From positions 101,086-165,085 of IMG/VR virus record IMGVR_UViG_3300031718_000001: a DNA stretch of 64,000 bases; one strand, 5' to 3'. The position numbers and the translations under genes were made by a program. How positions within the stretch are numbered: the stretch's first letter is position 1; each line of letters starts with the position of its first letter. This stretch comes from a virus. Shown here piece by piece: positions 1-64,000 of the stretch. The notes under the pieces were generated by a model that saw only the letters and a list, made by a program, of their open reading frames with translations, had not been told where the DNA came from and did no database searches.

Positions 1-201
1 TTCGCGGGGAACAGCGGCGATTCCAGCGCCAACACCGGCAACAACATGGTCTCGATGCAGATCATCCCGTCGGTCTCTGCCGGCCAGCACGTAATCGGCG
101 TGCAGCCGCAGATCTCCAGCTCCTACAAGGTCGCCGTCAACCTGGTGGGCGTGAAGATCCTGGCGATGATGGCCGTCTACGCCTCGGGGAATGCCCTGTG
201 A
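1..201 (+). CDS. 3' end of a virion-associated protein (partial)
   Basis: Frame 1 is open from the window edge (FAGNSGDSS...SGNAL) to TGA 199-201, with GC3-biased codons. The next ATG follows 1 nt later. Confidence 0.6.
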   Translation, partial: FAGNSGDSSANTGNNMVSMQIIPSVSAGQHVIGVQPQISSSYKVAVNLVGVKILAMMAVYASGNAL

Positions 202-202
202 C

Positions 203-1102
203 ATGACCATCACCGATCCCGGGCTGATCGACTGGCGCGAGCGCCAGTACCTGTCCCAGTTCTCCCGGCCGCCGCTCGGGTTCACGGTGTACATCGGCGG
301 CCAGCCGGCTGACCCGGACGGGGCGGCGATGACGGCCCGCCTGCTGCGCCAGAATCCAGACGGCACCTCAACCCTGATCAACACCTACTCTGCTGCCCGC
401 GAGCAGCCGGGGGTCTACGAGGTAACCCCATCCTCGGCCGACACCCAGAACCCTGGCTACGCCGACCTGATCTGGATGTACACCGTCAGCGGCCAGCCGC
501 AGCAGTACGCCTCCTACCTGGAGATCGGACCCGCGAACCCGTCCTACGACATGCTGCCGCTGCTGATGCAGGACTTCCTGAATGACCAGGTGTGGGTGCG
601 GTTCGCCGACCTCTTCGACTCGGCCGGGGGCGGCCCCAATCTCCAGAGCTACTTCCAGGCGCACTGGAGCCGCGGGCGCGTCGCCCAGCTCATGGGCATC
701 GCCCTGAGCAAGATCAACGCCGCCGCCCAGCCGTGGTCGAACTACACCCTCGACGGCAACGGCGGTCCCCTGTACCAGATCCAGTTCTGGGGCGGCCTGC
801 TGGCCAGCTACACCTACATCGAGTGCGTCAAGCAGCTCATCCGCGCCTACACCGAGCAGGCCGCCTTCCAGGGACCGCCGATCGCCCGGCAGGACCGGCG
901 CGACTACACCGACCGGTGGCGGGCAGCGCTCCAGGACGAGATGGCCGAGCTGAAGTCCATGCTCGACGTGTTCAAGATCCGGCACATCCTGAACGGCTCG
1001 CCCCGGGTCCTGGTCTCCGGAGGCACTTACGGACGTTATGCGCCGACGCGCATCGCTGGCTCGGTCGCAGCGCGCCCCCGGATGTGGGCTCGTTGGTATT
1101 AG
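203..1102 (+). CDS. Virion structural protein, probable head-tail adaptor/neck
   Basis: Strong coding bias. ATG 203 lies just after the upstream stop. Located at the front of the neck-tail block. Confidence 0.6.
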   Translation: MTITDPGLIDWRERQYLSQFSRPPLGFTVYIGGQPADPDGAAMTARLLRQNPDGTSTLINTYSAAREQPGVYEVTPSSADTQNPGYADLIWMYTVSGQPQQYASYLEIGPANPSYDMLPLLMQDFLNDQVWVRFADLFDSAGGGPNLQSYFQAHWSRGRVAQLMGIALSKINAAAQPWSNYTLDGNGGPLYQIQFWGGLLASYTYIECVKQLIRAYTEQAAFQGPPIARQDRRDYTDRWRAALQDEMAELKSMLDVFKIRHILNGSPRVLVSGGTYGRYAPTRIAGSVAARPRMWARWY

Positions 1103-1115
1103 GGTACGTAGCGGC

Positions 1116-1316
1116 ATGGACGATCCGCAGGAGAGGCTTACCGGGCTGACCCCCGAGGAGGCCGAGGGACTGCGCGCACTCAGCTCGTTCGTCCGGGCGG
1201 TGACGCCGGAGGAAGCCGAGCGCCGGGCCAGGCCGTACACGATGAGTGAGGGCGGGCACCTCACGCGGGACCAGATAATCCTGACGCTGCTGGAGATCGA
1301 CGCAGGCTGGGCATAG
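1116..1316 (+). CDS. Hypothetical protein (66 aa)
   Basis: MDDPQERL...; fills the gap between genes on the coding strand. Confidence 0.5.
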   Translation: MDDPQERLTGLTPEEAEGLRALSSFVRAVTPEEAERRARPYTMSEGGHLTRDQIILTLLEIDAGWA

Positions 1317-1339
1317 CTGCTGATGTAGCCTTCCTTGCC

Positions 1340-1978
1340 ATGACCGGAATCACCGACATTGCCGGCGTCTACTGCCCGATGGGCTGCGGCCGGACGCTTC
1401 ACCTGATGCCCAGCGGAATGATCCAGTGCCTGGAGAAGGACTGCCCGAATCCGGGGGCAGCGCAGACGATCCTGTCCAATCCTGAGACCACCGACATCGT
1501 GGTGTTCGGAACGGACAGCTACACCGTGCTGCACCCGCTCAAGGAAAGGCTCGGCGACCTTTTCTCGTGCGAGGTTCACGCGGCATGCGGCCGGCTCCCG
1601 GGGCCGCCAGGCGGAGAGCCCGGCCGGTACCGCGCCACCTATACGGGCGATGAGCTGTCCCTGGCGCCGATCGACGAGGACCCGCTGGCACTCACGCTCA
1701 ACCCGGCCCGGCTGAGTGCCGTCCTGACCCTGATCGACGGCACGGCCGTGGAGATCCCCGAGATCCCGCCTGCCCGGCCGGTGCCCGGCGGCCCGGTCAA
1801 GGTGGACATCCCGTACCCCGCCAGTGCCAGGATCGCCACGGTGACCAGGGCCGTCATCATCAACAGGGACCTGGGCATCAGTTTCCCGCAGGATGTCTGG
1901 CCGCAGATGACCCTCCGGCCCGGCGACATGCTGACCCTGACCTTCGCGCTGGGCATGGACGCGGCCTCGGCCACGTAA
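1340..1978 (+). CDS. Hypothetical protein with N-terminal Cys cluster (CPMGC...C...CP)
   Basis: ORF with phage codon bias and putative Zn ligands. Confidence 0.6.
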   Translation: MTGITDIAGVYCPMGCGRTLHLMPSGMIQCLEKDCPNPGAAQTILSNPETTDIVVFGTDSYTVLHPLKERLGDLFSCEVHAACGRLPGPPGGEPGRYRATYTGDELSLAPIDEDPLALTLNPARLSAVLTLIDGTAVEIPEIPPARPVPGGPVKVDIPYPASARIATVTRAVIINRDLGISFPQDVWPQMTLRPGDMLTLTFALGMDAASAT

Positions 1979-2017
1979 AGCCCGCGCTCTCCGCGCCCAG
2001 GTGCGCTACAGTGGCCA

Positions 2018-2115
2018 CACAACGTCATAGCCTAGCTTCGCGGCCCCCCCCAGGGCCGCGGCGCTGAAGCCCCACAGGACCCCGCCTCTCCCCCCGATGG
2101 CGGGGTCTTTCTTTT
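2018..2115 (+). ncRNA. 6C-like small RNA (two GC stems with C-rich loops, U-tail)
   Basis: -10-like TACAGT at 2007-2012. Hairpin CGCGGCCC-CCCCCA-GGGCCGCG (2039-2060). Hairpin GACCCCGCC-TCTCCCCCCGAT-GGCGGGGTC (2078-2107) then TTTCTTTT. This matches the architecture of actinobacterial 6C RNA. Confidence 0.6.
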
Positions 2116-2147
2116 CCCCCGGAAGGTGCGAGACCGGAAGGGGAACC

Positions 2148-2528
2148 ATGGCGGAGATCACGATGCCGGGGGCGACAGAGGCCCCGACCTCGAAGCTCGA
2201 CCGCTCGCTGGGCTACATCCCGCGGGCGCTGGCCAGTCACTCGCACGTCATCCTGCTGCTGCTGCTGGGCCTTTACCTGATCGTGCTGCCGCTGTTCAGC
2301 GTCCACGTCTCCGCTGGCGCCGAGCTGATCGGCGGCAACTACTGCAACGTCACATCAGACATCGGCGCGTGCATCGCCGCCGGCGGGACGCTCACCATCC
2401 TGCACCGCACCCGCAGGCAGCACCGGGTCCAGGAGGCAACCCACCGGATCATCGCCGACCTGTACTTCCATCACGTCGGCGAGCGCCACGAGGCGGCCAT
2501 CCCGGAGATCGTCACCCCGCAGGAGTAG
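2148..2528 (+). CDS. Membrane protein (holin-like candidate)
   Basis: Hydrophobic helix VILLLLLGLYLIVLPLF plus a second hydrophobic stretch. RBS GGAAGGGG; late-promoter motif upstream. Confidence 0.5.
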   Translation: MAEITMPGATEAPTSKLDRSLGYIPRALASHSHVILLLLLGLYLIVLPLFSVHVSAGAELIGGNYCNVTSDIGACIAAGGTLTILHRTRRQHRVQEATHRIIADLYFHHVGERHEAAIPEIVTPQE

Positions 2529-2531
2529 CCC

Positions 2532-4553
2532 GTGGCCACCCAGAACGCCGCGGCTGCCTTCAGCGCGAACGCCAGGCTCACCGCGTCGGGCGGCTTCATC
2601 CAGAAGGGTGCAGCCGTCCTGTCCGCCGCGGCCGTGCTCGGCGTGTCCGGAACCGGCACCGCGCTGGCAGCAGCTCCCCGGCTGACCGTCTCCGGCCGGG
2701 TCATCAAGAACGCACAGGCCACGTTCTCGGCTGCGGCCGTGCTCGGGGCCAGGGCCTACGTGCCGACGCTCTCCGCGAGGGCCGTGCTGACGGCCGCCCC
2801 GCTGGTCACCCACCTGGCGGCAGCTCACCTGGCAGCGGCGTCCGCCCTGACGGCCGCCTGGTCGTCGTCGTCGGCCCACCTGCATGCCGCGCCTGTGCTG
2901 CTCGTCCCCGGCCGCGCCGGCGCCGTCGTCATGACGGCAGGCACCCAGCTCACCGCGACGGCCCAGCGGTTCATGCCGGGGGCCGCCAGCCTGTCCGCGA
3001 ACGCCGTGCTGGGGGCCTCGGGCAGGGTCACCGAGCAGGCCAGGGCCGCGCTGTCGGCCGCCACGGCCCTGGCCGCACAGCCGCTGGTCACTCAGCACCC
3101 GGCTGCCCGCCTGTCCGCTTCCGCGTCGCTGACGGCGTACTTCTCGTCCGCTTCCGCGGCGCTGCACGCGGTCCCGGTACTCAGTGCCCCCGCGTCGGCC
3201 ATCAGGGCCGCCCAGGCGCACTTCTCCGCCTCGGCCCACCTCTCTGCCCCCGCCGTGGTCACCGAGCGCGCTACGGCCGTCCTGGGCGCGCACAGCACCC
3301 TCTCGGCGTCAGCCCGCCTGACCCAGCACGCCCAGGCCGCCCTGCACGCCCAGCCAGCCCTCACTGCCAACGCGCACCATACCGTCGCAGCCGCTGCTGC
3401 ACTCAGCGCCGCTGCTGTGCTGCGCGGTACTGCCACGCGCTCCGCAGCAGCTCATGCCGCCCTGTCCGCCTCCGCTGCCTGCGTTGCAGCGGCTGCAACA
3501 CTGCCCGGGGTCCACCTGCACGCGGCCCCTGTCCTGCTGGCAGCGGGAAAGATCAGCCGGGCCGGCCATGCCGCGCTGGCCGCCCAGCCCGCCCTGACGG
3601 CGACCGCCCACGGCACCACGCACCCGCACGCCACCCTGGCCGCCGGCCCGGTGCTCTCGGCCGTCCCGCTGGACATCATCGTCAGCCAGGCCTCGATGTC
3701 AGCCGCAGCCAGCCTCGCCGCGGTTGCGGAGACCAGGTTCAGACCTCCGGTCCCGCAACTGCCGGACGGCCCCCAGCCCACCTGGCAGCGCGATGTCCAG
3801 CATTACGCGGTCGTCCAGGAACGCCAGCGCCACGCCCAGGCGCTGTGGCAGTACGGTGAGCTGGTCATCTTCGCCCTGCTGTGGCGGCCGGAGGACATCG
3901 GCGCCGGGTTCGCGCAGCGCTGCACCCGCTGCTACACCCCGTCGGCGGTGATCCCGCAGAACCCGCCGCTGCGGGACTCCAGCCCGGCCGCCGAAGCCCA
4001 GATCAGCGCCGCCTACGGCCAGGGCAACCAGTACAGGTGCACCCTGTGCTACGGCACCCAGATCATCTGCGCACGCCCGGCAGCGGTGCCCGGTGTCCGC
4101 GCCCTGCTGGTCCGCCCGGCGATCCTCACCGACACCGACCAGAACCAGCAGCGCAGCGCCAAGGGCGTGGTCAACCCCGGCTCGGTCGGCATCCAGGCCA
4201 CGCCGGACTTCCGGGCGCACACCATGGATTACATGTTCCGCGGCGACGGCCGCCGGTATCAGCTCGCCGTACCCGGCCGCGTGACCCTGCGCACCGGCTT
4301 CGCCAGCCCGTGGCAGCAGGCCGAAGGTGTCGCCTACAACCTGCTGAACGCCAGCCTGGAAGATCCCCGGGCATCGGTGGCCTACGTCATCCCGCCCGCG
4401 CGCCAGGAGCTGGAGCAGGCACTCGGAACCTACACCAGGATCCCTGCTGACTACGCCTGGATCGAGCAGGTCAACGGGCCGCTGATCCCCGAGGAGGCGC
4501 CGCCTCCGGCCGCCTCGGGCAGCTACCAGGCCCCGGTCACCCTGGGCTCGTAG
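2532..4553 (+). CDS. Virion protein: ~400-aa Ala-rich repeat region fused to a neck/head-closure-like domain
   Basis: Repeats of A-x-L-S/H-A-x-A/P-x-L-x-A. C-terminal domain has CxxC..CxxC. Located in the neck gene block. Confidence 0.6.
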   Translation: MATQNAAAAFSANARLTASGGFIQKGAAVLSAAAVLGVSGTGTALAAAPRLTVSGRVIKNAQATFSAAAVLGARAYVPTLSARAVLTAAPLVTHLAAAHLAAASALTAAWSSSSAHLHAAPVLLVPGRAGAVVMTAGTQLTATAQRFMPGAASLSANAVLGASGRVTEQARAALSAATALAAQPLVTQHPAARLSASASLTAYFSSASAALHAVPVLSAPASAIRAAQAHFSASAHLSAPAVVTERATAVLGAHSTLSASARLTQHAQAALHAQPALTANAHHTVAAAAALSAAAVLRGTATRSAAAHAALSASAACVAAAATLPGVHLHAAPVLLAAGKISRAGHAALAAQPALTATAHGTTHPHATLAAGPVLSAVPLDIIVSQASMSAAASLAAVAETRFRPPVPQLPDGPQPTWQRDVQHYAVVQERQRHAQALWQYGELVIFALLWRPEDIGAGFAQRCTRCYTPSAVIPQNPPLRDSSPAAEAQISAAYGQGNQYRCTLCYGTQIICARPAAVPGVRALLVRPAILTDTDQNQQRSAKGVVNPGSVGIQATPDFRAHTMDYMFRGDGRRYQLAVPGRVTLRTGFASPWQQAEGVAYNLLNASLEDPRASVAYVIPPARQELEQALGTYTRIPADYAWIEQVNGPLIPEEAPPPAASGSYQAPVTLGS

Positions 4554-5254
4554 TGCCTGGCCTGCTCCAGACCCAGGAGATGGTGATCGCCGCCCATCCC
4601 GACCGGCTGATCATGATGGTCGGCGGCCTGCGCGGCCCGCGCGCCCGCAACATGGCCAACACCGCGCTGCGGGAGGCCCGCCGGGTCATGCCCAGCCTCA
4701 CCGGCCGGTCGGCGTCCCGCCTGTTCCCGATATACGGCTCGGGCTACTTCGGCATCGGCTGGCTCGACAACTACGTGTGGTTCCAGGAGCAGGGAATCCG
4801 CCCGTTCACCATGTTCAGCCTGGCCGGCAAGACCATCCCGATGTGGGTGGACGACCCGACCGGAACCGAGCGGCAGAAGAACCCCAAGGCCCAGGTGCGC
4901 ACCACCATGTCGGGCAAGACCCAGGTGCTCATCTTCCGCCGTGCGGCCATGCCCGGTGAGCGCCGGAGCCGGCGCCGCAAGATCGCCGACGGAACCTGGC
5001 AGGAGTACTCGGTACCCGCCAGCTACCCGGGTGCCCCCGGCCGGATCAGCAAGCGCGAGGCCGCCCAGCCGTACACCACTCCCGGCCGGACCCCGGGTGC
5101 CATCGCCCGCGGCAACATCGGCGTCCGCTGGCGCCACCCTGGCCTTGCCCCCCGGCTGTTCCTGAACCATGCGATGACCCTGGCGGCCGAGCAGGGAGGT
5201 GTCATCCCGACCAGGATCTACGCGGCTGACCGCGGCTGGCGGGCCAGGTTCTGA
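4553..5254 (+). CDS. Neck/virion morphogenesis protein
   Basis: Overlaps the upstream stop. Basic protein ending in WRHPGLAPRLFL, typical of neck/tail-completion proteins. Confidence 0.55.
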   Translation: MPGLLQTQEMVIAAHPDRLIMMVGGLRGPRARNMANTALREARRVMPSLTGRSASRLFPIYGSGYFGIGWLDNYVWFQEQGIRPFTMFSLAGKTIPMWVDDPTGTERQKNPKAQVRTTMSGKTQVLIFRRAAMPGERRSRRRKIADGTWQEYSVPASYPGAPGRISKREAAQPYTTPGRTPGAIARGNIGVRWRHPGLAPRLFLNHAMTLAAEQGGVIPTRIYAADRGWRARF

Positions 5255-5293
5255 AGACAGAAATGCCCTCCCCCTGCTCGGAGGGGAGGGCAT
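5255..5293 (-). terminator. Intrinsic terminator (minus strand)
   Basis: ATGCCCTCCCC / GGGGAGGGCAT 11-bp stem followed on the minus strand by TTCTGTCTT. Confidence 0.55.
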
Positions 5294-5418
5294 CGGGCCG
5301 AGGGGCTTAACCCCCGGCGGGGTACCCCAGAGAATAGCCGTGCCCCGGGCGGCTTTGCAGTGCAGAGGCGGACCCGGGGCGTACATCGGCAGTGTACGCC
5401 CGGAAGGTATGTGAGCGG

Positions 5419-5925
5419 CTACCTCCGGACAAAGTTGAGCTTGGCTGCGCTTCCTCGTGCCTCTACAGCCGCATCATCACGCGCTCGCGCAGCAGCTTCT
5501 TCGGTGTCAAAGCTGCCGAGGTACTTGGTCTTCGGGCCAACGTGTATCGAGGCGCACCAGCTACTTGATCGAGCATGCCAGTATACGCCGATGTACTTGG
5601 AAGTAGATTTCGACTGTTTTCGACGATTGAAGTCGTTCCTTGGTCCAGACCCATCGCGCAGATTGAAACGTTGGTTGTCGAGGCCGTCGTGATTTTGATG
5701 ATCAACCCTGGCAAGGTCAGGCCGGATGACCCGATGCATCAGGACAGTCGTCTTCTTTCCGTCCAGCCTGACGGTGGCGATTGCGTAGGGACCGTTGGTA
5801 CGCAGTCCCGGCCGGGGGTTCTCCCAGATGTACCAGCGGTACTGCATGACCAGTTGGTAGTCCTCGTCGCTGATAAGCGCTACGCGCCCGGCTGCCTTCT
5901 TTCCATGCAAGGCGATCGTCTTAAT
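5419..5925 (-). CDS. HNH-AP2 homing endonuclease
   Basis: MHRVI...VDHQNHDGLDNQRFNLR HNH motif plus AP2 domain (SKYIGV...YLGSFDTEEAAARARD). Lower GC than flanks. RBS GAGGAG precedes ATT at 5925; the alternative start is TTG at 5910. Confidence 0.9.
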   Translation of the reverse strand: MKTIALHGKKAAGRVALISDEDYQLVMQYRWYIWENPRPGLRTNGPYAIATVRLDGKKTTVLMHRVIRPDLARVDHQNHDGLDNQRFNLRDGSGPRNDFNRRKQSKSTSKYIGVYWHARSSSWCASIHVGPKTKYLGSFDTEEAAARARDDAAVEARGSAAKLNFVRR

Positions 5926-5966
5926 GATGGCTCCTCGACTGTCTTTAAAACCATTAACCGAAGGAT

Positions 5967-6599
5967 ATGCTGTTGAGCGGGTACTTGAGGACGATCAAGA
6001 CGACTGCGGTGCAGGCCATCCAGCAGTCCTTCCAGGTCAAGTACCCGGAGCCGGACGCGGAGGGGGGCACCAGGAACCCCTTCGTCTCGATCGAGTACCC
6101 GGTCGAGGAGGCCCAGTACCCGGCCATCTGGGTGGACTACGAGGGCGCTGAGCTGCGCACTGTCGGCATCGCCTACACCGAGATGGACGCCCAGGGCAAC
6201 GTCTACGCCCGCTGGCGGTTCGCCGGCCACATCGTGTTCACCGTGGTGGCGCTGTCCAGCAACGAGCGCGACATGATCTATGACCAGATGGTCGCGCTGA
6301 CCGCATTCGCTGCCCAGTCCGACTTCCCCAGCACGTTCCGCCAGGTGGTCGAGGAGGCGCCGCTGGTCGCCGCGGTATGGTCCTTCGACACGGTGGAGGA
6401 CCGCCAGCCCGCCGCCGCCCCGGGCACGCCGTGGGGCACCATGGACCTGATCTACGAGCGGGGGTTCGCGCTCCAGGTGATCGGCGAGTTCGTGTCCGAC
6501 CCGAACTCCTACGACCTGGTGAACCTGGCCGAGATCCAGGTGGTCGCGACTGAGCAGGGCTACCCCGACAACCAGTCCGTCATCAACATCACCTCCTAG
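5967..6599 (+). CDS. Tail completion/terminator-like virion protein
   Basis: Immediately precedes the sheath; YPAIWV motif; strong codon bias. Confidence 0.6.
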   Translation: MLLSGYLRTIKTTAVQAIQQSFQVKYPEPDAEGGTRNPFVSIEYPVEEAQYPAIWVDYEGAELRTVGIAYTEMDAQGNVYARWRFAGHIVFTVVALSSNERDMIYDQMVALTAFAAQSDFPSTFRQVVEEAPLVAAVWSFDTVEDRQPAAAPGTPWGTMDLIYERGFALQVIGEFVSDPNSYDLVNLAEIQVVATEQGYPDNQSVINITS

Positions 6600-6639
6600 C
6601 CGTCCCGGCCCCGGAAGGGACGAGCATGAGGAGGGCTGC

Positions 6640-8613
6640 GTGACCATTCCGAGCTTCACGACCTACCAGCCGCCTGGCACATACGTGCAGGATGTCAGCA
6701 CGGCGATCGTGGTGCCGACGCTTGTCCCGTCGCAGGTGCTGACCCTGGTAGGCCCGGCGCTGGGCTACCGCACCGCCGTCCAGTCGCTGCTGATCTCCGC
6801 CGGCACCCCGGTCGTGCTGACCTACATGGGCGTGTACACCACGGCCCAGCCGGGGCCGCCGCCGGTCTCGGCGCCGGTCGTGACGACGCTCACCGGCACC
6901 GTGCTGACCCCGGGTGTCGATTATGACCTGAGCACCGTGGCCGATCCGTCCGGCAACCCGGGGCTCGCCGTGACCTCGATCACCCGGGTGAACACGAGCA
7001 CGAACGTGTCCGACGGCCAGCAGGTCTCGGTCACCTACAACTACGCGGACGCCACGTACTTCCAGCCGCAGGTGTTCACCGATCCGCAGAGCGTTATCAA
7101 CGCCTACGGCCAGCCGTTCCTGACCACCGTCCCGCCGGGCGCGAACGCCTCGCAGGTCGCCAACCCGCTGTCGGCGGCGGCTCAGGTGGCTTTCGCCAAC
7201 GGGGCCACCACGCTGCTGTGCGTCGCGCTCAACCCGGCCAGCGGCAACCTGGAGGAGCAGTTCGAGGCCGCCTATTCCGCGGTCGCTACCCAGTCGGCGG
7301 CCACCATCGTCGTGCCGGTGTTCACCGATGACCTCAGCGTCAACTCGGGCACGGTCTCCGAGCTGTGCCAGACCCTGGCCCAGACTATGGACTCGGCGAT
7401 GTGGAGCGCCTACAACGACGGCTTCCCGCGCCAGGGGTTCTTCGGCTTCCCGCGGAACTACAGCGAGGCCGACGAGCCCATCCCGACCTTCGCCGGGAAC
7501 CTGGCCAGCCGCCGGACCATCCTGGCCTACCCCGAGATCGTCATGCTGTACAACAACTCGACGGGCCAGGCCTTCCAGGCGTCGGGCTGCTATCTCGCGG
7601 TCGCGCTCGGGGCGATCCTGTCCAGCCTGCCGATCGACACCGGCCTGACCAACCAGACGATCAAGGGATTCTCGGGCCTGACCCAGACCGAGCGCGCCAG
7701 CATGACCAACGCGTTCATGAACACGCTGGCCGCCTCGGGCGTGTCGGTGTGCTTCATCAATTACGCGGGCGCGCTCGTCTGCCGCCAGGGACTGACCACC
7801 GACATGTCGGCCCTGAACTACCAGGAGATCTCGATGGTCCGCCAGTCGGACTCGCTCCTGGTGGCGGTCCAGCAGGGCCTCCAGGGCAGCGGCCTGATCG
7901 GGCAGCCGATCACGAACAACACGATCACGGCCGTCCAGGAGGCGCTGCTCGGGGTGCTGGAGGCCGCAGTCACCAACAGCGTGATCCAGTCCTACACCAA
8001 CGTGTCGGTCACCCAGCAGACGTACCCCGGCGGCAGCCCGACAGTGATCACGGTCACCTTCAACTACCTGCCGGCCCTGCCGCTCAACTACATCACCGTC
8101 CAGATGTCGATTGACCTCTCGACCGGCCTGGTTGCCACCCAGAGCAACCAGAACGCCTCATCGACCGGCTCCAGCTCGTTAACCCAGGAGGTGAGGAGTA
8201 GTGGCGACCACCCAGGCACGGGTCGTAGGTTCCGGCTACACCGTCCTGTCCTACAATTCCCAGCCCATCGCGTACTGCGAGGGCTGGGAAGACTCAGGGC
8301 AGAGGGCTTTCTCGGACGTAGGCCAGCCCTATCAGTTCATTCAGCCCATCGGGGCCGAGCACCCGGTCGAGATCGCCACCTCACGCGTGATCTCCGGCGG
8401 CACGATCATGATCACGATCCGCGAGCTGTGGTCCCAGCCGGTCTGGTGGCAGCTCGCGGGCCTGGCCGGCACGTGGAACATGGTCGATATCTTCAACGCC
8501 CTGGCCGCCAACCCGAATTACGTCACTGCCAGCATGGTGATCAAGCCGCCGGGCACCGAGAACTCGCCCGGGAGCTGGCGCGGCAAGGTCTACCAGAACG
8601 TCACGGTAGTTGA
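6640..8613 (+). CDS. Tail sheath protein (natural end probably ~8182; see findings)
   Basis: N-terminal YQPPGTYV and C-terminal YLPALPLNYITV sheath signatures. Upstream of the tube gene. Confidence 0.8.
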   Translation: MTIPSFTTYQPPGTYVQDVSTAIVVPTLVPSQVLTLVGPALGYRTAVQSLLISAGTPVVLTYMGVYTTAQPGPPPVSAPVVTTLTGTVLTPGVDYDLSTVADPSGNPGLAVTSITRVNTSTNVSDGQQVSVTYNYADATYFQPQVFTDPQSVINAYGQPFLTTVPPGANASQVANPLSAAAQVAFANGATTLLCVALNPASGNLEEQFEAAYSAVATQSAATIVVPVFTDDLSVNSGTVSELCQTLAQTMDSAMWSAYNDGFPRQGFFGFPRNYSEADEPIPTFAGNLASRRTILAYPEIVMLYNNSTGQAFQASGCYLAVALGAILSSLPIDTGLTNQTIKGFSGLTQTERASMTNAFMNTLAASGVSVCFINYAGALVCRQGLTTDMSALNYQEISMVRQSDSLLVAVQQGLQGSGLIGQPITNNTITAVQEALLGVLEAAVTNSVIQSYTNVSVTQQTYPGGSPTVITVTFNYLPALPLNYITVQMSIDLSTGLVATQSNQNASSTGSSSLTQEVRSSGDHPGTGRRFRLHRPVLQFPAHRVLRGLGRLRAEGFLGRRPALSVHSAHRGRAPGRDRHLTRDLRRHDHDHDPRAVVPAGLVAARGPGRHVEHGRYLQRPGRQPELRHCQHGDQAAGHRELARELARQGLPERHGS

Positions 8614-8731
8614 CATCAACGACGGGGAAACCGTGACTGTCGGGGCGCTCGCAGTCACCAAGGGCATCACTGTCGCCTACACGCACTACCTGCCCCTCAA
8701 CTCCAACCAGTACGCCAACGCGAGCGGCTGA
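8201..8731 (+). CDS. Tail tube protein
   Basis: 176 aa, directly after the sheath, RBS GAGGAG, beta-rich with QPIG...PVEI motif. Confidence 0.7.
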   Translation: MATTQARVVGSGYTVLSYNSQPIAYCEGWEDSGQRAFSDVGQPYQFIQPIGAEHPVEIATSRVISGGTIMITIRELWSQPVWWQLAGLAGTWNMVDIFNALAANPNYVTASMVIKPPGTENSPGSWRGKVYQNVTVVDINDGETVTVGALAVTKGITVAYTHYLPLNSNQYANASG

Positions 8732-8832
8732 CCCGGATCGGCGCCCTTTACCGCAAGCGCCAGGAAAAGTAAGTTCCGTCACCTTGCGTGTTATTGTTCC
8801 TTTTGGTCCGGCTAAGGGGCGTGAGGTGAGCG

Positions 8833-9180
8833 ATGGCAGTAGTGACGAGGCCGTACAAGGTAGATGACCTGGAAGTGCAGTCGGATCCGGCTGGTGAGGT
8901 CATCGCAGAGGCGACCATCCGGTTCGCCGTGAATGGCGCGGAATACGAGATCGACCTGAGCGACCAGAATGCCCGGACGTTCCTGGGGATTCTCAGGCCA
9001 TATCAGGAGGCGGGGCGGCGCATTAAAGGCGCTGGCAAGGCACGGCCGGCGGCAGACAGGGAACAGACCGCCCGCATCCGCGAGTGGGCGAAGAGCCAGC
9101 CGGATATCACGCTGAGTGACTTCGGCCGGCTGCCCGGCTGGGTCATCGTCAGGTACAACGAGGCCAATCCCGCAGCGTGA
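8833..9180 (+). CDS. lsr2: Lsr2-family nucleoid-associated protein
   Basis: DDL...F...G..YEIDLS..NA dimerisation domain and IREWAK...GRLP DNA-binding domain. Confidence 0.9.
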   Translation: MAVVTRPYKVDDLEVQSDPAGEVIAEATIRFAVNGAEYEIDLSDQNARTFLGILRPYQEAGRRIKGAGKARPAADREQTARIREWAKSQPDITLSDFGRLPGWVIVRYNEANPAA

Positions 9181-9213
9181 CCCGCGGGCTCCGCCCGGAA
9201 GATATGGAACCCC

Positions 9214-9549
9214 ATGTCGATCCGGGAGGAGCCCGTCTTGACCACCCCAGTGCCCGCAGCGGTCACCGTCACTACCGATAAGGCCAACTACAACCCTGGT
9301 GACCCGATCCAGGTCACCGTCGAGTACACAGACCCGGCCAACCCCGGCACCGTGCTGACCGTCACTGCGTCGGTTACCACGCCCAGCGGCGCGGTCACCG
9401 GCACTACCCAGGTCACGGTCGGCGCCACCCCGGCGACGCCGTTCCCGGTGACCGTGACCGACTCGCTCGGCGACACCTTCACCCAGCAGTCCAACGACCC
9501 GGGCACCGCTGTGTTCAGCGGAACGGTCGGCACGCCGCCCGCCTCGTGA
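9214..9549 (+). CDS. Thr/Val-rich Ig-like virion protein
   Basis: VTTDKANYNPGDPIQVTV beta-sandwich pattern; late motif upstream. The start may be TTG 9238. Confidence 0.5.
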   Translation: MSIREEPVLTTPVPAAVTVTTDKANYNPGDPIQVTVEYTDPANPGTVLTVTASVTTPSGAVTGTTQVTVGATPATPFPVTVTDSLGDTFTQQSNDPGTAVFSGTVGTPPAS

Positions 9550-9740
9550 TCCTTCAGATCGACGTGACTGTTACCGGGCCGGACGGGGTGATGACCGGCT
9601 CTACGGCGGTAACAGTCAATGATCCGCCGGCGGCCGTCATCCCGGCCGCCCAGGCCCAGGCCGCTTCCCCGGGCGACCTGGCCACCATGCGCATGCGCCA
9701 GCGCGCTCAGGCGCTGCGAGGGGGGAGGGACAGGGCATGA
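9546..9740 (+). CDS. Hypothetical protein
   Basis: GTGA overlap with the upstream gene. Confidence 0.45.
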   Translation: MILQIDVTVTGPDGVMTGSTAVTVNDPPAAVIPAAQAQAASPGDLATMRMRQRAQALRGGRDRA

Positions 9741-9880
9741 ACATCAACGTCAAGGCCGAGCAGCGGCCCGACGGTCATGTCCGGTGCAAGGTCGAGTGCG
9801 ACGGCCAGGTGGCCACGCTCATCTTCACCGGATCCGAGGTCATGGTCGAGGTGCCCGAGCCTGCCCAGGCGAGCACGTGA
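9737..9880 (+). CDS. Hypothetical protein (47 aa, MNINVKAEQR...)
   Basis: ATGA and GTGA overlaps on both sides, RBS GGAGG. Absent from the ORF track because of its size. Confidence 0.55.
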   Translation: MNINVKAEQRPDGHVRCKVECDGQVATLIFTGSEVMVEVPEPAQAST

Positions 9881-10437
9881 CCGCTCCTGCTGATGTAGCC
9901 GTAGCCGGCGAGTTCCCTGACGAGGCCTCGCCGGCCGGCGGAAGCACCGCCGGGCCGCAGGGCGAGCACGTCACCGAGATCCATGTCGATAAGCCCGAGA
10001 CCGGCCGGTGGCAGGAGGACTTCTCCGGCCTGCTGACTCTAGGCTCGCTGCACGCCTGGTTCGAGTGGTGCGGCCACCGGATATCGATCAAGACCCTGAC
10101 CACCGACGAGGAGCTGCTCGTCGGCCAGCTCATCCGCGAATTCGAGGGCGGCATGGCCGGAGCCAAGGCCTACGCCACCGCCACCGCGGGCCTGGCCGTC
10201 GAGTCGGTCGATCACCAGCCGATGCCGGCCCCGCTCGGGGAACATCCAAACCAGACCTACAAGTGGGCGCTGGAGCGCTTCAACTATGCGCGCAGGTGGT
10301 TCCCTCCGACCATCGACGCGATCCTGGACGCCTACTTCCAGCTTGAGATCCGCCAGCGCGAGGTGATGGCGGAACTGGGAAAAGCATCGGGCCTGGGGGA
10401 AGATGCGACCCCTGGGTTGAGCGCCAGCTCCGCCTAG
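9877..10437 (+). CDS. Tail assembly chaperone (short form)
   Basis: Lies between tube and tape measure; contains the slippery GGGAAAA at 10377-10383. Confidence 0.8.
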   Translation: MTAPADVAVAGEFPDEASPAGGSTAGPQGEHVTEIHVDKPETGRWQEDFSGLLTLGSLHAWFEWCGHRISIKTLTTDEELLVGQLIREFEGGMAGAKAYATATAGLAVESVDHQPMPAPLGEHPNQTYKWALERFNYARRWFPPTIDAILDAYFQLEIRQREVMAELGKASGLGEDATPGLSASSA

Positions 10438-10814
10438 CGGAGCGCCGCGGGCTGCTGTCCGGCCGCAGCCTCAGCCGGGTCCAGGAAGCGGCCCTGGACA
10501 TCCTGTACTTCCTCGACGGCCTGGCCGTGAGCCGGGACCGGCGCGACATGGTGCTGGCCTCCGCAGTCGCCTCGGGCGTGATCACTGCGGTTCAGGCGTG
10601 GCCGGAGTACTTCGATCTGCCCGAGGGAGATACAGGAGCCTTCCCGTCGAAGGACGCCGACATGTCCGGCTTCGAGCTGGAGCGGGCCACGCCGGAGTCC
10701 GTCCTGGCCGACATGGCTGCCCTGGTGCAGGCCAGCCAGCAGATCACCATCCGCGAGGAGGATCCGCCGCCCTTCCCGGTGTTCCCGGCCGAGCCCGACC
10801 CGGAGTGGCCGTAA
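10377..10814 (+). CDS. Tail assembly chaperone -1 frameshift extension
   Basis: The -1 frame from G GGA AAA is open (…DPWVERQLRLAERRGLL…) through to TAA 10814. Confidence 0.75.
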   Translation, partial: GKSIGPGGRCDPWVERQLRLAERRGLLSGRSLSRVQEAALDILYFLDGLAVSRDRRDMVLASAVASGVITAVQAWPEYFDLPEGDTGAFPSKDADMSGFELERATPESVLADMAALVQASQQITIREEDPPPFPVFPAEPDPEWP

Positions 10815-10877
10815 AAATTCCGTAAAGACGTGCTCACGTCCGTGGGGTAAACGGGACTTACTCACATAGGAGGAGAT

Positions 10878-11048
10878 GTGAGCACGAACTGCACGCACGA
10901 TAAGTGCGAACCCTATAACTCCTGCCAGGCCGCCACCGACTACGAGCGCCGCGGTGAGTTCTGGTGGCGCCGGGCACGGAACCGGCCGACGGATGACATG
11001 GGCACCGACCCGGTGGCCTGGCTGAACGGAGACACGCCCGGCAAGTAG
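10878..11048 (+). CDS. Small hypothetical moron protein (56 aa)
   Basis: RBS AGGAGG then GTG AGC ACG AAC TGC... to TAG 11048. Confidence 0.55.
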   Translation: MSTNCTHDKCEPYNSCQAATDYERRGEFWWRRARNRPTDDMGTDPVAWLNGDTPGK

Positions 11049-11074
11049 CCCCGGAAGGTCTGGGAGGAAATCTC

Positions 11075-13477
11075 ATGACCATTCCGTTCCCGGAGGGGCG
11101 TCCGGACACCTCCGTCGGCAGCGATTCGGGTGCCCAGCTCACCCAGGGCTTCCAGGTCCTCAGCCGCCAGATGCAGACACTGGAGCGCGTCATCTCGACG
11201 CAGACGGCGATGATGGAGCGCACCCTCAACGCCAACCAGCGCTTCCAGATGGCGGGCAACCCGCAGCTCCGCCAGGACGTGATGGCGTCGGTCGCGGCCA
11301 CGGGCGGCTCGCTGCACGGCGCCAGGCTCACCCAGGTGTCGCCGATGGGCGCCATGTCCAGCATGGAGAACCTCCAGGCCTACGGTGCCCAGAAGCTCGG
11401 CCAGTGGATCGCCGGCACGCCGCTGTACGAGATGCCCACCGGTTCCCAGCAGGCAGGCGGTACGGGCGGTACCCCAGCAGGCACGCCGACCTCGACCGGC
11501 ACCGGCTGGCCAGGCGGAGGAGCCGGCGGCGGCACTCCCGTCGGCACGCCTACTTCGGCCGGGCGCGCACCCGGGGCGGGGGCGGGCGGGTCGGGCGGCG
11601 CAGGAGGAGGCCCGGTAAGCCCGACGGCACCGATGGGCCAGGGCGGGGGACCGCCAGGCGGGGGCGGCCGTTCCGGCCTGCCCGGGATGATCTGGGGCTC
11701 GGGCTCGCGCGGCGGGTCCTCGACCGGGATGGCGGCGCTCCAGCAGGTCGGCGCCCGGGTGGCCATGTCCGGCGGCACCCTCAGCGGCCTCACCAGCGCG
11801 CTGCACTCGATCCCCGGCGTCGGCCTGATCATGGATGCGGTCAGCGGCGGAGCCAACGCCTACCTCAACCAGCGCGAGGCGGGCCGGGTCTACCAGGAGG
11901 TCGAGGGCGGCTCGAACCTCTCGGCCCAGACCGAGCGGCTGCACGCCGCCGCCTACCAGGCGAGCATGTACGGCCTGATGCCGTCGGGGGCCGCGGCCCA
12001 GTCCTTCGGCGCGGTCACGGCCATGGGCTACAACCAGGCCGCCGCCAACGAGGGCGGCCAGATGCAGAACCGGCAGTCAGCCCTCAACTTCGTCTACCAC
12101 AACTACACCGGTACCGGGATGGACGTGAACCAGTCCCTCCAGGTCCTCCAGTCGGCCAGCTCGGATGCCAACGTCAACCTGAGCCAGCTCAGCTCCACCC
12201 TCAACTCGCTGTCGGCCGCCGCAGGCCAGGCCGGGACCAACGCCGAGACGGCCCGGAACCAGTTCAACAGCTACTTCCAGGCCGCGCTCGGCCAGGGCAT
12301 GAGCAACGGCGCCACCACGGTGGCCGGCGGGATCAGCTCGATGCAGGCGTCGATGGGCAAGGAGTTCTCCGGCGTCAACTTCTCCGGCGAGCTGTCCCAG
12401 TCCCGCCAGTACCTGCTGTCCGGGATGAGCGGCATGAGCCCTGCTCAGCTCCAGTACACCGCGCGCACTAACCCGGGCGCCTACAACCAGCTCCTGGCCG
12501 GCCAGAATATGCAGTTCCTGACCCAGGGCGGCCTGATGACGCCGCAGCTCACGTCCTCGCTCAACAAGGACATCGCTGCCGCCGGAGGCGGCACTGCTCT
12601 CATGTCCAACCCGACGCTGCGCGACCAGGTTGCCACCCAGTTCCTCAACCAGAACCAGGTCAGCGGCAACATCAACGAGAACCTGTGGGCGCAGGAGATC
12701 TCGGCCCTGACCGGCGTCAACATGAACGCCACCCAGGCATTCCAGTGGATCGTCAGCCAGTCGTCCGGCAACAACGAGGCCTCGCACAATGCCGGGCTGG
12801 GTGTCGGGTCCACCCCCGGCGCGAGCGTCTCCGCCAGCAAGAAGACGCCCAGCGGCACCCCGGTCGGCCAGTACGGCCTGGCCCAGCCCAAGACCAGTGT
12901 CGTCAGCCGGATCTCCTCGCTGTTCGAGCACGGCAATCTCTCCGGCGAGTCGTGGCAGAACGTGCTGAAGGGCGCCAATGCACCGTCCGCGAACGCCTAC
13001 CTGTCCCAGGAGTCCAAGAGCGGCCAGCGCAGCCCGGTCCTGGAAGGCCTGATCCAGAACACCTCCAGCAGCGACCAGGTGATGGTCAACACCTCCAGCG
13101 GCCAGCGGGTGATGTCCATGGCCGACGCGATGAAGTACTACCCGAACGAGCTGGCGGGCGGGAACGTCGAGTTCTACGGGTCCAAGGGCCAAGCGCTCGG
13201 CAGCACGAGTTCCCTCACCCACGGCTTGGTCAATGCTGCGGCGAACGTCACGTCCGAGGAGAAGCAGAAGGCAGGAGCCAACCTCGGCGTCACCGCGTCA
13301 GCCTGGGAGAAGTCCCACCCGAACACGACGGCCGCGGCCGGAGGAGGCCAGGCGGTCACGATCAACCTGTCGAGCGAGGCCGCCCAGCTCCTCAAGCTGC
13401 TGCCGTCCAACAACGACGTGGCCGCGGCCACCTCGACCGTCCCCGCGAACCCGGTGGTGTCTCAGGCGAGCCGCTGA
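11075..13477 (+). CDS. Tape measure protein
   Basis: 800 aa, Ala/Gly/Gln/Ser-rich and helical, after the frameshifted chaperone. Confidence 0.75.
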   Translation: MTIPFPEGRPDTSVGSDSGAQLTQGFQVLSRQMQTLERVISTQTAMMERTLNANQRFQMAGNPQLRQDVMASVAATGGSLHGARLTQVSPMGAMSSMENLQAYGAQKLGQWIAGTPLYEMPTGSQQAGGTGGTPAGTPTSTGTGWPGGGAGGGTPVGTPTSAGRAPGAGAGGSGGAGGGPVSPTAPMGQGGGPPGGGGRSGLPGMIWGSGSRGGSSTGMAALQQVGARVAMSGGTLSGLTSALHSIPGVGLIMDAVSGGANAYLNQREAGRVYQEVEGGSNLSAQTERLHAAAYQASMYGLMPSGAAAQSFGAVTAMGYNQAAANEGGQMQNRQSALNFVYHNYTGTGMDVNQSLQVLQSASSDANVNLSQLSSTLNSLSAAAGQAGTNAETARNQFNSYFQAALGQGMSNGATTVAGGISSMQASMGKEFSGVNFSGELSQSRQYLLSGMSGMSPAQLQYTARTNPGAYNQLLAGQNMQFLTQGGLMTPQLTSSLNKDIAAAGGGTALMSNPTLRDQVATQFLNQNQVSGNINENLWAQEISALTGVNMNATQAFQWIVSQSSGNNEASHNAGLGVGSTPGASVSASKKTPSGTPVGQYGLAQPKTSVVSRISSLFEHGNLSGESWQNVLKGANAPSANAYLSQESKSGQRSPVLEGLIQNTSSSDQVMVNTSSGQRVMSMADAMKYYPNELAGGNVEFYGSKGQALGSTSSLTHGLVNAAANVTSEEKQKAGANLGVTASAWEKSHPNTTAAAGGGQAVTINLSSEAAQLLKLLPSNNDVAAATSTVPANPVVSQASR

Positions 13478-13974
13478 CCTGAGATCAGGTCCTCGGGCAG
13501 GCCGCTGGCCCGGCCCTCGACCACGATCTGGAACCGGATGCCGTGCGCGAGCATGCGCTTCATGCAGTCCTTCGTGCCGGTGCTCCTGGTGCCGACCTTC
13601 AGCGCGGCCAGGCCCCAGTCGGCCCCCTCCGCGCACATCTCCTCGTTGCGGTACGGCCCGGCCGCAGGGCAGACCGGTATGCCGCGGACCATCTTCCGGT
13701 GGCCGGGCTCGCACCCTGGCCGGCACGGGCCTTCCCAGTCTGCCGGGTGCGGGTCCTGCCGTACCGGCAGGCCGTCGCCTTCCATCTCCAGCGCCCACTC
13801 CTGGGCCATCCGGTCGGCGTTCGTGGACCAGTCGGGGTTCTCGTGCCCGCCGTGCACCACGATCAGCACCACGTCAGCCGGCAGCGAGTCGAAGATGGTG
13901 TTCAGCGCGGTGCGCAGCGACAGCGGATCGCCCCACTCGCGGCTGCCGGTGACGATCAGCCTGAATTCACGCAT
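13462..13974 (-). CDS. SLOG-family (DUF2493/YspA-like) protein
   Basis: LIVTGSR, VVHGG, ADRMA, AAGPYRN and GT..C motifs. Confidence 0.8.
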   Translation of the reverse strand: MREFRLIVTGSREWGDPLSLRTALNTIFDSLPADVVLIVVHGGHENPDWSTNADRMAQEWALEMEGDGLPVRQDPHPADWEGPCRPGCEPGHRKMVRGIPVCPAAGPYRNEEMCAEGADWGLAALKVGTRSTGTKDCMKRMLAHGIRFQIVVEGRASGLPEDLISGQRLA

Positions 13975-14263
13975 AAGGCGGCAGCCCGAGCAGCTCCATG
14001 ATCATCCGGTAGCCGTATGCCGTGACGGTGTAGCAGCGGCGGCCGTCCTCGGCGCGGCTGGGCTTGACCCACGCCTGGGATTCCATCTTCCACAAGGCCC
14101 GCTGTACGCCCGCGTAGCCCTGCGTGTGTCCTGCCCTGGCGAGCTGGCTGGATGACATCGGCGCTGGCCTGGTCGCGAGCACGAGCATGGCCTTGCGGTG
14201 ACTGGACGGCAGGAACCGGCGGCCGTACAGCCGCCGGACCCGCGCCGAGCGCTTTTCCTTCAC
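13967..14263 (-). CDS. Winged-helix (PadR/MarR-like) DNA-binding protein
   Basis: QLARAG...VQRALWKMESQAWV...RRCYTVTAYG pattern; GTGA overlap with the upstream gene. Confidence 0.6.
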   Translation of the reverse strand: MKEKRSARVRRLYGRRFLPSSHRKAMLVLATRPAPMSSSQLARAGHTQGYAGVQRALWKMESQAWVKPSRAEDGRRCYTVTAYGYRMIMELLGLPPYA

Positions 14264-14688
14264 TCCACTCCGTCCTCGGTGCGGGTGCGCAGGATCACTG
14301 GCCGTCCCAGGAACTCGGGGCTGTGCAGGAAGAACTGGTCGATGCTGTCGAACGAGTTCTCCCACCAGGCCTGCTTGCCGTTCACCTCGATGGCCACGCC
14401 GTCGTTCACATTGTCGTGCACGAGCGTCAGGACCGGCAGCCGGCGCTCAGGAGGCATCAGCCGGGGAACCCGGTGGCCAAGCTCCATCGGCGGGGATGAC
14501 TCGCTGCCACTCTCGTCGCGGTGCGGGAACCGCATCAGGCCCGGGTTCAGATCGCGGTCGTACTCGTCCGTGTTGCGGAACGCCGGCCCGGTGATGACGC
14601 AGACGCCGCCCATAGACCACACGTGGTCGCCCTCGGCGATATCTGACCACTTGACCAGCTCGAACTGCTCAGGAAGGTGTTCGCTCAT
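14260..14688 (-). CDS. Hypothetical protein
   Basis: Part of the overlapping minus-strand operon. Confidence 0.6.
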   Translation of the reverse strand: MSEHLPEQFELVKWSDIAEGDHVWSMGGVCVITGPAFRNTDEYDRDLNPGLMRFPHRDESGSESSPPMELGHRVPRLMPPERRLPVLTLVHDNVNDGVAIEVNGKQAWWENSFDSIDQFFLHSPEFLGRPVILRTRTEDGVE

Positions 14689-15101
14689 GGCTCTCTTTTC
14701 TCGCCCATCACGCTCTCGGTGAGGCGGGCGCTTTCCTTGCGGTTGTGGTCACGCCAGGCGATGTGCGCGGCTTCGAGGCCCAGGACCTCGGCGATCCCGA
14801 CGGCGAGACGCTGCCGCGGGGTCAGCGTGCGCTTCCACGCCCGGTAGCTCCGGCTCAGTACCCGGATGGCGATGAGCGCGAGCACGATCAGCGGAGCCCC
14901 GATCAGCACGGCCGAGGCCAGGCCCAGCCATAGGCCGGTACCCAGGTCGGCAGCATCGCCGTATGGCGAGTACTGGAACAGGTCGTACAGCGCGAACGGG
15001 GCTATGGCCCCGCCTGCGATCAGCGAGATGCTCCCGGCGAGCAGGCCGGCGCCAAGGCGCGAGGTCTTTACTTCACCGCTGCTGTGTCTTCCGCTCATCA
15101 T
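14685..15101 (-). CDS. Membrane protein (2 TM)
   Basis: Two hydrophobic helices; promoter box immediately upstream. Confidence 0.65.
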   Translation of the reverse strand: MMSGRHSSGEVKTSRLGAGLLAGSISLIAGGAIAPFALYDLFQYSPYGDAADLGTGLWLGLASAVLIGAPLIVLALIAIRVLSRSYRAWKRTLTPRQRLAVGIAEVLGLEAAHIAWRDHNRKESARLTESVMGEKREP

Positions 15102-15109
15102 GCCTCCAG

Positions 15110-15130
15110 TATACAGCTTTTCTTGCTAAT
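15110..15130. promoter_or_regulatory. Early-gene box ATACAGCTTTTCTTGCTAA (copy 1 of 8)
   Basis: Abuts a TATACT -10 on the minus strand. Other copies at ~31790, 35640, 35685, 42871, 46068, 48648, 49840. Confidence 0.7.
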
Positions 15131-15194
15131 AGCGACCGCACCGCCAGGCAGGCCGCGCCCCAGAAGGATAGAGACGGGCTGCGAGGAGGTGCTG

Positions 15195-15809
15195 GTGGGA
15201 ACGGCGACGCTGGGCTACCCGGGCGGCCCGAACATCGCCTTCAGGATCGACCCCGAGATGATCACCTGGAACTGGCAGGTGCTGACCAATGTCACCGAGA
15301 CGATCGGCGGCCGGGTCATCCAGGTACTGGGGGCACGCCTGGAGGACCTCACTGTCCAGGGCTCGATGGGCCAGAACCACGCCGATCCGGCCAGCGGGGA
15401 GAGCTGGCAGATGGTCGAGGCCTTCGTCGCCACGATTACCCAGATCATGGAGGCTCAGTCGGCTGATAGCAACCAGCAGGCCCAGATGCACCCTCCGGCG
15501 GTCTTCAACTACCCGCCCAAAGGCTGGCGGTTCAATGTCTACGTCAAGTCGCTCACCGACCCCGACGGCCAGAACTCGGCGATCCTGCGGACGGGCAAGA
15601 TCAACCAGCGCTACTCCCTCTCCCTGTTCATCGTCCAGGACGGATCCTCGGCCCTGGTCAAGGCCGGCACCACCAACGGGGTGTTCAGCCAGAAGGCCTA
15701 CGACGCCGTGTCCGCGTTCATGGCCCGTATCTCCGACGGCGTGGGCTGGCACTTTACCCAGTACAACGGCCAGGTCACAGGCGTGATCGGCAATCCGGGA
15801 GGAAGCTGA
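15195..15809 (+). CDS. Tail/baseplate protein (tube initiator-like)
   Basis: RBS AGGAGG then GTG; first structural gene after the tape measure region. Confidence 0.6.
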   Translation: MGTATLGYPGGPNIAFRIDPEMITWNWQVLTNVTETIGGRVIQVLGARLEDLTVQGSMGQNHADPASGESWQMVEAFVATITQIMEAQSADSNQQAQMHPPAVFNYPPKGWRFNVYVKSLTDPDGQNSAILRTGKINQRYSLSLFIVQDGSSALVKAGTTNGVFSQKAYDAVSAFMARISDGVGWHFTQYNGQVTGVIGNPGGS

Positions 15810-16051
15810 TGGCCGTTACCGACCGCCCCGCATGGGGAGCTGACGTGCCGATCTCGATGCCGGTGCCGGCCAGCGAGGCGCCCATGGTGGAGATGCACGG
15901 CTTCGCCATGACCCAGTTCCGCCTGGTGCACGACCTGACCTCGGCCGAGTACGAGGCCCTGTCCGTGCCGGTCTACGCCCCGGCGCAGCCCAACGGCAAC
16001 GTGGTGGCAGGCGACGCTGCGATCGATTCCAGGTCAGCGGCCAGTGGCTAG
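15809..16051 (+). CDS. Small hypothetical baseplate-region protein
   Basis: TGATG coupling with the upstream gene. Confidence 0.55.
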   Translation: MAVTDRPAWGADVPISMPVPASEAPMVEMHGFAMTQFRLVHDLTSAEYEALSVPVYAPAQPNGNVVAGDAAIDSRSAASG

Positions 16052-16694
16052 GCAGGGACTGAACTGCACGCTGTCCTACGTCAACGGCGGCACGACCTAC
16101 ACCTACCGGGTGCGCGCGGGGGACCTGTCCTACGGCGTGCAGATGGTCTCGGCCGAGGACGAGGGCCGGGTCACGCGCGCCTATTACCCGCACAAGAGCG
16201 CCAATCAGCAGTTCAGCGTCCAGGTCCTGCTCAAGGACTGGGACGAGCGCTCCGACTTCATGAACTGGCTGACCAGCTACGCCCAGTGGGCGCTCGACCC
16301 GAATGCCGCGCGCACCGTGTTCCCGTTCATGACCGTCTCGGTGCCTGTCCGGAACTACCAGCAGACCGGTCTCCCCCTGACCGGGTACGAGTGGGGCGCG
16401 CACACCGCGATGATGTCGTTCTCTCCCACCATCGTGTTCGAGACCGGACTGTCGCCGGGCCAGAACGGGACCGGGATAACGGTCAGCTCGGTGATCAACC
16501 AGTGGAGCGCGTTCTCCGCGGACCCGGCCATCCAGTACTTCTACCCGTTCGGCACCCAGCTCTCGGCCAGCCAGGTACCGGAGGACTACAGCCAGGTCAT
16601 CCCGGCCGCCTCGACGCCGCCTGCCGCTACGAGCACCCCGCCCTACGCCCCGGGCTACAAGCCGCCGCCCAACTACTTCGACGTGACGGGGTGA
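16044..16694 (+). CDS. Baseplate/tail protein
   Basis: Coupled ORF in the baseplate operon. Confidence 0.6.
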   Translation: MARQGLNCTLSYVNGGTTYTYRVRAGDLSYGVQMVSAEDEGRVTRAYYPHKSANQQFSVQVLLKDWDERSDFMNWLTSYAQWALDPNAARTVFPFMTVSVPVRNYQQTGLPLTGYEWGAHTAMMSFSPTIVFETGLSPGQNGTGITVSSVINQWSAFSADPAIQYFYPFGTQLSASQVPEDYSQVIPAASTPPAATSTPPYAPGYKPPPNYFDVTG

Positions 16695-16698
16695 GCTG

Positions 16699-19287
16699 AT
16701 GGCCGTCTTTATGTATTCGCCAGGGATAAAGGTCTACATCTCAACCCAGAGCAACGGCATCGTGGACGTGTCCGACGACGTGACCCAGGGCAACATGGTG
16801 CGCCGGTCGGATGGGGTATCGAGCTTCAGCTTCCAGCTCCAGAACCCGTTCCGGAAGTACTCGGGCATCTTCACGCCGAACGACCGGATCATCGTGATGA
16901 TGAAGCGCATTAGCTGGCTGCGCGTCTTCACCGGCTACCTGAACGCTGTCCCGCTCGTCACGGCCTGGCCGTCGAGCGTGCAGATCACCGCGAGCTGCTC
17001 GCTCAAGCGGCTCCAGTACTGGTTCTGGGATCCGGGGCTGCCCGCCAGCCAGAACATGGTCGCCCAGGCGATGGCCACGGCCACCACCAACCCCGACGAC
17101 GGGGGCGTGACCAACGCGGTGATGGCGATCCTCCAGAACGTCGTCGGCTGGCCGGCCGCTAACGTGCACATCGCAGGCATCCCGCAGGCCTGGTCCACCT
17201 GGGCCTACAAGATCGCCCAGGCTGTCCAGGCGGAGACGGCCGAGGCCGACGCGCTCGCCCAGCAGTTCTACGCCACCCTCGGTGCCGGGGGAACCGTCGG
17301 CGGCACGACCGGCGGGGGCGTCACCGTGACCAGCGGGGCGCTGAAGGCCGGCACCTACGGCGGCGTCCAGCTCACTTCCAGCCAGTGCAGCTACGCGATC
17401 CTCATCTACAACGTCTGCATGCAAATGGGCGGCACTACCCGGGATGCTGCCGTCGGCATCATGACCGCCTACCAGGAGTCGCGCCTCCAGAACCTCAACT
17501 ATGGCACCGGCAGCTCGCTCGGGCTCTTCCAGCAGGAGAACAACGGGGCATGGGGGACCACGGCGCAGCGGCTCAACCCGACGCACGCGGCCCAGGCGTT
17601 CTTCCAGGTGCTGCTGGCAATCAGCAACCGCGACAGCATGACCATGGACCAGGAGGCCCAGGCCGTCCAGCGCAGCGGCTACCCCACTGCCTACGCCCAG
17701 TGGCAGACGATGGCCACCCAGGTGGTCAACATCATGGCCAACGGCCAGGGCGCCAGCTCGCTGGGCAACGCCGCAGCGTTCAGCGCGCTGATGGCCAACG
17801 GCAAGGCCGGCAAGACCGACTGCACCCAGCTCCTGGGCACCGCGCTCGGCCTGGTGGAGAGCAACACGAGCATCACCTACCAGGAAGGCGGCGACTCTGC
17901 CCCGAACGTCGCCGATCCGACGCTGCTCGACTGCTCGTCCTTCGTGCAGTGGTGCATCTACCACACCCTCGGCTCGCTCAACAACTGCCCGCGGACCTCC
18001 CAGGACCAGAGCGCCTGGTGCCAGGCCTCGGGGAAGATCGTCACCGTCGAGGAAGGCCTCAACATCCCGGGCGCCCTGATGTTCATCGGCAGTCCGGGCA
18101 GCGCGACCCACGTCGAGATCTCCTGCGGCACCGGCCAGAACACGGTCGGAGCCCACCACAGTGGCACCTACGCGGGCGTCGTGACGGCCGGCAGTGCTGT
18201 CTGGGGCTGCGCGGGCCTGGTTCCCGGCTTCGACTACTCGGCGTTCAGCGGCAAGGCCCCCGCCTACAAGGCCGTGCCCACCGGCAGCTCGCTGGCTTCG
18301 GGCAGCTTCACTGCGGTGAGCGCCCAGGGACTTCAGACCAGCCCGGCCAGCACTGAGCCCTGGTACAACCCGAACGACCAGTTCGACACGCTCTTCGGGT
18401 CCAATCCGTGGTTTCCGGTCTTCGATACCGAGGCTGCCACTGAGTCCTCGGTGTTCACCGGCCCGCGCGCCCTGCTGAACGACCAGCCGCTGCTGCCGTA
18501 CCTGAAGAACCTGTTCGGGTCGGTCATGCGGTCCTACTGCTCAGGCCCCAATGGCGACCTGATCGCCTGGTTCCCCGACTACTACGGGATCTGGGGCACG
18601 GCTGCGATCATGCGAGTCGAGCCGATCGAGTTGCAGGACTTCACCGTCTACTGGGACGACACCAACCTGGTCACCCACCAGTACACCGTGGCCCCGCCCG
18701 CCCAGCAGATGGACCTGGGCAGCGGCCAGAGCCTCGGCATCACCCTCCCGGCCACTGGCCAGACCATCCCGCTCGACGTGATCTACGCGATGACCACCAC
18801 CGGCATAGCCACCATCGACATCCCGGCGATCATGTACGCCCTGTTCGGCCTGGAGCCGACCAAGGCAGCGGCCCAGGCCTTCATCGACTACATCTACAAC
18901 CGGTTCGGCGCGCGGCCCGACCTGGAGCAACTCCCGGGCGTGATCGGCCCGCAAGGCGAGTTCTTCTCCGCGCTGTTCCTGTTCATGAGGTCCTGGGCCT
19001 ACCAGTACAACGCGGATATCCCGCTGACCTTCATGCCCGAGCTGTGGCCGGGCATGCTGATCCAGATCCCGGCCTTCAGCTTCCAGGCCTACGTGACCAC
19101 GGTGACCCACAGCTTCCAGATGGGGCCGGGCGGGTTCTTCAACACCACCGTGAACATCGCGGCGCCCGCGCGCCTGCCAGGCAGCGGCAACGACTCAGGC
19201 GGCCAGCTCATCGGCCTGCCGGTAGCCGGCGGCCTTACCGCGGGCACCAACCTGCCGATCCCCGGCGCCGGTACCGGGAGCACCTGA
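16699..19287 (+). CDS. Baseplate hub / tail-associated lysin with lysozyme-like and NlpC/P60 domains
   Basis: AYQES...GLFQQ lysozyme-like motif; DCSSFVQW...PRTS...HVEIS NlpC/P60 Cys-His. Confidence 0.8.
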   Translation: MAVFMYSPGIKVYISTQSNGIVDVSDDVTQGNMVRRSDGVSSFSFQLQNPFRKYSGIFTPNDRIIVMMKRISWLRVFTGYLNAVPLVTAWPSSVQITASCSLKRLQYWFWDPGLPASQNMVAQAMATATTNPDDGGVTNAVMAILQNVVGWPAANVHIAGIPQAWSTWAYKIAQAVQAETAEADALAQQFYATLGAGGTVGGTTGGGVTVTSGALKAGTYGGVQLTSSQCSYAILIYNVCMQMGGTTRDAAVGIMTAYQESRLQNLNYGTGSSLGLFQQENNGAWGTTAQRLNPTHAAQAFFQVLLAISNRDSMTMDQEAQAVQRSGYPTAYAQWQTMATQVVNIMANGQGASSLGNAAAFSALMANGKAGKTDCTQLLGTALGLVESNTSITYQEGGDSAPNVADPTLLDCSSFVQWCIYHTLGSLNNCPRTSQDQSAWCQASGKIVTVEEGLNIPGALMFIGSPGSATHVEISCGTGQNTVGAHHSGTYAGVVTAGSAVWGCAGLVPGFDYSAFSGKAPAYKAVPTGSSLASGSFTAVSAQGLQTSPASTEPWYNPNDQFDTLFGSNPWFPVFDTEAATESSVFTGPRALLNDQPLLPYLKNLFGSVMRSYCSGPNGDLIAWFPDYYGIWGTAAIMRVEPIELQDFTVYWDDTNLVTHQYTVAPPAQQMDLGSGQSLGITLPATGQTIPLDVIYAMTTTGIATIDIPAIMYALFGLEPTKAAAQAFIDYIYNRFGARPDLEQLPGVIGPQGEFFSALFLFMRSWAYQYNADIPLTFMPELWPGMLIQIPAFSFQAYVTTVTHSFQMGPGGFFNTTVNIAAPARLPGSGNDSGGQLIGLPVAGGLTAGTNLPIPGAGTGST

Positions 19288-22200
19288 TGGCGCCGCCCCG
19301 GGCAACCGTCAACGCGGCCACCCAGTCCGTCGGCTTCACCGCGAAGCTGGTCACGGTCCAGTCCGTCAGCGCCGACGGCACCCAGGCCGTGTGCGTGGAC
19401 CGGCAGAACACCCAGACCACCGTCAGCATGCTGGTGGAGCGCAGCAAGGGGCCGCTCCCGGCCGCGGGCGAGACCTGGCTCCTCGACCAGGCCCTGGGCA
19501 TGTGGACCTTTGCTGCCTTCGTGGCGACCTCCTCCGGCCAGTTCGCCGGGGGATCTAGCGGCTCGACGGCCGGGGGGTCGAAGATCACCGTGTCGTCCGA
19601 GTCCCCGGTCAACCCGCAGACGGATGACATCTGGGTCAACGGGTCCTCGGGCAACGCGATCTTCTGGTGGTCCGGCAACGCCTGGGTGGCTACCCAGTTC
19701 GGCACCGCGGCGCTCGCCAACGGCGCGGTCACCGCGGCGAAGATCGCCAGCAGCACCATCACCTCCGCGCAGATCTCTCCCGACGCCGGGATCACGGCCG
19801 GGCAGGTCGCCTTCACGGTTGGCGAGATCGGCGGCTCGCGGGTATGGACCGAGACATCCCAGCCGCAGGATCCGGGCATCGGCGACCTGTGGATTAACCC
19901 GGCCAACGGCAACATGGTCTCGACATGGAACGGCCAGCAGTGGACGGCCATCCAGTTCGGTGCGTCAGCGATCCAGCCGGAGAGCCTGACCGCCGCGCAG
20001 ATCTCGGCAGAGGCAGGTATCGGACCAGGGCAGGTCAGCTTCACGGCCAGCGACATCGGCGGAGTCACCACGTCGGTTTCGTCAGCCCAGCCGGCCAACC
20101 CGAATCTGGGCGACCTGTGGTTCAACGGCGCGGCCTCCTACGCCCTCTACGAGTGGAACGGCGCGGCCTGGGTGCCCTACCAGTTCGGCACTCAGGCGAT
20201 TGCGGCCGGGAGCGTCACGGCTGCGCTCATCGCGGCTAACACGATTACCGCCACCCAGATCGCCTCGGGAACGATCACCTCGGCCCAGATCGCCGCCGGG
20301 ACGATCACCGCGCAGAGCCTGGCCGTCGGCGGTGCAGTCAACTTCAACCCGTACTTCGCCGGCGGCTCGGTCACCGGCTGGGCCGGGTACCAGGGCGCGA
20401 TCACCGCGATACAGCCCAGCGGCTCGCCGTACCCCTGGGCCGCTCAGCTTGTCCCCAACGGCACCGGGTCGCTGCCTGCGATCCAGGGGTCGCCAGCACC
20501 GTTCCCGGTCATCCCCGGCCAGTACTACCTGGTGTCGGCTGTCGTCAATACCCCCGCGACGGGCGTGCAGCTCGGGTTCACCTGGGAGAACTCATCCCAG
20601 GGATTCCTGTCCACCTCGGCCGCCTCGATCGCCGTGCCGTCCAGCACGTGGGAGGTCATCTCCGCCATCCAGCAGGCACCGGCCGGGGCTGCCTTCGCCT
20701 ACCCCCTCGTCGCCCTGCCCGGCACGCCGCCGCCGAGCACCACGCTCGCCGTCGAGGCCTTCCTCGTGCTCACCCCGCTGAACGGCGGGATCATCGAGGC
20801 CGGCACGATCACGGCCGCGCAGATCGCCGCTGGCACCATCATTGCCGGGATCATCAACGGAACCACAGTGACCGGCGCGACCCTCCAGAACAGCGCGACG
20901 TTCCCGCGTACCTCGATCAATCCGGACGGATCGCTCACCATCACCAACAGCTCTGGCTCTGTCATCTTCAAAATCGGCCCGGACGGCACCATGTACTGGT
21001 ACAACCCGTCAGGGACCGAGTTGCAGATGGAACTCCAGCCCGGCGGTACCACGCTGATCTACCAGTCAGCTACCGGCCCGGTCGAGTTCGACTTCGAGGG
21101 CACCGGCACAGGCTCAACCGACAGCTTCACCCCGCAGAACGCCACCCTGGCCGCATCGAGCGCCTGGAGCTACACCGGCCAGTGGTCCCTGCTGATCACC
21201 TCGACGGGCGCCAGCACGTACGGAGCGACCTCGCCCGCCTTCGCGGTAGTCGCCGGAACCACCGTAACGGGCAGGCTCACGGTCTACGCCAGCATCCTGC
21301 TGAACGCCGTCTCGATCGGCGTCACCTTCTGGTCCGGCACCAACGGCACCGGCACCAACCTCGGCACGGTGAACGGAGACCTGGGCACCACGTCGATCGC
21401 CGCGACGGCCAACCAGGTGCTGACGATCACCGGGGCGGCCGTGCCGGCAGGCGCGCAGAGTGCCACGTTCTTTATCGAGGAGTCGTACGCCGACCCGTCC
21501 GGTACCCAGATCTGGATCGATACCGTGCTCTTCGCCGGCGGCCTGATCTACTCCAGCTCCCCGACAGCAGGAACTGACAGCTTCGGGAACACCGTCGAGC
21601 AGGGCACCAACTTCCGCGGCCTGCCGGGCCTGACCAATGTCTTTGGCGTCGAGGACCCCTATGGCCGCCAGCTCATGAAGGTGGACGCCTCGGGGAACAT
21701 CTCCGGCCAGCTCGTCAGCGCGGCTACCGATGTACAGATCGCCGGCAACTCGGTGTCTGCCCTGCTGGCCGACGCCCCCCAGGGCATCATCAACGCCGGG
21801 TGGACGCCAGTCGGCCCGTGGCCTTCTGCCGCGATCGGCTCGACTGAGACGGCGATCCTCGAACTCGACCAGTACCTCCAGGCCGGACGCTCGTACACGC
21901 TTCAGGTGCAGCCCTTCGACATCCAGGGCTCGAACGGCGGCAATTACCGGACCTACATCACCGTGCGCGCGACCTCGAACGGGACTACCCCGACCACCTC
22001 ATCGCCGGCGCTCGTCAGCAACACGCCGCTCAACTTCTCCGGCACCACCCAGGGCTCCTGCTGGATGCTGCACCCCGGCTACACCATCGTCATCAACCCG
22101 ACGGCTACCGGCCTCTACCGGTTCCTGGTCACCGGGAACACGAGCGGAGGCGGAGGCACGTTCCAGCTTGCCAGCTCGATGGTCGTGACGATCGAGGACA

Positions 22201-22787
22201 ACGGCATCCAGACCAACAACAACACGGCCAACAACGGGATCGCGCTGGGCACTGGCACCAGCGGGGCTGCGGGGGGCGCCCAGAACTGGACCGAGACTTT
22301 CACTCCTGCCGCCACCTGGTCTTACGGCCCGGGTGGCTCCCTGGTCTCCAGCGATGATGTCCTGTACCAGGGCGACTACGGGGGGAACAGCGGCTACGCC
22401 TATCACTCGTGGATCGAGTGGGGAGTCGGGTCGCTCGGCGACAATCTCAACACCGTCCTCAACTACTCGGTCCAGTCGGTGACCCTCACCCTGACCAACA
22501 TGTACAGCTACTACGCCGACGGTACGACCGTCTCGTTCCACAGTGGCACCACCCTGGGCAACCTGACGACCGTCTCGAACGAGTTGCAGAACTGGGCGAT
22601 GGGCGAGGGGCAGACCCTGGCGACCGAACTCATCGGGACGGCGTGGGCTCCCTTCAAGGCAGGCGGCCTGACGTATACCGTCCTGCACCCGCCCAGCAGC
22701 AGCCTCGCCCTCAACTACGCGGGATACTGGGCCGGCCCCGACATACCCGCTCAGCAGCCCCTCCTCACGGTCAAGTACAACCACTGA
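19287..22787 (+). CDS. Baseplate spike/tail fibre protein with carbohydrate-binding-like domains
   Basis: Follows the hub. Three GDLW...WNG..W repeats, ITAAQI repeats and two CBM-like beta domains. Confidence 0.7.
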   Translation: MAPPRATVNAATQSVGFTAKLVTVQSVSADGTQAVCVDRQNTQTTVSMLVERSKGPLPAAGETWLLDQALGMWTFAAFVATSSGQFAGGSSGSTAGGSKITVSSESPVNPQTDDIWVNGSSGNAIFWWSGNAWVATQFGTAALANGAVTAAKIASSTITSAQISPDAGITAGQVAFTVGEIGGSRVWTETSQPQDPGIGDLWINPANGNMVSTWNGQQWTAIQFGASAIQPESLTAAQISAEAGIGPGQVSFTASDIGGVTTSVSSAQPANPNLGDLWFNGAASYALYEWNGAAWVPYQFGTQAIAAGSVTAALIAANTITATQIASGTITSAQIAAGTITAQSLAVGGAVNFNPYFAGGSVTGWAGYQGAITAIQPSGSPYPWAAQLVPNGTGSLPAIQGSPAPFPVIPGQYYLVSAVVNTPATGVQLGFTWENSSQGFLSTSAASIAVPSSTWEVISAIQQAPAGAAFAYPLVALPGTPPPSTTLAVEAFLVLTPLNGGIIEAGTITAAQIAAGTIIAGIINGTTVTGATLQNSATFPRTSINPDGSLTITNSSGSVIFKIGPDGTMYWYNPSGTELQMELQPGGTTLIYQSATGPVEFDFEGTGTGSTDSFTPQNATLAASSAWSYTGQWSLLITSTGASTYGATSPAFAVVAGTTVTGRLTVYASILLNAVSIGVTFWSGTNGTGTNLGTVNGDLGTTSIAATANQVLTITGAAVPAGAQSATFFIEESYADPSGTQIWIDTVLFAGGLIYSSSPTAGTDSFGNTVEQGTNFRGLPGLTNVFGVEDPYGRQLMKVDASGNISGQLVSAATDVQIAGNSVSALLADAPQGIINAGWTPVGPWPSAAIGSTETAILELDQYLQAGRSYTLQVQPFDIQGSNGGNYRTYITVRATSNGTTPTTSSPALVSNTPLNFSGTTQGSCWMLHPGYTIVINPTATGLYRFLVTGNTSGGGGTFQLASSMVVTIEDNGIQTNNNTANNGIALGTGTSGAAGGAQNWTETFTPAATWSYGPGGSLVSSDDVLYQGDYGGNSGYAYHSWIEWGVGSLGDNLNTVLNYSVQSVTLTLTNMYSYYADGTTVSFHSGTTLGNLTTVSNELQNWAMGEGQTLATELIGTAWAPFKAGGLTYTVLHPPSSSLALNYAGYWAGPDIPAQQPLLTVKYNH

Positions 22788-22812
22788 CCGCCGGCCCGGA
22801 AGAAATGAGGAG

Positions 22813-23259
22813 GTGGGCGCCATCAGGGACCTACAGCTCGTCGGCGGCGACCTGTTCGCATCCGGCCGCGGATTCGCCACCGTCACCGGGGTGAACTACG
22901 TGCGCCAGCGCGTGGCCACGGCCCTGTCCGAGCCGTACGGCTCCGACCCGTACAACCCCGCCTGGGGCTCGGCCCTGTCCGGGTACCTGGGCGGCCCGCA
23001 GGTCGCCGGGACCTCCGCGCTGATCACCTCCGAGGTGTCCCGCGTGCTGGCCGGCCTGATCGCCGCGCAGCAGCTCATGATCACCTCCAGCGCCATGCAG
23101 GGTACCCGGAGCCAGCTCGCCGCGGCCGACACGATCGCCTCGGTGGACAGCGTGAATGCCTCGGCCGGGATCAGGCCCGACGCCATCGCCGTGGCGGTCT
23201 CCCTCACGACCCAGGGCGGCCAGCAGTTCCAGGTCGCGCGGATGGTGACCGGCTCATGA
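22813..23259 (+). CDS. Baseplate wedge protein (gp25/GPW-like)
   Basis: GSDPYNPAWGS motif; directly before baseplate J. Confidence 0.75.
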   Translation: MGAIRDLQLVGGDLFASGRGFATVTGVNYVRQRVATALSEPYGSDPYNPAWGSALSGYLGGPQVAGTSALITSEVSRVLAGLIAAQQLMITSSAMQGTRSQLAAADTIASVDSVNASAGIRPDAIAVAVSLTTQGGQQFQVARMVTGS

Positions 23260-25103
23260 CCACGCCCGCCGTCGCGACCATGCAGAGTACCCAGGCCGGC
23301 TGGTCCTCCCAGATCTGCGCCGCGCTGGCCGTCAGCGACCCGGACCTCGACACCTCGGTCGGCTCGGTTACCCGGAAGATCGTCGATGCGGCGGCGGCCT
23401 CGCTCGCCGCGGCCACGCTCGATACCCAGATGCTGAGCTACCAGTACGACATCAACTCGATGACGGGGGCCGCGCTCGACGCCTTTGTCCAGCAGTTCGG
23501 CATGACCCGCTATCCGGCGCTGCGGGCTACCGGCACGGTGACGTTCACCCGCGGCACGGCTACTGACGTAGTGACGGTACCGGTTGCCGCGCAGGTCGGG
23601 TCATCTGACGGCACCGTGGTGGTGCAGACGCTCACGGCAGGCATCCTGGAGCCCGCCGCGCTCTCGGTCACGGTGCCCGTCCAGGCGGTCGTATCCGGCC
23701 CGCAGGGAAACGTCGCGGCCGGGGCGCTCACCCAGATCATGACCGCGGTCAGCGAGGTCACCTCGTGCACCAACGTGAACGCCCTGACCGGCGGGGCCAA
23801 CCAGGAGACCGATACCCAGCTCATCGCCCGGTGGAAGGCGACCGTCTTCAAGAACATGGCCGGGACCAGCCAGATGTTCCTGGGCATCGCGCTGAACGAC
23901 CAGGACTGCACCGCGGCCAACGTGATCGACGGCCAGACCAGGTTCCGCGAGCAGCTCCAGATCAGCAGCAACCAGGCCGTTTCCACCGTCTCTGACGCCC
24001 AGTACGTGTACCCGGCTGGCCAGGTGGTCGGCCAGGACATCGACAACGGCAACATCGCGGCGCCGGGCATCCAGTACACCTGGGACTACTCGGCTATCCC
24101 GCCGGTCGTGCAGGTCATCGACCAGTCCTACTTCCCTCCGGGGCAGCTCATCGACGTGAGCTTCCTGTACATCGACGAGTTCAGCCGCAACTCCCCGGCC
24201 GCGGGCATCTACAGCCGGGTGGACGTGTGGTGCGCCGGCCAGCGGCCGGAGAACGCGGCGGCCACGGTCAAGTACACCAACGCGACCACGTTCCAGGCCT
24301 CGTCCTCGTCGAGCTGGTACACCGGCAACTTCATCCGCCCCGACGGCACCCAGCCGGCCGCGGGCAACATCTTCGTGCCGCTGCCCTTCGGGCCGATCCT
24401 CACCGTCGATAGCGTCGTGGTGCTCAACGGCACCACGTACGGCCTGGCCAGCGAGGCCAACCCGCTGGGGACCTCCGCGAGCGGCGTCGATTACGCCTAC
24501 CAGATCGTGCACCGTACCGGGGCCTACGGATTCAGCCCCTACTCGGACTTCGGTCTGGAGTGGGCCGCCTCGATGCAGCCGGCCACCGGCACCCCGATCA
24601 CGATCAGCGAGGACTACACCTACAACGACGTGCCGAACGCCATCCAGTCCAACCTGGAGAACTGGCGGATGGCCGGCTTCGACGCGCAGGCCCACCAGGG
24701 CATCCAGGTGCAGCTCCAGTTCAGTCTGGCCGTCATCTACGACCCGTCGGTTACCCAGTCGGTCACGCAGGCGGCGATCAGCACCGCGATCCAGTCCTAC
24801 CTCTCCCAGCTCGGCTTCAACAGCCGGATCTACCCGTCCAGCGTGCTCCAGGCGGTCGAGAACACTCCAGGTGTCACGGCCTGCCGGTTCCTCACCGCCC
24901 TGGACTACCCGGGCTGGAACCCGGAGGCGCCCGACGACTTCAATGTTGGCATCCAGGCGGTCTACGGCGGCGTCGTGATGACCAGCTACGTGGACTCCAG
25001 CGGCAATCCGACCGATATCGAGTTCGGTGCAGCGCAGATGCCCGCCTTCGGCGGCACGGTGCTGGTCACGAAGGCGGGCAACACGATGGGCTCGTTCGCC
25101 TAG
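23256..25103 (+). CDS. Baseplate J-like protein
   Basis: GAALD...R..A..ATGTVTF, G..GNV..G.L and GG...ETD..L..R signatures. Confidence 0.9.
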   Translation: MTTPAVATMQSTQAGWSSQICAALAVSDPDLDTSVGSVTRKIVDAAAASLAAATLDTQMLSYQYDINSMTGAALDAFVQQFGMTRYPALRATGTVTFTRGTATDVVTVPVAAQVGSSDGTVVVQTLTAGILEPAALSVTVPVQAVVSGPQGNVAAGALTQIMTAVSEVTSCTNVNALTGGANQETDTQLIARWKATVFKNMAGTSQMFLGIALNDQDCTAANVIDGQTRFREQLQISSNQAVSTVSDAQYVYPAGQVVGQDIDNGNIAAPGIQYTWDYSAIPPVVQVIDQSYFPPGQLIDVSFLYIDEFSRNSPAAGIYSRVDVWCAGQRPENAAATVKYTNATTFQASSSSSWYTGNFIRPDGTQPAAGNIFVPLPFGPILTVDSVVVLNGTTYGLASEANPLGTSASGVDYAYQIVHRTGAYGFSPYSDFGLEWAASMQPATGTPITISEDYTYNDVPNAIQSNLENWRMAGFDAQAHQGIQVQLQFSLAVIYDPSVTQSVTQAAISTAIQSYLSQLGFNSRIYPSSVLQAVENTPGVTACRFLTALDYPGWNPEAPDDFNVGIQAVYGGVVMTSYVDSSGNPTDIEFGAAQMPAFGGTVLVTKAGNTMGSFA

Positions 25104-25564
25104 TCGTTCTCCCAGACGCCGGACAGGGCGGCGAAGGCCTCCTCCGGCGTGCCCTGGTGGGCTCCTGCGCCGTCGAACCACCAGCCCATCTCGGCGAACT
25201 GCTTCCGGGTGGCCATGACGTGATCCCTGGCGGTCGAGCGATTCATTTCCGCCTGATCGGCTATGGCAGCCCAGCTCAGCCCGTACTGATCCCGGGCGGC
25301 CAGCAGGAGCATCTCCATCCGGTTGCGGCATATGCCCGCGACGAAAGCGAACTCGCCGAGCATCGAGCGGGCGTAAGCTGCATCCTCGGCCGGGAACTCC
25401 ATCGGCCGCGGGTAGATCCGCAGGAACGTCTCCAGCCGGTCGCGCATCAGCAGGCCGACGATGTGGCCGTCCGGATCCTCGCCCGCGTCGATGGTGATCA
25501 CGATCTGGCTGGCCCGGCGCTCGCCGTTGCCCAGCATGTGCCCGAGCGTGTACTTCACGTCCAT
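25100..25564 (-). CDS. HTH-containing moron protein
   Basis: RBS GAGGAGG; GLSWAAIADQAEMNRSTARD helix-turn-helix. Confidence 0.65.
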   Translation of the reverse strand: MDVKYTLGHMLGNGERRASQIVITIDAGEDPDGHIVGLLMRDRLETFLRIYPRPMEFPAEDAAYARSMLGEFAFVAGICRNRMEMLLLAARDQYGLSWAAIADQAEMNRSTARDHVMATRKQFAEMGWWFDGAGAHQGTPEEAFAALSGVWEND

Positions 25565-25576
25565 GTTTCCTCCTCT

Positions 25577-25620
25577 GGTGTACGGTTTCCGTACACCTCC
25601 TACTGTACGGTTTCCGTATA
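25577..25620. promoter_or_regulatory. Tandem palindromic operators TGTACGG-TTT-CCGTA(C/T)A
   Basis: Two copies (25577-25597 with perfect 9-bp arms; 25604-25620) upstream of the HTH gene. Confidence 0.65.
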
Positions 25621-25665
25621 GCAAAGGGAAGTCCGGGACGGCCCCGGAAGAAATGAGGAGGGAGC

Positions 25666-27042
25666 ATGCCGCAGGTACTCACCGACACGATGAACACGGG
25701 CGTGATCAGCAACGGCGGGACCGACCTGTTCTCGTACCCGAACGTCAGGCCCGCCAGCATCCTGGGACTCCAGACCCCATCGACTCAGCCGCTGCCGCCG
25801 GGAACTGACACTGCTACTAACCTGCTCAATCCTGACTACCAGGTGGCCGCCCAGCTCAGGAACTTCCCGGGCAACGTCTACAACCTCAATCCCACCAGCC
25901 TGCTAGTCCACTTCATGACCGCGCTGCTGGGCAACTCCGGCATAGGGCAGCTCCGCAAGCGGCAGATGGTCTCCCGGCTCCAGCAGGCCGTCAGCTCGAC
26001 CCAGTTCTACGACCTGGACTCGTTCTACGGCGCCCTGTTCGGCGCGCAGCGCGGCCCTTCCGGCGCCCTGCCGGTCAATCCGAGCACCGGCCTCCCGGTG
26101 AGCCCCTACACCGACCTGGCGAGCCCGGACGCCTGGGACGAGATACAGGCGATCGACGCCACCTTCCGCGAGCGCATCATCCAGCTCGCCCGCGCGATCA
26201 CCCTGGGCGCGACCGTGCCGGGGATGCAGGCCCTGGCCGAGGCGATCACGGGAGTCGAGTGCTCGGTCTACGAGGTCTGGCGCCTGCTCGACCAGGCCGA
26301 AGGCCCGGCGCCGGGGTACCAGACCTGGGAGCAGGTCATGGCCGCTAACCCGTACTGGTCCTCGTTCCCGGCGTCGGAGACGTGGCAGGCCGTCGAGGGG
26401 GTGGTGAGCTTCGCCGGCCTGATGGGCAACGGCACGCCGCAGGAGATCGTGCTCCAGCCGAAGAAGAACTATCCCTCGACACTAGCCGGACAGCAGGAGC
26501 AGGGCGCCGACATGTTCGGCATCCTGTCCGTTGTCGAGGTGCTCCGCCCCGCTGCCTCGCTGATCACGGTAGACACCACGGCACCGCAGATTGCCGTGCC
26601 CGCCCAGGTCGCGTCTGCCTGGGCCGACAGCCAGTACTGGGAGATCGTCCAGCTCGTCACGCCCGCTAACGCCGCGAGCCCGGCCTACCAGGCCATCGCG
26701 GGCTCCTACCAGGGCAGCAACGCCAGCGAGCTGCCGCCAGGCACCTACGTCGCGCCGAGCCCGCCGATGAGCCGCTCGTCCGGCAGCCAGTACAGCTACG
26801 CGGGCGACGTGACCACGGTCACGGCCGCGGCCACCTCCGGCGGCGACCCGAACAGCGCTGTGGTCAGCGACGGCCAGGACTTCGAGACCGTGGTGTTCCC
26901 GGGCGCGAGCACCGTCCAGTACCCGCCCGTCCAGGCAGTTATCCCGCCGGACCAGGCCCAGACCGCGCGCACCGCGTCGGCCGTCACGGTCATGGCTGCC
27001 CCCTATTCCGGCCCGCGGGTGCCGGTAATGCGGGCATCGTGA
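25666..27042 (+). CDS. Baseplate wedge protein (tail protein I-like)
   Basis: Follows baseplate J; DATFRERI...GAT..G motif; late motif and RBS upstream. Confidence 0.65.
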   Translation: MPQVLTDTMNTGVISNGGTDLFSYPNVRPASILGLQTPSTQPLPPGTDTATNLLNPDYQVAAQLRNFPGNVYNLNPTSLLVHFMTALLGNSGIGQLRKRQMVSRLQQAVSSTQFYDLDSFYGALFGAQRGPSGALPVNPSTGLPVSPYTDLASPDAWDEIQAIDATFRERIIQLARAITLGATVPGMQALAEAITGVECSVYEVWRLLDQAEGPAPGYQTWEQVMAANPYWSSFPASETWQAVEGVVSFAGLMGNGTPQEIVLQPKKNYPSTLAGQQEQGADMFGILSVVEVLRPAASLITVDTTAPQIAVPAQVASAWADSQYWEIVQLVTPANAASPAYQAIAGSYQGSNASELPPGTYVAPSPPMSRSSGSQYSYAGDVTTVTAAATSGGDPNSAVVSDGQDFETVVFPGASTVQYPPVQAVIPPDQAQTARTASAVTVMAAPYSGPRVPVMRAS

Positions 27043-30000
27043 CCACCCCCGGAATCCAGCTCCCGGGCAACTTCGCCATCCCCGTGATCGCCCCGGTCTA
27101 CGTGGACGGCATCCCGGTCGGCCAGGCGGGCACGTCGGGGGCGAGCACGGCAGGTACCCAGGACTTCTGGAGTACCCAGCCGAGACTGGCCGGAGATTCC
27201 ACAGCCGAGCAGCTCACCGTCACCCTCGGGCAGCAGCGCCTGGTCAACTACATCGCACTCGACCTGCCGCACTTCCCGCATACCGTGACCTTCTACTGGT
27301 GGGACGGCTCCCAGTGGCAGCCGGTTAACGGGAACAGCGGCGCCCCGCTGACGGTCATCACCAGCGGATCGGTGCCGGCCGTAGTGGACAACCCGGCCGC
27401 GCTGAACGCCCGGCAGAACCCTTACCACTACGGCGCCGGGCACTGGGTGCACTACGACGAGCAGGTGCAGCCGTTCACCGCCAGCAAGCTGCTGCTCTGC
27501 GCCGTGCGCCCGGCCCCGGCACCGGGCATGCAGCTCCCGGTCAACCCGTCCGGGGCGGTCGTCCCCTACCCGCTTGGAGTCCGCAACCTCGACTTCGGCT
27601 CGCGCATGCTGTCGGCCGCTGATGTCCCGCCCGCGCTGCGCAGCCCGGTGACCCTCTCGATGCGGCAGCCGTTCACCACCACAACGGACGTGAACGGGTC
27701 GCCGGTCCAGGTGGCCATGCGGGAGAACCGGGCGAGCGACATGCTGAACGGCGGCACGTGGCGGTGCGGCCCGCAGCCGACCGCCGACGCGGTTACCTGC
27801 CTGTATCTCGACTCGCGGGACGCCAGCGGCAATGCCCAGGTGACCGACCGGTTCTACCTGGAGCCAATCACCAGCGGCGTCCGGTTCAACCTCTACTACT
27901 CGCCCGACCCGCCTCCGGCTGGCACTGCCTTCGAGGCGCTCGACGACCCGCTGCTGCCGTCGCTGCTGAACGCGGCCGGAACCCAGCTTCCGGTGCCTGC
28001 ACCCGACGGCATAATCTTCAGCCAGTGGCCGGGCTGGCTCACCATGGACAACCAGGCCGCAGGCACCGTCGCCGATGTCCCCTGGTGGACCGGGATCGAG
28101 GTAATCCCGTCGTTCAGCTCATCGGCCGAGGCCACCTACATCATCGCCGACGCCGGGCTCCTCCAGCTCTCCTACGCCGGCGGATCGTGGACCGTCACCA
28201 TGCCGACCCCGGATGCACCCGGGACGGTCAACCAGCCGTCAGGCGGTGTCCTCGGCCAATGGGATTTCGAGTTCTCCCCCGGCGACCGCCTCCAGTTCGT
28301 CGCCGGGTATGACGGGCAGGACTTCTTTGCCTGGAGCCCGCTCGGCCCCATGTTCCAGACCCCGGTCACGCCGCCTGTGCCGCCAGCCCCCTCGATCCGC
28401 TTCGGCGGCCTCCAGGGCATTGACCCGTCCGACGAGGTGCTGGCCGGCAACTACGAGCTGACTGCGTTCATCCTCAAGCAGGAGATCATCGACCTGACCG
28501 TCGGAGGCCAGGGGGGCATCCCGCCGGACTTCCTTTCCTTTGCCTCCGATCCGGCCGGGTACGTCAGCCCGGCTCTCGGCACCGACCAGTCCAGCACGCT
28601 GAACGCGGTCGCCCGGTTCAGCCCGGACTGGATCCTCGGCACAGTCTGCCCCTGGGGGTTCGTCGGCGGGCTCGGGTCGGCCTACGAGGCCTGCAACTGG
28701 GTGCCCGTGCCACGGTCCTACGTCCTTGCCCGCGGCTTCGCCGAGTTCGACCCGGTGCTCGCCTCCGCCTGGAAGTTCGAGTTCACTAACCTGGTGCCGG
28801 AGCCGTATGAGTATCTCCAGCCTCCGCAGCTCACGGCCCAGTACTTCCCGCCGCAGGCCCAGCCGACTGCCGAGCAGTCCGACCCGAGCAGTCCCGCGAC
28901 GCTGGATACCGGCCTTACCGTCAACCAGAGCGTCGCCCCCTCTGTCAACTTCAATGACGCGCCCCCGCCGGACCCGGACGCGACACCGGGCGTGGCGCTG
29001 CCCACCGAGGCGCTGTACGCCACCGACCCGTCGGCCGCAGCCCAGATGTCCGCCCTCGGGGGAGCGCTGTACAACTTCCAGCGGTGGCAGGCGCCCAGCC
29101 AGGTCCCCATCATCCCGGCGGGAGGGCCAAGCTCCTACCAGGAGCAGACGATCACCGTAACCACGAGGGTCGCCTACTTCGTCGCGATCAGCTCGATCGT
29201 CATGTACCGGATCGACTACACGGCAACCGACGACACCGCCCAGTACACCGAGCCTTTCGCCGATACCCGGTTCATCGACTCCAGTGCCCTGACCACGGGC
29301 GGGTGGACCTTCGTGCCCGGCACCGGCCTGGTCGCCCCGTCCAACCTCCCGGCGGGCGGCGCCAGCGTGCAGAGCCAGGTCTTCAACAGCGTGCACGCGG
29401 TGACCGGCGTCCAGTTCGCGACCATCCAGTCCGATCCGGTCCAGCTCCTGGCGGACTCTGACTTCTCTGACCCAGGCTTCGCCAACTGGGGGCCGGTCGG
29501 CGACGCGCTGCCGCTCGCCGAGTCACCCAACAGCGCTCAGCTCGGCATCATGGCCCAGGTATCCCGCGGCGCCGGGGCACCCGGGTACGACACGCTCAGC
29601 CCGCCGGCGAGCTGGGCCTACCTGGAGTCCGCCTATGCAACGTGGGCAGCGCTTGAAGCCGGGATACCGTCCTGGTACGACTTCGGCCAGCAGGTGGCTA
29701 CCAGCGCCATGGGCGGTATCGCCTACATCGGCCAGCCGGTCCCCTCGGTAGGCGGCGGCCGTCTGTACGTAGCGGCCCGTGTGTTCTCCTCCGTCGCCCT
29801 GACCGCCCCGCTCTACCTCCAGCTCATCGACGGTGCCACCGGTACCGTCATCGCCGAGGCCGAGCAGTCCGTCTCCGGCGGGTCGGTGACTGAGTGGTTC
29901 GCCGGCTTTACCCTGGGCGAAGGCGAGATCTCGGAGAACACCTGGGCGGGCGTCCAGGCCGCCTACCCGACCTGGGCATCATTCGCGGAAGACAACGCCA

Positions 30001-31535
30001 CCTGGGATGACGCGGACACCAGCACGGCCCCGCTCGGGGCCACGATCACGGCCCAGCTCATCCAGAAGGTGTCCACGGGCGACACCTGGGACGTGGACAG
30101 CATTGCGGTCTTCGAGGACGCGCTGGTCTGGTCGTTCAGCAACGACGGCGGGGCGACCTGGTACCCCGCCTACGACGTGCGCAACGACCCGCACGGGGTC
30201 GTCACCTTCCCTGTCGCCCAGCCCGGCGACGGAACCCAGCTTGTATGGCAGGTGAGTGCCTACCAGCCGGGCCTGACCGTCGCCGCGCTGGCTATCCGGC
30301 CATGGTACGTGACCTGGCCGCGCGGCATCATGCCCCGGGTAGCAGGCATCGGGCACGGCCCGAACATGAGCCCCCAGGACCAGTACGGCCCGATCGAGAA
30401 CGACCCCCGCTGGGCGCTCTCCTCCTCGCCCGTGCCGGACTCGTGGTTCTTCTCCGTCCGCCAGGCCCTCGGCATCTCTTCCCCCGCCAGCGATTTCCCC
30501 GGGCCGCCCCAGCCGGTGCCGGAGATCACCCTCGGCAACGCCCTGGTCTGGGAGGGGGCCGCAGCGGTAACGGGGGAGCCGCAGACCTACTCCGACCTGT
30601 ACACCGACACCTACACCGACCAGTACGCCCTGGCCGACGGCGGCGACATCTACACCGACGCCTACTGCGACATCTACGGCGAGAACTACCTGGTCCTGAC
30701 CGGCACGCAATGGCAGGGCGCCGCGGCGCTGTCGGCCGCCAGCGTGCTGTCGGCGGCTGGCTTGCACATCCCGCTGCCCGCGTACGGGCTCGGTGCCGAC
30801 CTCGGCCCGGTAGCCGCCTCCAGTTCCCAGGTGACTGCCTGGATCACCGGCACGGTCGAGACTCTTCCTGCCCGGCGAATCGCCCTGGGCAACCAGATCC
30901 CGGCTACCCTCGCCGTCTCCCTCGCCGCGGGCGATGCCGGGGTCCGGCGCGTGCTGTTCGACGTGCGCCCGGATTCGACCACGACCCCCGCGCAGCTTGC
31001 CGCCTTCCTCGCGAGCTGCCAGGCCGGCGGCCTGGAGGCCTCCGTGTCCATCTGGGCCGGAGCCGACACGGCGTTCGGCAATATCGGCGACTGGCTGGCC
31101 CTGCTGCCTGCCTACGCCGCGGCCGTGCACGGCGCCGGGTACCAGGTCGTGCTTACCGTGGATAATCACTCGATCGCCGCGAACTGGCTGGCATCCTGGT
31201 ACCCGGGCGACCAGATCATCGACGTGATCGCCCCGTCTTACTGGTGCACCGGCCCAGCGCCGGGCTCGGGTGCCGATACCCTCGCAGTCGCCCAGTCTTT
31301 TGCCGACGCCCATGGCAAGCCGCTGGGGCTGGCCCAGTTCGGCGTGGACCACACCCAGTTCACCGTGGCCCAGGCCCAGGGGTTCATCTCCTACATCCAG
31401 GCCCTGTTCACCGCGCGGAAGGCAGCCGCCAAGCAGAGCTATGACCTGATCTGGCTCGGCACCGGCAGCTACTCGGTGCTGACTGCCCCCTCCGGCCTGC
31501 TGGCCGCGTACCGGACCCTGGACGCGGCTATCTAG
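27039..31535 (+). CDS. Large baseplate/receptor-binding protein with C-terminal GH26-like TIM-barrel domain
   Basis: 1498 aa; C-terminal WYPGDQIIDVI...FADAHGKPLGLAQFG resembles GH26. Confidence 0.7.
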   Translation: MTTPGIQLPGNFAIPVIAPVYVDGIPVGQAGTSGASTAGTQDFWSTQPRLAGDSTAEQLTVTLGQQRLVNYIALDLPHFPHTVTFYWWDGSQWQPVNGNSGAPLTVITSGSVPAVVDNPAALNARQNPYHYGAGHWVHYDEQVQPFTASKLLLCAVRPAPAPGMQLPVNPSGAVVPYPLGVRNLDFGSRMLSAADVPPALRSPVTLSMRQPFTTTTDVNGSPVQVAMRENRASDMLNGGTWRCGPQPTADAVTCLYLDSRDASGNAQVTDRFYLEPITSGVRFNLYYSPDPPPAGTAFEALDDPLLPSLLNAAGTQLPVPAPDGIIFSQWPGWLTMDNQAAGTVADVPWWTGIEVIPSFSSSAEATYIIADAGLLQLSYAGGSWTVTMPTPDAPGTVNQPSGGVLGQWDFEFSPGDRLQFVAGYDGQDFFAWSPLGPMFQTPVTPPVPPAPSIRFGGLQGIDPSDEVLAGNYELTAFILKQEIIDLTVGGQGGIPPDFLSFASDPAGYVSPALGTDQSSTLNAVARFSPDWILGTVCPWGFVGGLGSAYEACNWVPVPRSYVLARGFAEFDPVLASAWKFEFTNLVPEPYEYLQPPQLTAQYFPPQAQPTAEQSDPSSPATLDTGLTVNQSVAPSVNFNDAPPPDPDATPGVALPTEALYATDPSAAAQMSALGGALYNFQRWQAPSQVPIIPAGGPSSYQEQTITVTTRVAYFVAISSIVMYRIDYTATDDTAQYTEPFADTRFIDSSALTTGGWTFVPGTGLVAPSNLPAGGASVQSQVFNSVHAVTGVQFATIQSDPVQLLADSDFSDPGFANWGPVGDALPLAESPNSAQLGIMAQVSRGAGAPGYDTLSPPASWAYLESAYATWAALEAGIPSWYDFGQQVATSAMGGIAYIGQPVPSVGGGRLYVAARVFSSVALTAPLYLQLIDGATGTVIAEAEQSVSGGSVTEWFAGFTLGEGEISENTWAGVQAAYPTWASFAEDNATWDDADTSTAPLGATITAQLIQKVSTGDTWDVDSIAVFEDALVWSFSNDGGATWYPAYDVRNDPHGVVTFPVAQPGDGTQLVWQVSAYQPGLTVAALAIRPWYVTWPRGIMPRVAGIGHGPNMSPQDQYGPIENDPRWALSSSPVPDSWFFSVRQALGISSPASDFPGPPQPVPEITLGNALVWEGAAAVTGEPQTYSDLYTDTYTDQYALADGGDIYTDAYCDIYGENYLVLTGTQWQGAAALSAASVLSAAGLHIPLPAYGLGADLGPVAASSSQVTAWITGTVETLPARRIALGNQIPATLAVSLAAGDAGVRRVLFDVRPDSTTTPAQLAAFLASCQAGGLEASVSIWAGADTAFGNIGDWLALLPAYAAAVHGAGYQVVLTVDNHSIAANWLASWYPGDQIIDVIAPSYWCTGPAPGSGADTLAVAQSFADAHGKPLGLAQFGVDHTQFTVAQAQGFISYIQALFTARKAAAKQSYDLIWLGTGSYSVLTAPSGLLAAYRTLDAAI

Positions 31536-31779
31536 CTTGGTCGATCCTCATGCCGACCACACGGGATCCGGCTTCCACGATCCCGATGTCCTGGCGCACC
31601 GAGAGGCTGCGCGGGGCCATGGCAAGCAGGACCAGGAGCCGCAGTGATCCGAGGCTGATAGAGGCGTCCTCATCGGCAGCTCCTGCCTGGAGAACCAGGA
31701 GCCGGCTGTCGCTGAAGTCCCGGCATGCATCAAGGAGATCAACCGCGTCGTCGAGGGCTACCTGCTGCTGTGGTGTCAT
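31528..31779 (-). CDS. Small hypothetical protein (probably leaderless)
   Basis: ATG a few nt downstream of a TATTGT -10 that adjoins the early-gene box. Confidence 0.5.
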   Translation of the reverse strand: MTPQQQVALDDAVDLLDACRDFSDSRLLVLQAGAADEDASISLGSLRLLVLLAMAPRSLSVRQDIGIVEAGSRVVGMRIDQAR

Positions 31780-31851
31780 GAGCAAACAATAGCAAGAAAA
31801 GCTGTATAGATGGTAGTCCTCAGTTTAGCCCAGAAGCACTGAGGAGGCCGC

Positions 31852-33453
31852 ATGCGAGCGCACTACCGGGCACCAGTCCAGGACGACGCGGGCAACCTGC
31901 TGCCGGGGTCGGTGATCACGATCCTGGTCAACGGCACGACCAGCCCGCTCGGCCTGCCCATCTACAGCGATGACTCCACGACCAACCTGCTGTCCAACCC
32001 GTGGACTAGCCCCGACGGCAATATCGACTTCTACCTCGACGCCCCGCAGCGAGTGGACCTCCAGGTCGCCCCGCCCGGCCAGTCGGCCGCCATCTTCCCC
32101 GACATCGACGTAGAAGTATCCGGCGTTACCACGGTGAGCCTGACCTTCGTCTCCACCGGCACCCAGTCCACGGCCGTAGGCAGCAACGCCTCGGCAGCCG
32201 GAGCCTACGCGGCGGCCTTCGGCGACACCTCCACAGCCTCGGGCAACGACTCGGTGGCCGTCGGGCAGTCTGCCAGCGCTACCGGGCTCGACGCCGTGGC
32301 CGTCGGCCAGCAGGCCCAGGTGCCCGGCAATGCCTCGACCGCCCTCGGCCAGCGCTCGGCCGCCACCGGCCAGCAGGCCGTCGCCATCGGCACGGCCGCG
32401 GTCGCCGAAGCTAACGACACGGTGGTGCTCGGGGCCGATGCCTCGGCCAGCGGAACCGGCGCGGTCGCCCTCGGGCAGGGCGCCAACGCCACCGGAGCCG
32501 GAGCCGTCGCCATCGGCCAGGGCGCGAGCGCTACCAGTCCGGGTGAGGTCGTGCTCGGCACCGCGGGGTCCACGGTCAGCATTCCGGGCACGCTCAGCGC
32601 CCCCAACGCCATCGCCTTCTACGGCCTGTTCGGCAGCGGCTCCGGCGGGGCTATCACCCTGGACGGGACTACCACTTACCCGGCGCTCACCCTGACCGGC
32701 AGCACCTACACGCTCACCCCGGCCTTCCTGGCGAACCCGTCGTCGGCGCTCACCATCAACTCCGGGGTCACCCTGGATACGGCGGGCCTGCCTCTCCAGG
32801 TAGACGGCCCGGTTATCAACAACGGCACGATCGCCAATTCCGGTTCTCCAGGGTCGGGCGCCTCGCCCGGCAACCTGGCCGGCTCGCAGATGTACCTGGC
32901 GGGAGCTGGCGCTGCCGGAACCGTGAACGCGGGCGCCGCGGCTCCGGCCATGTCCTCGATCGCCGCGGGGTCCGGCGGCCAGGGCGGTTCGAGCCCGGCC
33001 AAGGGCAATGGCGGGCTCGGCGGCGTCGTCTCGTCCTCGCCCGGCACGGCACCTTACTGCCTGCCATGGGCGGCCCTGACGGGGGTCTGCCTGTGGCAGG
33101 GACAGCTCGCGCTCCTCGGCGGCGGCGCGGGCGGCGGCTCCGGCTCGGGAGACGGGACTAACACGGGCGGCGGCGGCGGTTCCGGCGGGGGCGTGGTGGT
33201 CATCGCCGCCAGGTCGGTGGTCAACAACGGGCTGATCACGGCCAGGGGCGGCAACGGGGCCACGCCCATCACCGGCAACACGGGCGGCGGAGGAGCGGGC
33301 GGCGGAGGCCTGGTCGTGATTTTCACCCTTACCCCGGTTACCGGCACAGGCTCGGTATCGGTGGTGGCCGGCTCCGGCGGCGGCAGCCACGGCACGGGCG
33401 TGGCGGGCGGCCCAGGGTCCGCAGGGGTAGTTATAGAGCAGCTAGTGGCATAA
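31852..33453 (+). CDS. Tail fibre/adhesin with YadA-head (Hep/Hag) repeats and a glycine-rich C-terminus
   Basis: About nine 14-aa A.G..SVA(V/I/L)G..A repeats; GGGGGGSGGG domain. Confidence 0.8.
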   Translation: MRAHYRAPVQDDAGNLLPGSVITILVNGTTSPLGLPIYSDDSTTNLLSNPWTSPDGNIDFYLDAPQRVDLQVAPPGQSAAIFPDIDVEVSGVTTVSLTFVSTGTQSTAVGSNASAAGAYAAAFGDTSTASGNDSVAVGQSASATGLDAVAVGQQAQVPGNASTALGQRSAATGQQAVAIGTAAVAEANDTVVLGADASASGTGAVALGQGANATGAGAVAIGQGASATSPGEVVLGTAGSTVSIPGTLSAPNAIAFYGLFGSGSGGAITLDGTTTYPALTLTGSTYTLTPAFLANPSSALTINSGVTLDTAGLPLQVDGPVINNGTIANSGSPGSGASPGNLAGSQMYLAGAGAAGTVNAGAAAPAMSSIAAGSGGQGGSSPAKGNGGLGGVVSSSPGTAPYCLPWAALTGVCLWQGQLALLGGGAGGGSGSGDGTNTGGGGGSGGGVVVIAARSVVNNGLITARGGNGATPITGNTGGGGAGGGGLVVIFTLTPVTGTGSVSVVAGSGGGSHGTGVAGGPGSAGVVIEQLVA

Positions 33454-33517
33454 CGCCCAGCCGGAATCAAACCGGTCTATGGTACTCTTTCTGCCGAGGA
33501 TCAAAAGGAATAACGTG

Positions 33518-33553
33518 AAGAGGCCCCCGTCCGATGCGTTCCGGGGGCCTCTT
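33518..33553. terminator. Hairpin terminator between convergent genes
   Basis: AAGAGGCCCCC / GGGGGCCTCTT stem. Confidence 0.7.
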
Positions 33554-33566
33554 GCGTTGCCGGGGG

Positions 33567-35576
33567 TTACCTGGCGTTCTTCAGGAACCTCGCGACGGCC
33601 CCCATGTCACTCGTGCGCTGCGCCGGGGGCAGGGCGCTGATGATCTGCTTGCCGTAGCGCTTGGTCTCCAGGCGGTTGTCGAGGATTGCCACCACGCCCT
33701 TGTCATCGCGGTGCCGGATCAGACGGCCGAAAGCCTGGGTGAGCACCAGGATCATGGACGGGATGGCTAGCCTGGTGAACCCTGCCCACTCGTCGCGGTA
33801 CCGGCGCTTGATCGCTTCCTCGCGGGCCTGGTACACCAGGTCCGTCGGGACAGCGAACGGGAGCTTGTCGAGAACGACCAGCCGGAGCGCCTGGCCCTGG
33901 ATGTCCACGCCCTCGAAGAAGGTCCGCAGCCCGAACAGCACCGCGTTGCCGTCGGCCTTGAAGGCCCGGATCAGCTCGCTGTTCGGGGCGTCGCCCTGGC
34001 GCAGCACGGTCAGGCCATTGCGGCGGAACCGGGCGGCCAGAGCCTGGTAGGACTCGTTCATCGCGGTGCGCGAGGTGAACAGCAGCATCGCGCCGCCGGC
34101 CGCCGCGTCCACCAGGTCGTAGGAGACCGCCTGTGCGTAGGACTTCCACGCGGCCGGGTTCTTGGATGGGTCCGGCGCGTTCGCGTCGGGGACGAACATC
34201 AGCACCTGGCGCGGGTAGTCGAACGGCGAGCCCGCGTCGTAGGTCATGGCCTCGTCCCGGCCCAGGCCCAGGGAGTCAGCCAGGTAGCTGAAGTCCTTCC
34301 CGGCCGCCAGGGTGGCCGACGAGAGGATGGCAGGCATCTTGTCCCACAGCGCGGTGCGCAGGAACGGCGCGACGCTGACCGGGGCGCTGCGCAGGTACAG
34401 CCGCTTGCGCTCCTGCCCGCGGAAGGTGCTGCTCTCCTGCTCGATCCAGCGCACCGTCTTGTCGGCCGGGTCGGTGGCGTAGGCCTCCAGCCGGGCCATC
34501 TGGTTGCTGGAGCGGCGCAGCAGCCGCGAGCGGGCTATCCGGCCGGAGTCGTCATCGGCCGGGTGGGCCTTGACCTCATCGCGGACTAGCTCGATTGCCT
34601 GGTAGAGGCGGATGATGTGCGGGCCGAGAGCGTTTGAGCTGATCAGCGTATTGGGGTTGAGCGGTAGCGGCTCAACCTTCCCCTTGAGCCGGGCGAGGAA
34701 CTCAGCGTGCATGGCGCCGAGCTGCTCCCACAGATTGCGGGCTGCCTGCTCAACCTGGATGGCCACCTCCTCATCGCCGCCCTGGCGGAAAAGGTAACCG
34801 CCCATGTCCCGGGCCAGCTTGGCGAAGGAGCCCTCGCCCAGGGTGTCTTCGAGAGCGCTGGTGGCCACGTCGGGCAGGGTGTGCGCCTCGTCGATGATGA
34901 GCTGCTCGATGTCGCCCAGCAGCGCGACGTTGCCGTCGGTGGCTGACCGGAGCATCAGGTCCTGGAGCAGGTACGCCGTGTTCGTGATGACGATCTGGGC
35001 CTCGGCCGCGGCGGCCTTGGCTCGCTCGGTGATGCACTTCTCCCCGAACGGGCAGGAGCTGGCGCCGGGACACTCGGCGGATGACATCGAGAAGGCCCGC
35101 CACTCCTCCTCGGGCAGCGACGGGAAGTCCTCGCGGTCGGTGATGTCCAGGTTCTTGATGGCCTCGGGGGTGTCCAGCTCGGCCATCCGGGCGAGCACGG
35201 CCGCCTGGCCGTTCGTGGGGGAGGTGACCTCGGGGACCTTGGCATAGCACGGGTAGTTGGCCCGGCCCTTGAGCACGGCCCAGGTGAACTCGACGCCGAG
35301 GTGCTCCTTGAGCCAGGGCAGGTCCTTGAGCGCGTACTGGGACTGGAGCGCCTTGTTGAAGGTGGCGACCACCGTGTCCAGCCCGCTCAGGATGGCGGGG
35401 ATCAGGAGGGCCATCGACTTGCCGGTGCCGGTGCCGGCCTGGAAGAGCGCTGGCTTCCGGTCGGCAATCGCGGTCTCGACCTGCTCGGCAAGGGCCATCT
35501 GGTGCGTCCGGCGGGTGTATCCCGGCAGATTCTCGGCCAGTGCTTCCTGGGCCTCGGCGAACGTGGTTGGTGTCAT
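33567..35576 (-). CDS. dinG: DinG/YoaA-family ATP-dependent helicase
   Basis: QAGTGTGKS, KGRANYPC, Cys cluster, IIDEAH, SATL, EGVD, KLPF, QAFGRLIR. Confidence 0.92.
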   Translation of the reverse strand: MTPTTFAEAQEALAENLPGYTRRTHQMALAEQVETAIADRKPALFQAGTGTGKSMALLIPAILSGLDTVVATFNKALQSQYALKDLPWLKEHLGVEFTWAVLKGRANYPCYAKVPEVTSPTNGQAAVLARMAELDTPEAIKNLDITDREDFPSLPEEEWRAFSMSSAECPGASSCPFGEKCITERAKAAAAEAQIVITNTAYLLQDLMLRSATDGNVALLGDIEQLIIDEAHTLPDVATSALEDTLGEGSFAKLARDMGGYLFRQGGDEEVAIQVEQAARNLWEQLGAMHAEFLARLKGKVEPLPLNPNTLISSNALGPHIIRLYQAIELVRDEVKAHPADDDSGRIARSRLLRRSSNQMARLEAYATDPADKTVRWIEQESSTFRGQERKRLYLRSAPVSVAPFLRTALWDKMPAILSSATLAAGKDFSYLADSLGLGRDEAMTYDAGSPFDYPRQVLMFVPDANAPDPSKNPAAWKSYAQAVSYDLVDAAAGGAMLLFTSRTAMNESYQALAARFRRNGLTVLRQGDAPNSELIRAFKADGNAVLFGLRTFFEGVDIQGQALRLVVLDKLPFAVPTDLVYQAREEAIKRRYRDEWAGFTRLAIPSMILVLTQAFGRLIRHRDDKGVVAILDNRLETKRYGKQIISALPPAQRTSDMGAVARFLKNAR

Positions 35577-35710
35577 CTGGATGTCCCTTCCCTGGCTGTC
35601 TCAGCGGCCCGGTCGTCCGGGCGGTAGTTAGATTCTATTGGCAAGAAACCCTGTATAGCAACTCGATCGGCCAGGAAACCGGCTACCAATAAAACCTGTA
35701 TCATCGGGAT

Positions 35711-37291
35711 GTGACGGCGGTGATTCAGGAAACAGAGCACGACTGGCCCGAGGGGCTGCTGTTCTGGCCATCGCGCCAGATCGGCTGGCAGACCGACTAC
35801 ATCGCGCGCATGTACCTTATGGGTGCCGCGCTGCTGGCGGCCGACATGGGCACCGGCAAGTCGGTCATGACGCTCGGCGTCGCCGGGCTCGCCTTCGAGC
35901 AGGGCTCGATTGACCACGTGCTGATCGTCTGCGAGCCCAGCAAGCTGGCCGGCAGCGAGTGGCCTGCCGACTTCCGCCGGTTCACGCGGATCGAGGCCGC
36001 GGTCTACCACGGCCCCAAGCGCAAGAAGATGCTCGACGCCCTCCCCCCGGCGATCATCACGACCTACGAGACCTGCCGTGATGACGTGGCCGTCTTCCCG
36101 CCGAAGGGCAGCAGGGCAAAGACCCCGGCGCCCGGCCCGCTGATCGAGGCGCTCCGCGGCAAGCGGGTCCTGGTCGTCTACGACGAGATCACCAAGCTCG
36201 GCCGCCGTACCAGCAAGCTGTACAAGGCGCATCACTGGATGCTCGCCCAGCTCCGCAAGGCCAGCAAGGGAACCCGGGTGCTCGGGCTGAGCGCCACGCC
36301 GATGGACACCGACCTGGAGAACATCTTCAGCGAGCTGCGCCTGGTCGTGCCCTGGGCCATGCCGACGGTTGCCGAGTTCGAGCGCCGGGTGGTCAGGAGC
36401 CGTGACCCGTGGGGACGGCCGCACTACAGCCAGGAGGGCAAGGAGTGGTTCCGGTCGCTGTGCGAGCCGTGGATCCTCCGCAAGCGCAAGTCCGATCCCG
36501 ACGTGCGTGGCCTGTTCCCGCCGCTGGAGGAGAAGTTCACGCGCATCCGCATGCATGCCGACCAGTACCGGATCTACCAGCTCCTGGAGGACCTGGCCTG
36601 GGATCCGCAGACGCACGAGCACCGCGAGGTGCCCGGCCTGGGCGTGCTGCTGCGCCAGCTCGCCGGCGACCCGTGGGCTGTACTCGAAGCCGCCCGGACG
36701 GGCGAATCCGAGCTGACGCGCATGGTCGCCGAGGAAATGCACGACGATCTGGTGAAGTGCTCCTCGGCCAAGGCCCAGGAGCTGATCGAGCTGTGCGACC
36801 TGGTGATGTCCTCGGGCGGCAAGCTGGCTGTATTCTCGTTCTTCACCACGGTGATCGCCGCGCTCCAGCGGCGCCTGGGCGACCGACCGGTTTACCTCTA
36901 TCACGGCGGGCTCAGCGAGGCCGAGCGCGAGCACCAGAAGATGCTGTTCAAGGCGCATGACGGCGGGGCCGTCCTGCTGCTCAGCGACGCGGGGAAGCGG
37001 GGCATCAACCTGCCCTGGCTCGATTACGTCGTCGAGTACGAGGCAGCCCGCACCCATGCTGACCGGCTCCAGCGTTCCGGCCGCGGCCACCGGCTCGGCC
37101 AGGAGAACCCGCTGACCTTCATCACCTTCGTGCTAGATTCCTCGATCGAGGGAGCGAACGCCATCCGTACCCTGATGAGCCGGAATGCCGACCAGGATTT
37201 CATCCTCGGCGACGAGGGAGCCGACGGCTACACCACGGCTAAGGACCGGCGCGAGATGTTCGCCCAGGCACGGGTAAGGAAGGCAAGCTGA
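35711..37291 (+). CDS. SNF2-like SF2 helicase
   Basis: ADMGTGKS, YDE, LSATP, GINL, QRSGRGHRLGQ. Confidence 0.85.
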   Translation: MTAVIQETEHDWPEGLLFWPSRQIGWQTDYIARMYLMGAALLAADMGTGKSVMTLGVAGLAFEQGSIDHVLIVCEPSKLAGSEWPADFRRFTRIEAAVYHGPKRKKMLDALPPAIITTYETCRDDVAVFPPKGSRAKTPAPGPLIEALRGKRVLVVYDEITKLGRRTSKLYKAHHWMLAQLRKASKGTRVLGLSATPMDTDLENIFSELRLVVPWAMPTVAEFERRVVRSRDPWGRPHYSQEGKEWFRSLCEPWILRKRKSDPDVRGLFPPLEEKFTRIRMHADQYRIYQLLEDLAWDPQTHEHREVPGLGVLLRQLAGDPWAVLEAARTGESELTRMVAEEMHDDLVKCSSAKAQELIELCDLVMSSGGKLAVFSFFTTVIAALQRRLGDRPVYLYHGGLSEAEREHQKMLFKAHDGGAVLLLSDAGKRGINLPWLDYVVEYEAARTHADRLQRSGRGHRLGQENPLTFITFVLDSSIEGANAIRTLMSRNADQDFILGDEGADGYTTAKDRREMFAQARVRKAS

Positions 37292-37656
37292 TGTACCGGA
37301 TCTCCGATCGGGTCCAGGCCAAGGTCATCGCGGGCATCAAGGCCCTGGGCCTGCCTGCCGAGGATGAGGAGCAGATCGGCTGGGAGATCAATCCCATCCT
37401 GCTCTCACGGCCCGGCGCCATCCCGCAGCTCGGCTTCGTCGTCGGCATCTCGGTGCCCGTGCCCGCCACTGAGGACGACTTCATCCTGCACCTGGAGCCG
37501 CTGACCGACGCGCATGCCGGGCAGGAAGCCGTCACCGAGCTGATCGCCAAGCTGTACGGCAGCGCCTCGTCCGAGGCCCGCGAGCAGCATGTCCGGATCA
37601 CGGTCGCATCCAACGGGGAGAAGCGCACCGAAGGCGGGCTGGTCATCCCCGAGTAA
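37291..37656 (+). CDS. Hypothetical protein
   Basis: TGATG coupling; coding bias. Confidence 0.6.
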   Translation: MYRISDRVQAKVIAGIKALGLPAEDEEQIGWEINPILLSRPGAIPQLGFVVGISVPVPATEDDFILHLEPLTDAHAGQEAVTELIAKLYGSASSEAREQHVRITVASNGEKRTEGGLVIPE

Positions 37657-37686
37657 CCGCCTGGCCGTCCCGGCCCCGGAAGGTAT

Positions 37687-38778
37687 GTGACCGGGACAGT
37701 TTCTTTCGTCGTTGACTGCGCGTCCTTCCAGGGCCGCCCCGACTGGGCTCGCGTCGCCGCGGTGTGCATCGGCGGGGCCGAGAAGGTCACCGAGGGCACC
37801 AGCTACATCAATCCGGAGTGGGCTGCTGCCAAGCCCGCCATGCAGGCCCTGCACGGCTTCACCCCGCTGGCTTACCTGTTCCTGGATGCTGTCGAGCCGG
37901 GGGCAGCCCAGGCCCGGTACTTCGCCCAGGCCGCCGGCGAGCTGACCGGTTTCGCCATCGTCGCCGACTTCGAGCGCGCCCCGAACGGCTCCCCCACGCT
38001 CGCCCAGGCCCAGGACGCCGTGGCCGAGCTGCGGCGCCTCTACCCGGGAACTCCCGTCGGCGGCTACTGCCCGCACTGGTACACGGGCGGCGAGGACCTG
38101 ACCTTCATCGACTGGCTGTGGGCCAGCGACTACGTGGACGGCTCCGGCGACCCGGGCATGCTCTACCCGCAGGTCCCGGCCTCCTGGTGGGCGCCGTACG
38201 GCGGCCGGTCCCCGCTGATGCTCCAGTTCACCTCCTCGGCGACCGTGGCCGGCATCGGCGGCCACGCGGACTGCTCGGCCTACCATGGCGACGCCTCGTC
38301 TTTCGCCGCGCACGTGCTCGCGGCATCGTCAGCTACCCCCGTGCTCAGCGAGGCCGCCGCCGGCCCGGCCGTCCGCACCGCGCAGAACCGGCTGAACGCC
38401 TGGGGCTCGCGGCTCACCGTGGACGGCGACTTCGGCGCGATGACCCTGGCGGCCGTCCGGTCCTTCCAGTCCGTCCGCAAGCTCAAGGTCACCGGGGTGA
38501 TCGAGGGGAGTACCTGGGCGGCCCTGCTGAAGGACGCGCCCTCCTCCGGCACTGCCGGGATACCGCGCACCCTCGCCCAGGGAGCTACCGGCTCGGCCGT
38601 GCGCACGCTCCAGGTCCGGCTGGACACGTGGGGCGCCAGGCTCGCCGTGGACGGCGACTTCGGGCTCAGGACCGAGATCGCCGTCCGGTCCTTCCAGCGG
38701 CAGCACGGGCTCCACCCGGATGGCATCGCCGGGGCGGCCACCTGGATCGCCCTGCTGAGGAAACCCCCGGCCAGGTAG
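37687..38778 (+). CDS. Endolysin: GH25 muramidase plus two peptidoglycan-binding domains
   Basis: VDCASFQG, KVTEG, DFE, QFTS GH25 motifs; two VDGDFG..T..AVRSFQ PG_binding_1 repeats. Confidence 0.9.
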   Translation: MTGTVSFVVDCASFQGRPDWARVAAVCIGGAEKVTEGTSYINPEWAAAKPAMQALHGFTPLAYLFLDAVEPGAAQARYFAQAAGELTGFAIVADFERAPNGSPTLAQAQDAVAELRRLYPGTPVGGYCPHWYTGGEDLTFIDWLWASDYVDGSGDPGMLYPQVPASWWAPYGGRSPLMLQFTSSATVAGIGGHADCSAYHGDASSFAAHVLAASSATPVLSEAAAGPAVRTAQNRLNAWGSRLTVDGDFGAMTLAAVRSFQSVRKLKVTGVIEGSTWAALLKDAPSSGTAGIPRTLAQGATGSAVRTLQVRLDTWGARLAVDGDFGLRTEIAVRSFQRQHGLHPDGIAGAATWIALLRKPPAR

Positions 38779-38824
38779 CTATCCCGGTGCCCCCAGGCAG
38801 GCCCCAGAAGGATCAGGAGGACCC

Positions 38825-39019
38825 ATGACCGTGCAGCCCGAGCGCGTGCAGCGCGAGTGCGATGAGTGCCACGAGGTGGACGACCAGCCGCACCACCAGG
38901 TGGTCGTGCCGGAGGAGGGCGGCCTGGTGATGTACAGCCGTCACTTCCGCTGCTGCGTGCGCGTCGGGTGCCCGGACGGAAGCTGCGTCACGATCCTGAA
39001 CAGGAGTGCAGGTGTCTAA
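38825..39019 (+). CDS. Small Cys/His-rich protein
   Basis: CDEC...HFRCC...CPDGSC; RBS and late motif upstream. Confidence 0.65.
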   Translation: MTVQPERVQRECDECHEVDDQPHHQVVVPEEGGLVMYSRHFRCCVRVGCPDGSCVTILNRSAGV

Positions 39020-39404
39020 CCTCGACCAGACGTTCAGCAACAAGCTGCTCAACGCCAGCGTTGGCGGGGCCTTCACTCCGCCGACCACCCCGATCACGTG
39101 CCGGCTGATGACGGCGAACGGCACGAACACCTCCAACGGCACCGAGCTGGCCACTTCGGGCGGGTACACCTCCGGCACGGGTGCTCCCCAGGTGACCTTC
39201 GCCGCTGCCTCCGGCGGGTCGGTGGCCTCCAACGTGGCCGTCACCGTCACCAACATGCCGGCCACGACCATTGTCGGGGTCGAGCTGTGGGACTCCGAGG
39301 GCACGCCGATCCGGCTGTGGTGGGGGCCGCTGACCGCCAGCAAGACCACCAATGCGGGCGACACGTTCACCATCGCGAGCGGGTCGCTCACCCTGGCGAT
39401 GTGA
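39012..39404 (+). CDS. Small virion protein (tail-fibre-associated family)
   Basis: GTE...GGY...LWD...GPLTASKT...GDTFTI..GSL pattern. Confidence 0.65.
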   Translation: MSNLDQTFSNKLLNASVGGAFTPPTTPITCRLMTANGTNTSNGTELATSGGYTSGTGAPQVTFAAASGGSVASNVAVTVTNMPATTIVGVELWDSEGTPIRLWWGPLTASKTTNAGDTFTIASGSLTLAM

Positions 39405-39405
39405 C

Positions 39406-39669
39406 ATGGCGGAGAGCCCGACGACGCTGACCTACCCGCTGGAGACTTCCGCCGACCAGCTCAACGGCGGGAAGACCTTCAGCACGACCACCAACACCTG
39501 GGTGCCGGACGCGGGAGCCGTCGTCCTGGCGGACCCGGCTGCGGCTACCCGGGATCCGGGCGACCCCTATGAGTGCCAGCTCGCGGACGGCACCAGTGCC
39601 GGGTTCACGGACACGACGTATACCCTGACCGCCGCGCAGACCGCGGCCGGGAGCCTGATGGGGGCCTGA
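39406..39669 (+). CDS. Hypothetical protein
   Basis: Coupled ORF MAESPTT... Confidence 0.55.
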   Translation: MAESPTTLTYPLETSADQLNGGKTFSTTTNTWVPDAGAVVLADPAAATRDPGDPYECQLADGTSAGFTDTTYTLTAAQTAAGSLMGA

Positions 39670-39854
39670 TGGCACAGGTGGCTGCACAGGTGTCCCTGGC
39701 CGCGCAGCCCTTTCTGGCCTGCACGGTACTTGCCCAGCGGATCACCATAACCCCGGGTAACGTATCCCCCGATCAGATGGACACCTACGGCTCGCTCGTC
39801 CCTGAGCCCTACGTTGAGGTGCCCGGAGTCATCGACGGCATTTACAGCACCTGA
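39669..39854 (+). CDS. Hypothetical protein
   Basis: TGATG coupling; MAQVAAQVSLAAQP... Confidence 0.55.
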   Translation: MAQVAAQVSLAAQPFLACTVLAQRITITPGNVSPDQMDTYGSLVPEPYVEVPGVIDGIYST

Positions 39855-39868
39855 ACCGGAGGTCTCCC

Positions 39869-40495
39869 ATGGCCCATGCCCAGTCCCTGCCCCCGACGGA
39901 TACCCAGTCCGGCCTGCCGTTCTTTGAGCGCGTCTCCCACGGCTACTCGATGCACCAGGTGGATGACTACATCCGCCAGGCGCTGGCCCGGCTGCATCAG
40001 CAGGAGCAGGATCTCCTCGGCCATGCCGAGCAGCTCGCGACCGCCGCGGTGCACAGCCCGCAGGCCGAGCAGATGATTGACGAGCTGATGAAGCTGGCAC
40101 TCGATGAGATCCTCGGCCAGAAGGCAGCCGCCATCACCGAGGCCGAGCAGTTCCTGTCGTCCGCCCGCCAGGAGGCGGAGCAGATCATCGCCGCGGCCAG
40201 GGACGAGTCGGAGTCCATGGTCTCGGGCGCCCGCGAGCAGTCCGGTTCGCTGCTGGCCGATGCCCGCAGCAGTGCCCGGAAGATGCTTGACGATGCCGCG
40301 AGCCGGGTGGATGAGGCCGAGCAGCACATCGCCGCGCTGGCCAGGACCCACGAGGAGACGCTCTCCCGCCTGGATGAGATCAGCCGGGTGACTACCCGGC
40401 TGCTCGGCTCGGAGCGCGAGCGCGGTCTGCCCGGGTCGGTGTCCGGCGCTGTCCAGGCGAACGCTCCGGCCCAGCTCCTGGCAGCCCCCGAGTAA
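39869..40495 (+). CDS. DivIVA/Wag31-domain coiled-coil protein
   Basis: FERVSHGYSMHQVDDYI matches DivIVA F-x4-GY-x3-(E/Q)VD; followed by AEQ/AR-rich coiled coil. Confidence 0.7.
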   Translation: MAHAQSLPPTDTQSGLPFFERVSHGYSMHQVDDYIRQALARLHQQEQDLLGHAEQLATAAVHSPQAEQMIDELMKLALDEILGQKAAAITEAEQFLSSARQEAEQIIAAARDESESMVSGAREQSGSLLADARSSARKMLDDAASRVDEAEQHIAALARTHEETLSRLDEISRVTTRLLGSERERGLPGSVSGAVQANAPAQLLAAPE

Positions 40496-40497
40496 AA

Positions 40498-40542
40498 GGG
40501 TGGCGGGCCTCCCCCGTAGCCCACGGTGAAAGCCCGCCACCC
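40498..40542. terminator. Hairpin between convergent DivIVA-like and traB genes
   Basis: GGGTGGCGGGC / GCCCGCCACCC stem. Confidence 0.6.
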
Positions 40543-40586
40543 AGCTCGCGGAAGCCTGCCAAGACTATCCCGGCTGGATCTCCATC

Positions 40587-42554
40587 CTAAGCCGCCTGGT
40601 CATCCTGCTTCGGCCCGTACTTCCACCGGCTGTAGTCCGGGTTGTGCACGATGCCCTGGGTCTCGTCGTCCTTCAGCCACCGCTGGACGGTCTCCCGCGC
40701 GACGGTGATCTTCTCGTCGGCCAGCCACTGGTGGAGCTGGGCGGGGGTCGCGCCCCGGGCACCGCGGCCGGCGAGCAGCTCGCGCATCCGCTTCCGTGCC
40801 GGATGCAGCTTGCTCTCCGGGTCCTCGAAGCCGGCGACGATCGCCTCGAACTGGCTGGTGTCCACGTCGGCTACCGCGGTCGCCGTCCGGCCGCTGCCGC
40901 TGAACATCCGGGCCAGTGACGGCTGCTGGGCGGCGCGCACCCAGCGCTCGGTGTAGTCGCTGCCCAGCGAGTCGGCGGTGAGCTTGTCCAGCCGCGGCCG
41001 GATCGACCCGACATCCAGTGTGGTCTGGTAGACAGGGCAGCCGGCAACGCAGCCTTCGTTCTCGTTCTCGCTGCACTCACCTTCCAGGTGGTCGTGCAGG
41101 AAGAACTTGCTCATCATGGAGGCCTTGCGGCCGACCGCGGCCACGCCGACGCCGGGAGTGCTGGCCATCACCGAGAGCTGCTTCTGGGCCATGTGCGCGT
41201 CCGGGATGACATACCGCAGGTCTCCCTCGGTAGCCGCGCCCAGGGCCAGCCGCAGCTTGCACAGGGACTTGAGGTTGCCGCTGCCGGCGAAGTCCACGGT
41301 GCCCCGCTGGGTCGCCCAGATCGAGGTGACCGCTTCCGACCGGGCGAGCTGGACGCCCTCCTCGGCCATGTGGATGAACTGCCGGTTGGTGACGGCATCC
41401 TCGCCGACATCCTTGCGGGTGCCGCGGTCGCCGCCGAACAGGACCGACATCTCATCGCACAGCAGGATGATCTGGGGCATCGAAGCGCTCGGCGTGATCT
41501 TGGATCCGCCGATGCCGGAGTTCATCCTGGTCTCGATCGACTTCTTGAAGGCCGTCATCATGAGGGCGGCCTCCTCGCGGGTGGTGGCTACCCAGTCGAG
41601 CGCGGGCGCCTCGGCGTTGCCCTCGCACCAGGCCTGGAGCCAGGCCTTGACCGTCCGGCCGCCCTTCATGTCGATGGCCCAGATCACGGTGTCCACGCAG
41701 TAGGAGAGCTGCGCCAGGATCACGTTGATCAGGTTGCTCTTGCCGGCGCCCGTGGTCCCGACGATGTACATGTGCAGCTCGCGCAGCGAGATCTTCAGGA
41801 CCGTGCCGTCCTCCTGGACGCCGATCGCGAAGGGCTCGTTGACCGTGCTGGCGTGCAGTTCCTTCTTCAGCGTCGGCGAGTCGATGAGTACTTCATGCTC
41901 GCGCAGCCGCAGGATGATGTCGCCGGAGTGCTCGCCGATCGAGAACTCCACCGCGCCGGGCTTGAGCCGCAGGATGACCGCGATCTGCCCGGCGCAGCCC
42001 TCCAGGGTGGAGAGGGTGATCTTGCCTGACCGGGGGAGCTGGAGCCGGAGCACCCGGCCGGAGCGCTCGCTGGCCAGGCCCAGGACCTGGACGCCGGAGC
42101 AGCCGACCTCGCGGAACATGTGCTCGAACTTGGTCATCTCCTCCTGGAGGTCCTCCTCCGGCGGAGCGCCCGCGGTGAGTTCCTTCGGGGCCGCGGGCTG
42201 GTCGGGGACCAGCCCGGACAGCGCGGCGTGGGCCGAGAGCGGGGCGCAGATGATCATCCCGATGATCCACGCGGTGACCACCCCGGAGTCCCACAGGCGG
42301 GTCATCTCGGCCCACAGGGTCCACAGGCCGAGGTAGAAGCCGAAAAAGGCAATGAATGACGAGATCGCGCCGCGGCCTGTGGACGCCCACACCGACAGGG
42401 CAATGACGATGCCGAGCATCATCTCCACGAGCGGCATAAGCCACAGCGGCAGGCCCGTGCCGGGGAGCACGGCCACGGCTGCGAGCGCGAGGGAACCCAG
42501 GAGGACGACCGTCTCCACGGCGTGCTCCCAGATCCTGCGCTTCTTGTGGCTCAA
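40587..42554 (-). CDS. traB: FtsK/SpoIIIE-family DNA translocase, actinomycete conjugative TraB type
   Basis: Four N-terminal TM helices, Walker A GTTGAGKS, IDMKGG, Walker B ILLCDE, ATQRG, C-terminal winged helix (RETVQRWL). Neighbours are Spd- and TraA-like. Confidence 0.8.
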   Translation of the reverse strand: MSHKKRRIWEHAVETVVLLGSLALAAVAVLPGTGLPLWLMPLVEMMLGIVIALSVWASTGRGAISSFIAFFGFYLGLWTLWAEMTRLWDSGVVTAWIIGMIICAPLSAHAALSGLVPDQPAAPKELTAGAPPEEDLQEEMTKFEHMFREVGCSGVQVLGLASERSGRVLRLQLPRSGKITLSTLEGCAGQIAVILRLKPGAVEFSIGEHSGDIILRLREHEVLIDSPTLKKELHASTVNEPFAIGVQEDGTVLKISLRELHMYIVGTTGAGKSNLINVILAQLSYCVDTVIWAIDMKGGRTVKAWLQAWCEGNAEAPALDWVATTREEAALMMTAFKKSIETRMNSGIGGSKITPSASMPQIILLCDEMSVLFGGDRGTRKDVGEDAVTNRQFIHMAEEGVQLARSEAVTSIWATQRGTVDFAGSGNLKSLCKLRLALGAATEGDLRYVIPDAHMAQKQLSVMASTPGVGVAAVGRKASMMSKFFLHDHLEGECSENENEGCVAGCPVYQTTLDVGSIRPRLDKLTADSLGSDYTERWVRAAQQPSLARMFSGSGRTATAVADVDTSQFEAIVAGFEDPESKLHPARKRMRELLAGRGARGATPAQLHQWLADEKITVARETVQRWLKDDETQGIVHNPDYSRWKYGPKQDDQAA

Positions 42555-42679
42555 GTTCTCTCCCTGGACTGGTGTTCTTTAACATCAGGTGCTCTACGTA
42601 CAACCAGGAAAATATCAAGTTCATTGCTAAGCAGTCAGCAGTGGTACCCTCCGCTCACCCTCCGAGACCCCGGGAGGCG

Positions 42680-42862
42680 GCTCACACCTGTGATCCGGAT
42701 GTGTGACTGTGATCGGCGCTTAGCAAGGTTCCTTGCTGTGACGCAGGTGTGATCCGGTCACACCGGTACAAATCACACTTGTGACTTACCGCAGGTCAGA
42801 AGGTGTGACTGTGATCCGCGAGGCAGGAAACGCCCGGGAAACGGCACGCCGGGGCTGTGACC
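42680..42862. repeat. Cluster of TGTGA(C/T) repeats, candidate clt or operator locus
   Basis: About 12 TGTGA copies on both strands, including GTGTGACTGTGATC twice (42701, 42803). Confidence 0.7.
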
Positions 42863-42864
42863 GG

Positions 42865-42893
42865 TAGACGAATACAGCTTTTCTTGATAATCT
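42865..42893 (+). promoter_or_regulatory. SigA-like promoter containing the early-gene box
   Basis: TAGACG-17 nt (AATACAGCTTTTCTTGA)-TAATCT. Confidence 0.7.
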
Positions 42894-42928
42894 GAATCAA
42901 CTCCGCACCTACTACCGAGGAGGCCAAG

Positions 42929-44056
42929 ATGACCGCCACGGAATCCGTCAAGGCAAACTGGCGTGCATACGCTGCGGCTATCCCCGTGGTCTTTGTCAAC
43001 ACGACCGCGTTTATCGGCCAGTTTGCTTTCCTCCAGGCCCACGTGCGCTGGATTATCCCGGGCATCGTCCTGATTGCCGTCTCGATCGAGAGCGTCGGCA
43101 TCTACTACGCCTTTCACGCCCACCTGGCGATGCTGGCCAACGACTCCGCGATGCGCCTCAAGCTGGCTGCCTACTCTTTCGCGGCCGTGATCGGCGTCAT
43201 GAACTACAGCCACTATGCGGCGCCGCACTGGCGGCCGACCGCGCTGGCCGTGATCATGCTCATCGCCTCGTCCATCTCGCCCTGGCTGTGGGGCGTGCAC
43301 TCACGCCGTGCCAGCCGCGACAAGCTGATGGCACGCAAGCTGGTCGATGAGCACGCTGTCCGGCTCGGCGCCAATCGGTGGACGTGGCACCCGGCACGCT
43401 CGATCCGCGTGACCCGCTGGTCTGCCTGGCACGGCGTCAACGACCCGGCACGCGCCATCGCCCACTTCGCTGACCGGTACGGCACGGCCGACACGGATCC
43501 CGGCGCGCTGGACCGGGCAGCGCTGCGCGTGCCAGCCGCTGTGCCAGCCAGCGAGCCAGAGGCTCTTCCGCTTGGCGCGGCCGTGGCACACGCCATCGAG
43601 AGCGTGCCAGTCGCTGCGGCGGCCATTTCCCCCGTGGCACAGGCCGTGCTCGGCGCGGGTGGCACGCTGGCGAACGGCCCGGCGGCCGTCGTTCCCGAGC
43701 CAGCCGCACAGGTGCTCTCCGCTGATGCCCACCTGGAGGCCGAGGCCAGCCTGTCCGGAGGCAAGCCCACGGCGGAGACCATCGCGAGCGTCGAGCTGTG
43801 GCTGATGGGCGTCGGGCTCGATGACCTGCCCTCTGTCCGCGCCGTGGCGCGGAAGCTGGGCGACCAGAACCAGCGTCGCCTGGCCAGGAAGCTGCTGGAT
43901 GCCCGCGTGGCAGCCGGTACCTCGTTCGTCTCGGCACCCCCGAGCGGACAGATCAATGCCAGCGGGAGCCGCACCCAGGTCAGTGACCAGGGCAACGGAC
44001 TGATCGCCTCCCCGCTGGCCTACCGCCCAGGAGGTGTAAATGGCGGAGACAACTGA
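42929..44056 (+). CDS. Spread (SpdB/DUF2637-like) membrane protein
   Basis: Four N-terminal TM helices, Pro/Ala linker, C-terminal LPSVRAVARKLG HTH-like segment; divergent from traB. Confidence 0.6.
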   Translation: MTATESVKANWRAYAAAIPVVFVNTTAFIGQFAFLQAHVRWIIPGIVLIAVSIESVGIYYAFHAHLAMLANDSAMRLKLAAYSFAAVIGVMNYSHYAAPHWRPTALAVIMLIASSISPWLWGVHSRRASRDKLMARKLVDEHAVRLGANRWTWHPARSIRVTRWSAWHGVNDPARAIAHFADRYGTADTDPGALDRAALRVPAAVPASEPEALPLGAAVAHAIESVPVAAAAISPVAQAVLGAGGTLANGPAAVVPEPAAQVLSADAHLEAEASLSGGKPTAETIASVELWLMGVGLDDLPSVRAVARKLGDQNQRRLARKLLDARVAAGTSFVSAPPSGQINASGSRTQVSDQGNGLIASPLAYRPGGVNGGDN

Positions 44057-45480
44057 GGAGGCAGAGCTGCCGCCGCAGCCCGCTCATCAGGGAGAATACC
44101 GGCGGTCCCCCGCGTCGCGATGGCGGCGCCGGGGGACCGCCAGTGGCTTGCTGACGGCTGGCGGCAGTCTCATGCTTCACATGCTAGGAGGGCCTATGTC
44201 CCTCCTGATCGGCGGCGGCGTGGTGCTCGCCGGAGGAGGCGGGCTGGCCCTGTGGCACCTGCCGAGGATCCGTCACCACCTCAATGACGGCCGCCGGGAG
44301 AAGAAGACCCGCACCAGGACCCGCACCCGCGGGAGCCGGGGCGGGTCACGCGGTGCCAGGGCGGGCCGGGGCGGCCGGCTGTTCGGGGGAGCTGGCACGC
44401 GCCGGGGTGGCACGGCACGCTCTCCTCTGGGCGGCCGTGCCAGGGGTGGCACGGCACGCCGTGCCACCGGGCCGGGTCGCGGGCGTGCCAGCGGCACAGG
44501 AGCCCGGCGCGCTGGCGCGGCACGCGGGCCGCTGGCACGGCGCGCTGGCACGGGCCGTACCGGCACGAGGTCTGGCACAGCGCTCAGGCGGCGCGGTGGC
44601 GCGGCACGTTCCGGGGCTGGCACGGCACGCCGCCGGTCTGGTGGCACGGGAGCGGGGCGCCGCTTCGGACGTACCGCGCCGGCACGCGCCGGCACGCGGT
44701 TCCGTCCCGGCTCGCGCCGGGGCGGGGCATACGGCCGCCGTGGCACAGCGGGCAGCCGCTGGCGTCGCGGTCCAGGTGGCCGGCACGGCCGGACTCGTCC
44801 CGGCAGCCGGGCTCGTCCGGGCGGCCGGGGTACGCGGGCGTACGGACGCCGGTTCGGCATGTTCGGCCGTCGCCGGTCGATGCCGCCGCCCAGGATGCGC
44901 GCTCGCCGGACCAGGAGCGGCCGGGGTGCCGGCTCAGGCGGCGGTCGCCGTCTGGGCTCGGGCCGAAGGATGGGTCGCCGCCGGTTCCTGCTCTTCGGCA
45001 AGCGCAGGCCGGTACGTGCCAGGGTGCGGCGCCCGGCAGCTCATGGCCGGGGCCGGCACGCGGCTGGCGCGCGGTCGAGAATGGGCCGGTTCCGTGCCGC
45101 GCGCTGGCGCCTCCGCAGGCCTCCGGGCAAGTGGATCCCCCGGTTCCGGCGCACCAGGAGTGGCACCAAGCCGATCCGGATGAAGACCGACTTCCGTCGC
45201 GTCCGCGCGATGGGACGCCGGTACCGGCGTGCCAGGTCGCATCTGGGCCGCGCCAGGCGCAGGTTCCACGCTGCCCGGCGCAGGCGTGCCACCTGGCGTG
45301 TCACGCGCCGGTTCTTCCACCGGCTCACCCCCGCCGGCATGCGAGCCAGGCTGGCACGCCGGTTCGGGCACCGGGTGCGGACACGCCGCATGGGAAGGCG
45401 CATGGGCGGCGCGATACTAGGTTCCTTGCTATTCTGGAAATGGCACAGGAGGAGGCGGGCACCAGGTCGGCACGGCGCTG
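43300..45480. repeat. Dense dispersed (T/C)GGCAC(G/A) repeats on both strands within coding DNA
   Basis: Manual count is roughly 45-50 GGCAC/GTGCC, about 22 of them in 44390-44790. Confidence 0.7.
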
Positions 45481-46004
45481 GCGCAAAGCCAGCCACGCCT
45501 GGCGTGAAGTACCGGATCCGGCCTCCGGGGCCAGACCCGCACGACAGCTCAATGCCTCGTCCGGCAGCGGCAGCGGGTCACCGGGAGCCGTTCCCGGGCC
45601 GGTTCGGTGTACCGACAGGGACCAGCTACCCTGCACGACCATCAGGAGGACACAGTTCCATGGCATCACCAATTCAGGATGCGGCCGAGGCCGTTACCGC
45701 GGGGTTCGCCGGGTTCCACCCGGAGAACGCCGCGCAGCTCCGCGGCATGTTCGACGACATGCCGGGGTTCTTCGAGGAGCTGGCCAGTGGCGTAGCCCGG
45801 CTGGCCGAGAAGTTCGACTCGGAACTCCCGGTTGACCGCAGGGTCGCCGAGGGCGTCCGGGAGATGGTCAGCGCGCTAGCCGGCCTGGGCGACCAGGCCA
45901 ATGAGCTGAACGGCCTGTTCAAGGCTGCCCACGAGACCGAGCTGAAGCGGCTCGACGAGCCGCGTCCGCAGGAGGAACTCTGGGACGTGCGCAATAACGA
46001 GTAG
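44040..46004 (+). CDS. Membrane-anchored Arg/Gly-rich protein with C-terminal TraA-like domain
   Basis: N-terminal TM pair, ~400 aa of extremely basic low-complexity sequence, acidic helical C-terminal domain. Confidence 0.6.
   Translation: MAETTEEAELPPQPAHQGEYRRSPASRWRRRGTASGLLTAGGSLMLHMLGGPMSLLIGGGVVLAGGGGLALWHLPRIRHHLNDGRREKKTRTRTRTRGSRGGSRGARAGRGGRLFGGAGTRRGGTARSPLGGRARGGTARRATGPGRGRASGTGARRAGAARGPLARRAGTGRTGTRSGTALRRRGGAARSGAGTARRRSGGTGAGRRFGRTAPARAGTRFRPGSRRGGAYGRRGTAGSRWRRGPGGRHGRTRPGSRARPGGRGTRAYGRRFGMFGRRRSMPPPRMRARRTRSGRGAGSGGGRRLGSGRRMGRRRFLLFGKRRPVRARVRRPAAHGRGRHAAGARSRMGRFRAARWRLRRPPGKWIPRFRRTRSGTKPIRMKTDFRRVRAMGRRYRRARSHLGRARRRFHAARRRRATWRVTRRFFHRLTPAGMRARLARRFGHRVRTRRMGRRMGGAILGSLLFWKWHRRRRAPGRHGAGAKPATPGVKYRIRPPGPDPHDSSMPRPAAAAGHREPFPGRFGVPTGTSYPARPSGGHSSMASPIQDAAEAVTAGFAGFHPENAAQLRGMFDDMPGFFEELASGVARLAEKFDSELPVDRRVAEGVREMVSALAGLGDQANELNGLFKAAHETELKRLDEPRPQEELWDVRNNE
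45660..46004 (+). CDS. Nested in-frame TraA-like protein (114 aa)
   Basis: Internal RBS AGGAGG plus ATG. The ending F..AHE.EL.R..EPR..EE.WDV resembles Streptomyces plasmid TraA as I recall it. Confidence 0.5.
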   Translation: MASPIQDAAEAVTAGFAGFHPENAAQLRGMFDDMPGFFEELASGVARLAEKFDSELPVDRRVAEGVREMVSALAGLGDQANELNGLFKAAHETELKRLDEPRPQEELWDVRNNE

Positions 46005-46015
46005 GCCCCCGGAAC

Positions 46016-46052
46016 CAGCCCGGCCCCGCCTCCCCAGGGGCCGGGCTGTTTT
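46016..46052 (+). terminator. Intrinsic terminator
   Basis: CAGCCCGGCCCC / GGGGCCGGGCTG stem plus TTTT. Confidence 0.8.
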
Positions 46053-46061
46053 CTGACCAGG

Positions 46062-46090
46062 TTGCCCAATACAGCTTTTCTTGCTAAGAT
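46062..46090 (+). promoter_or_regulatory. SigA-like promoter with early-gene box, leaderless ardC
   Basis: TTGCCC-17 nt (AATACAGCTTTTCTTGC)-TAAGAT; ATG follows after 6 nt. Confidence 0.75.
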
Positions 46091-46096
46091 GAACTC

Positions 46097-47032
46097 ATGA
46101 CAAGGAATCGTAAGGACAGCAGGACCTCCTCGTTCGCCGCCGCCAAGGCAGCCCGGATCAGCGAGCTGACCGACCAGCTTTCCGCCGGCATCCAGGACCT
46201 TTCCACGACTGAGACGTGGCGGGACTACCTGGACTTCCAGGCCAAGTTCCCCCGCTATTCCTTCGGCAACGTGATGCTCATCCTGTGCCAGCTCCCGAGC
46301 GCCAGCATGGTGATGCCGTACGGCAAGCCGGGTAAGCCGGGCACCTGGATGAGCATCGGCCGGCACGCCAGGACCGGCGAGAAGGCCCTGTACATCCGCA
46401 AGCCGTCCATGCGGAAGATCGCCGCCGAGGACTCGGCCGACGGCCAGGAGCACATGGTCCGCAGCTTCGTCTGGGTTCCGGTCTTCGACGTATCGCAGAC
46501 CGACGGCGACCCCATCCCCGAGAACGGCGTGCAGCTCCTCGACGGCGACGACCCAGACGGCATCCTCGCCCTGGTCGTGAAGTTCATCGAGTCGCACGGC
46601 CTGGCCGTCGAGTTCGTCCCCGAGATCCCCGGCAGCAGCGCGAACGGCGACTGCGCCCCCGGAAGGGTCCGGGTCTGCACCTCCGGCCGCACCCCGCTCC
46701 AGCAGGTCAAGACGGCCATCCACGAGGCAGCCCACATGCTGCTGCACCTGGACTCGATCCTGTCCCGCGGGCTCGAGGAGCTCGAAGCCGAGTCGGTCGC
46801 CTATGTGGTCGCCCAGTACCTCGGCCTCCAGACCAGCGAGTACAGCTTCGGCTACGTGCTCGGCTGGGCCGGCGGCGCTGATCGCGCCGGCAAGGCGATC
46901 AGGGAGTCCGGCAACCGGATCCAGGACGCCGCCAAGAAAATCCTCACCGGGCTCGGCGCGATCGAGGCTGCCGGGTACGACGAGCCGGCCGCCGGCTCCG
47001 CGCCCGTCCTCGAAGAGGCTGTGGCCGCATGA
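46097..47032 (+). CDS. ardC: ArdC-like antirestriction protein (ssDNA-binding plus zincin domain)
   Basis: YSFGNVMLI..Q, W...GR....GEKA, VFDVSQTDG, HEAAH, E.EAES.AY. Confidence 0.85.
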   Translation: MTRNRKDSRTSSFAAAKAARISELTDQLSAGIQDLSTTETWRDYLDFQAKFPRYSFGNVMLILCQLPSASMVMPYGKPGKPGTWMSIGRHARTGEKALYIRKPSMRKIAAEDSADGQEHMVRSFVWVPVFDVSQTDGDPIPENGVQLLDGDDPDGILALVVKFIESHGLAVEFVPEIPGSSANGDCAPGRVRVCTSGRTPLQQVKTAIHEAAHMLLHLDSILSRGLEELEAESVAYVVAQYLGLQTSEYSFGYVLGWAGGADRAGKAIRESGNRIQDAAKKILTGLGAIEAAGYDEPAAGSAPVLEEAVAA

Positions 47033-47451
47033 CTCTCCTGCTCGCCGAGCCCCAGGCAGCGGTCCTGGGGCTCGACCCCTCCCAGGTCGATGAGCTGCCC
47101 CTCGGCACCGTCTACCTGCTCCACCTGAACACCCCGGTACGGGCCTACACCAGCGACTACACCTGGAGCCACTACATCGGCCACGCCGACCAGGGGCGCC
47201 TTGTCATCCGCCTCGGCCAGCACGAGAAGGGCCACGGCGCCAGGTTCCTCCGCAAGGCCCTGGCCCAGGGCTGCACCTGGCACCTGGCCCGGGTGTGGAC
47301 CGGCGCCGACTACAAGCGCGAGCGCCAGATCAAGAAGCAGGGCGGCGCCAGCCGGTTCTGCCCTTCGTGCGGCATCATCACCGCGGCCGAGCGCCAGGAG
47401 TTCCGTGACCTGCTCGGCCGCTACATCACACCACCTGCGAGGACCCAGTGA
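47029..47451 (+). CDS. GIY-YIG nuclease-like protein
   Basis: VYLLH...HYIG...RLGQH..G.GAR...ERQIK. Confidence 0.7.
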   Translation: MTLLLAEPQAAVLGLDPSQVDELPLGTVYLLHLNTPVRAYTSDYTWSHYIGHADQGRLVIRLGQHEKGHGARFLRKALAQGCTWHLARVWTGADYKRERQIKKQGGASRFCPSCGIITAAERQEFRDLLGRYITPPARTQ

Positions 47452-47867
47452 ACAAGGACGCATATACGAAAATCGAGCAGGCCAACGGCCTGATCGGCGA
47501 GGTCCACCAGCTCCTCAAGGAGTACCGCGACGGCCTCGTAGCCGACGGCGTGGACGACGGCCGCCTGGCCCAGGCCCAGGAAGCGCTCGACTCGGTGCAC
47601 AGCACCTGGTCGGCCATGCCCTTGACCCGTTCCCTGGTCTGGAAGATCGCAGAGCAGCACGGCAAGCCGCCTGCGATCGAGACCGTTCAGGTCGAGGTGA
47701 CCATCGAGCCCCGGTTCCGCGACGGCTGCTACACCGAGAACACGCTCCTGGAGATCCCGGCAGGCCTGAGCGGCCAGGCCCGGGAGGACGCCATTATCGA
47801 TGCCGCCGCCAGCGAGGTCGTGAACGAGCAGGTGCCATGGGGCGCCCAGGAAGTCGAGGAGTCATGA
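47448..47867 (+). CDS. Hypothetical protein
   Basis: GTGA overlap in the early operon. Confidence 0.6.
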   Translation: MNKDAYTKIEQANGLIGEVHQLLKEYRDGLVADGVDDGRLAQAQEALDSVHSTWSAMPLTRSLVWKIAEQHGKPPAIETVQVEVTIEPRFRDGCYTENTLLEIPAGLSGQAREDAIIDAAASEVVNEQVPWGAQEVEES

Positions 47868-48190
47868 GGGCGGCGTTCGTCCCGGAGACCGGCCAGCGTG
47901 TCCGCGTGCGGCGCTGGGAGGTGCCGTGCCCGGAACTGGAGGGCGGCCCCCAGCGCACGCTGGCCGTCGAGCTGACTGGTACCGTGCAGCGCGTTGACGA
48001 CGGCCGGAGCGCCCGGCCGATGCACGATCCCGTCATCTACCTGGACATCGCCACCATGGATGTCACCTTTGACGCGCTCGGCGACGAGCCGGGCGATAAC
48101 TGGATGATCTGCCTGGGTGATGTCTTCCTGGGCCAGGAGCCGGATCACGGCTACTCCTGGACGTTCCAGACCGAGGTGGAAACGCTGTGA
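47864..48190 (+). CDS. Hypothetical protein
   Basis: ATGA overlap and RBS GAGGAG (MRAAFVP...). Confidence 0.6.
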   Translation: MRAAFVPETGQRVRVRRWEVPCPELEGGPQRTLAVELTGTVQRVDDGRSARPMHDPVIYLDIATMDVTFDALGDEPGDNWMICLGDVFLGQEPDHGYSWTFQTEVETL

Positions 48191-48360
48191 ACGAGCGGGA
48201 CTGGCGCGACCTGGCCAAGGTGCTCACCGAAGGCGAGCGGCGTACCTGGAGTGTCCAGGACGCCACTACGCACCACCTCGGCAGCGTGCTCCGGGCGATG
48301 GCCCAGCGCTGCACCGAGATCGCCGATGAGCGCCAGGCCGAGGCGGGGAACTCGCTATGA
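48187..48360 (+). CDS. Hypothetical protein (57 aa)
   Basis: GTGA and ATGA overlaps on both sides (VNERDWRDLAK...). Confidence 0.55.
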   Translation: MNERDWRDLAKVLTEGERRTWSVQDATTHHLGSVLRAMAQRCTEIADERQAEAGNSL

Positions 48361-48638
48361 GCACGACGACGCTCACGGTCCTCGGGGCGACCGCCAGGCG
48401 CGGCCGGGAGATCGTCGCCCGCATGCGGTACTCGGGCAAGGTAATCACCATCCTGACGCCCGACGGGCATGCGCTCGGCCGGCTGATCCCCGTCGGCTAC
48501 CTCAAGGGATCCCTGGACAACCCCGACAGCTTCGACGTGTGGACGGCCAGGCACCCGGCCGTGCACACGCCCAGCGACACCACGCTGGCGTACGGCCTGC
48601 CCAAGGCCGAGGCCATCCAGTTCCTGCTCGATCTCTAG
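48357..48638 (+). CDS. Hypothetical protein
   Basis: Coupled ORF. Confidence 0.6.
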   Translation: MSTTTLTVLGATARRGREIVARMRYSGKVITILTPDGHALGRLIPVGYLKGSLDNPDSFDVWTARHPAVHTPSDTTLAYGLPKAEAIQFLLDL

Positions 48639-48641
48639 GAC

Positions 48642-48670
48642 TTGTGCAATACAGCTTTTCTTGCTAATGT
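48642..48670 (+). promoter_or_regulatory. SigA-like promoter with early-gene box
   Basis: TTGTGC-17 nt (AATACAGCTTTTCTTGC)-TAATGT. Confidence 0.7.
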
Positions 48671-48707
48671 GGCTTCTATGCAAGGAACCCAGCCGGAAGG
48701 AAGCCCG

Positions 48708-48998
48708 ATGATCAGCCGCGTTATCGTCACCACCGAACCGAACGCCGTTTCCCAGCGCGCCTGGGACGACTTCTGCCACGCCCGCGGCCTGGTCCTCCAG
48801 CCCAGCGGCTACTTCAAGTCCGAGAGCGGTCTGCGTGCCGGCTGCCAGAAGGGCCGGGTCTCGTTCTTCTCCCGGACCACCGGCTACCCGTCGGTCACCA
48901 CCGACCTGCTCGCCCTCTACGCGGGCAAGTTCATTGCCGAGTTCGGCGGCCGGATCACCCGCACCGACAACATGCCAGTCAGCCTGGTCGGTGCCTGA
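48708..48998 (+). CDS. Hypothetical protein
   Basis: RBS GGAAGG; an alternative leaderless start is at 48678. Confidence 0.55.
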   Translation: MISRVIVTTEPNAVSQRAWDDFCHARGLVLQPSGYFKSESGLRAGCQKGRVSFFSRTTGYPSVTTDLLALYAGKFIAEFGGRITRTDNMPVSLVGA

Positions 48999-49483
48999 TG
49001 CCGGAAATGGTGGGCTGGGACACCAGCGACTACGAGCCCGAGGATCTCACGGTCGAGGCCGTCGTCGATATGGTCAAGGGCTGCGGCGACTATGAGGACC
49101 AGGTGGCCGTCACCGACCACGAGGGCAACGCGCTCAGGGTCCTGGGAGTCCGCAGCCACGACTACCGCGTGGAGATCGTCACCGACGTTCCCGGCCGTAC
49201 GCCCTACGTCCAGGACGACAGCAAGCCGGATGACCGGCCTGCTCCGTCCGGTGAGGGCAACGACTCCCGGCTGCTGCGCTGGGTCCGCGAGAATGTGCCC
49301 GACCGGCGCATCCGCCGCAGCGGCATCGATCCAGTCACCCTGACCGGCGGCGAGATCTTCGACCTGCTCTTCGAGGTCGCCGAGAGCTTCTACGGCCGGG
49401 GCGGCGCCGACTACCAGGCGGCCGACGAGCGCGATCCGATGCGCCGCGTGAGCGCCATCCTGCGGGCCAAGGGCCTGTTATGA
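48998..49483 (+). CDS. Hypothetical protein
   Basis: TGATG coupling. Confidence 0.6.
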   Translation: MPEMVGWDTSDYEPEDLTVEAVVDMVKGCGDYEDQVAVTDHEGNALRVLGVRSHDYRVEIVTDVPGRTPYVQDDSKPDDRPAPSGEGNDSRLLRWVRENVPDRRIRRSGIDPVTLTGGEIFDLLFEVAESFYGRGGADYQAADERDPMRRVSAILRAKGLL

Positions 49484-49830
49484 ACGACGACTACGACGCC
49501 AGCCGTCTGCCCAGGCGCGGGCAGGCGGCTGTTGCCGCGTTGCGGGACGAGATCGAGCGGCTGAATAAGGAGGTCGAGCGCCTCCGCGGGCGCCTGGAAG
49601 CTAGCGCGGCCGGCAGCGATACCTTTGCCGAGCCCTACGACGACACTCCGCAACCGCTCGGCCGGGGGACGATGGTCCGGTTCAACGGGGCCGACACCAC
49701 GGGCGACACCTACGACGTGCAGATGCGCGACGGCGACCTGTACGTCCTGGTGAACGGGATGCAGGGTGACACCGCGATCGTTCCGCAGTCCAACAACACC
49801 ATCCGTATCCGCAAGATCTCCCGGCGCTGA
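49480..49830 (+). CDS. Hypothetical coiled-coil protein
   Basis: ATGA overlap. Confidence 0.6.
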   Translation: MNDDYDASRLPRRGQAAVAALRDEIERLNKEVERLRGRLEASAAGSDTFAEPYDDTPQPLGRGTMVRFNGADTTGDTYDVQMRDGDLYVLVNGMQGDTAIVPQSNNTIRIRKISRR

Positions 49831-49896
49831 GTTGCGCCATTACAGGTTTTCTTGCTAAGCTGTAGCTACAACATCAACCCGATGAAGGGACAGAAA

Positions 49897-50643
49897 ATGA
49901 CCGAGACGACCGAGCGCGCTGCGGGCACTGCCGAACTGGCGCAGGTAGCCCCCGGTGTCCTCGCCCGCGTGCGGGACGCAAAGCCCTGGACGATCGCCGA
50001 GCTGGCCGACCTGATGGCCGCCCCCGCTCGCGAGCTGCCAGAGGACGCGCCGTTCCCCGCTCCCGCGGAGCCCGTCACGTTCACCGACAAGCTACGCAAG
50101 GCGCTCCGCAGCCTGCCTGCTGTCTTCGGCCAGGTCGCTCCCCTGAAGAACCGAGCCCTGGACGAGACCGAGCTGGTGCGCCTGACCGAGGAGATCAACG
50201 CGATCGATGAGCTGTCTGGTCAGCTCGGCGACCGCAGGAAGTCCATCCAGGAGTACCTGCGGACGCACATGGACTTCGCGGCCGAGGCCCAGGGCCTGAC
50301 CCCCCTGTGCGACCGCGTGGCCGAGGGCGTGGCCGAGGGCCACTACCTCATCGCCTCACCGGGCGTGCCGTTCGAGGTGCCGGTCGAGGGTTACACCGAC
50401 TCCTGGCAGCAGCGTTACGTCAAGGGCAAGGTCTCGCAGAGCCTGGCCACCCTGAACGAGCTGCTGGACGCCGGCACGATCACCCAGGCCGAGTTCAACG
50501 CCTGCACCGCCACCGTCCGCATCCTGGACGAGGACAAGATCAAGCTCCTCATCAAGCGGACTCCCCGCCGCGGCCTGGCCATCCTGGCCGCGATCACCCA
50601 CCGCAGCGCACCCACCGCGTCGCTGTACGCCCCGAAGAAGTAA
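49897..50643 (+). CDS. Hypothetical protein
   Basis: RBS AAGGGA before MTETT; promoter TTGCGC-18-TAAGCT with box upstream. Confidence 0.65.
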   Translation: MTETTERAAGTAELAQVAPGVLARVRDAKPWTIAELADLMAAPARELPEDAPFPAPAEPVTFTDKLRKALRSLPAVFGQVAPLKNRALDETELVRLTEEINAIDELSGQLGDRRKSIQEYLRTHMDFAAEAQGLTPLCDRVAEGVAEGHYLIASPGVPFEVPVEGYTDSWQQRYVKGKVSQSLATLNELLDAGTITQAEFNACTATVRILDEDKIKLLIKRTPRRGLAILAAITHRSAPTASLYAPKK

Positions 50644-50656
50644 CCACGATGCACAC

Positions 50657-50687
50657 GGCCGCCGGGTGGATCACTCACCCGGCGGCC
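50657..50687 (+). terminator. Hairpin
   Basis: GGCCGCCGGGTG / CACCCGGCGGCC 12-bp stem after the stop codon. Confidence 0.55.
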
Positions 50688-50716
50688 TCTGCACGACAGG
50701 AGAGGATCACCCGACA

Positions 50717-51166
50717 ATGGCATCCCAGCAGGCCGCCGAACCGGTGTACATGGTCACCGAGGCGCGGCTGATCGCGATCAACTGGCGCAGGCGCCAGGCG
50801 CCGTTCTACCGCGTCGAGGAGCTGGCCAAGGGGTTCTTCGGCATGTCCGCCTCCTGGCTCCGGCTCAAGCTGAACCCGGACGCTGACCACCCGGAGACCT
50901 GGTTCGTGCGGAACGGCCAGAGGATGGAGTTCCGGCGCGCTGACCCGGAGCGGGCCGACAGCGCCCGCATCTTCACTCTGGCCGATGTCGAGCCGATGGC
51001 CTACAGCCTGGCTAACTTCGGCGCCATCGAGCCGGCTCGGCTCGCCCGGATCCTGGCCATCGTCCAGGCCGTGGGCGCGCTCTACGGACTGTTCGACGCC
51101 CCGGCTACTGAGCCCGGCGACGACCCGGATGCGGACGCCGAGCGCGACCTGGAGACCCGCGGCTGA
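50717..51166 (+). CDS. Putative DNA-binding protein (MerR-like HTH)
   Basis: YRVEELAKGFFGMSASWLR...RIFTLADVE pattern. Confidence 0.5.
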   Translation: MASQQAAEPVYMVTEARLIAINWRRRQAPFYRVEELAKGFFGMSASWLRLKLNPDADHPETWFVRNGQRMEFRRADPERADSARIFTLADVEPMAYSLANFGAIEPARLARILAIVQAVGALYGLFDAPATEPGDDPDADAERDLETRG

Positions 51167-52119
51167 TGACTGCGAGCATCACCGATTCGAGCCCGGCCGG
51201 GTTCCGGGCTCTAGCCGGCGAGACCTGGCCCGGGTCGAAGGTCCTCGCCGTGGACGGTACCGGCATGCTGGTCCGCTGCCACAAGGCAGCCCAGCACACC
51301 GGCCAGCCGCTGACGGCCGCCGACGGGACGCCTACCGGCACGCTGATGATGTTCATCGGCTCGCTGGCCAAGAAGCTGCGCGTGCTCCGGCCCGCTTACG
51401 CGGTGATCACCTGGGACGGGCCGCACGCCCGCATGTGGCGCCAGGACCTGTATCCCGGCTACAAGGCGAACCGGAACCCGCAGCCCGAGGACGGCCCCGA
51501 GCAGCGGCTGGCCGTGGAGTTCTGCCACGCTGCCGGGCTCCGCCAGCTCGCGGTACCCGGCTACGAGGCCGATGACCTGCTGGCCGCGGTGCAGCGCTGG
51601 ATCATCGCGAGCATGCCCGACACGCTCCTGGACATCTGCACCGATGACGCCGACCTGCTCCAGCTCCTGTTCCATCCCACAACCGCGGTCACCGGGCTGT
51701 CTTTTGACGCCATCCGCCTGGCGGAGGATGTCCAGGCGGAGTGGGGGGTCCATCCGCGGTTCCTGCCGTGCGCACGGGCACTGGCCGGGGACCAGAGCGA
51801 CAACATCCCCGGCTTGCCGGGGATCGGCATCCAGCGGGCCGCCAGGATGATCCGCGACTGCGGCTATGAGTGGCCGCTGCCGGACTGGATGCTGCCCGAC
51901 CCGGAACAGCGGCGCCTGGTGGGGGTGTGGCGCGACGTGATGGAGCTAGCCGAGCCACCCCATAAGCCGGAAGATGAACATAATGTCGGAATGGACTTTT
52001 TCGCCCTTAGCGGGCGCGCTGAGTGGAATCGCGAACTGAGGGAAGAACTGTTCACTTTCCTCGCGAAGTACCAGTTGTCCCGTCTGTCCGAAAGGGCTTT
52101 GAATGGGAAGTTGTGGTAG
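51166..52119 (+). CDS. 5'-3' exonuclease (Pol I N-terminal/FEN family)
   Basis: VDG, YPGYKANR, YEADD, DADLLQL, LAGDQSDNIPGLPGIG. Confidence 0.92.
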   Translation: MTASITDSSPAGFRALAGETWPGSKVLAVDGTGMLVRCHKAAQHTGQPLTAADGTPTGTLMMFIGSLAKKLRVLRPAYAVITWDGPHARMWRQDLYPGYKANRNPQPEDGPEQRLAVEFCHAAGLRQLAVPGYEADDLLAAVQRWIIASMPDTLLDICTDDADLLQLLFHPTTAVTGLSFDAIRLAEDVQAEWGVHPRFLPCARALAGDQSDNIPGLPGIGIQRAARMIRDCGYEWPLPDWMLPDPEQRRLVGVWRDVMELAEPPHKPEDEHNVGMDFFALSGRAEWNRELREELFTFLAKYQLSRLSERALNGKLW

Positions 52120-52254
52120 CGTCTGGATACTTGACCCGGCCGCCCGGCCGGGCCTAGCCTCACGAACGGGGGACTGATCACCGGCTCAGGCCGGCAAACA
52201 GCCTCTCAGCAGGTAAAACTCCTTTCGATCCTCAATCTGGAAGGTGGCCGCCAC

Positions 52255-52569
52255 GTGGCACAGGCATCCCTTCTTTCGGCATCTCCACGGCCGGACGTTA
52301 TTACCAGCGAGTCACTTGCAGCGCACATCCTGGCGGAGATCGCCCGAACGGGCGGTCCCCAGCTTCCTTGCTATCGGTCCCCGGAGATCCTGAATGGATT
52401 CTTCGAGCGGTTCGGGCCGGACGACGGAATGGCGATCTGCGATCAGGCATTCGGCATCCACAACGGCATGTGGCGCAGCGCGCCCGTGACCGTGTGGAGG
52501 TTCCAGGACACCCACGACACGTACTTCGCCAACCCTCTGCTGGAGGAAGCACGCGGTAGCGGTCAGTAA
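52255..52569 (+). CDS. Hypothetical protein
   Basis: RBS GGAAGG; upstream promoter TTGACC-18-TAGCCT at 52131. Confidence 0.55.
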   Translation: MAQASLLSASPRPDVITSESLAAHILAEIARTGGPQLPCYRSPEILNGFFERFGPDDGMAICDQAFGIHNGMWRSAPVTVWRFQDTHDTYFANPLLEEARGSGQ

Positions 52570-52588
52570 CAGATGACTGGGGAGAACC

Positions 52589-55087
52589 ATGACTGACAAA
52601 AACGAACCCCCCGCAAACTCCGCAGATGCAGGGGGTCCGGACAAAGAGGCCAAACGTCTCGACAGCCAGGATACTGGCGAGCTTGATGAGCTGCAACAAC
52701 CAGCGGGCCTGACCGGCGCCGTCCTGAACTCGGAGGAGGACGAGCGGCGCCGGGAACTGCTCGCGGCGGCCGTCGCCTACGCCCAGCGCGGCTGGGGAGT
52801 CATCCCCGTCCGGTGGGTGGAACCTGACGGATCGTGTGCATGCGCCCGGGGAGCCGAGTGCGCGAGCCCGGCGAAGCACCCGGTGCACGACGACTGGCCG
52901 GACGTGGCTACCTGCGACCCGGTGACCGTTGCCTCCTGGTGGCGGCCGGAGCCGGAGGGGATCGCCCGCGAGTGGTTCCCCCGCGCCAACATCGGCATCG
53001 TGACCGGCCGCAAGTCGGGCATCTTCGTGCTGGACGTGGACACCTACGCGGGCGGAAGCCAGACGCTCGGCGCCTACGAGCGCCGTAACGGCGAGCTGCC
53101 CGAGACCAGGGTGCACCAGACCGGCCGCGGGGGAACGCACTACATCTTCCCTCACCCGGGCTTCGACGTGCGCAACAGCGCCAAGAAGGTGCTCGGGCCG
53201 GGCCTTGATGTAAAGGGCGAGCGGGGCTTCATCGTCGCGCCGCCCTCGGAGTCCTCGTACGGCCCGTACGAGATCAACCCGGCCCATGACATCGATCCCC
53301 AGCCGGCCCCGGAATGGCTGCTCGACCTGCTGCGCAACTATGACAAGAGCCAGAACGGCAGCGCGATCTCCGGCGGTACCCCGACGGAGGCAACCGGAGC
53401 GGCGCGGCGCTATACCGAGGCTGCCGTCGCGGCCGAGTCCGAGCGGATGCGCAACTCGGAGTCGGGCAGCCGCAACGACACGCTCAACGAGTGCGCGTTC
53501 GCGCTGGGAACCCTGGGCGGAGCCGGCCTGCTGACCGAGGAAGTGGCGTACGCGGCGCTGAAGGACGCCGCCATGGCGGCCGGGCTGACCGAGACCGAGA
53601 TCCGCGGCACGTTCCTGTCCGGCTGGCGCAGCGGCCTCGACAACCCGCGCCAGGTCCAGTGGAAGTCGCTCCAGATCGAGTGGCCGACGCGCCCCTACAC
53701 CGAGTTCGGGCTGGCCGACCGGATGGCCGACCACTACGGCGATACCCTGCGGTGGTGCCCTGAGCTGTCCACCTGGATGGTGTACGAGCGGGGCGTGTGG
53801 AGGACCGGCGTGAAGGACGCCGGCGAGTGGTATGCCCAGGCGATGATCCGGCGCCTGGAAGATACCGAGGCGCTCAGCTACGACGAGACCCCGGAGACCG
53901 CCCCCGACGACACCGAGCTGCCCTCGCCGCGTGCCAGGTTCCTGGAGTGGGTGGGCAAGCAGCAGACCAGGAAGGCCGTCTCGGCCGCCGCGCGCCTAGC
54001 GACAGGAGTCCCGCTGATGCGCATGAACCAGTCCACCTTCGACGCCAGCCCGACGCTGCTGAACTGCCAGAACGGCGTAGTGGACCTGAGCACGGGGGAG
54101 CTGCTGCGGCACACGCCCGAGCAGCGCATGACGCTCCAGGCGGCTGCGGCGTACCACGAGGAGGGCGCCCCCCGCTGGGAGGCCTTCCTGCGGCGTGTGC
54201 AGCCCGAGCCCGAGATGCGGGCCTACCTCCAGCGGGTTGCCGGGTACTGCGCGACCGGCCTGACTACCGAGCAGGTCTTCTTCCTCTGGCACGGGAGCGG
54301 AGCCAACGGCAAGTCGGTCGCGCAGAACGTGCTGGCACACGTGCTCGGCACCTACGCCCAGACGCTGCCGGTGGACACGCTGATGGCCAGCTCGGTAGAC
54401 GGCCGGATCCCCAACGACGTGGCACGGATGGCCGGCCGCCGGTTCCTGGTGGCCAGCGAGACCAAGGCCGGCAAGGCGCTGGACGAGCAGCGCCTCAAGC
54501 AGCTAACCGGCGGCGACACGATCTCGGCGCGGTACATGCGGGCGGAGTGGTTCGAGTTCAGGCCGGTCGGCAAGATCCAGCTCACCACCAACCACCTGCC
54601 GCGCATGTCGGATGACTCGGCCACCTGGCGCCGCATCCACCTGATCACCTGGCCGGTGGCCATCCCGGAGGAGGAGCGCGACGGCTTCCTCCAGGAGCGG
54701 ATGCTGGCCGAGGAGTCGGCCGGGATCCTGTGGTGGATCGTCCAGGGCGCCCTGGCCTGGTCCCAGGAGGGCCTGAACCCGCCGCTGGCCGTCTACGAGG
54801 CGCGCGAGTCCTACCAGCGCGACGAGGACGTGGTTGGCCAGTTCGTCGAGGAGTGCCTCGACGTGGTGAAGCCGATGATCGGCGCCGTCGGCCGCGATAC
54901 GCGGACAATCTGGAACGCCTACGCCAACTGGGCGCGAAGCGAGGGGTACACGGTGGTGGGCCAGAAGATGCTCACCACCAGGCTGCGGAAGAAGTACGAG
55001 TACAAGCGCTCCAACGGCTGGGCCGGCTTCCCCGAGCTTCAGCTCAAGACCTACCTCGGAGGCCCGGACGGGAGCGTCAGTGCATAA
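52589..55087 (+). CDS. Bifunctional primase-polymerase fused to a P4/D5-type SF3 helicase
   Basis: CAC..CASPAKHP, NIGIVTG...VLDVD, TGRGGTHYIF, GSGANGKS, LTGGD.I.AR, TNHLP. Confidence 0.92.
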   Translation: MTDKNEPPANSADAGGPDKEAKRLDSQDTGELDELQQPAGLTGAVLNSEEDERRRELLAAAVAYAQRGWGVIPVRWVEPDGSCACARGAECASPAKHPVHDDWPDVATCDPVTVASWWRPEPEGIAREWFPRANIGIVTGRKSGIFVLDVDTYAGGSQTLGAYERRNGELPETRVHQTGRGGTHYIFPHPGFDVRNSAKKVLGPGLDVKGERGFIVAPPSESSYGPYEINPAHDIDPQPAPEWLLDLLRNYDKSQNGSAISGGTPTEATGAARRYTEAAVAAESERMRNSESGSRNDTLNECAFALGTLGGAGLLTEEVAYAALKDAAMAAGLTETEIRGTFLSGWRSGLDNPRQVQWKSLQIEWPTRPYTEFGLADRMADHYGDTLRWCPELSTWMVYERGVWRTGVKDAGEWYAQAMIRRLEDTEALSYDETPETAPDDTELPSPRARFLEWVGKQQTRKAVSAAARLATGVPLMRMNQSTFDASPTLLNCQNGVVDLSTGELLRHTPEQRMTLQAAAAYHEEGAPRWEAFLRRVQPEPEMRAYLQRVAGYCATGLTTEQVFFLWHGSGANGKSVAQNVLAHVLGTYAQTLPVDTLMASSVDGRIPNDVARMAGRRFLVASETKAGKALDEQRLKQLTGGDTISARYMRAEWFEFRPVGKIQLTTNHLPRMSDDSATWRRIHLITWPVAIPEEERDGFLQERMLAEESAGILWWIVQGALAWSQEGLNPPLAVYEARESYQRDEDVVGQFVEECLDVVKPMIGAVGRDTRTIWNAYANWARSEGYTVVGQKMLTTRLRKKYEYKRSNGWAGFPELQLKTYLGGPDGSVSA

Positions 55088-55190
55088 GTTCCTGGCGGAT
55101 GTGCACTGCCAGTGCACATCCAGTGCAGAACTGCCGGTCGAATTAGCGCTGGGACCGGCCAGCAGTGCAATAGTGCACATCCTGGCCGGT
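55077..55190. repeat. AGTGCA iterons with perfect 12-bp inverted repeat, putative replication origin
   Basis: GGATGTGCACTG-C-CAGTGCACATCC (55097-55121) plus four more (C/T)AGTGCA copies, right after the primase-helicase stop. Confidence 0.55.
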
Positions 55191-55231
55191 TTTAGCGCGA
55201 CGAAAACATCCGGAGGGAGGAACCGGGGCAC

Positions 55232-55507
55232 ATGCCACGCCCGTCACAGGACGAGATCGATCCCTACTCGCCCGGCCGCGCCTGTCCGCAGTGCTCGGCC
55301 GAGGGCGCGCAGCCGCACTACCATGAGCGCCCGGTCCTCATCGTGTTCGGCCGGACCCCGGACTGGCCGTGCTCGGGGAAAGACGGGACGCTGGGCGTGC
55401 ACATGTGCATCAGGTGCGGATCGTGCGGCTACGCGTGGACTGAATCAGCCCAGCCCGGAATGGATCCGGAACTGCCGCAGGCGGCTGCCCCGCAGATAGG
55501 CTCTTAA
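55232..55507 (+). CDS. Small zinc-finger protein
   Basis: CPQC...CIRCGSCGYAW. Confidence 0.6.
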   Translation: MPRPSQDEIDPYSPGRACPQCSAEGAQPHYHERPVLIVFGRTPDWPCSGKDGTLGVHMCIRCGSCGYAWTESAQPGMDPELPQAAAPQIGS

Positions 55508-55540
55508 CGAGGAACCCTGCTAACCAGGAGGTATTCGGCA

Positions 55541-55702
55541 ATGACCATCCGCAAGACCGCCGCGTCCGGCGTGGTGACCGGAGTGGAGCAGCAGGGCATG
55601 GCGCACGAGGCATCCGCCGGCGGCCAGGACGGCGAGTGGACCGACGCCGATGCCCGGGAGCTGGCGGCCGAGAACACGGCGGCCGACGGGGCCGATGACT
55701 GA
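55541..55702 (+). CDS. Small acidic hypothetical protein (53 aa)
   Basis: RBS AGGAGG; MTIRKTAAS...ADD; overlaps the next start. Confidence 0.55.
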   Translation: MTIRKTAASGVVTGVEQQGMAHEASAGGQDGEWTDADARELAAENTAADGADD

Positions 55703-56804
55703 GCCGTTCCACTACCGCAATGCCGATGGCAGCCTCCGCCTGGACGAGATGCTCGGCGAGCGCTGCGTCCGGCACTACACCAGGATCCTGAGCAGCTCGA
55801 ACGATCAGTTCGCGGCCATGCAGCTCGCCATGGCGCCCGTGGAGGCCGGGGACGTACCGGACGCCTGGACACCCTGGCAGGAGCCTCTTCAGGGCGTCCG
55901 GACCCCCGAGGGCTGGGTGGTGGCGCCCCGCGGTGCCGCCGAGCGCGAGGCCTCCTCGTGCCAGGAGCTGGCGCCGCTGCCCGCATTCGTCTGGGACGTG
56001 TGCGGCTACTACCGGCGCCTGGGCGTGCACTGGAAGGCCACCAGGACGCAGATCCGGCTGGCCTACCTGGCCAAGGACCCGATGAGCAGGAGCGAGCCGC
56101 TGCACTACGCCATGACCCAGCTCCTCGACCCGCTGATCCGCCGGGCCTACGACCTGATGCCGCTGGGCGGCCTGTTCATGGGCGACCGCGAGGTGCGCGA
56201 GCTGATCGAGCGCCAGGCGGCGATGGCCGCCTCCGCCCGCAACGCGGAGGCGTTCTTCGACGATGAGCAGGTCAGCCAGGATGACGTGCTGAAGGAGTGG
56301 GGCTTCGAGAAGGGCCTGTCGGAGGAGGAGGCGCGCGAGCGGCTGGACGGCGGGTTCCGCTACGGCCGCGGCTCTGACGAGCTGGGCAGCTCGCTGCCGG
56401 ACTGGGAGACCTCCTGGGGCTGGTACTGGATGTCCGACCCGGACGACTGCTGGACTGACGAGCCGTTCGAGGACATCGCCCTGCTGGAGACGTGGCAGGC
56501 CATGGTGGCGTCCGCGCTGACGGCCGCCGGGGTCCGCACCAGGTTCGCGGTGGGAATCTGGCAGGGAAATGGTGCCAGGAGTTGGCGCGATGGCAATAAA
56601 GGCTGTATCTTCTTCATTGGAAGGGGACGGTGTACGCAAAGAGAGGCAACTGAGGCCGTGAGGGCGTACATCGTCAAAGAGAACACCAGGGCAACCAGGG
56701 AAAGCAGGGACTTATGCCGATCCTCGACAAGGGCGCAGAAGAGGCCGAGCGGATCTCCGACGAGAACAAGCGCGGCGGCGGTATCCGGATCAAGCAGCTC
56801 GTGA
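55695..56804 (+). CDS. J-domain (DnaJ-like) protein lacking HPD
   Basis: YYRRLGV...AT...IRLAY...LLDP..RRAYD J-domain frame. Confidence 0.65.
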   Translation: MTEPFHYRNADGSLRLDEMLGERCVRHYTRILSSSNDQFAAMQLAMAPVEAGDVPDAWTPWQEPLQGVRTPEGWVVAPRGAAEREASSCQELAPLPAFVWDVCGYYRRLGVHWKATRTQIRLAYLAKDPMSRSEPLHYAMTQLLDPLIRRAYDLMPLGGLFMGDREVRELIERQAAMAASARNAEAFFDDEQVSQDDVLKEWGFEKGLSEEEARERLDGGFRYGRGSDELGSSLPDWETSWGWYWMSDPDDCWTDEPFEDIALLETWQAMVASALTAAGVRTRFAVGIWQGNGARSWRDGNKGCIFFIGRGRCTQREATEAVRAYIVKENTRATRESRDLCRSSTRAQKRPSGSPTRTSAAAVSGSSSS

Positions 56805-57679
56805 TCAAGGACGGGGAGTCGTACGCCGTCCACTTCGTGACCGAGCAGACCAAGCTGGTGCCGCTGCCGGTGCACCAGTTCATCCCCACCAAGGAGAAGC
56901 CGGCCGCGTGGCCGGGAGACAAGTACCCCGAGACCATGTGGGCCATCTGCCAGAACGGCAAGGCGTTCCGGCTGCGGGACGAGGCCGGCAACCCGACCGA
57001 CGCATTCGAGGAGGGCTACGGCAACTGCTATATCCACACCGCGTTTGCCGGCGTCAAGGACCCGAAGTACGGCACCGACCGGGCCAAGCCGGCGGACCAG
57101 GTGTTCGGCCTGGCGGTCCTCCGCGAGCCGACCTTCGACTCGGCCACCAACGAGGTCACCGGCTTCCGCGACAAGACCATCGAGTTCAAGGCCGAGGACG
57201 GCACGATCACCGTGCTCCCCGAGATGGTCATCGTCAACCAGAAGTACTCCAACTTCTGGCACCCGGTGAAGGCGACCGCCTACACCGCGCCGCACACCAT
57301 CCTGGACAAGGACTTCCTGATCAGCCGCAAGGGCAAGGAGTACACCGTAGGCGTCGCCTGCCACACTCCGGACCTCCGGCCGGGCACTCCGGCGTGGAAG
57401 AAGTACGAGGAGGCCCTGGTCCTGATGGACTTCGACCTCGACGGGTACCTGCTGGACCACGCGACGCCGGACCACTACGCCCGGTTCTTCATCCCCGGTG
57501 TCGATCCGGCTGGCGGCTACGGCCGGCGCAATGATGACACCGCGGAAGAGGGCGCGGCCGGCGAGGCCCCGGCGGCGCCTGCCGCTGCTGCGACCGCCGG
57601 GCCGGTGGTTGACCAGGCGGTACTGGCCGGCTTCCGTGACAGCCTGAAGGGCCGGGGCCAGCCGGCCAAGGCCTCCTGA
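56714..57679 (+). CDS. Putative single-stranded DNA-binding protein
   Basis: Directly upstream of dnaE; beta-rich core with acidic/Ala-rich tail. Function is inferred from context. Confidence 0.5.
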   Translation: MPILDKGAEEAERISDENKRGGGIRIKQLVIKDGESYAVHFVTEQTKLVPLPVHQFIPTKEKPAAWPGDKYPETMWAICQNGKAFRLRDEAGNPTDAFEEGYGNCYIHTAFAGVKDPKYGTDRAKPADQVFGLAVLREPTFDSATNEVTGFRDKTIEFKAEDGTITVLPEMVIVNQKYSNFWHPVKATAYTAPHTILDKDFLISRKGKEYTVGVACHTPDLRPGTPAWKKYEEALVLMDFDLDGYLLDHATPDHYARFFIPGVDPAGGYGRRNDDTAEEGAAGEAPAAPAAAATAGPVVDQAVLAGFRDSLKGRGQPAKAS

Positions 57680-57694
57680 CCCGTCACCCCCGAC

Positions 57695-57731
57695 GAGGGC
57701 CGCGTCGCATCCCACCCGCGGCGCGGCCCTC
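57695..57731 (+). terminator. Hairpin
   Basis: GAGGGCCGCGTCGC / GCGGCGCGGCCCTC stem. Confidence 0.5.
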
Positions 57732-57766
57732 CTGCTTTCCGTGACGATCCTCGACGGAGACGGCTG

Positions 57767-60700
57767 ATGGCTCTCGTAGACCTGCACACCCACACCGAGT
57801 ACAGCCCGCTGGACGGGCTCTCGACGTGCGCCGAGGCGATCGGCCGCGCCGCCGAGAACGGCAGCCCCGCCCTGGCGATCACCGACCACGGCACCTGTGC
57901 CGGGCACATCCAGTTCCAGCAGGAAGCCGGCAAGGCCGGGATCAAGCCGATCTTCGGCATCGAGACCTACTTCCAGCCGGATCGCCTGATCCGGCCGCCG
58001 GACACCGGCTCCCAGCGGTCGCGCCTGGATGCCCTGACCAAGGGCAAGGACACGCTGGTAACGCCGGAGATCCAGGCGCTGGAGCGCGAGGTCCAGGCAG
58101 CCAAGGATGCCCAGAAAACCCTGGCCCGGGGCCGTCACCTGATCCTGCTGGCCCAGGGCGATAAGGGCCTGCACGACCTGTGGGCGGCATCGACGGAGGC
58201 CTTTGCCACCGGCTTCTATCACAAGCCCAGGATGGACTGGAACCTGCTCGAAGAGCGCGGCAGCGACCTGATCGCCACCACCTCGTGCCTGGGCGGGATG
58301 CTCTCCCAGGACCTGCTGGCCGGCCGCTTCGACGAGGCCTGGGCCACTCTCGACCGGCTGCGGGCCACCTTCGGCGACCGGCTGTACCTGGAGATCCAGG
58401 CCAATGAGCTGCCGTTGCAGATGCAGCTCAACGAGATGCTGGCGCTGATGTCCGAGCAGACCGGCGTGCCGCTGATCGCCGCCTGCGACGCGCACTACCC
58501 GGCCGAGGAGGACAATGCGCTGCACAAGCTGTGGATGCTGTGCCAGTCCGGCAGCGGCAAGGACGATTACTGGCACTTCAGCGCCATGCTCTCCGAGCAG
58601 CGCGTCCGCGAGATGCTGGCCTATCTCGACCCGAAGACGGTCGATGCGGCGATCCGGAACACCACCGAGGTCGCCAGCCGGTGTACAGCCAAGATCGAGG
58701 GCTACGCCGACCCGCCTGTCTTCACCCCCGGCGGCACGGCTGACGATGATGCCCGGCGGCTGCGCGAGCTGTGCGAGGCCAACTGGGGCAGGATCAAGAA
58801 CCCCGGCCAGGACTACCGGGACCGGATGGAGTTCGAGTTCGCGACGGTCGCCTCCAAGGGCCTGGCCGGCTGTTACCTGATCGTCGAGGACATCGTGCGG
58901 TGGGTGCGCGACCAGGGCTGGCTGGTCGGCCCCGGCCGTGGCTCGGCCGCGGGCTCGCTGATGTCCTACCTGTGCGACATCACCTCCATTGACCCGCTCC
59001 AGGCGGGCCTGATGTTCGAGCGCTTCCTGACCCCCGGCCGGGTGTCGCTGCCCGACTTCGACCTGGACTTCGCCAGCAGCAAGCGCACCGCGATCCAGGA
59101 CTACGCGATCCGCACGTACGGCGCCGACCACGTGGTCCGCGTCGGCACGGTCATGCGCTACGGCGCCAAGGGCATCCTGAACAAGCTGTTCAGCGTCCTG
59201 GCCGACAAGCTGCCCGAGGCGGCCGTGGCCGATTCCAAGCAGATCGCCGGGCTGATCGACGAGGCCGAGATCGGCACGGCCGGCCTGGGCCTGCCGTGGG
59301 ATGAGATCGTCAGCGACCAGGCCATTGCCGAGTTCGTGAAGAAGTACGAGGTGATCTTCCAGATTGCCCAGGCGCTGCACGGCCGCCTGTACGCCCTCGG
59401 CCAGCACCCGGCCGGCCTGATCATCTCTCCCGGGCGACCGCTGGCCGGCACCATGCCGATGCGGACGACGGACACCTCCAAGAACAAGGGCCTGCTGGTC
59501 AGCCAGTGGGACTACCGCGCTGCCGACGAGTTCGGCTACCTGAAGCTTGACTTCCTGACGCTGCGGAACCTGGACTCCGCCCAGGTCTGCATCGACCTGA
59601 TCGAGCAGCGGACGGGGGAGCGGCTCGACCCGCGGAACTGGGATATAGAGCACGAGGACCCGCAGGTCTTCGCCGACATCTCCACGGGGGACACGCTGGG
59701 CATCTTCCAGCTAGAGACCTCGCTCTGCAAGGACTACTGCCGCCGTCACCAGCCGCGCACCATCGGGCACCTGGCCGACCTCACCACCTACATCCGGCCC
59801 GGCCCGCGGAACTCCGGCGCCACCGAGCAGTACCTCCGGCGCCGCGCCGGGCTGGAGGAGGACACCCCGCTGCACCCGCTGCTGGCGGAGCACCTGAGCC
59901 GCTCCTACGGGGTCATGCTCTACCAGGAGGACATCCTGTTCGCTGTCCGGGTGCTGGCCGGCTACGACGACCTCGAAGCCGACGGCGTGCGGAAGATCCT
60001 GGGCAAGAAGCTCACGGCCAAGATCGCCGCGGCCGGAGACGAGTTCGTGCGCCGCTGCACCGAACGCGGCCACGACGAGGCCGAGATGCGCGCGATCTGG
60101 GAGAAGATCGCCGAGTTCGGCAAGTACGCGTTCAACCGGGCGCACGCCTACAGCTACGCCACCCTGAGCTACTGGACGGCGTGGCTGCGCACCCACTACC
60201 CGGTCGAGATGACGGCCGCCATCCTATCCACCGTCGATATGGACCGGATGGCCGACTTCAGCACCGAGGCCCGCAGGAAGGGAATCGCGGTGCTGCCGCC
60301 GGATGTCCGCTTCTCCGGCGCTGACTTCGCCATCGGGCCGCTCTCGATCCGGTACGGGCTGTCGGCTATCCCGAAGGTCGGCCCGCAGGCTATCGCCAGG
60401 ATCACCGCGCACCAGCCCTACGCCTCGTACGAGGACTTCGTGCAGCGCTCGGGGGTGAACGCCGGGGTGCTCTACGCCCTGGCGCGAGCGGGCGCCCTGG
60501 ACGCCCTGGTGGCATCCCGCCGGGGGCTGGTCCGGCTGATCGAGGCCGACCGGGACGGGTCCTCGGTGCGCTGCATCCACACGGAGACGGATCCGCTGGC
60601 GGCCGGCCCGAACGGGCTGCCGTGCTCCTACGACTGGGAGAACGAGCCGCAGCCGCCAGCACGGATCGGCGCCCGGGGCAAGCCGCTGAAGCTGATCGTG

Positions 60701-61210
60701 AAGCCGCCGCCCGCGCAGTGCCGCCGGTCGTGCCGCCGGTACACGCCGCCGGCCTCGATGGACCCGGCCGCCTACAGCGAGTACCGGCCGGACGAGCTGT
60801 TCCGCCAGGACTTCGAGGCCTACGGCTGCTGGATGAGCGACGCTCCGTTCGAGCAGCTCAACCAGCTCGCGCCGGGGATGCGCGACCAGGCCCGCCACAT
60901 CGCCCTGATGCTGCACGGCGCCCCGGAGGGCTCCTACCCGATGGCCGCCATCTACGCGGGCGCCCACGCGGCCCGGACCAAGGCCGGGAACATCATGTGG
61001 TGGGTGAACCTGATCACCGAGGTGTCCACGCTCGACCTGGCCTGCTTCTCGCCGCGCCGGGATGACGAGATCGACGTGCCCTCGCTGCTGCGCCAGCTCC
61101 GGGTGGGCACCCTGGTGAACGCCGAGGTGGTCAAGCGCAGCTACACCGTTCCCGGCCGCGGCACCCGGATGGGCTGGCGGCTGACTGATATCTGGGTGAC
61201 GGGGAGCTGA
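57767..61210 (+). CDS. dnaE: DNA polymerase III alpha subunit
   Basis: PHP LHTHTEYSPLDG / TDHG, GRGSAAGS, PDFDLDF, KLDFL, GIFQLE, YAFNRAHA. Confidence 0.95.
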   Translation: MALVDLHTHTEYSPLDGLSTCAEAIGRAAENGSPALAITDHGTCAGHIQFQQEAGKAGIKPIFGIETYFQPDRLIRPPDTGSQRSRLDALTKGKDTLVTPEIQALEREVQAAKDAQKTLARGRHLILLAQGDKGLHDLWAASTEAFATGFYHKPRMDWNLLEERGSDLIATTSCLGGMLSQDLLAGRFDEAWATLDRLRATFGDRLYLEIQANELPLQMQLNEMLALMSEQTGVPLIAACDAHYPAEEDNALHKLWMLCQSGSGKDDYWHFSAMLSEQRVREMLAYLDPKTVDAAIRNTTEVASRCTAKIEGYADPPVFTPGGTADDDARRLRELCEANWGRIKNPGQDYRDRMEFEFATVASKGLAGCYLIVEDIVRWVRDQGWLVGPGRGSAAGSLMSYLCDITSIDPLQAGLMFERFLTPGRVSLPDFDLDFASSKRTAIQDYAIRTYGADHVVRVGTVMRYGAKGILNKLFSVLADKLPEAAVADSKQIAGLIDEAEIGTAGLGLPWDEIVSDQAIAEFVKKYEVIFQIAQALHGRLYALGQHPAGLIISPGRPLAGTMPMRTTDTSKNKGLLVSQWDYRAADEFGYLKLDFLTLRNLDSAQVCIDLIEQRTGERLDPRNWDIEHEDPQVFADISTGDTLGIFQLETSLCKDYCRRHQPRTIGHLADLTTYIRPGPRNSGATEQYLRRRAGLEEDTPLHPLLAEHLSRSYGVMLYQEDILFAVRVLAGYDDLEADGVRKILGKKLTAKIAAAGDEFVRRCTERGHDEAEMRAIWEKIAEFGKYAFNRAHAYSYATLSYWTAWLRTHYPVEMTAAILSTVDMDRMADFSTEARRKGIAVLPPDVRFSGADFAIGPLSIRYGLSAIPKVGPQAIARITAHQPYASYEDFVQRSGVNAGVLYALARAGALDALVASRRGLVRLIEADRDGSSVRCIHTETDPLAAGPNGLPCSYDWENEPQPPARIGARGKPLKLIVKPPPAQCRRSCRRYTPPASMDPAAYSEYRPDELFRQDFEAYGCWMSDAPFEQLNQLAPGMRDQARHIALMLHGAPEGSYPMAAIYAGAHAARTKAGNIMWWVNLITEVSTLDLACFSPRRDDEIDVPSLLRQLRVGTLVNAEVVKRSYTVPGRGTRMGWRLTDIWVTGS

Positions 61211-61212
61211 CG

Positions 61213-61461
61213 GTGACCGCGGCGGAAGAGTGGTGCGAGTTCGGGGGCCTGCCGGCCAGTTCATGCGCGCACTGCCGGGCGGGGACAAAAACTCTCCCAG
61301 CGGATACAATGTTTCAAGCTAATGAAAACGTCTCGATGGGTCCTTGGATAACGGCTAAATGGCCCGGGAAGTGCACGTCCTGCGGATGTGCCATCGTCCC
61401 GGGAAGGCAGATCCGGGCAGACGGCATCGGAGGGTGGGTATGCGAGGAATGCGGCACGTAA
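61213..61461 (+). CDS. Small zinc-binding protein
   Basis: C...CAHC and CTSC...CEEC. Confidence 0.55.
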   Translation: MTAAEEWCEFGGLPASSCAHCRAGTKTLPADTMFQANENVSMGPWITAKWPGKCTSCGCAIVPGRQIRADGIGGWVCEECGT

Positions 61462-61733
61462 CCGGGTTCGCCCGGTACTGGAACCGGCCGCTCGACCAGA
61501 AGACGCGCCGGAGCCTCTGGTACCAGATCGCCGTGATGGCGCTCCTGGGCCTGCTGCTCGGGGTCTTCGGAGCCTATTTCGGGCTCTGGTACTTCATGAT
61601 CTCGATCGCGAGCTGGACGGGCGGCTCAGTGCGCGGGTACCGCAGGTCCCTGGCGGGTGACGAGCCCCCGGCCGGCGACCGCTTCAAGGTCTACGACCGG
61701 AACGACATATGGGGAGGAAGGTGGCCGTTTTGA
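61449..61733 (+). CDS. Small membrane protein
   Basis: Hydrophobic IAVMALLGLLLGVFGAYFGLWYFMISI; TTGA overlap with recA. Confidence 0.55.
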   Translation: MRHVTGFARYWNRPLDQKTRRSLWYQIAVMALLGLLLGVFGAYFGLWYFMISIASWTGGSVRGYRRSLAGDEPPAGDRFKVYDRNDIWGGRWPF

Positions 61734-62794
61734 GCGGGTCACGGGCACTCGCCGCGCATGCGGCGGCAATGAGGAGCAAGTACGGGGAGCAGCGGATCTC
61801 CAACGGGCTGCCCCCGGTGATCGTGCCGACCGGCTCGGCGGCCACCGACTGGGCGCTCCGGGTCGGCGGATGGCAGCTCGGGCGCGTCTACGAGATCTAC
61901 GGGCCGAAGGACTCCGGCAAGTCGTCCCTGGCCATCGCGAGCATGGTCCAGCACCTGGAGATGTTCCCTGACCGGGGCGTCTGCTACATCAACATGGAGA
62001 ACACGTTCGACCCGGATCGGGCCGCGGAAATGGGCCTGGACTGCTCGGGCGAGGCCATTTCCGCAGGCCGCTGGTGCCCGATGCTGCCTGAGCACAGCGA
62101 GCACGTCTCGGACATGGCCCGGGACATGGTGACCTCCGGCGTGATCTCGTGCGTGGTCGTGGACTCGATCGGCGCGATGGAGTCGGACAAGGTGCTCGGC
62201 AAGGAAGCCGCGAAGGCAGCCGATGCGGTCGGCAGGAACGCCAAGATCATCACCCAGATGAACAAGGCGCTGGCCACCTTCGCCCGGCTCAACAACTGCA
62301 CGGTGCTGCTGATCAACCAGCCCCGTGCTGCCATCGGGTCGATGATGTCGGGGGATGTGTCGGCCGGCCCGAAGCACATGCAGCACGCCACGACCGCGAA
62401 GATCGACATGTACGGCCTCGGCGGCGACGAGAACGTCCGGAAGCTGAAGCTGCCCGGTGAGCAGGACGCCCTGGTAGTCAGCGCCAAGACGCGCATCCGG
62501 GTCTCCCGGATGAAGAACGGCCTGCCCGGCCGCGTGGTCGAGTCCTACGTCAACCGGGTCACCACCGCTGAGTACGGGCCGGCCGGCATCGATATCGCCG
62601 ACGAGTACATCACCCTGGCCGTCAGGGCGAATCTCGTCAAGCAGGGCGGCGCCTGGTACACGATGCCTGACGGTCACCGGGTGAACGGGCGCATCGCCTT
62701 CGCCCGCTATATCCGCGAGAACCCGGACGCCCGCAAGGTGCTCCGCGAGGCGCTCACATTCGAGGCTCCTGCCGACCCTCTGGAGGATGACTGA
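61730..62794 (+). CDS. recA: RecA-like recombinase
   Basis: PTGS...GG...GRVYEIYGPKDSGKS, VVVDSI, LINQ.R. The start is TTG 61730 or ATG 61709. Confidence 0.9.
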   Translation: MSGSRALAAHAAAMRSKYGEQRISNGLPPVIVPTGSAATDWALRVGGWQLGRVYEIYGPKDSGKSSLAIASMVQHLEMFPDRGVCYINMENTFDPDRAAEMGLDCSGEAISAGRWCPMLPEHSEHVSDMARDMVTSGVISCVVVDSIGAMESDKVLGKEAAKAADAVGRNAKIITQMNKALATFARLNNCTVLLINQPRAAIGSMMSGDVSAGPKHMQHATTAKIDMYGLGGDENVRKLKLPGEQDALVVSAKTRIRVSRMKNGLPGRVVESYVNRVTTAEYGPAGIDIADEYITLAVRANLVKQGGAWYTMPDGHRVNGRIAFARYIRENPDARKVLREALTFEAPADPLEDD

Positions 62795-63747
62795 TGCCCG
62801 CTAACCCCACAACGCAGCGAATGGGCGAGCTGCACGAGATCCGCCTGGCCGAGATCAATCACGGAACCAAGACCCGTTCGAGCGGCAACCAGTGGCACGA
62901 CCAGGGCGACGGCCGCGACAACCACGACCGGCCGTTCGCCTTCTGCTGGGACGGCAAGAGCACCCGCGGCAAGCAGATCGCCGTCACCCTCGACATGATC
63001 GCCAAGATCCGCGAGCAGGCCCAGGGTGAGCGTCCGCAGATCGGCCTCCGCTGGTACGGCAACGACGCCCTGGACATCGTGCTCGAAGACTGGATCGCCG
63101 TCGCGGCCGTGGATTTCGAGGAGATGAAGCTGGCCGCTATCGAGTCTGTCCTGGCCGGGACCGAGACCGGCGACCTGAGAGACCAGGCGGCCATGATGGA
63201 CTCGCTCCAGGACACCCTGGGGAAGGCCGAGGAGGACCTGATCGGCGTCCGCAGCGAGCTGGGCGAGATCAGGGATCACCGGGACCACCTGCGCGAGGAG
63301 AACGAGCGGCTGCGCGCCCAGCTCGCCGCCGAGTCTGAGTCGGCCCTCGCGTACCGGCACGACCTGGAGCAGGCCCGCCACGGCTACGCGGGTGCCATGA
63401 CCATGCTGGAGGAGGCCAGGAGCGCCGCTGCGGCCACGTCAGCACCCGGTGCAGGCGACGGCACCCCGGGCCTGTTCGTCCCGCCATACGTCCCCGTGCT
63501 GCCGTGGACCGTGATCTACCAGATGGAGCTGCCCGGCCGCCGGGAGAGCGCGGGCATGCACTACGACGCCTCCGGCCGGGTCACGCACTTCGAGGTGCAG
63601 ACGGTGCGCATCGAGCGGTCGCTCGGCTCGGGCAACCGGCCGAGGCTGATCGTCAACGACAAGCGGGTGGCCGACGGGGACTGGTACCTCGACGGCAAGC
63701 TGAACACCCGCGCCTGGGACGCCCGGCCCGATGCCGAGGTCGGCTGA
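62794..63747 (+). CDS. PD-(D/E)xK Holliday-junction-resolvase-like domain plus coiled coil
   Basis: G..HE...SG....GD...DGKST N-terminal nuclease pattern; follows recA. Confidence 0.55.
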   Translation: MPANPTTQRMGELHEIRLAEINHGTKTRSSGNQWHDQGDGRDNHDRPFAFCWDGKSTRGKQIAVTLDMIAKIREQAQGERPQIGLRWYGNDALDIVLEDWIAVAAVDFEEMKLAAIESVLAGTETGDLRDQAAMMDSLQDTLGKAEEDLIGVRSELGEIRDHRDHLREENERLRAQLAAESESALAYRHDLEQARHGYAGAMTMLEEARSAAAATSAPGAGDGTPGLFVPPYVPVLPWTVIYQMELPGRRESAGMHYDASGRVTHFEVQTVRIERSLGSGNRPRLIVNDKRVADGDWYLDGKLNTRAWDARPDAEVG

Positions 63748-63748
63748 T

Positions 63749-64000
63749 ATGCCCACCCTGGAGAAGCTGGGCGAGATGGCGGCCGAGGGCTGCCTGGTCA
63801 AGCCGCTGTTCTACCAGTTCATCATGGACACCAGCCGGGAGGTGAGCCTCAACCTGATGGTGGACCGGCCGCTGCCCCGGCGGCCGGACGGCTGGTTCCA
63901 CGCCTCCCAGCACCCGATGGCGACAACCAAAGAGCTGTACCAGTGGATCGCCGGGCGCCAGCTCCCCGAGGAGATGGGATACGTCAGCCTCATGTCGGTG
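63749..64000 (+). CDS. Partial CDS, possibly a RecB/Cas4-like exonuclease N-terminus
   Basis: Open to the window end (MPTLEKLG...WFHASQHP...). Function is guessed from context. Confidence 0.45.
   Translation, partial: MPTLEKLGEMAAEGCLVKPLFYQFIMDTSREVSLNLMVDRPLPRRPDGWFHASQHPMATTKELYQWIAGRQLPEEMGYVSLMSV

Follow-up and report, generated by a model that had tools for sequence, protein, structure and literature searches.

The window, i.e. the whole stretch of 64,000 nucleotides that was analysed (positions 101,086 to 165,085 of IMG/VR record IMGVR_UViG_3300031718_000001), is part of the complete 165-kb genome of a myovirus that is a distant relative of the cluster C mycobacteriophages. As an earlier note on this DNA had described, four open reading frames lie between the endolysin block and the early/replication genes (Table 1). 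The traB, spd and TraA-position trio was found at the identical location in eight related phages, the window phage being the ninth; in the other eight, TraB identity was 42-55% and the reading frames were open. This clade consists of apparently virulent myoviruses of ~160 kb. Judged from the nearest cellular homologues, their hosts are probably filamentous actinomycetes (Streptosporangiaceae).

Table 1. Features of the window, with positions counted from its first nucleotide.
Feature	Position	Strand	Evidence or remarks
Contractile tail sheath	6640..8613	+	Match to PHROG tail sheath at E 1e-46; shares 25-30% identity with cluster C, Myrna, E3 and Skog
GH25 endolysin with peptidoglycan-binding domains	37687..38778	+	Flanking context of the block
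DivIVA-like coiled-coil protein, convergent on traB	39869..40495	+	Pfam DivIVA, E 6e-9
TraB-type FtsK/SpoIIIE dsDNA translocase, 655 aa	40587..42554	-	AlphaFold model, fold search, tree, motifs
Array of TGTGA(C/T) repeats (12, in either orientation), candidate clt at which TraB would load	42682..42862	.	traB-spd intergenic; densest genome bin
Phage promoter box upstream of spd	42872..42893	+	Putative extended -10 type; 1 of 20 genome copies; equivalent position in five relatives
SpdB/SpdB2-like (DUF2637) membrane protein, 375 aa, low-complexity linker, C-terminal helix-turn-helix-like end	42929..44056	+	Profiles, homologues
TGGCAC array within the spd and traA genes; 30 copies spread over both strands and all frames	43308..45446	.	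TGGCAC or TGGCGC in relatives
654-aa TraA-position protein with two hydrophobic segments in its N-terminal part, an Arg/Gly-rich linker and a conserved C-terminal domain	44040..46004	+	Layout conserved
Internal promoter-like box of the spd-box family, inside traA, 207-249 nt before internal start	45422..45435	+	6/6 phages examined
TraA C-terminal domain (TraA-C), 114 aa helical hairpin, own AGGAGG and ATG	45660..46004	+	Model pLDDT 90
Phage promoter box upstream of ardC	46069..46090	+	Box family as at spd
ArdC-like anti-restriction protein, 311 aa	46097..47032	+	Pfam ArdcN, E 0.038 (weak, below cut-off); PHROG anti-restriction, E 3e-8

The translocase was modelled using AlphaFold (pLDDT 90), giving four N-terminal hydrophobic helices (residues 3-112), then an FtsK motor and, at the C terminus, a winged helix, the architecture that had been proposed from the sequence. 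Walker A (266-273) and Walker B (364-368) are both intact, and the winged helix (helix-helix-helix-hairpin, 585-646) contains the helix 'ARETVQRWL'. A fold search with the model ranked FtsK first, followed by TcpA and then EccC. The best NCBIfam match was plasmid_TraB (E 5.5e-8, 31.8 bits), far below the NF041214 plasmid_TraB equivalog cut-off of 800, as is pZL12.71c (20.2 bits) of the plasmid-phage pZL12. In a quick tree, in which long branches are flagged, the nine phage TraB proteins formed one clade (SH-aLRT 100) within the translocases that are coupled to TraA in plasmids and other elements, where they nested with those of pSQ10, pTH1, pZL12 and Hiyaa (branches 84-100). The chromosomal FtsKs fell outside, and the pSG5 and pIJ101 TraB proteins lay outside the subtree of the phage TraB. 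Family match, fold ranking and tree support the earlier assignment of the ATPase to the plasmid Tra type as opposed to chromosomal FtsK or EccC. SffA, EccC and HerA were rejected following their lower ranking in fold search and tree; type VII EccC has tandem ATPase domains, whereas TraB has a single motor and a winged helix.

The window Spd itself had no direct Pfam match, and direct BLAST against pZL12.73c and against isolated phages gave no match; profiles were therefore needed. DUF2637 was matched by two Spd homologues (best E 1.4e-5), the profile match of the window Spd to a plasmid/phage Spd set reached 98.4%, and in Atlas the best match was the SpdB cluster (0.91), with plasmid proteins matched too. 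By profile and homologues, the protein classifies as SpdB/SpdB2, having a four-helix membrane domain homologous to SpdB_N/DUF2637 and lying beside tra; it adjoins TraB in all nine phages. The promoter box in front of spd is present in 20 copies across the genome, every one intergenic. This agrees with the earlier claims that the spd promoter (placed at 42865) shares its spacer box with other phage promoters and that the block is wired into phage transcription. The box may mark 'early' promoters; a sigma-70 scan found zero promoters.

Both short-repeat arrays reported in the earlier note exceed chance, but their placement between traA and ardC was wrong (92 bp lie there): one is intergenic between traB and spd, the other is within the spd and traA frames. 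For TGTGA, the 12 copies compare with a mean of 1.2 and a maximum of 6 in 2000 simulations. For TGGCAC, the 30 copies compare with a mean of 2.0 and a maximum of 10, and synonymous-codon shuffles are exceeded as well. The TGTGA(C/T) array is also present in other clade members, and its co-occurrence with an RE-type TraB recognition helix was seen in 4/4 independent pairs (p 0.125, the threshold having been picked after the data were seen). Array and helix are found together in the clade, at L015 (array directly behind traB), at L027 and in Hiyaa, and both are absent in sister lineages; L014 has the RE-type helix but only 3 sites. TGGCAC was disfavoured as clt because the motif alternates between TGGCAC and TGGCGC with no change in the helix, and because L015, L027 and Hiyaa show no enrichment of it. 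KOPS-like strand polarity of the repeat motifs was not seen genome-wide. A second TGGCAC cluster, at 66-70 kb of the genome, lies over Gly-Thr-rich ORFs and may be protein-driven.

The TraA-position frame is open, with equal layout, in five relatives and also in plasmid pSQ10 and in Hiyaa. Its C-terminal domain, TraA-C, which has a ribosome-binding-type motif and start codon of its own, is probably produced separately as well. In plasmids, in phages and on host chromosomes, TraA-C is found coupled with TraB. In 5/5 genomes examined, a TraA-C paralogue also forms the end of giant multi-enzyme polyproteins, which are encoded near the terminase and carry ADP-ribosyltransferase, NUDIX and ParB-like domains. 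A fold search of TraA-C returned generic helical hairpins only (best Z 8.2), and the WXG100-like reading, for which the WXG motif is absent, was dropped on this account. Complex prediction for TraB(128-655) and TraA-C scored 0.00, giving no verdict either way.

The DivIVA-like gene, missing from the module as first listed, adjoins traB in 8/8 phages with flank sequence, and its product is a possible localisation partner of the module. ArdC had been counted as part of the module. The ArdC-like protein has a visible HEAAH motif, with its ArdcN match remaining below cut-off; its gene has its own promoter box, is present in only 4/9 phages and is a variable neighbour, not a core component.

No tyrosine integrase, serine recombinase, ParA or GntR was found in the whole 165-kb genome. 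Integrase, recombinase and ParA were likewise not found in four complete genomes (G000, G004, G005 and G006), with pZL12 positive for integrase and ParA. No clear XRE-type repressor was detected, and ParB_N matched part of a giant polyprotein and gave a weak match to a late-window ORF, neither of them in a par operon. Searches of the whole genome and of the two flanks bear out that the module has no integrase, att duplication, plasmid Rep or GntR-type TraR; an AICE identity was rejected on these features. The phage-plasmid branch of the first reading found no support: with four complete genomes devoid of integrase and ParA, a pZL12-like plasmid state is unsupported, and the partition/maintenance genes of plasmid-phages of the pZL12/P1 type are not seen. 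Extrachromosomal prophages can use unusual replicons, and missing known lysogeny genes are no proof of virulence. The temperate clusters listed in PMC9262239 do not include cluster C and AA.

The closest described system is the conjugative plasmid-phage pZL12/ZL12 (GQ919031; Zhong et al. 2010, as cited in PMC3583192 and PMC4487206), for which details were taken from the GenBank annotation and these two citing papers. Like the window phage, it combines virion genes with a three-gene block (membrane protein.73c, TraA-position.72c, FtsK-like.71c); according to PMC3583192, its transfer requires the main tra gene along with two neighbouring genes. pZL12.71c shares 21% identity with the window TraB (E 9e-17) and pZL12.72c shares the C-terminal domain (E 6e-5), whereas pZL12.73c and the window Spd have no direct pairwise match. 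pZL12 is 90 kb, with ParA, integrase, a GntR gene and co-directional block genes; the window phage is a 165-kb myovirus that has none of these three genes, a divergent traB and spd on a phage promoter. Spd-assisted spreading of phage was moreover already proposed by Thoma 2015 (PMC4447253), so the earlier remark, made without access to the literature, that no described case was known no longer stands. In pSVH1, Spd proteins are required for intramycelial spreading with a minor effect on primary transfer, TraB acts in both, and TraB alone can drive primary transfer (PMC4447253).

Further comparison was made with the Streptomyces plasmids pSVH1, pSG5, pIJ101 and pWTY27 (TraB/SpdB2/clt) and with the TraA-TraB blocks of pSQ10, pTH1 and pFQ12. 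Shared features are a membrane-anchored FtsK motor with winged helix, an SpdB-family membrane protein and clustered short repeats beside tra. Unlike in the plasmid systems, the TraB sequence is far from canonical, and no TraR, Rep or small Spd79/SpdB3-like genes were recognised. Among the isolated 81-83 kb Streptomyces phages Hiyaa, Spocter, Keanu and Galactica, on whose module function no paper was found, Hiyaa has the complete trio, made up of gp98, a hidden frame of 688 codons that ends in gp101, and gp102. Hiyaa resembles the clade in its RE-type helix, its GTGAC/GTGAT array and its lack of integrase, recombinase and ParA, but has an unrelated virion module (no sheath match), the ancestral gene order and no TraA-C fusion to polyproteins. 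Sheath homology links the clade to the cluster C-like myoviruses (Ceeclamvirinae, Myrna, Settecandela, E3, Skog; genomes 142-165 kb). Five tail-sheath relatives that infect single-celled Mycobacterium, Rhodococcus or Gordonia have none of TraB, Spd, TraA-C and DivIVA, a comparison limited to these five distant phages (~29% sheath identity). Polyvalent proteins of phages and conjugative elements are likewise giant multi-enzyme ORFs near the terminase; the TraA-C-type end seen here is absent from the PMC5512222 passages on them that were consulted.

Since these lytic-type phages all carry a plasmid DNA pump and its helpers, they may spread along the filament as naked DNA. The reading we favour, at a probability of roughly 0.55, is that the pump would move phage DNA over cross-walls inside the infected mycelium. 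A plasmid-derived Spd-TraA-TraB transfer unit would have been fixed in the clade ancestor. Following infection, spd and traA would be expressed from the phage's own box, presumably early, and TraB would insert in the membrane and use its winged helix to load on the neighbouring TGTGA(C/T) array. TraB and an SpdB-like channel would then pump intact double-stranded phage genomes into neighbouring compartments and, as pSVH1 genetics suggests, possibly into pre-spores or fused hyphae. In this way a single adsorption event would infect more of the mycelium ahead of lysis. For TraB, a 165-kb genome that is linear and replicating may be more difficult to handle than a small circle. A bolder version seems improbable: a strictly lytic phage with a second, virion-free route through cross-walls and hyphal contacts, in which TraA-C on counter-defence polyproteins serves as an address tag sending enzymes with the DNA through the TraB/Spd channel.

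First among the alternatives, though unlikely, is a pZL12-like plasmid-phage or stable carrier, whose circle persists and conjugates between separate mycelia without virions. The homologous pZL12 genes and their role in transfer, the sufficiency of TraB for primary transfer, the circular assembly of the genome and a 161-kb related contig binned into an Actinomycetia MAG are in its favour. Circular assemblies also arise from terminally redundant packaging, however, and unregulated TraB is toxic in plasmids; a species-genome scan returned zero members of the clade, and the maintenance and repressor genes discussed above are not found. Rather unlikely, too, is a repurposing inside the infected cell, whereby the module either serves, with the DivIVA-like protein, to anchor or move phage DNA under replication at the hyphal tip or the membrane, or interferes with the host TraA-TraB pair or competing plasmids. 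Orphan traA-C and traB pairs in housekeeping neighbourhoods of likely hosts, the occurrence in Streptomyces BE and Bacillus phages of solitary FtsK-like genes with neither Spd nor TraA, the inversion of traB relative to the plasmid order and the spread of TraA-C to several other phage genes all fit such a role, which nevertheless leaves the SpdB-like protein and clt-like array of every member unexplained, the orphan chromosomal copies being without both. A chimeric assembly, recent plasmid insertion or decaying relic, to which the very high GC (0.77) and low complexity of traA and the variable ArdC might point, is very improbable and was considered refuted: the coverage and synteny checks proposed earlier gave even depth (~33-41, source run) over both junctions and a conserved site with open frames in eight other phages, an 85.9-kb contig from a separate study is collinear with window positions 36000-50000, traB GC3 (0.94) is the same as that of dnaE, and no att-like duplication was found at the block (longest exact repeat common to both flanks, 12 nt).

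A kit of this type in a phage is not unprecedented, as both pZL12 and Hiyaa encode homologues of the translocase and of the TraA-position protein next to a gene of Spd type. Distinct here are the lack of integrase and ParA in four complete genomes, the phage box on spd, the array tracking helix type, and TraA-C ending the polyproteins. The findings bear on how phages spread within septate mycelium. Where no dormant state is visible in a phage, a transfer kit suggests spread from cell to cell in the course of lytic infection as opposed to plasmid-style persistence, and a candidate loading site can be named. The fusion of TraA-C to polyvalent proteins offers a first handle on the role of this uncharacterised domain. 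Because Hiyaa, a phage cultured on Streptomyces lividans, has the trio (its middle gene being mis-annotated), the 2015 proposal of Spd-assisted phage spreading is directly testable.

The four open reading frames of the earlier note were recovered at their assigned positions (see table). Modelling of the ATPase (pLDDT 90) placed an FtsK-type motor between four helices at the N-terminus and a winged helix at the C-terminus; Walker A and Walker B are intact. Structure searches returned, from best to lower, FtsK motors (E 3e-16), TcpA and EccC. The top NCBIfam match was plasmid_TraB, with a score far under the cut-off, and the same held for the protein of pZL12. In a motor-domain tree, built from a quick search and containing several long branches, the ATPase grouped with plasmid and element translocases and chromosomal FtsKs fell outside, in agreement with the TraB assignment proposed earlier. 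The nine phage proteins formed one clade (100), nested with translocases of other viral contigs, Streptosporangiaceae chromosomes, pSQ10, pTH1, pZL12 and Hiyaa. Judged by sequence and model, the ATPase is predicted to work like TraB and is assigned to the TraA-coupled branch, outside the narrow NF041214 family.

An orphan pair, made up of a 114-aa TraA-C gene and a TraB homologue, sits amid housekeeping genes in chromosomes of Streptosporangiaceae and of related soil MAGs, syntenic in some lineages and with short branches; no Spd, array or evident integrase was found nearby. This pair is possibly a domesticated host DNA translocase. A lone FtsK-like gene was seen in Streptomyces BE-type and Bacillus phages of 150-165 kb, among them Samisti12, which gave no Spd or TraA-C match. 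Isolated phages with FtsK-like matches have almost exclusively filamentous or spore-forming hosts.

The 375-aa spd product is SpdB/DUF2637-like according to homologue matches, profile comparison (98.4%) and language-model neighbours. The Arg-rich TraA-position frame is open, with the same layout in relatives, pSQ10 and Hiyaa. A separate ribosome site and start serve its last 114 residues (TraA-C), and in 6/6 phages examined an internal promoter-box copy lies ahead of them. Of the 20 intergenic copies of this box in the genome, one precedes spd, supporting the suggestion that spd is wired into phage transcription. TraA-C lies directly upstream of TraB on plasmids of Frankia, Thermobifida, Nocardiopsis, Actinomadura and Streptomyces and at most chromosomal loci; relative to this order, traB is inverted in the phage clade. 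The ancestral TraA-TraB order was also seen in several unrelated viral lineages (L011, L015, L019-L029), with an integrase or recombinase in genomes G011-G014 and none in G009 and G010.

Features of the window and of compared loci
Feature	Position	Strand	Remarks
Tail sheath ORF region	6640-8731		~130 codons longer than in relatives; overlaps next ORF (8201-8731) in another frame
115-aa ORF	8833-9180		Lsr2-like by eye
traB	40587-42554	-	
TGTGA array	between traB and spd		12 copies
spd	42929-44056	+	
TraA-position gene	44040-46004	+	
TGGCAC array	inside spd and traA	both	30 copies, all frames
ArdC-like gene	46097-47032	+	
140-aa ORF	47029-47451		YIG-like motif, GIY-YIG nuclease likeness by eye; kept in several relatives; no Pfam or PHROG match
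Extra 322-326 aa gene of two relatives	L003:13396-14364; L009:13122-14102		between DivIVA-like and head genes; faint helix-turn-helix (including GntR) matches; none in window
Hiyaa TraA-layout frame	L099:3331-5474	+	688 codons, open, ending in gp101; annotated gp100 on opposite strand
Samisti12 FtsK-like gene	L100:4371-6185		
Chromosomal TraA-C/TraB pair	L007, L044-L083, around 9200-11900		
Further TraA-C-type sites, whole genome	6.7-15.6 kb (L129:2662-11596), 26.9-27.7 kb, 41.2-42.2 kb (L129-L131)		

Both repeat arrays of the earlier note exist, and its placement of them after the TraA-like gene had to be corrected. An RE-type third helix occurs in the winged helix of every clade member with a complete traB, and all of these except L014 carry at least seven [TA]GTGA[CT] sites within 400 bp. 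Beyond the clade, L015, L027 and Hiyaa have this helix together with a site cluster (directly behind traB in L015); lineages with other helix types have at most four sites. Helix type and array agreed in 4/4 independent pairs (p 0.125; threshold chosen post hoc), which is suggestive, not proof, of the TGTGA array being a candidate TraB loading site matched to the RE-type helix. These sites resemble TGACACC, the repeat in the clt of pWTY27 (PMC3583192).

The gene arrangement recurs in eight other phages: a lysin, a small head gene and a DivIVA-like gene are followed by the convergent ATPase, the divergent Spd and the TraA-position gene, after which come early genes and primase. More than 110 full-length ATPase relatives were found, several on contigs of 136-162 kb. 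The ArdC-like gene, previously counted in the module, is present in just 4 of the 9 phages and has its own promoter box.

The stretch forms the final 64 kb of a viral contig of 165,085 bp, which is rated complete and has a terminal repeat of 127 nt; the runs containing the stretch are soil metagenomes. Its tail sheath shares 25-30% identity with those of cluster C mycobacteriophages, Myrna, Settecandela, Rhodococcus E3 and Gordonia Skog; the over-long sheath ORF may reflect a frameshift or assembly slip. TraA-C-type domains recur at several further sites, also as free genes, and one ORF has two copies (L125-L131). Two copies end giant terminase-adjacent ORFs with ADP-ribosyltransferase, NUDIX and ParB-like domains. 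The same terminal fusion, 2-20 residues before the stop, occurs in four related phages (G004, G005, G006, G008); the final RP-E-W tail is absent from the fused copies. Polyvalent proteins of this kind are believed to reach the host together with the DNA (PMC5512222), and TraA-C on these polyproteins could hypothetically be a tag.

The genes are intact, conserved and co-retained; phage promoter boxes and a significant array are present, and no known maintenance genes were found. The trio would be expressed during infection, TraB would load at the array, and double-stranded genomes would pass through cross-walls with the SpdB-like protein, by analogy with pSVH1, where spreading within the mycelium requires Spd proteins (PMC4447253); the probability of this reading is about 0.55. 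TraB, TraA-C, Spd and DivIVA-like genes are all missing from five relatives on single-celled hosts. The host is a tentative assignment from the nearest cellular homologues, in Streptosporangiaceae and Actinomycetota MAGs.

A plasmid state with mating, as in pZL12, is rather unlikely. The pZL12 genes.72c and.71c, homologues of the TraA-position protein and ATPase, are its traA-C locus, as reportedly described in Zhong 2010. Transfer of pZL12 requires the main tra gene and two neighbours (PMC3583192). The present genome, G004, G005 and G006 gave no match for a tyrosine integrase, serine recombinase or ParA, and pZL12 scored for integrase and ParA in the same scans; the present genome also has no GntR and no clear XRE-type repressor. 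Clusters C and AA are not among the temperate clusters listed in PMC9262239. An intracellular or interference role of the module is likewise improbable. Artefact is very improbable: the block is not chimeric, because read depth is even across both junctions in the source run and an 85.9-kb contig from a separate study is collinear over 36000-50000.

The earlier note knew of no described case; the combination is already known, because pZL12 is a described plasmid-phage with homologous genes and actinophage SpdB2 homologues have been suggested to help phage DNA spread (PMC4447253). New are the helix-array association, the DivIVA-like neighbour, the polyprotein fusions and the fixation of a rewired module in an apparently virulent myovirus clade, in which TraB may carry genomes across septa.
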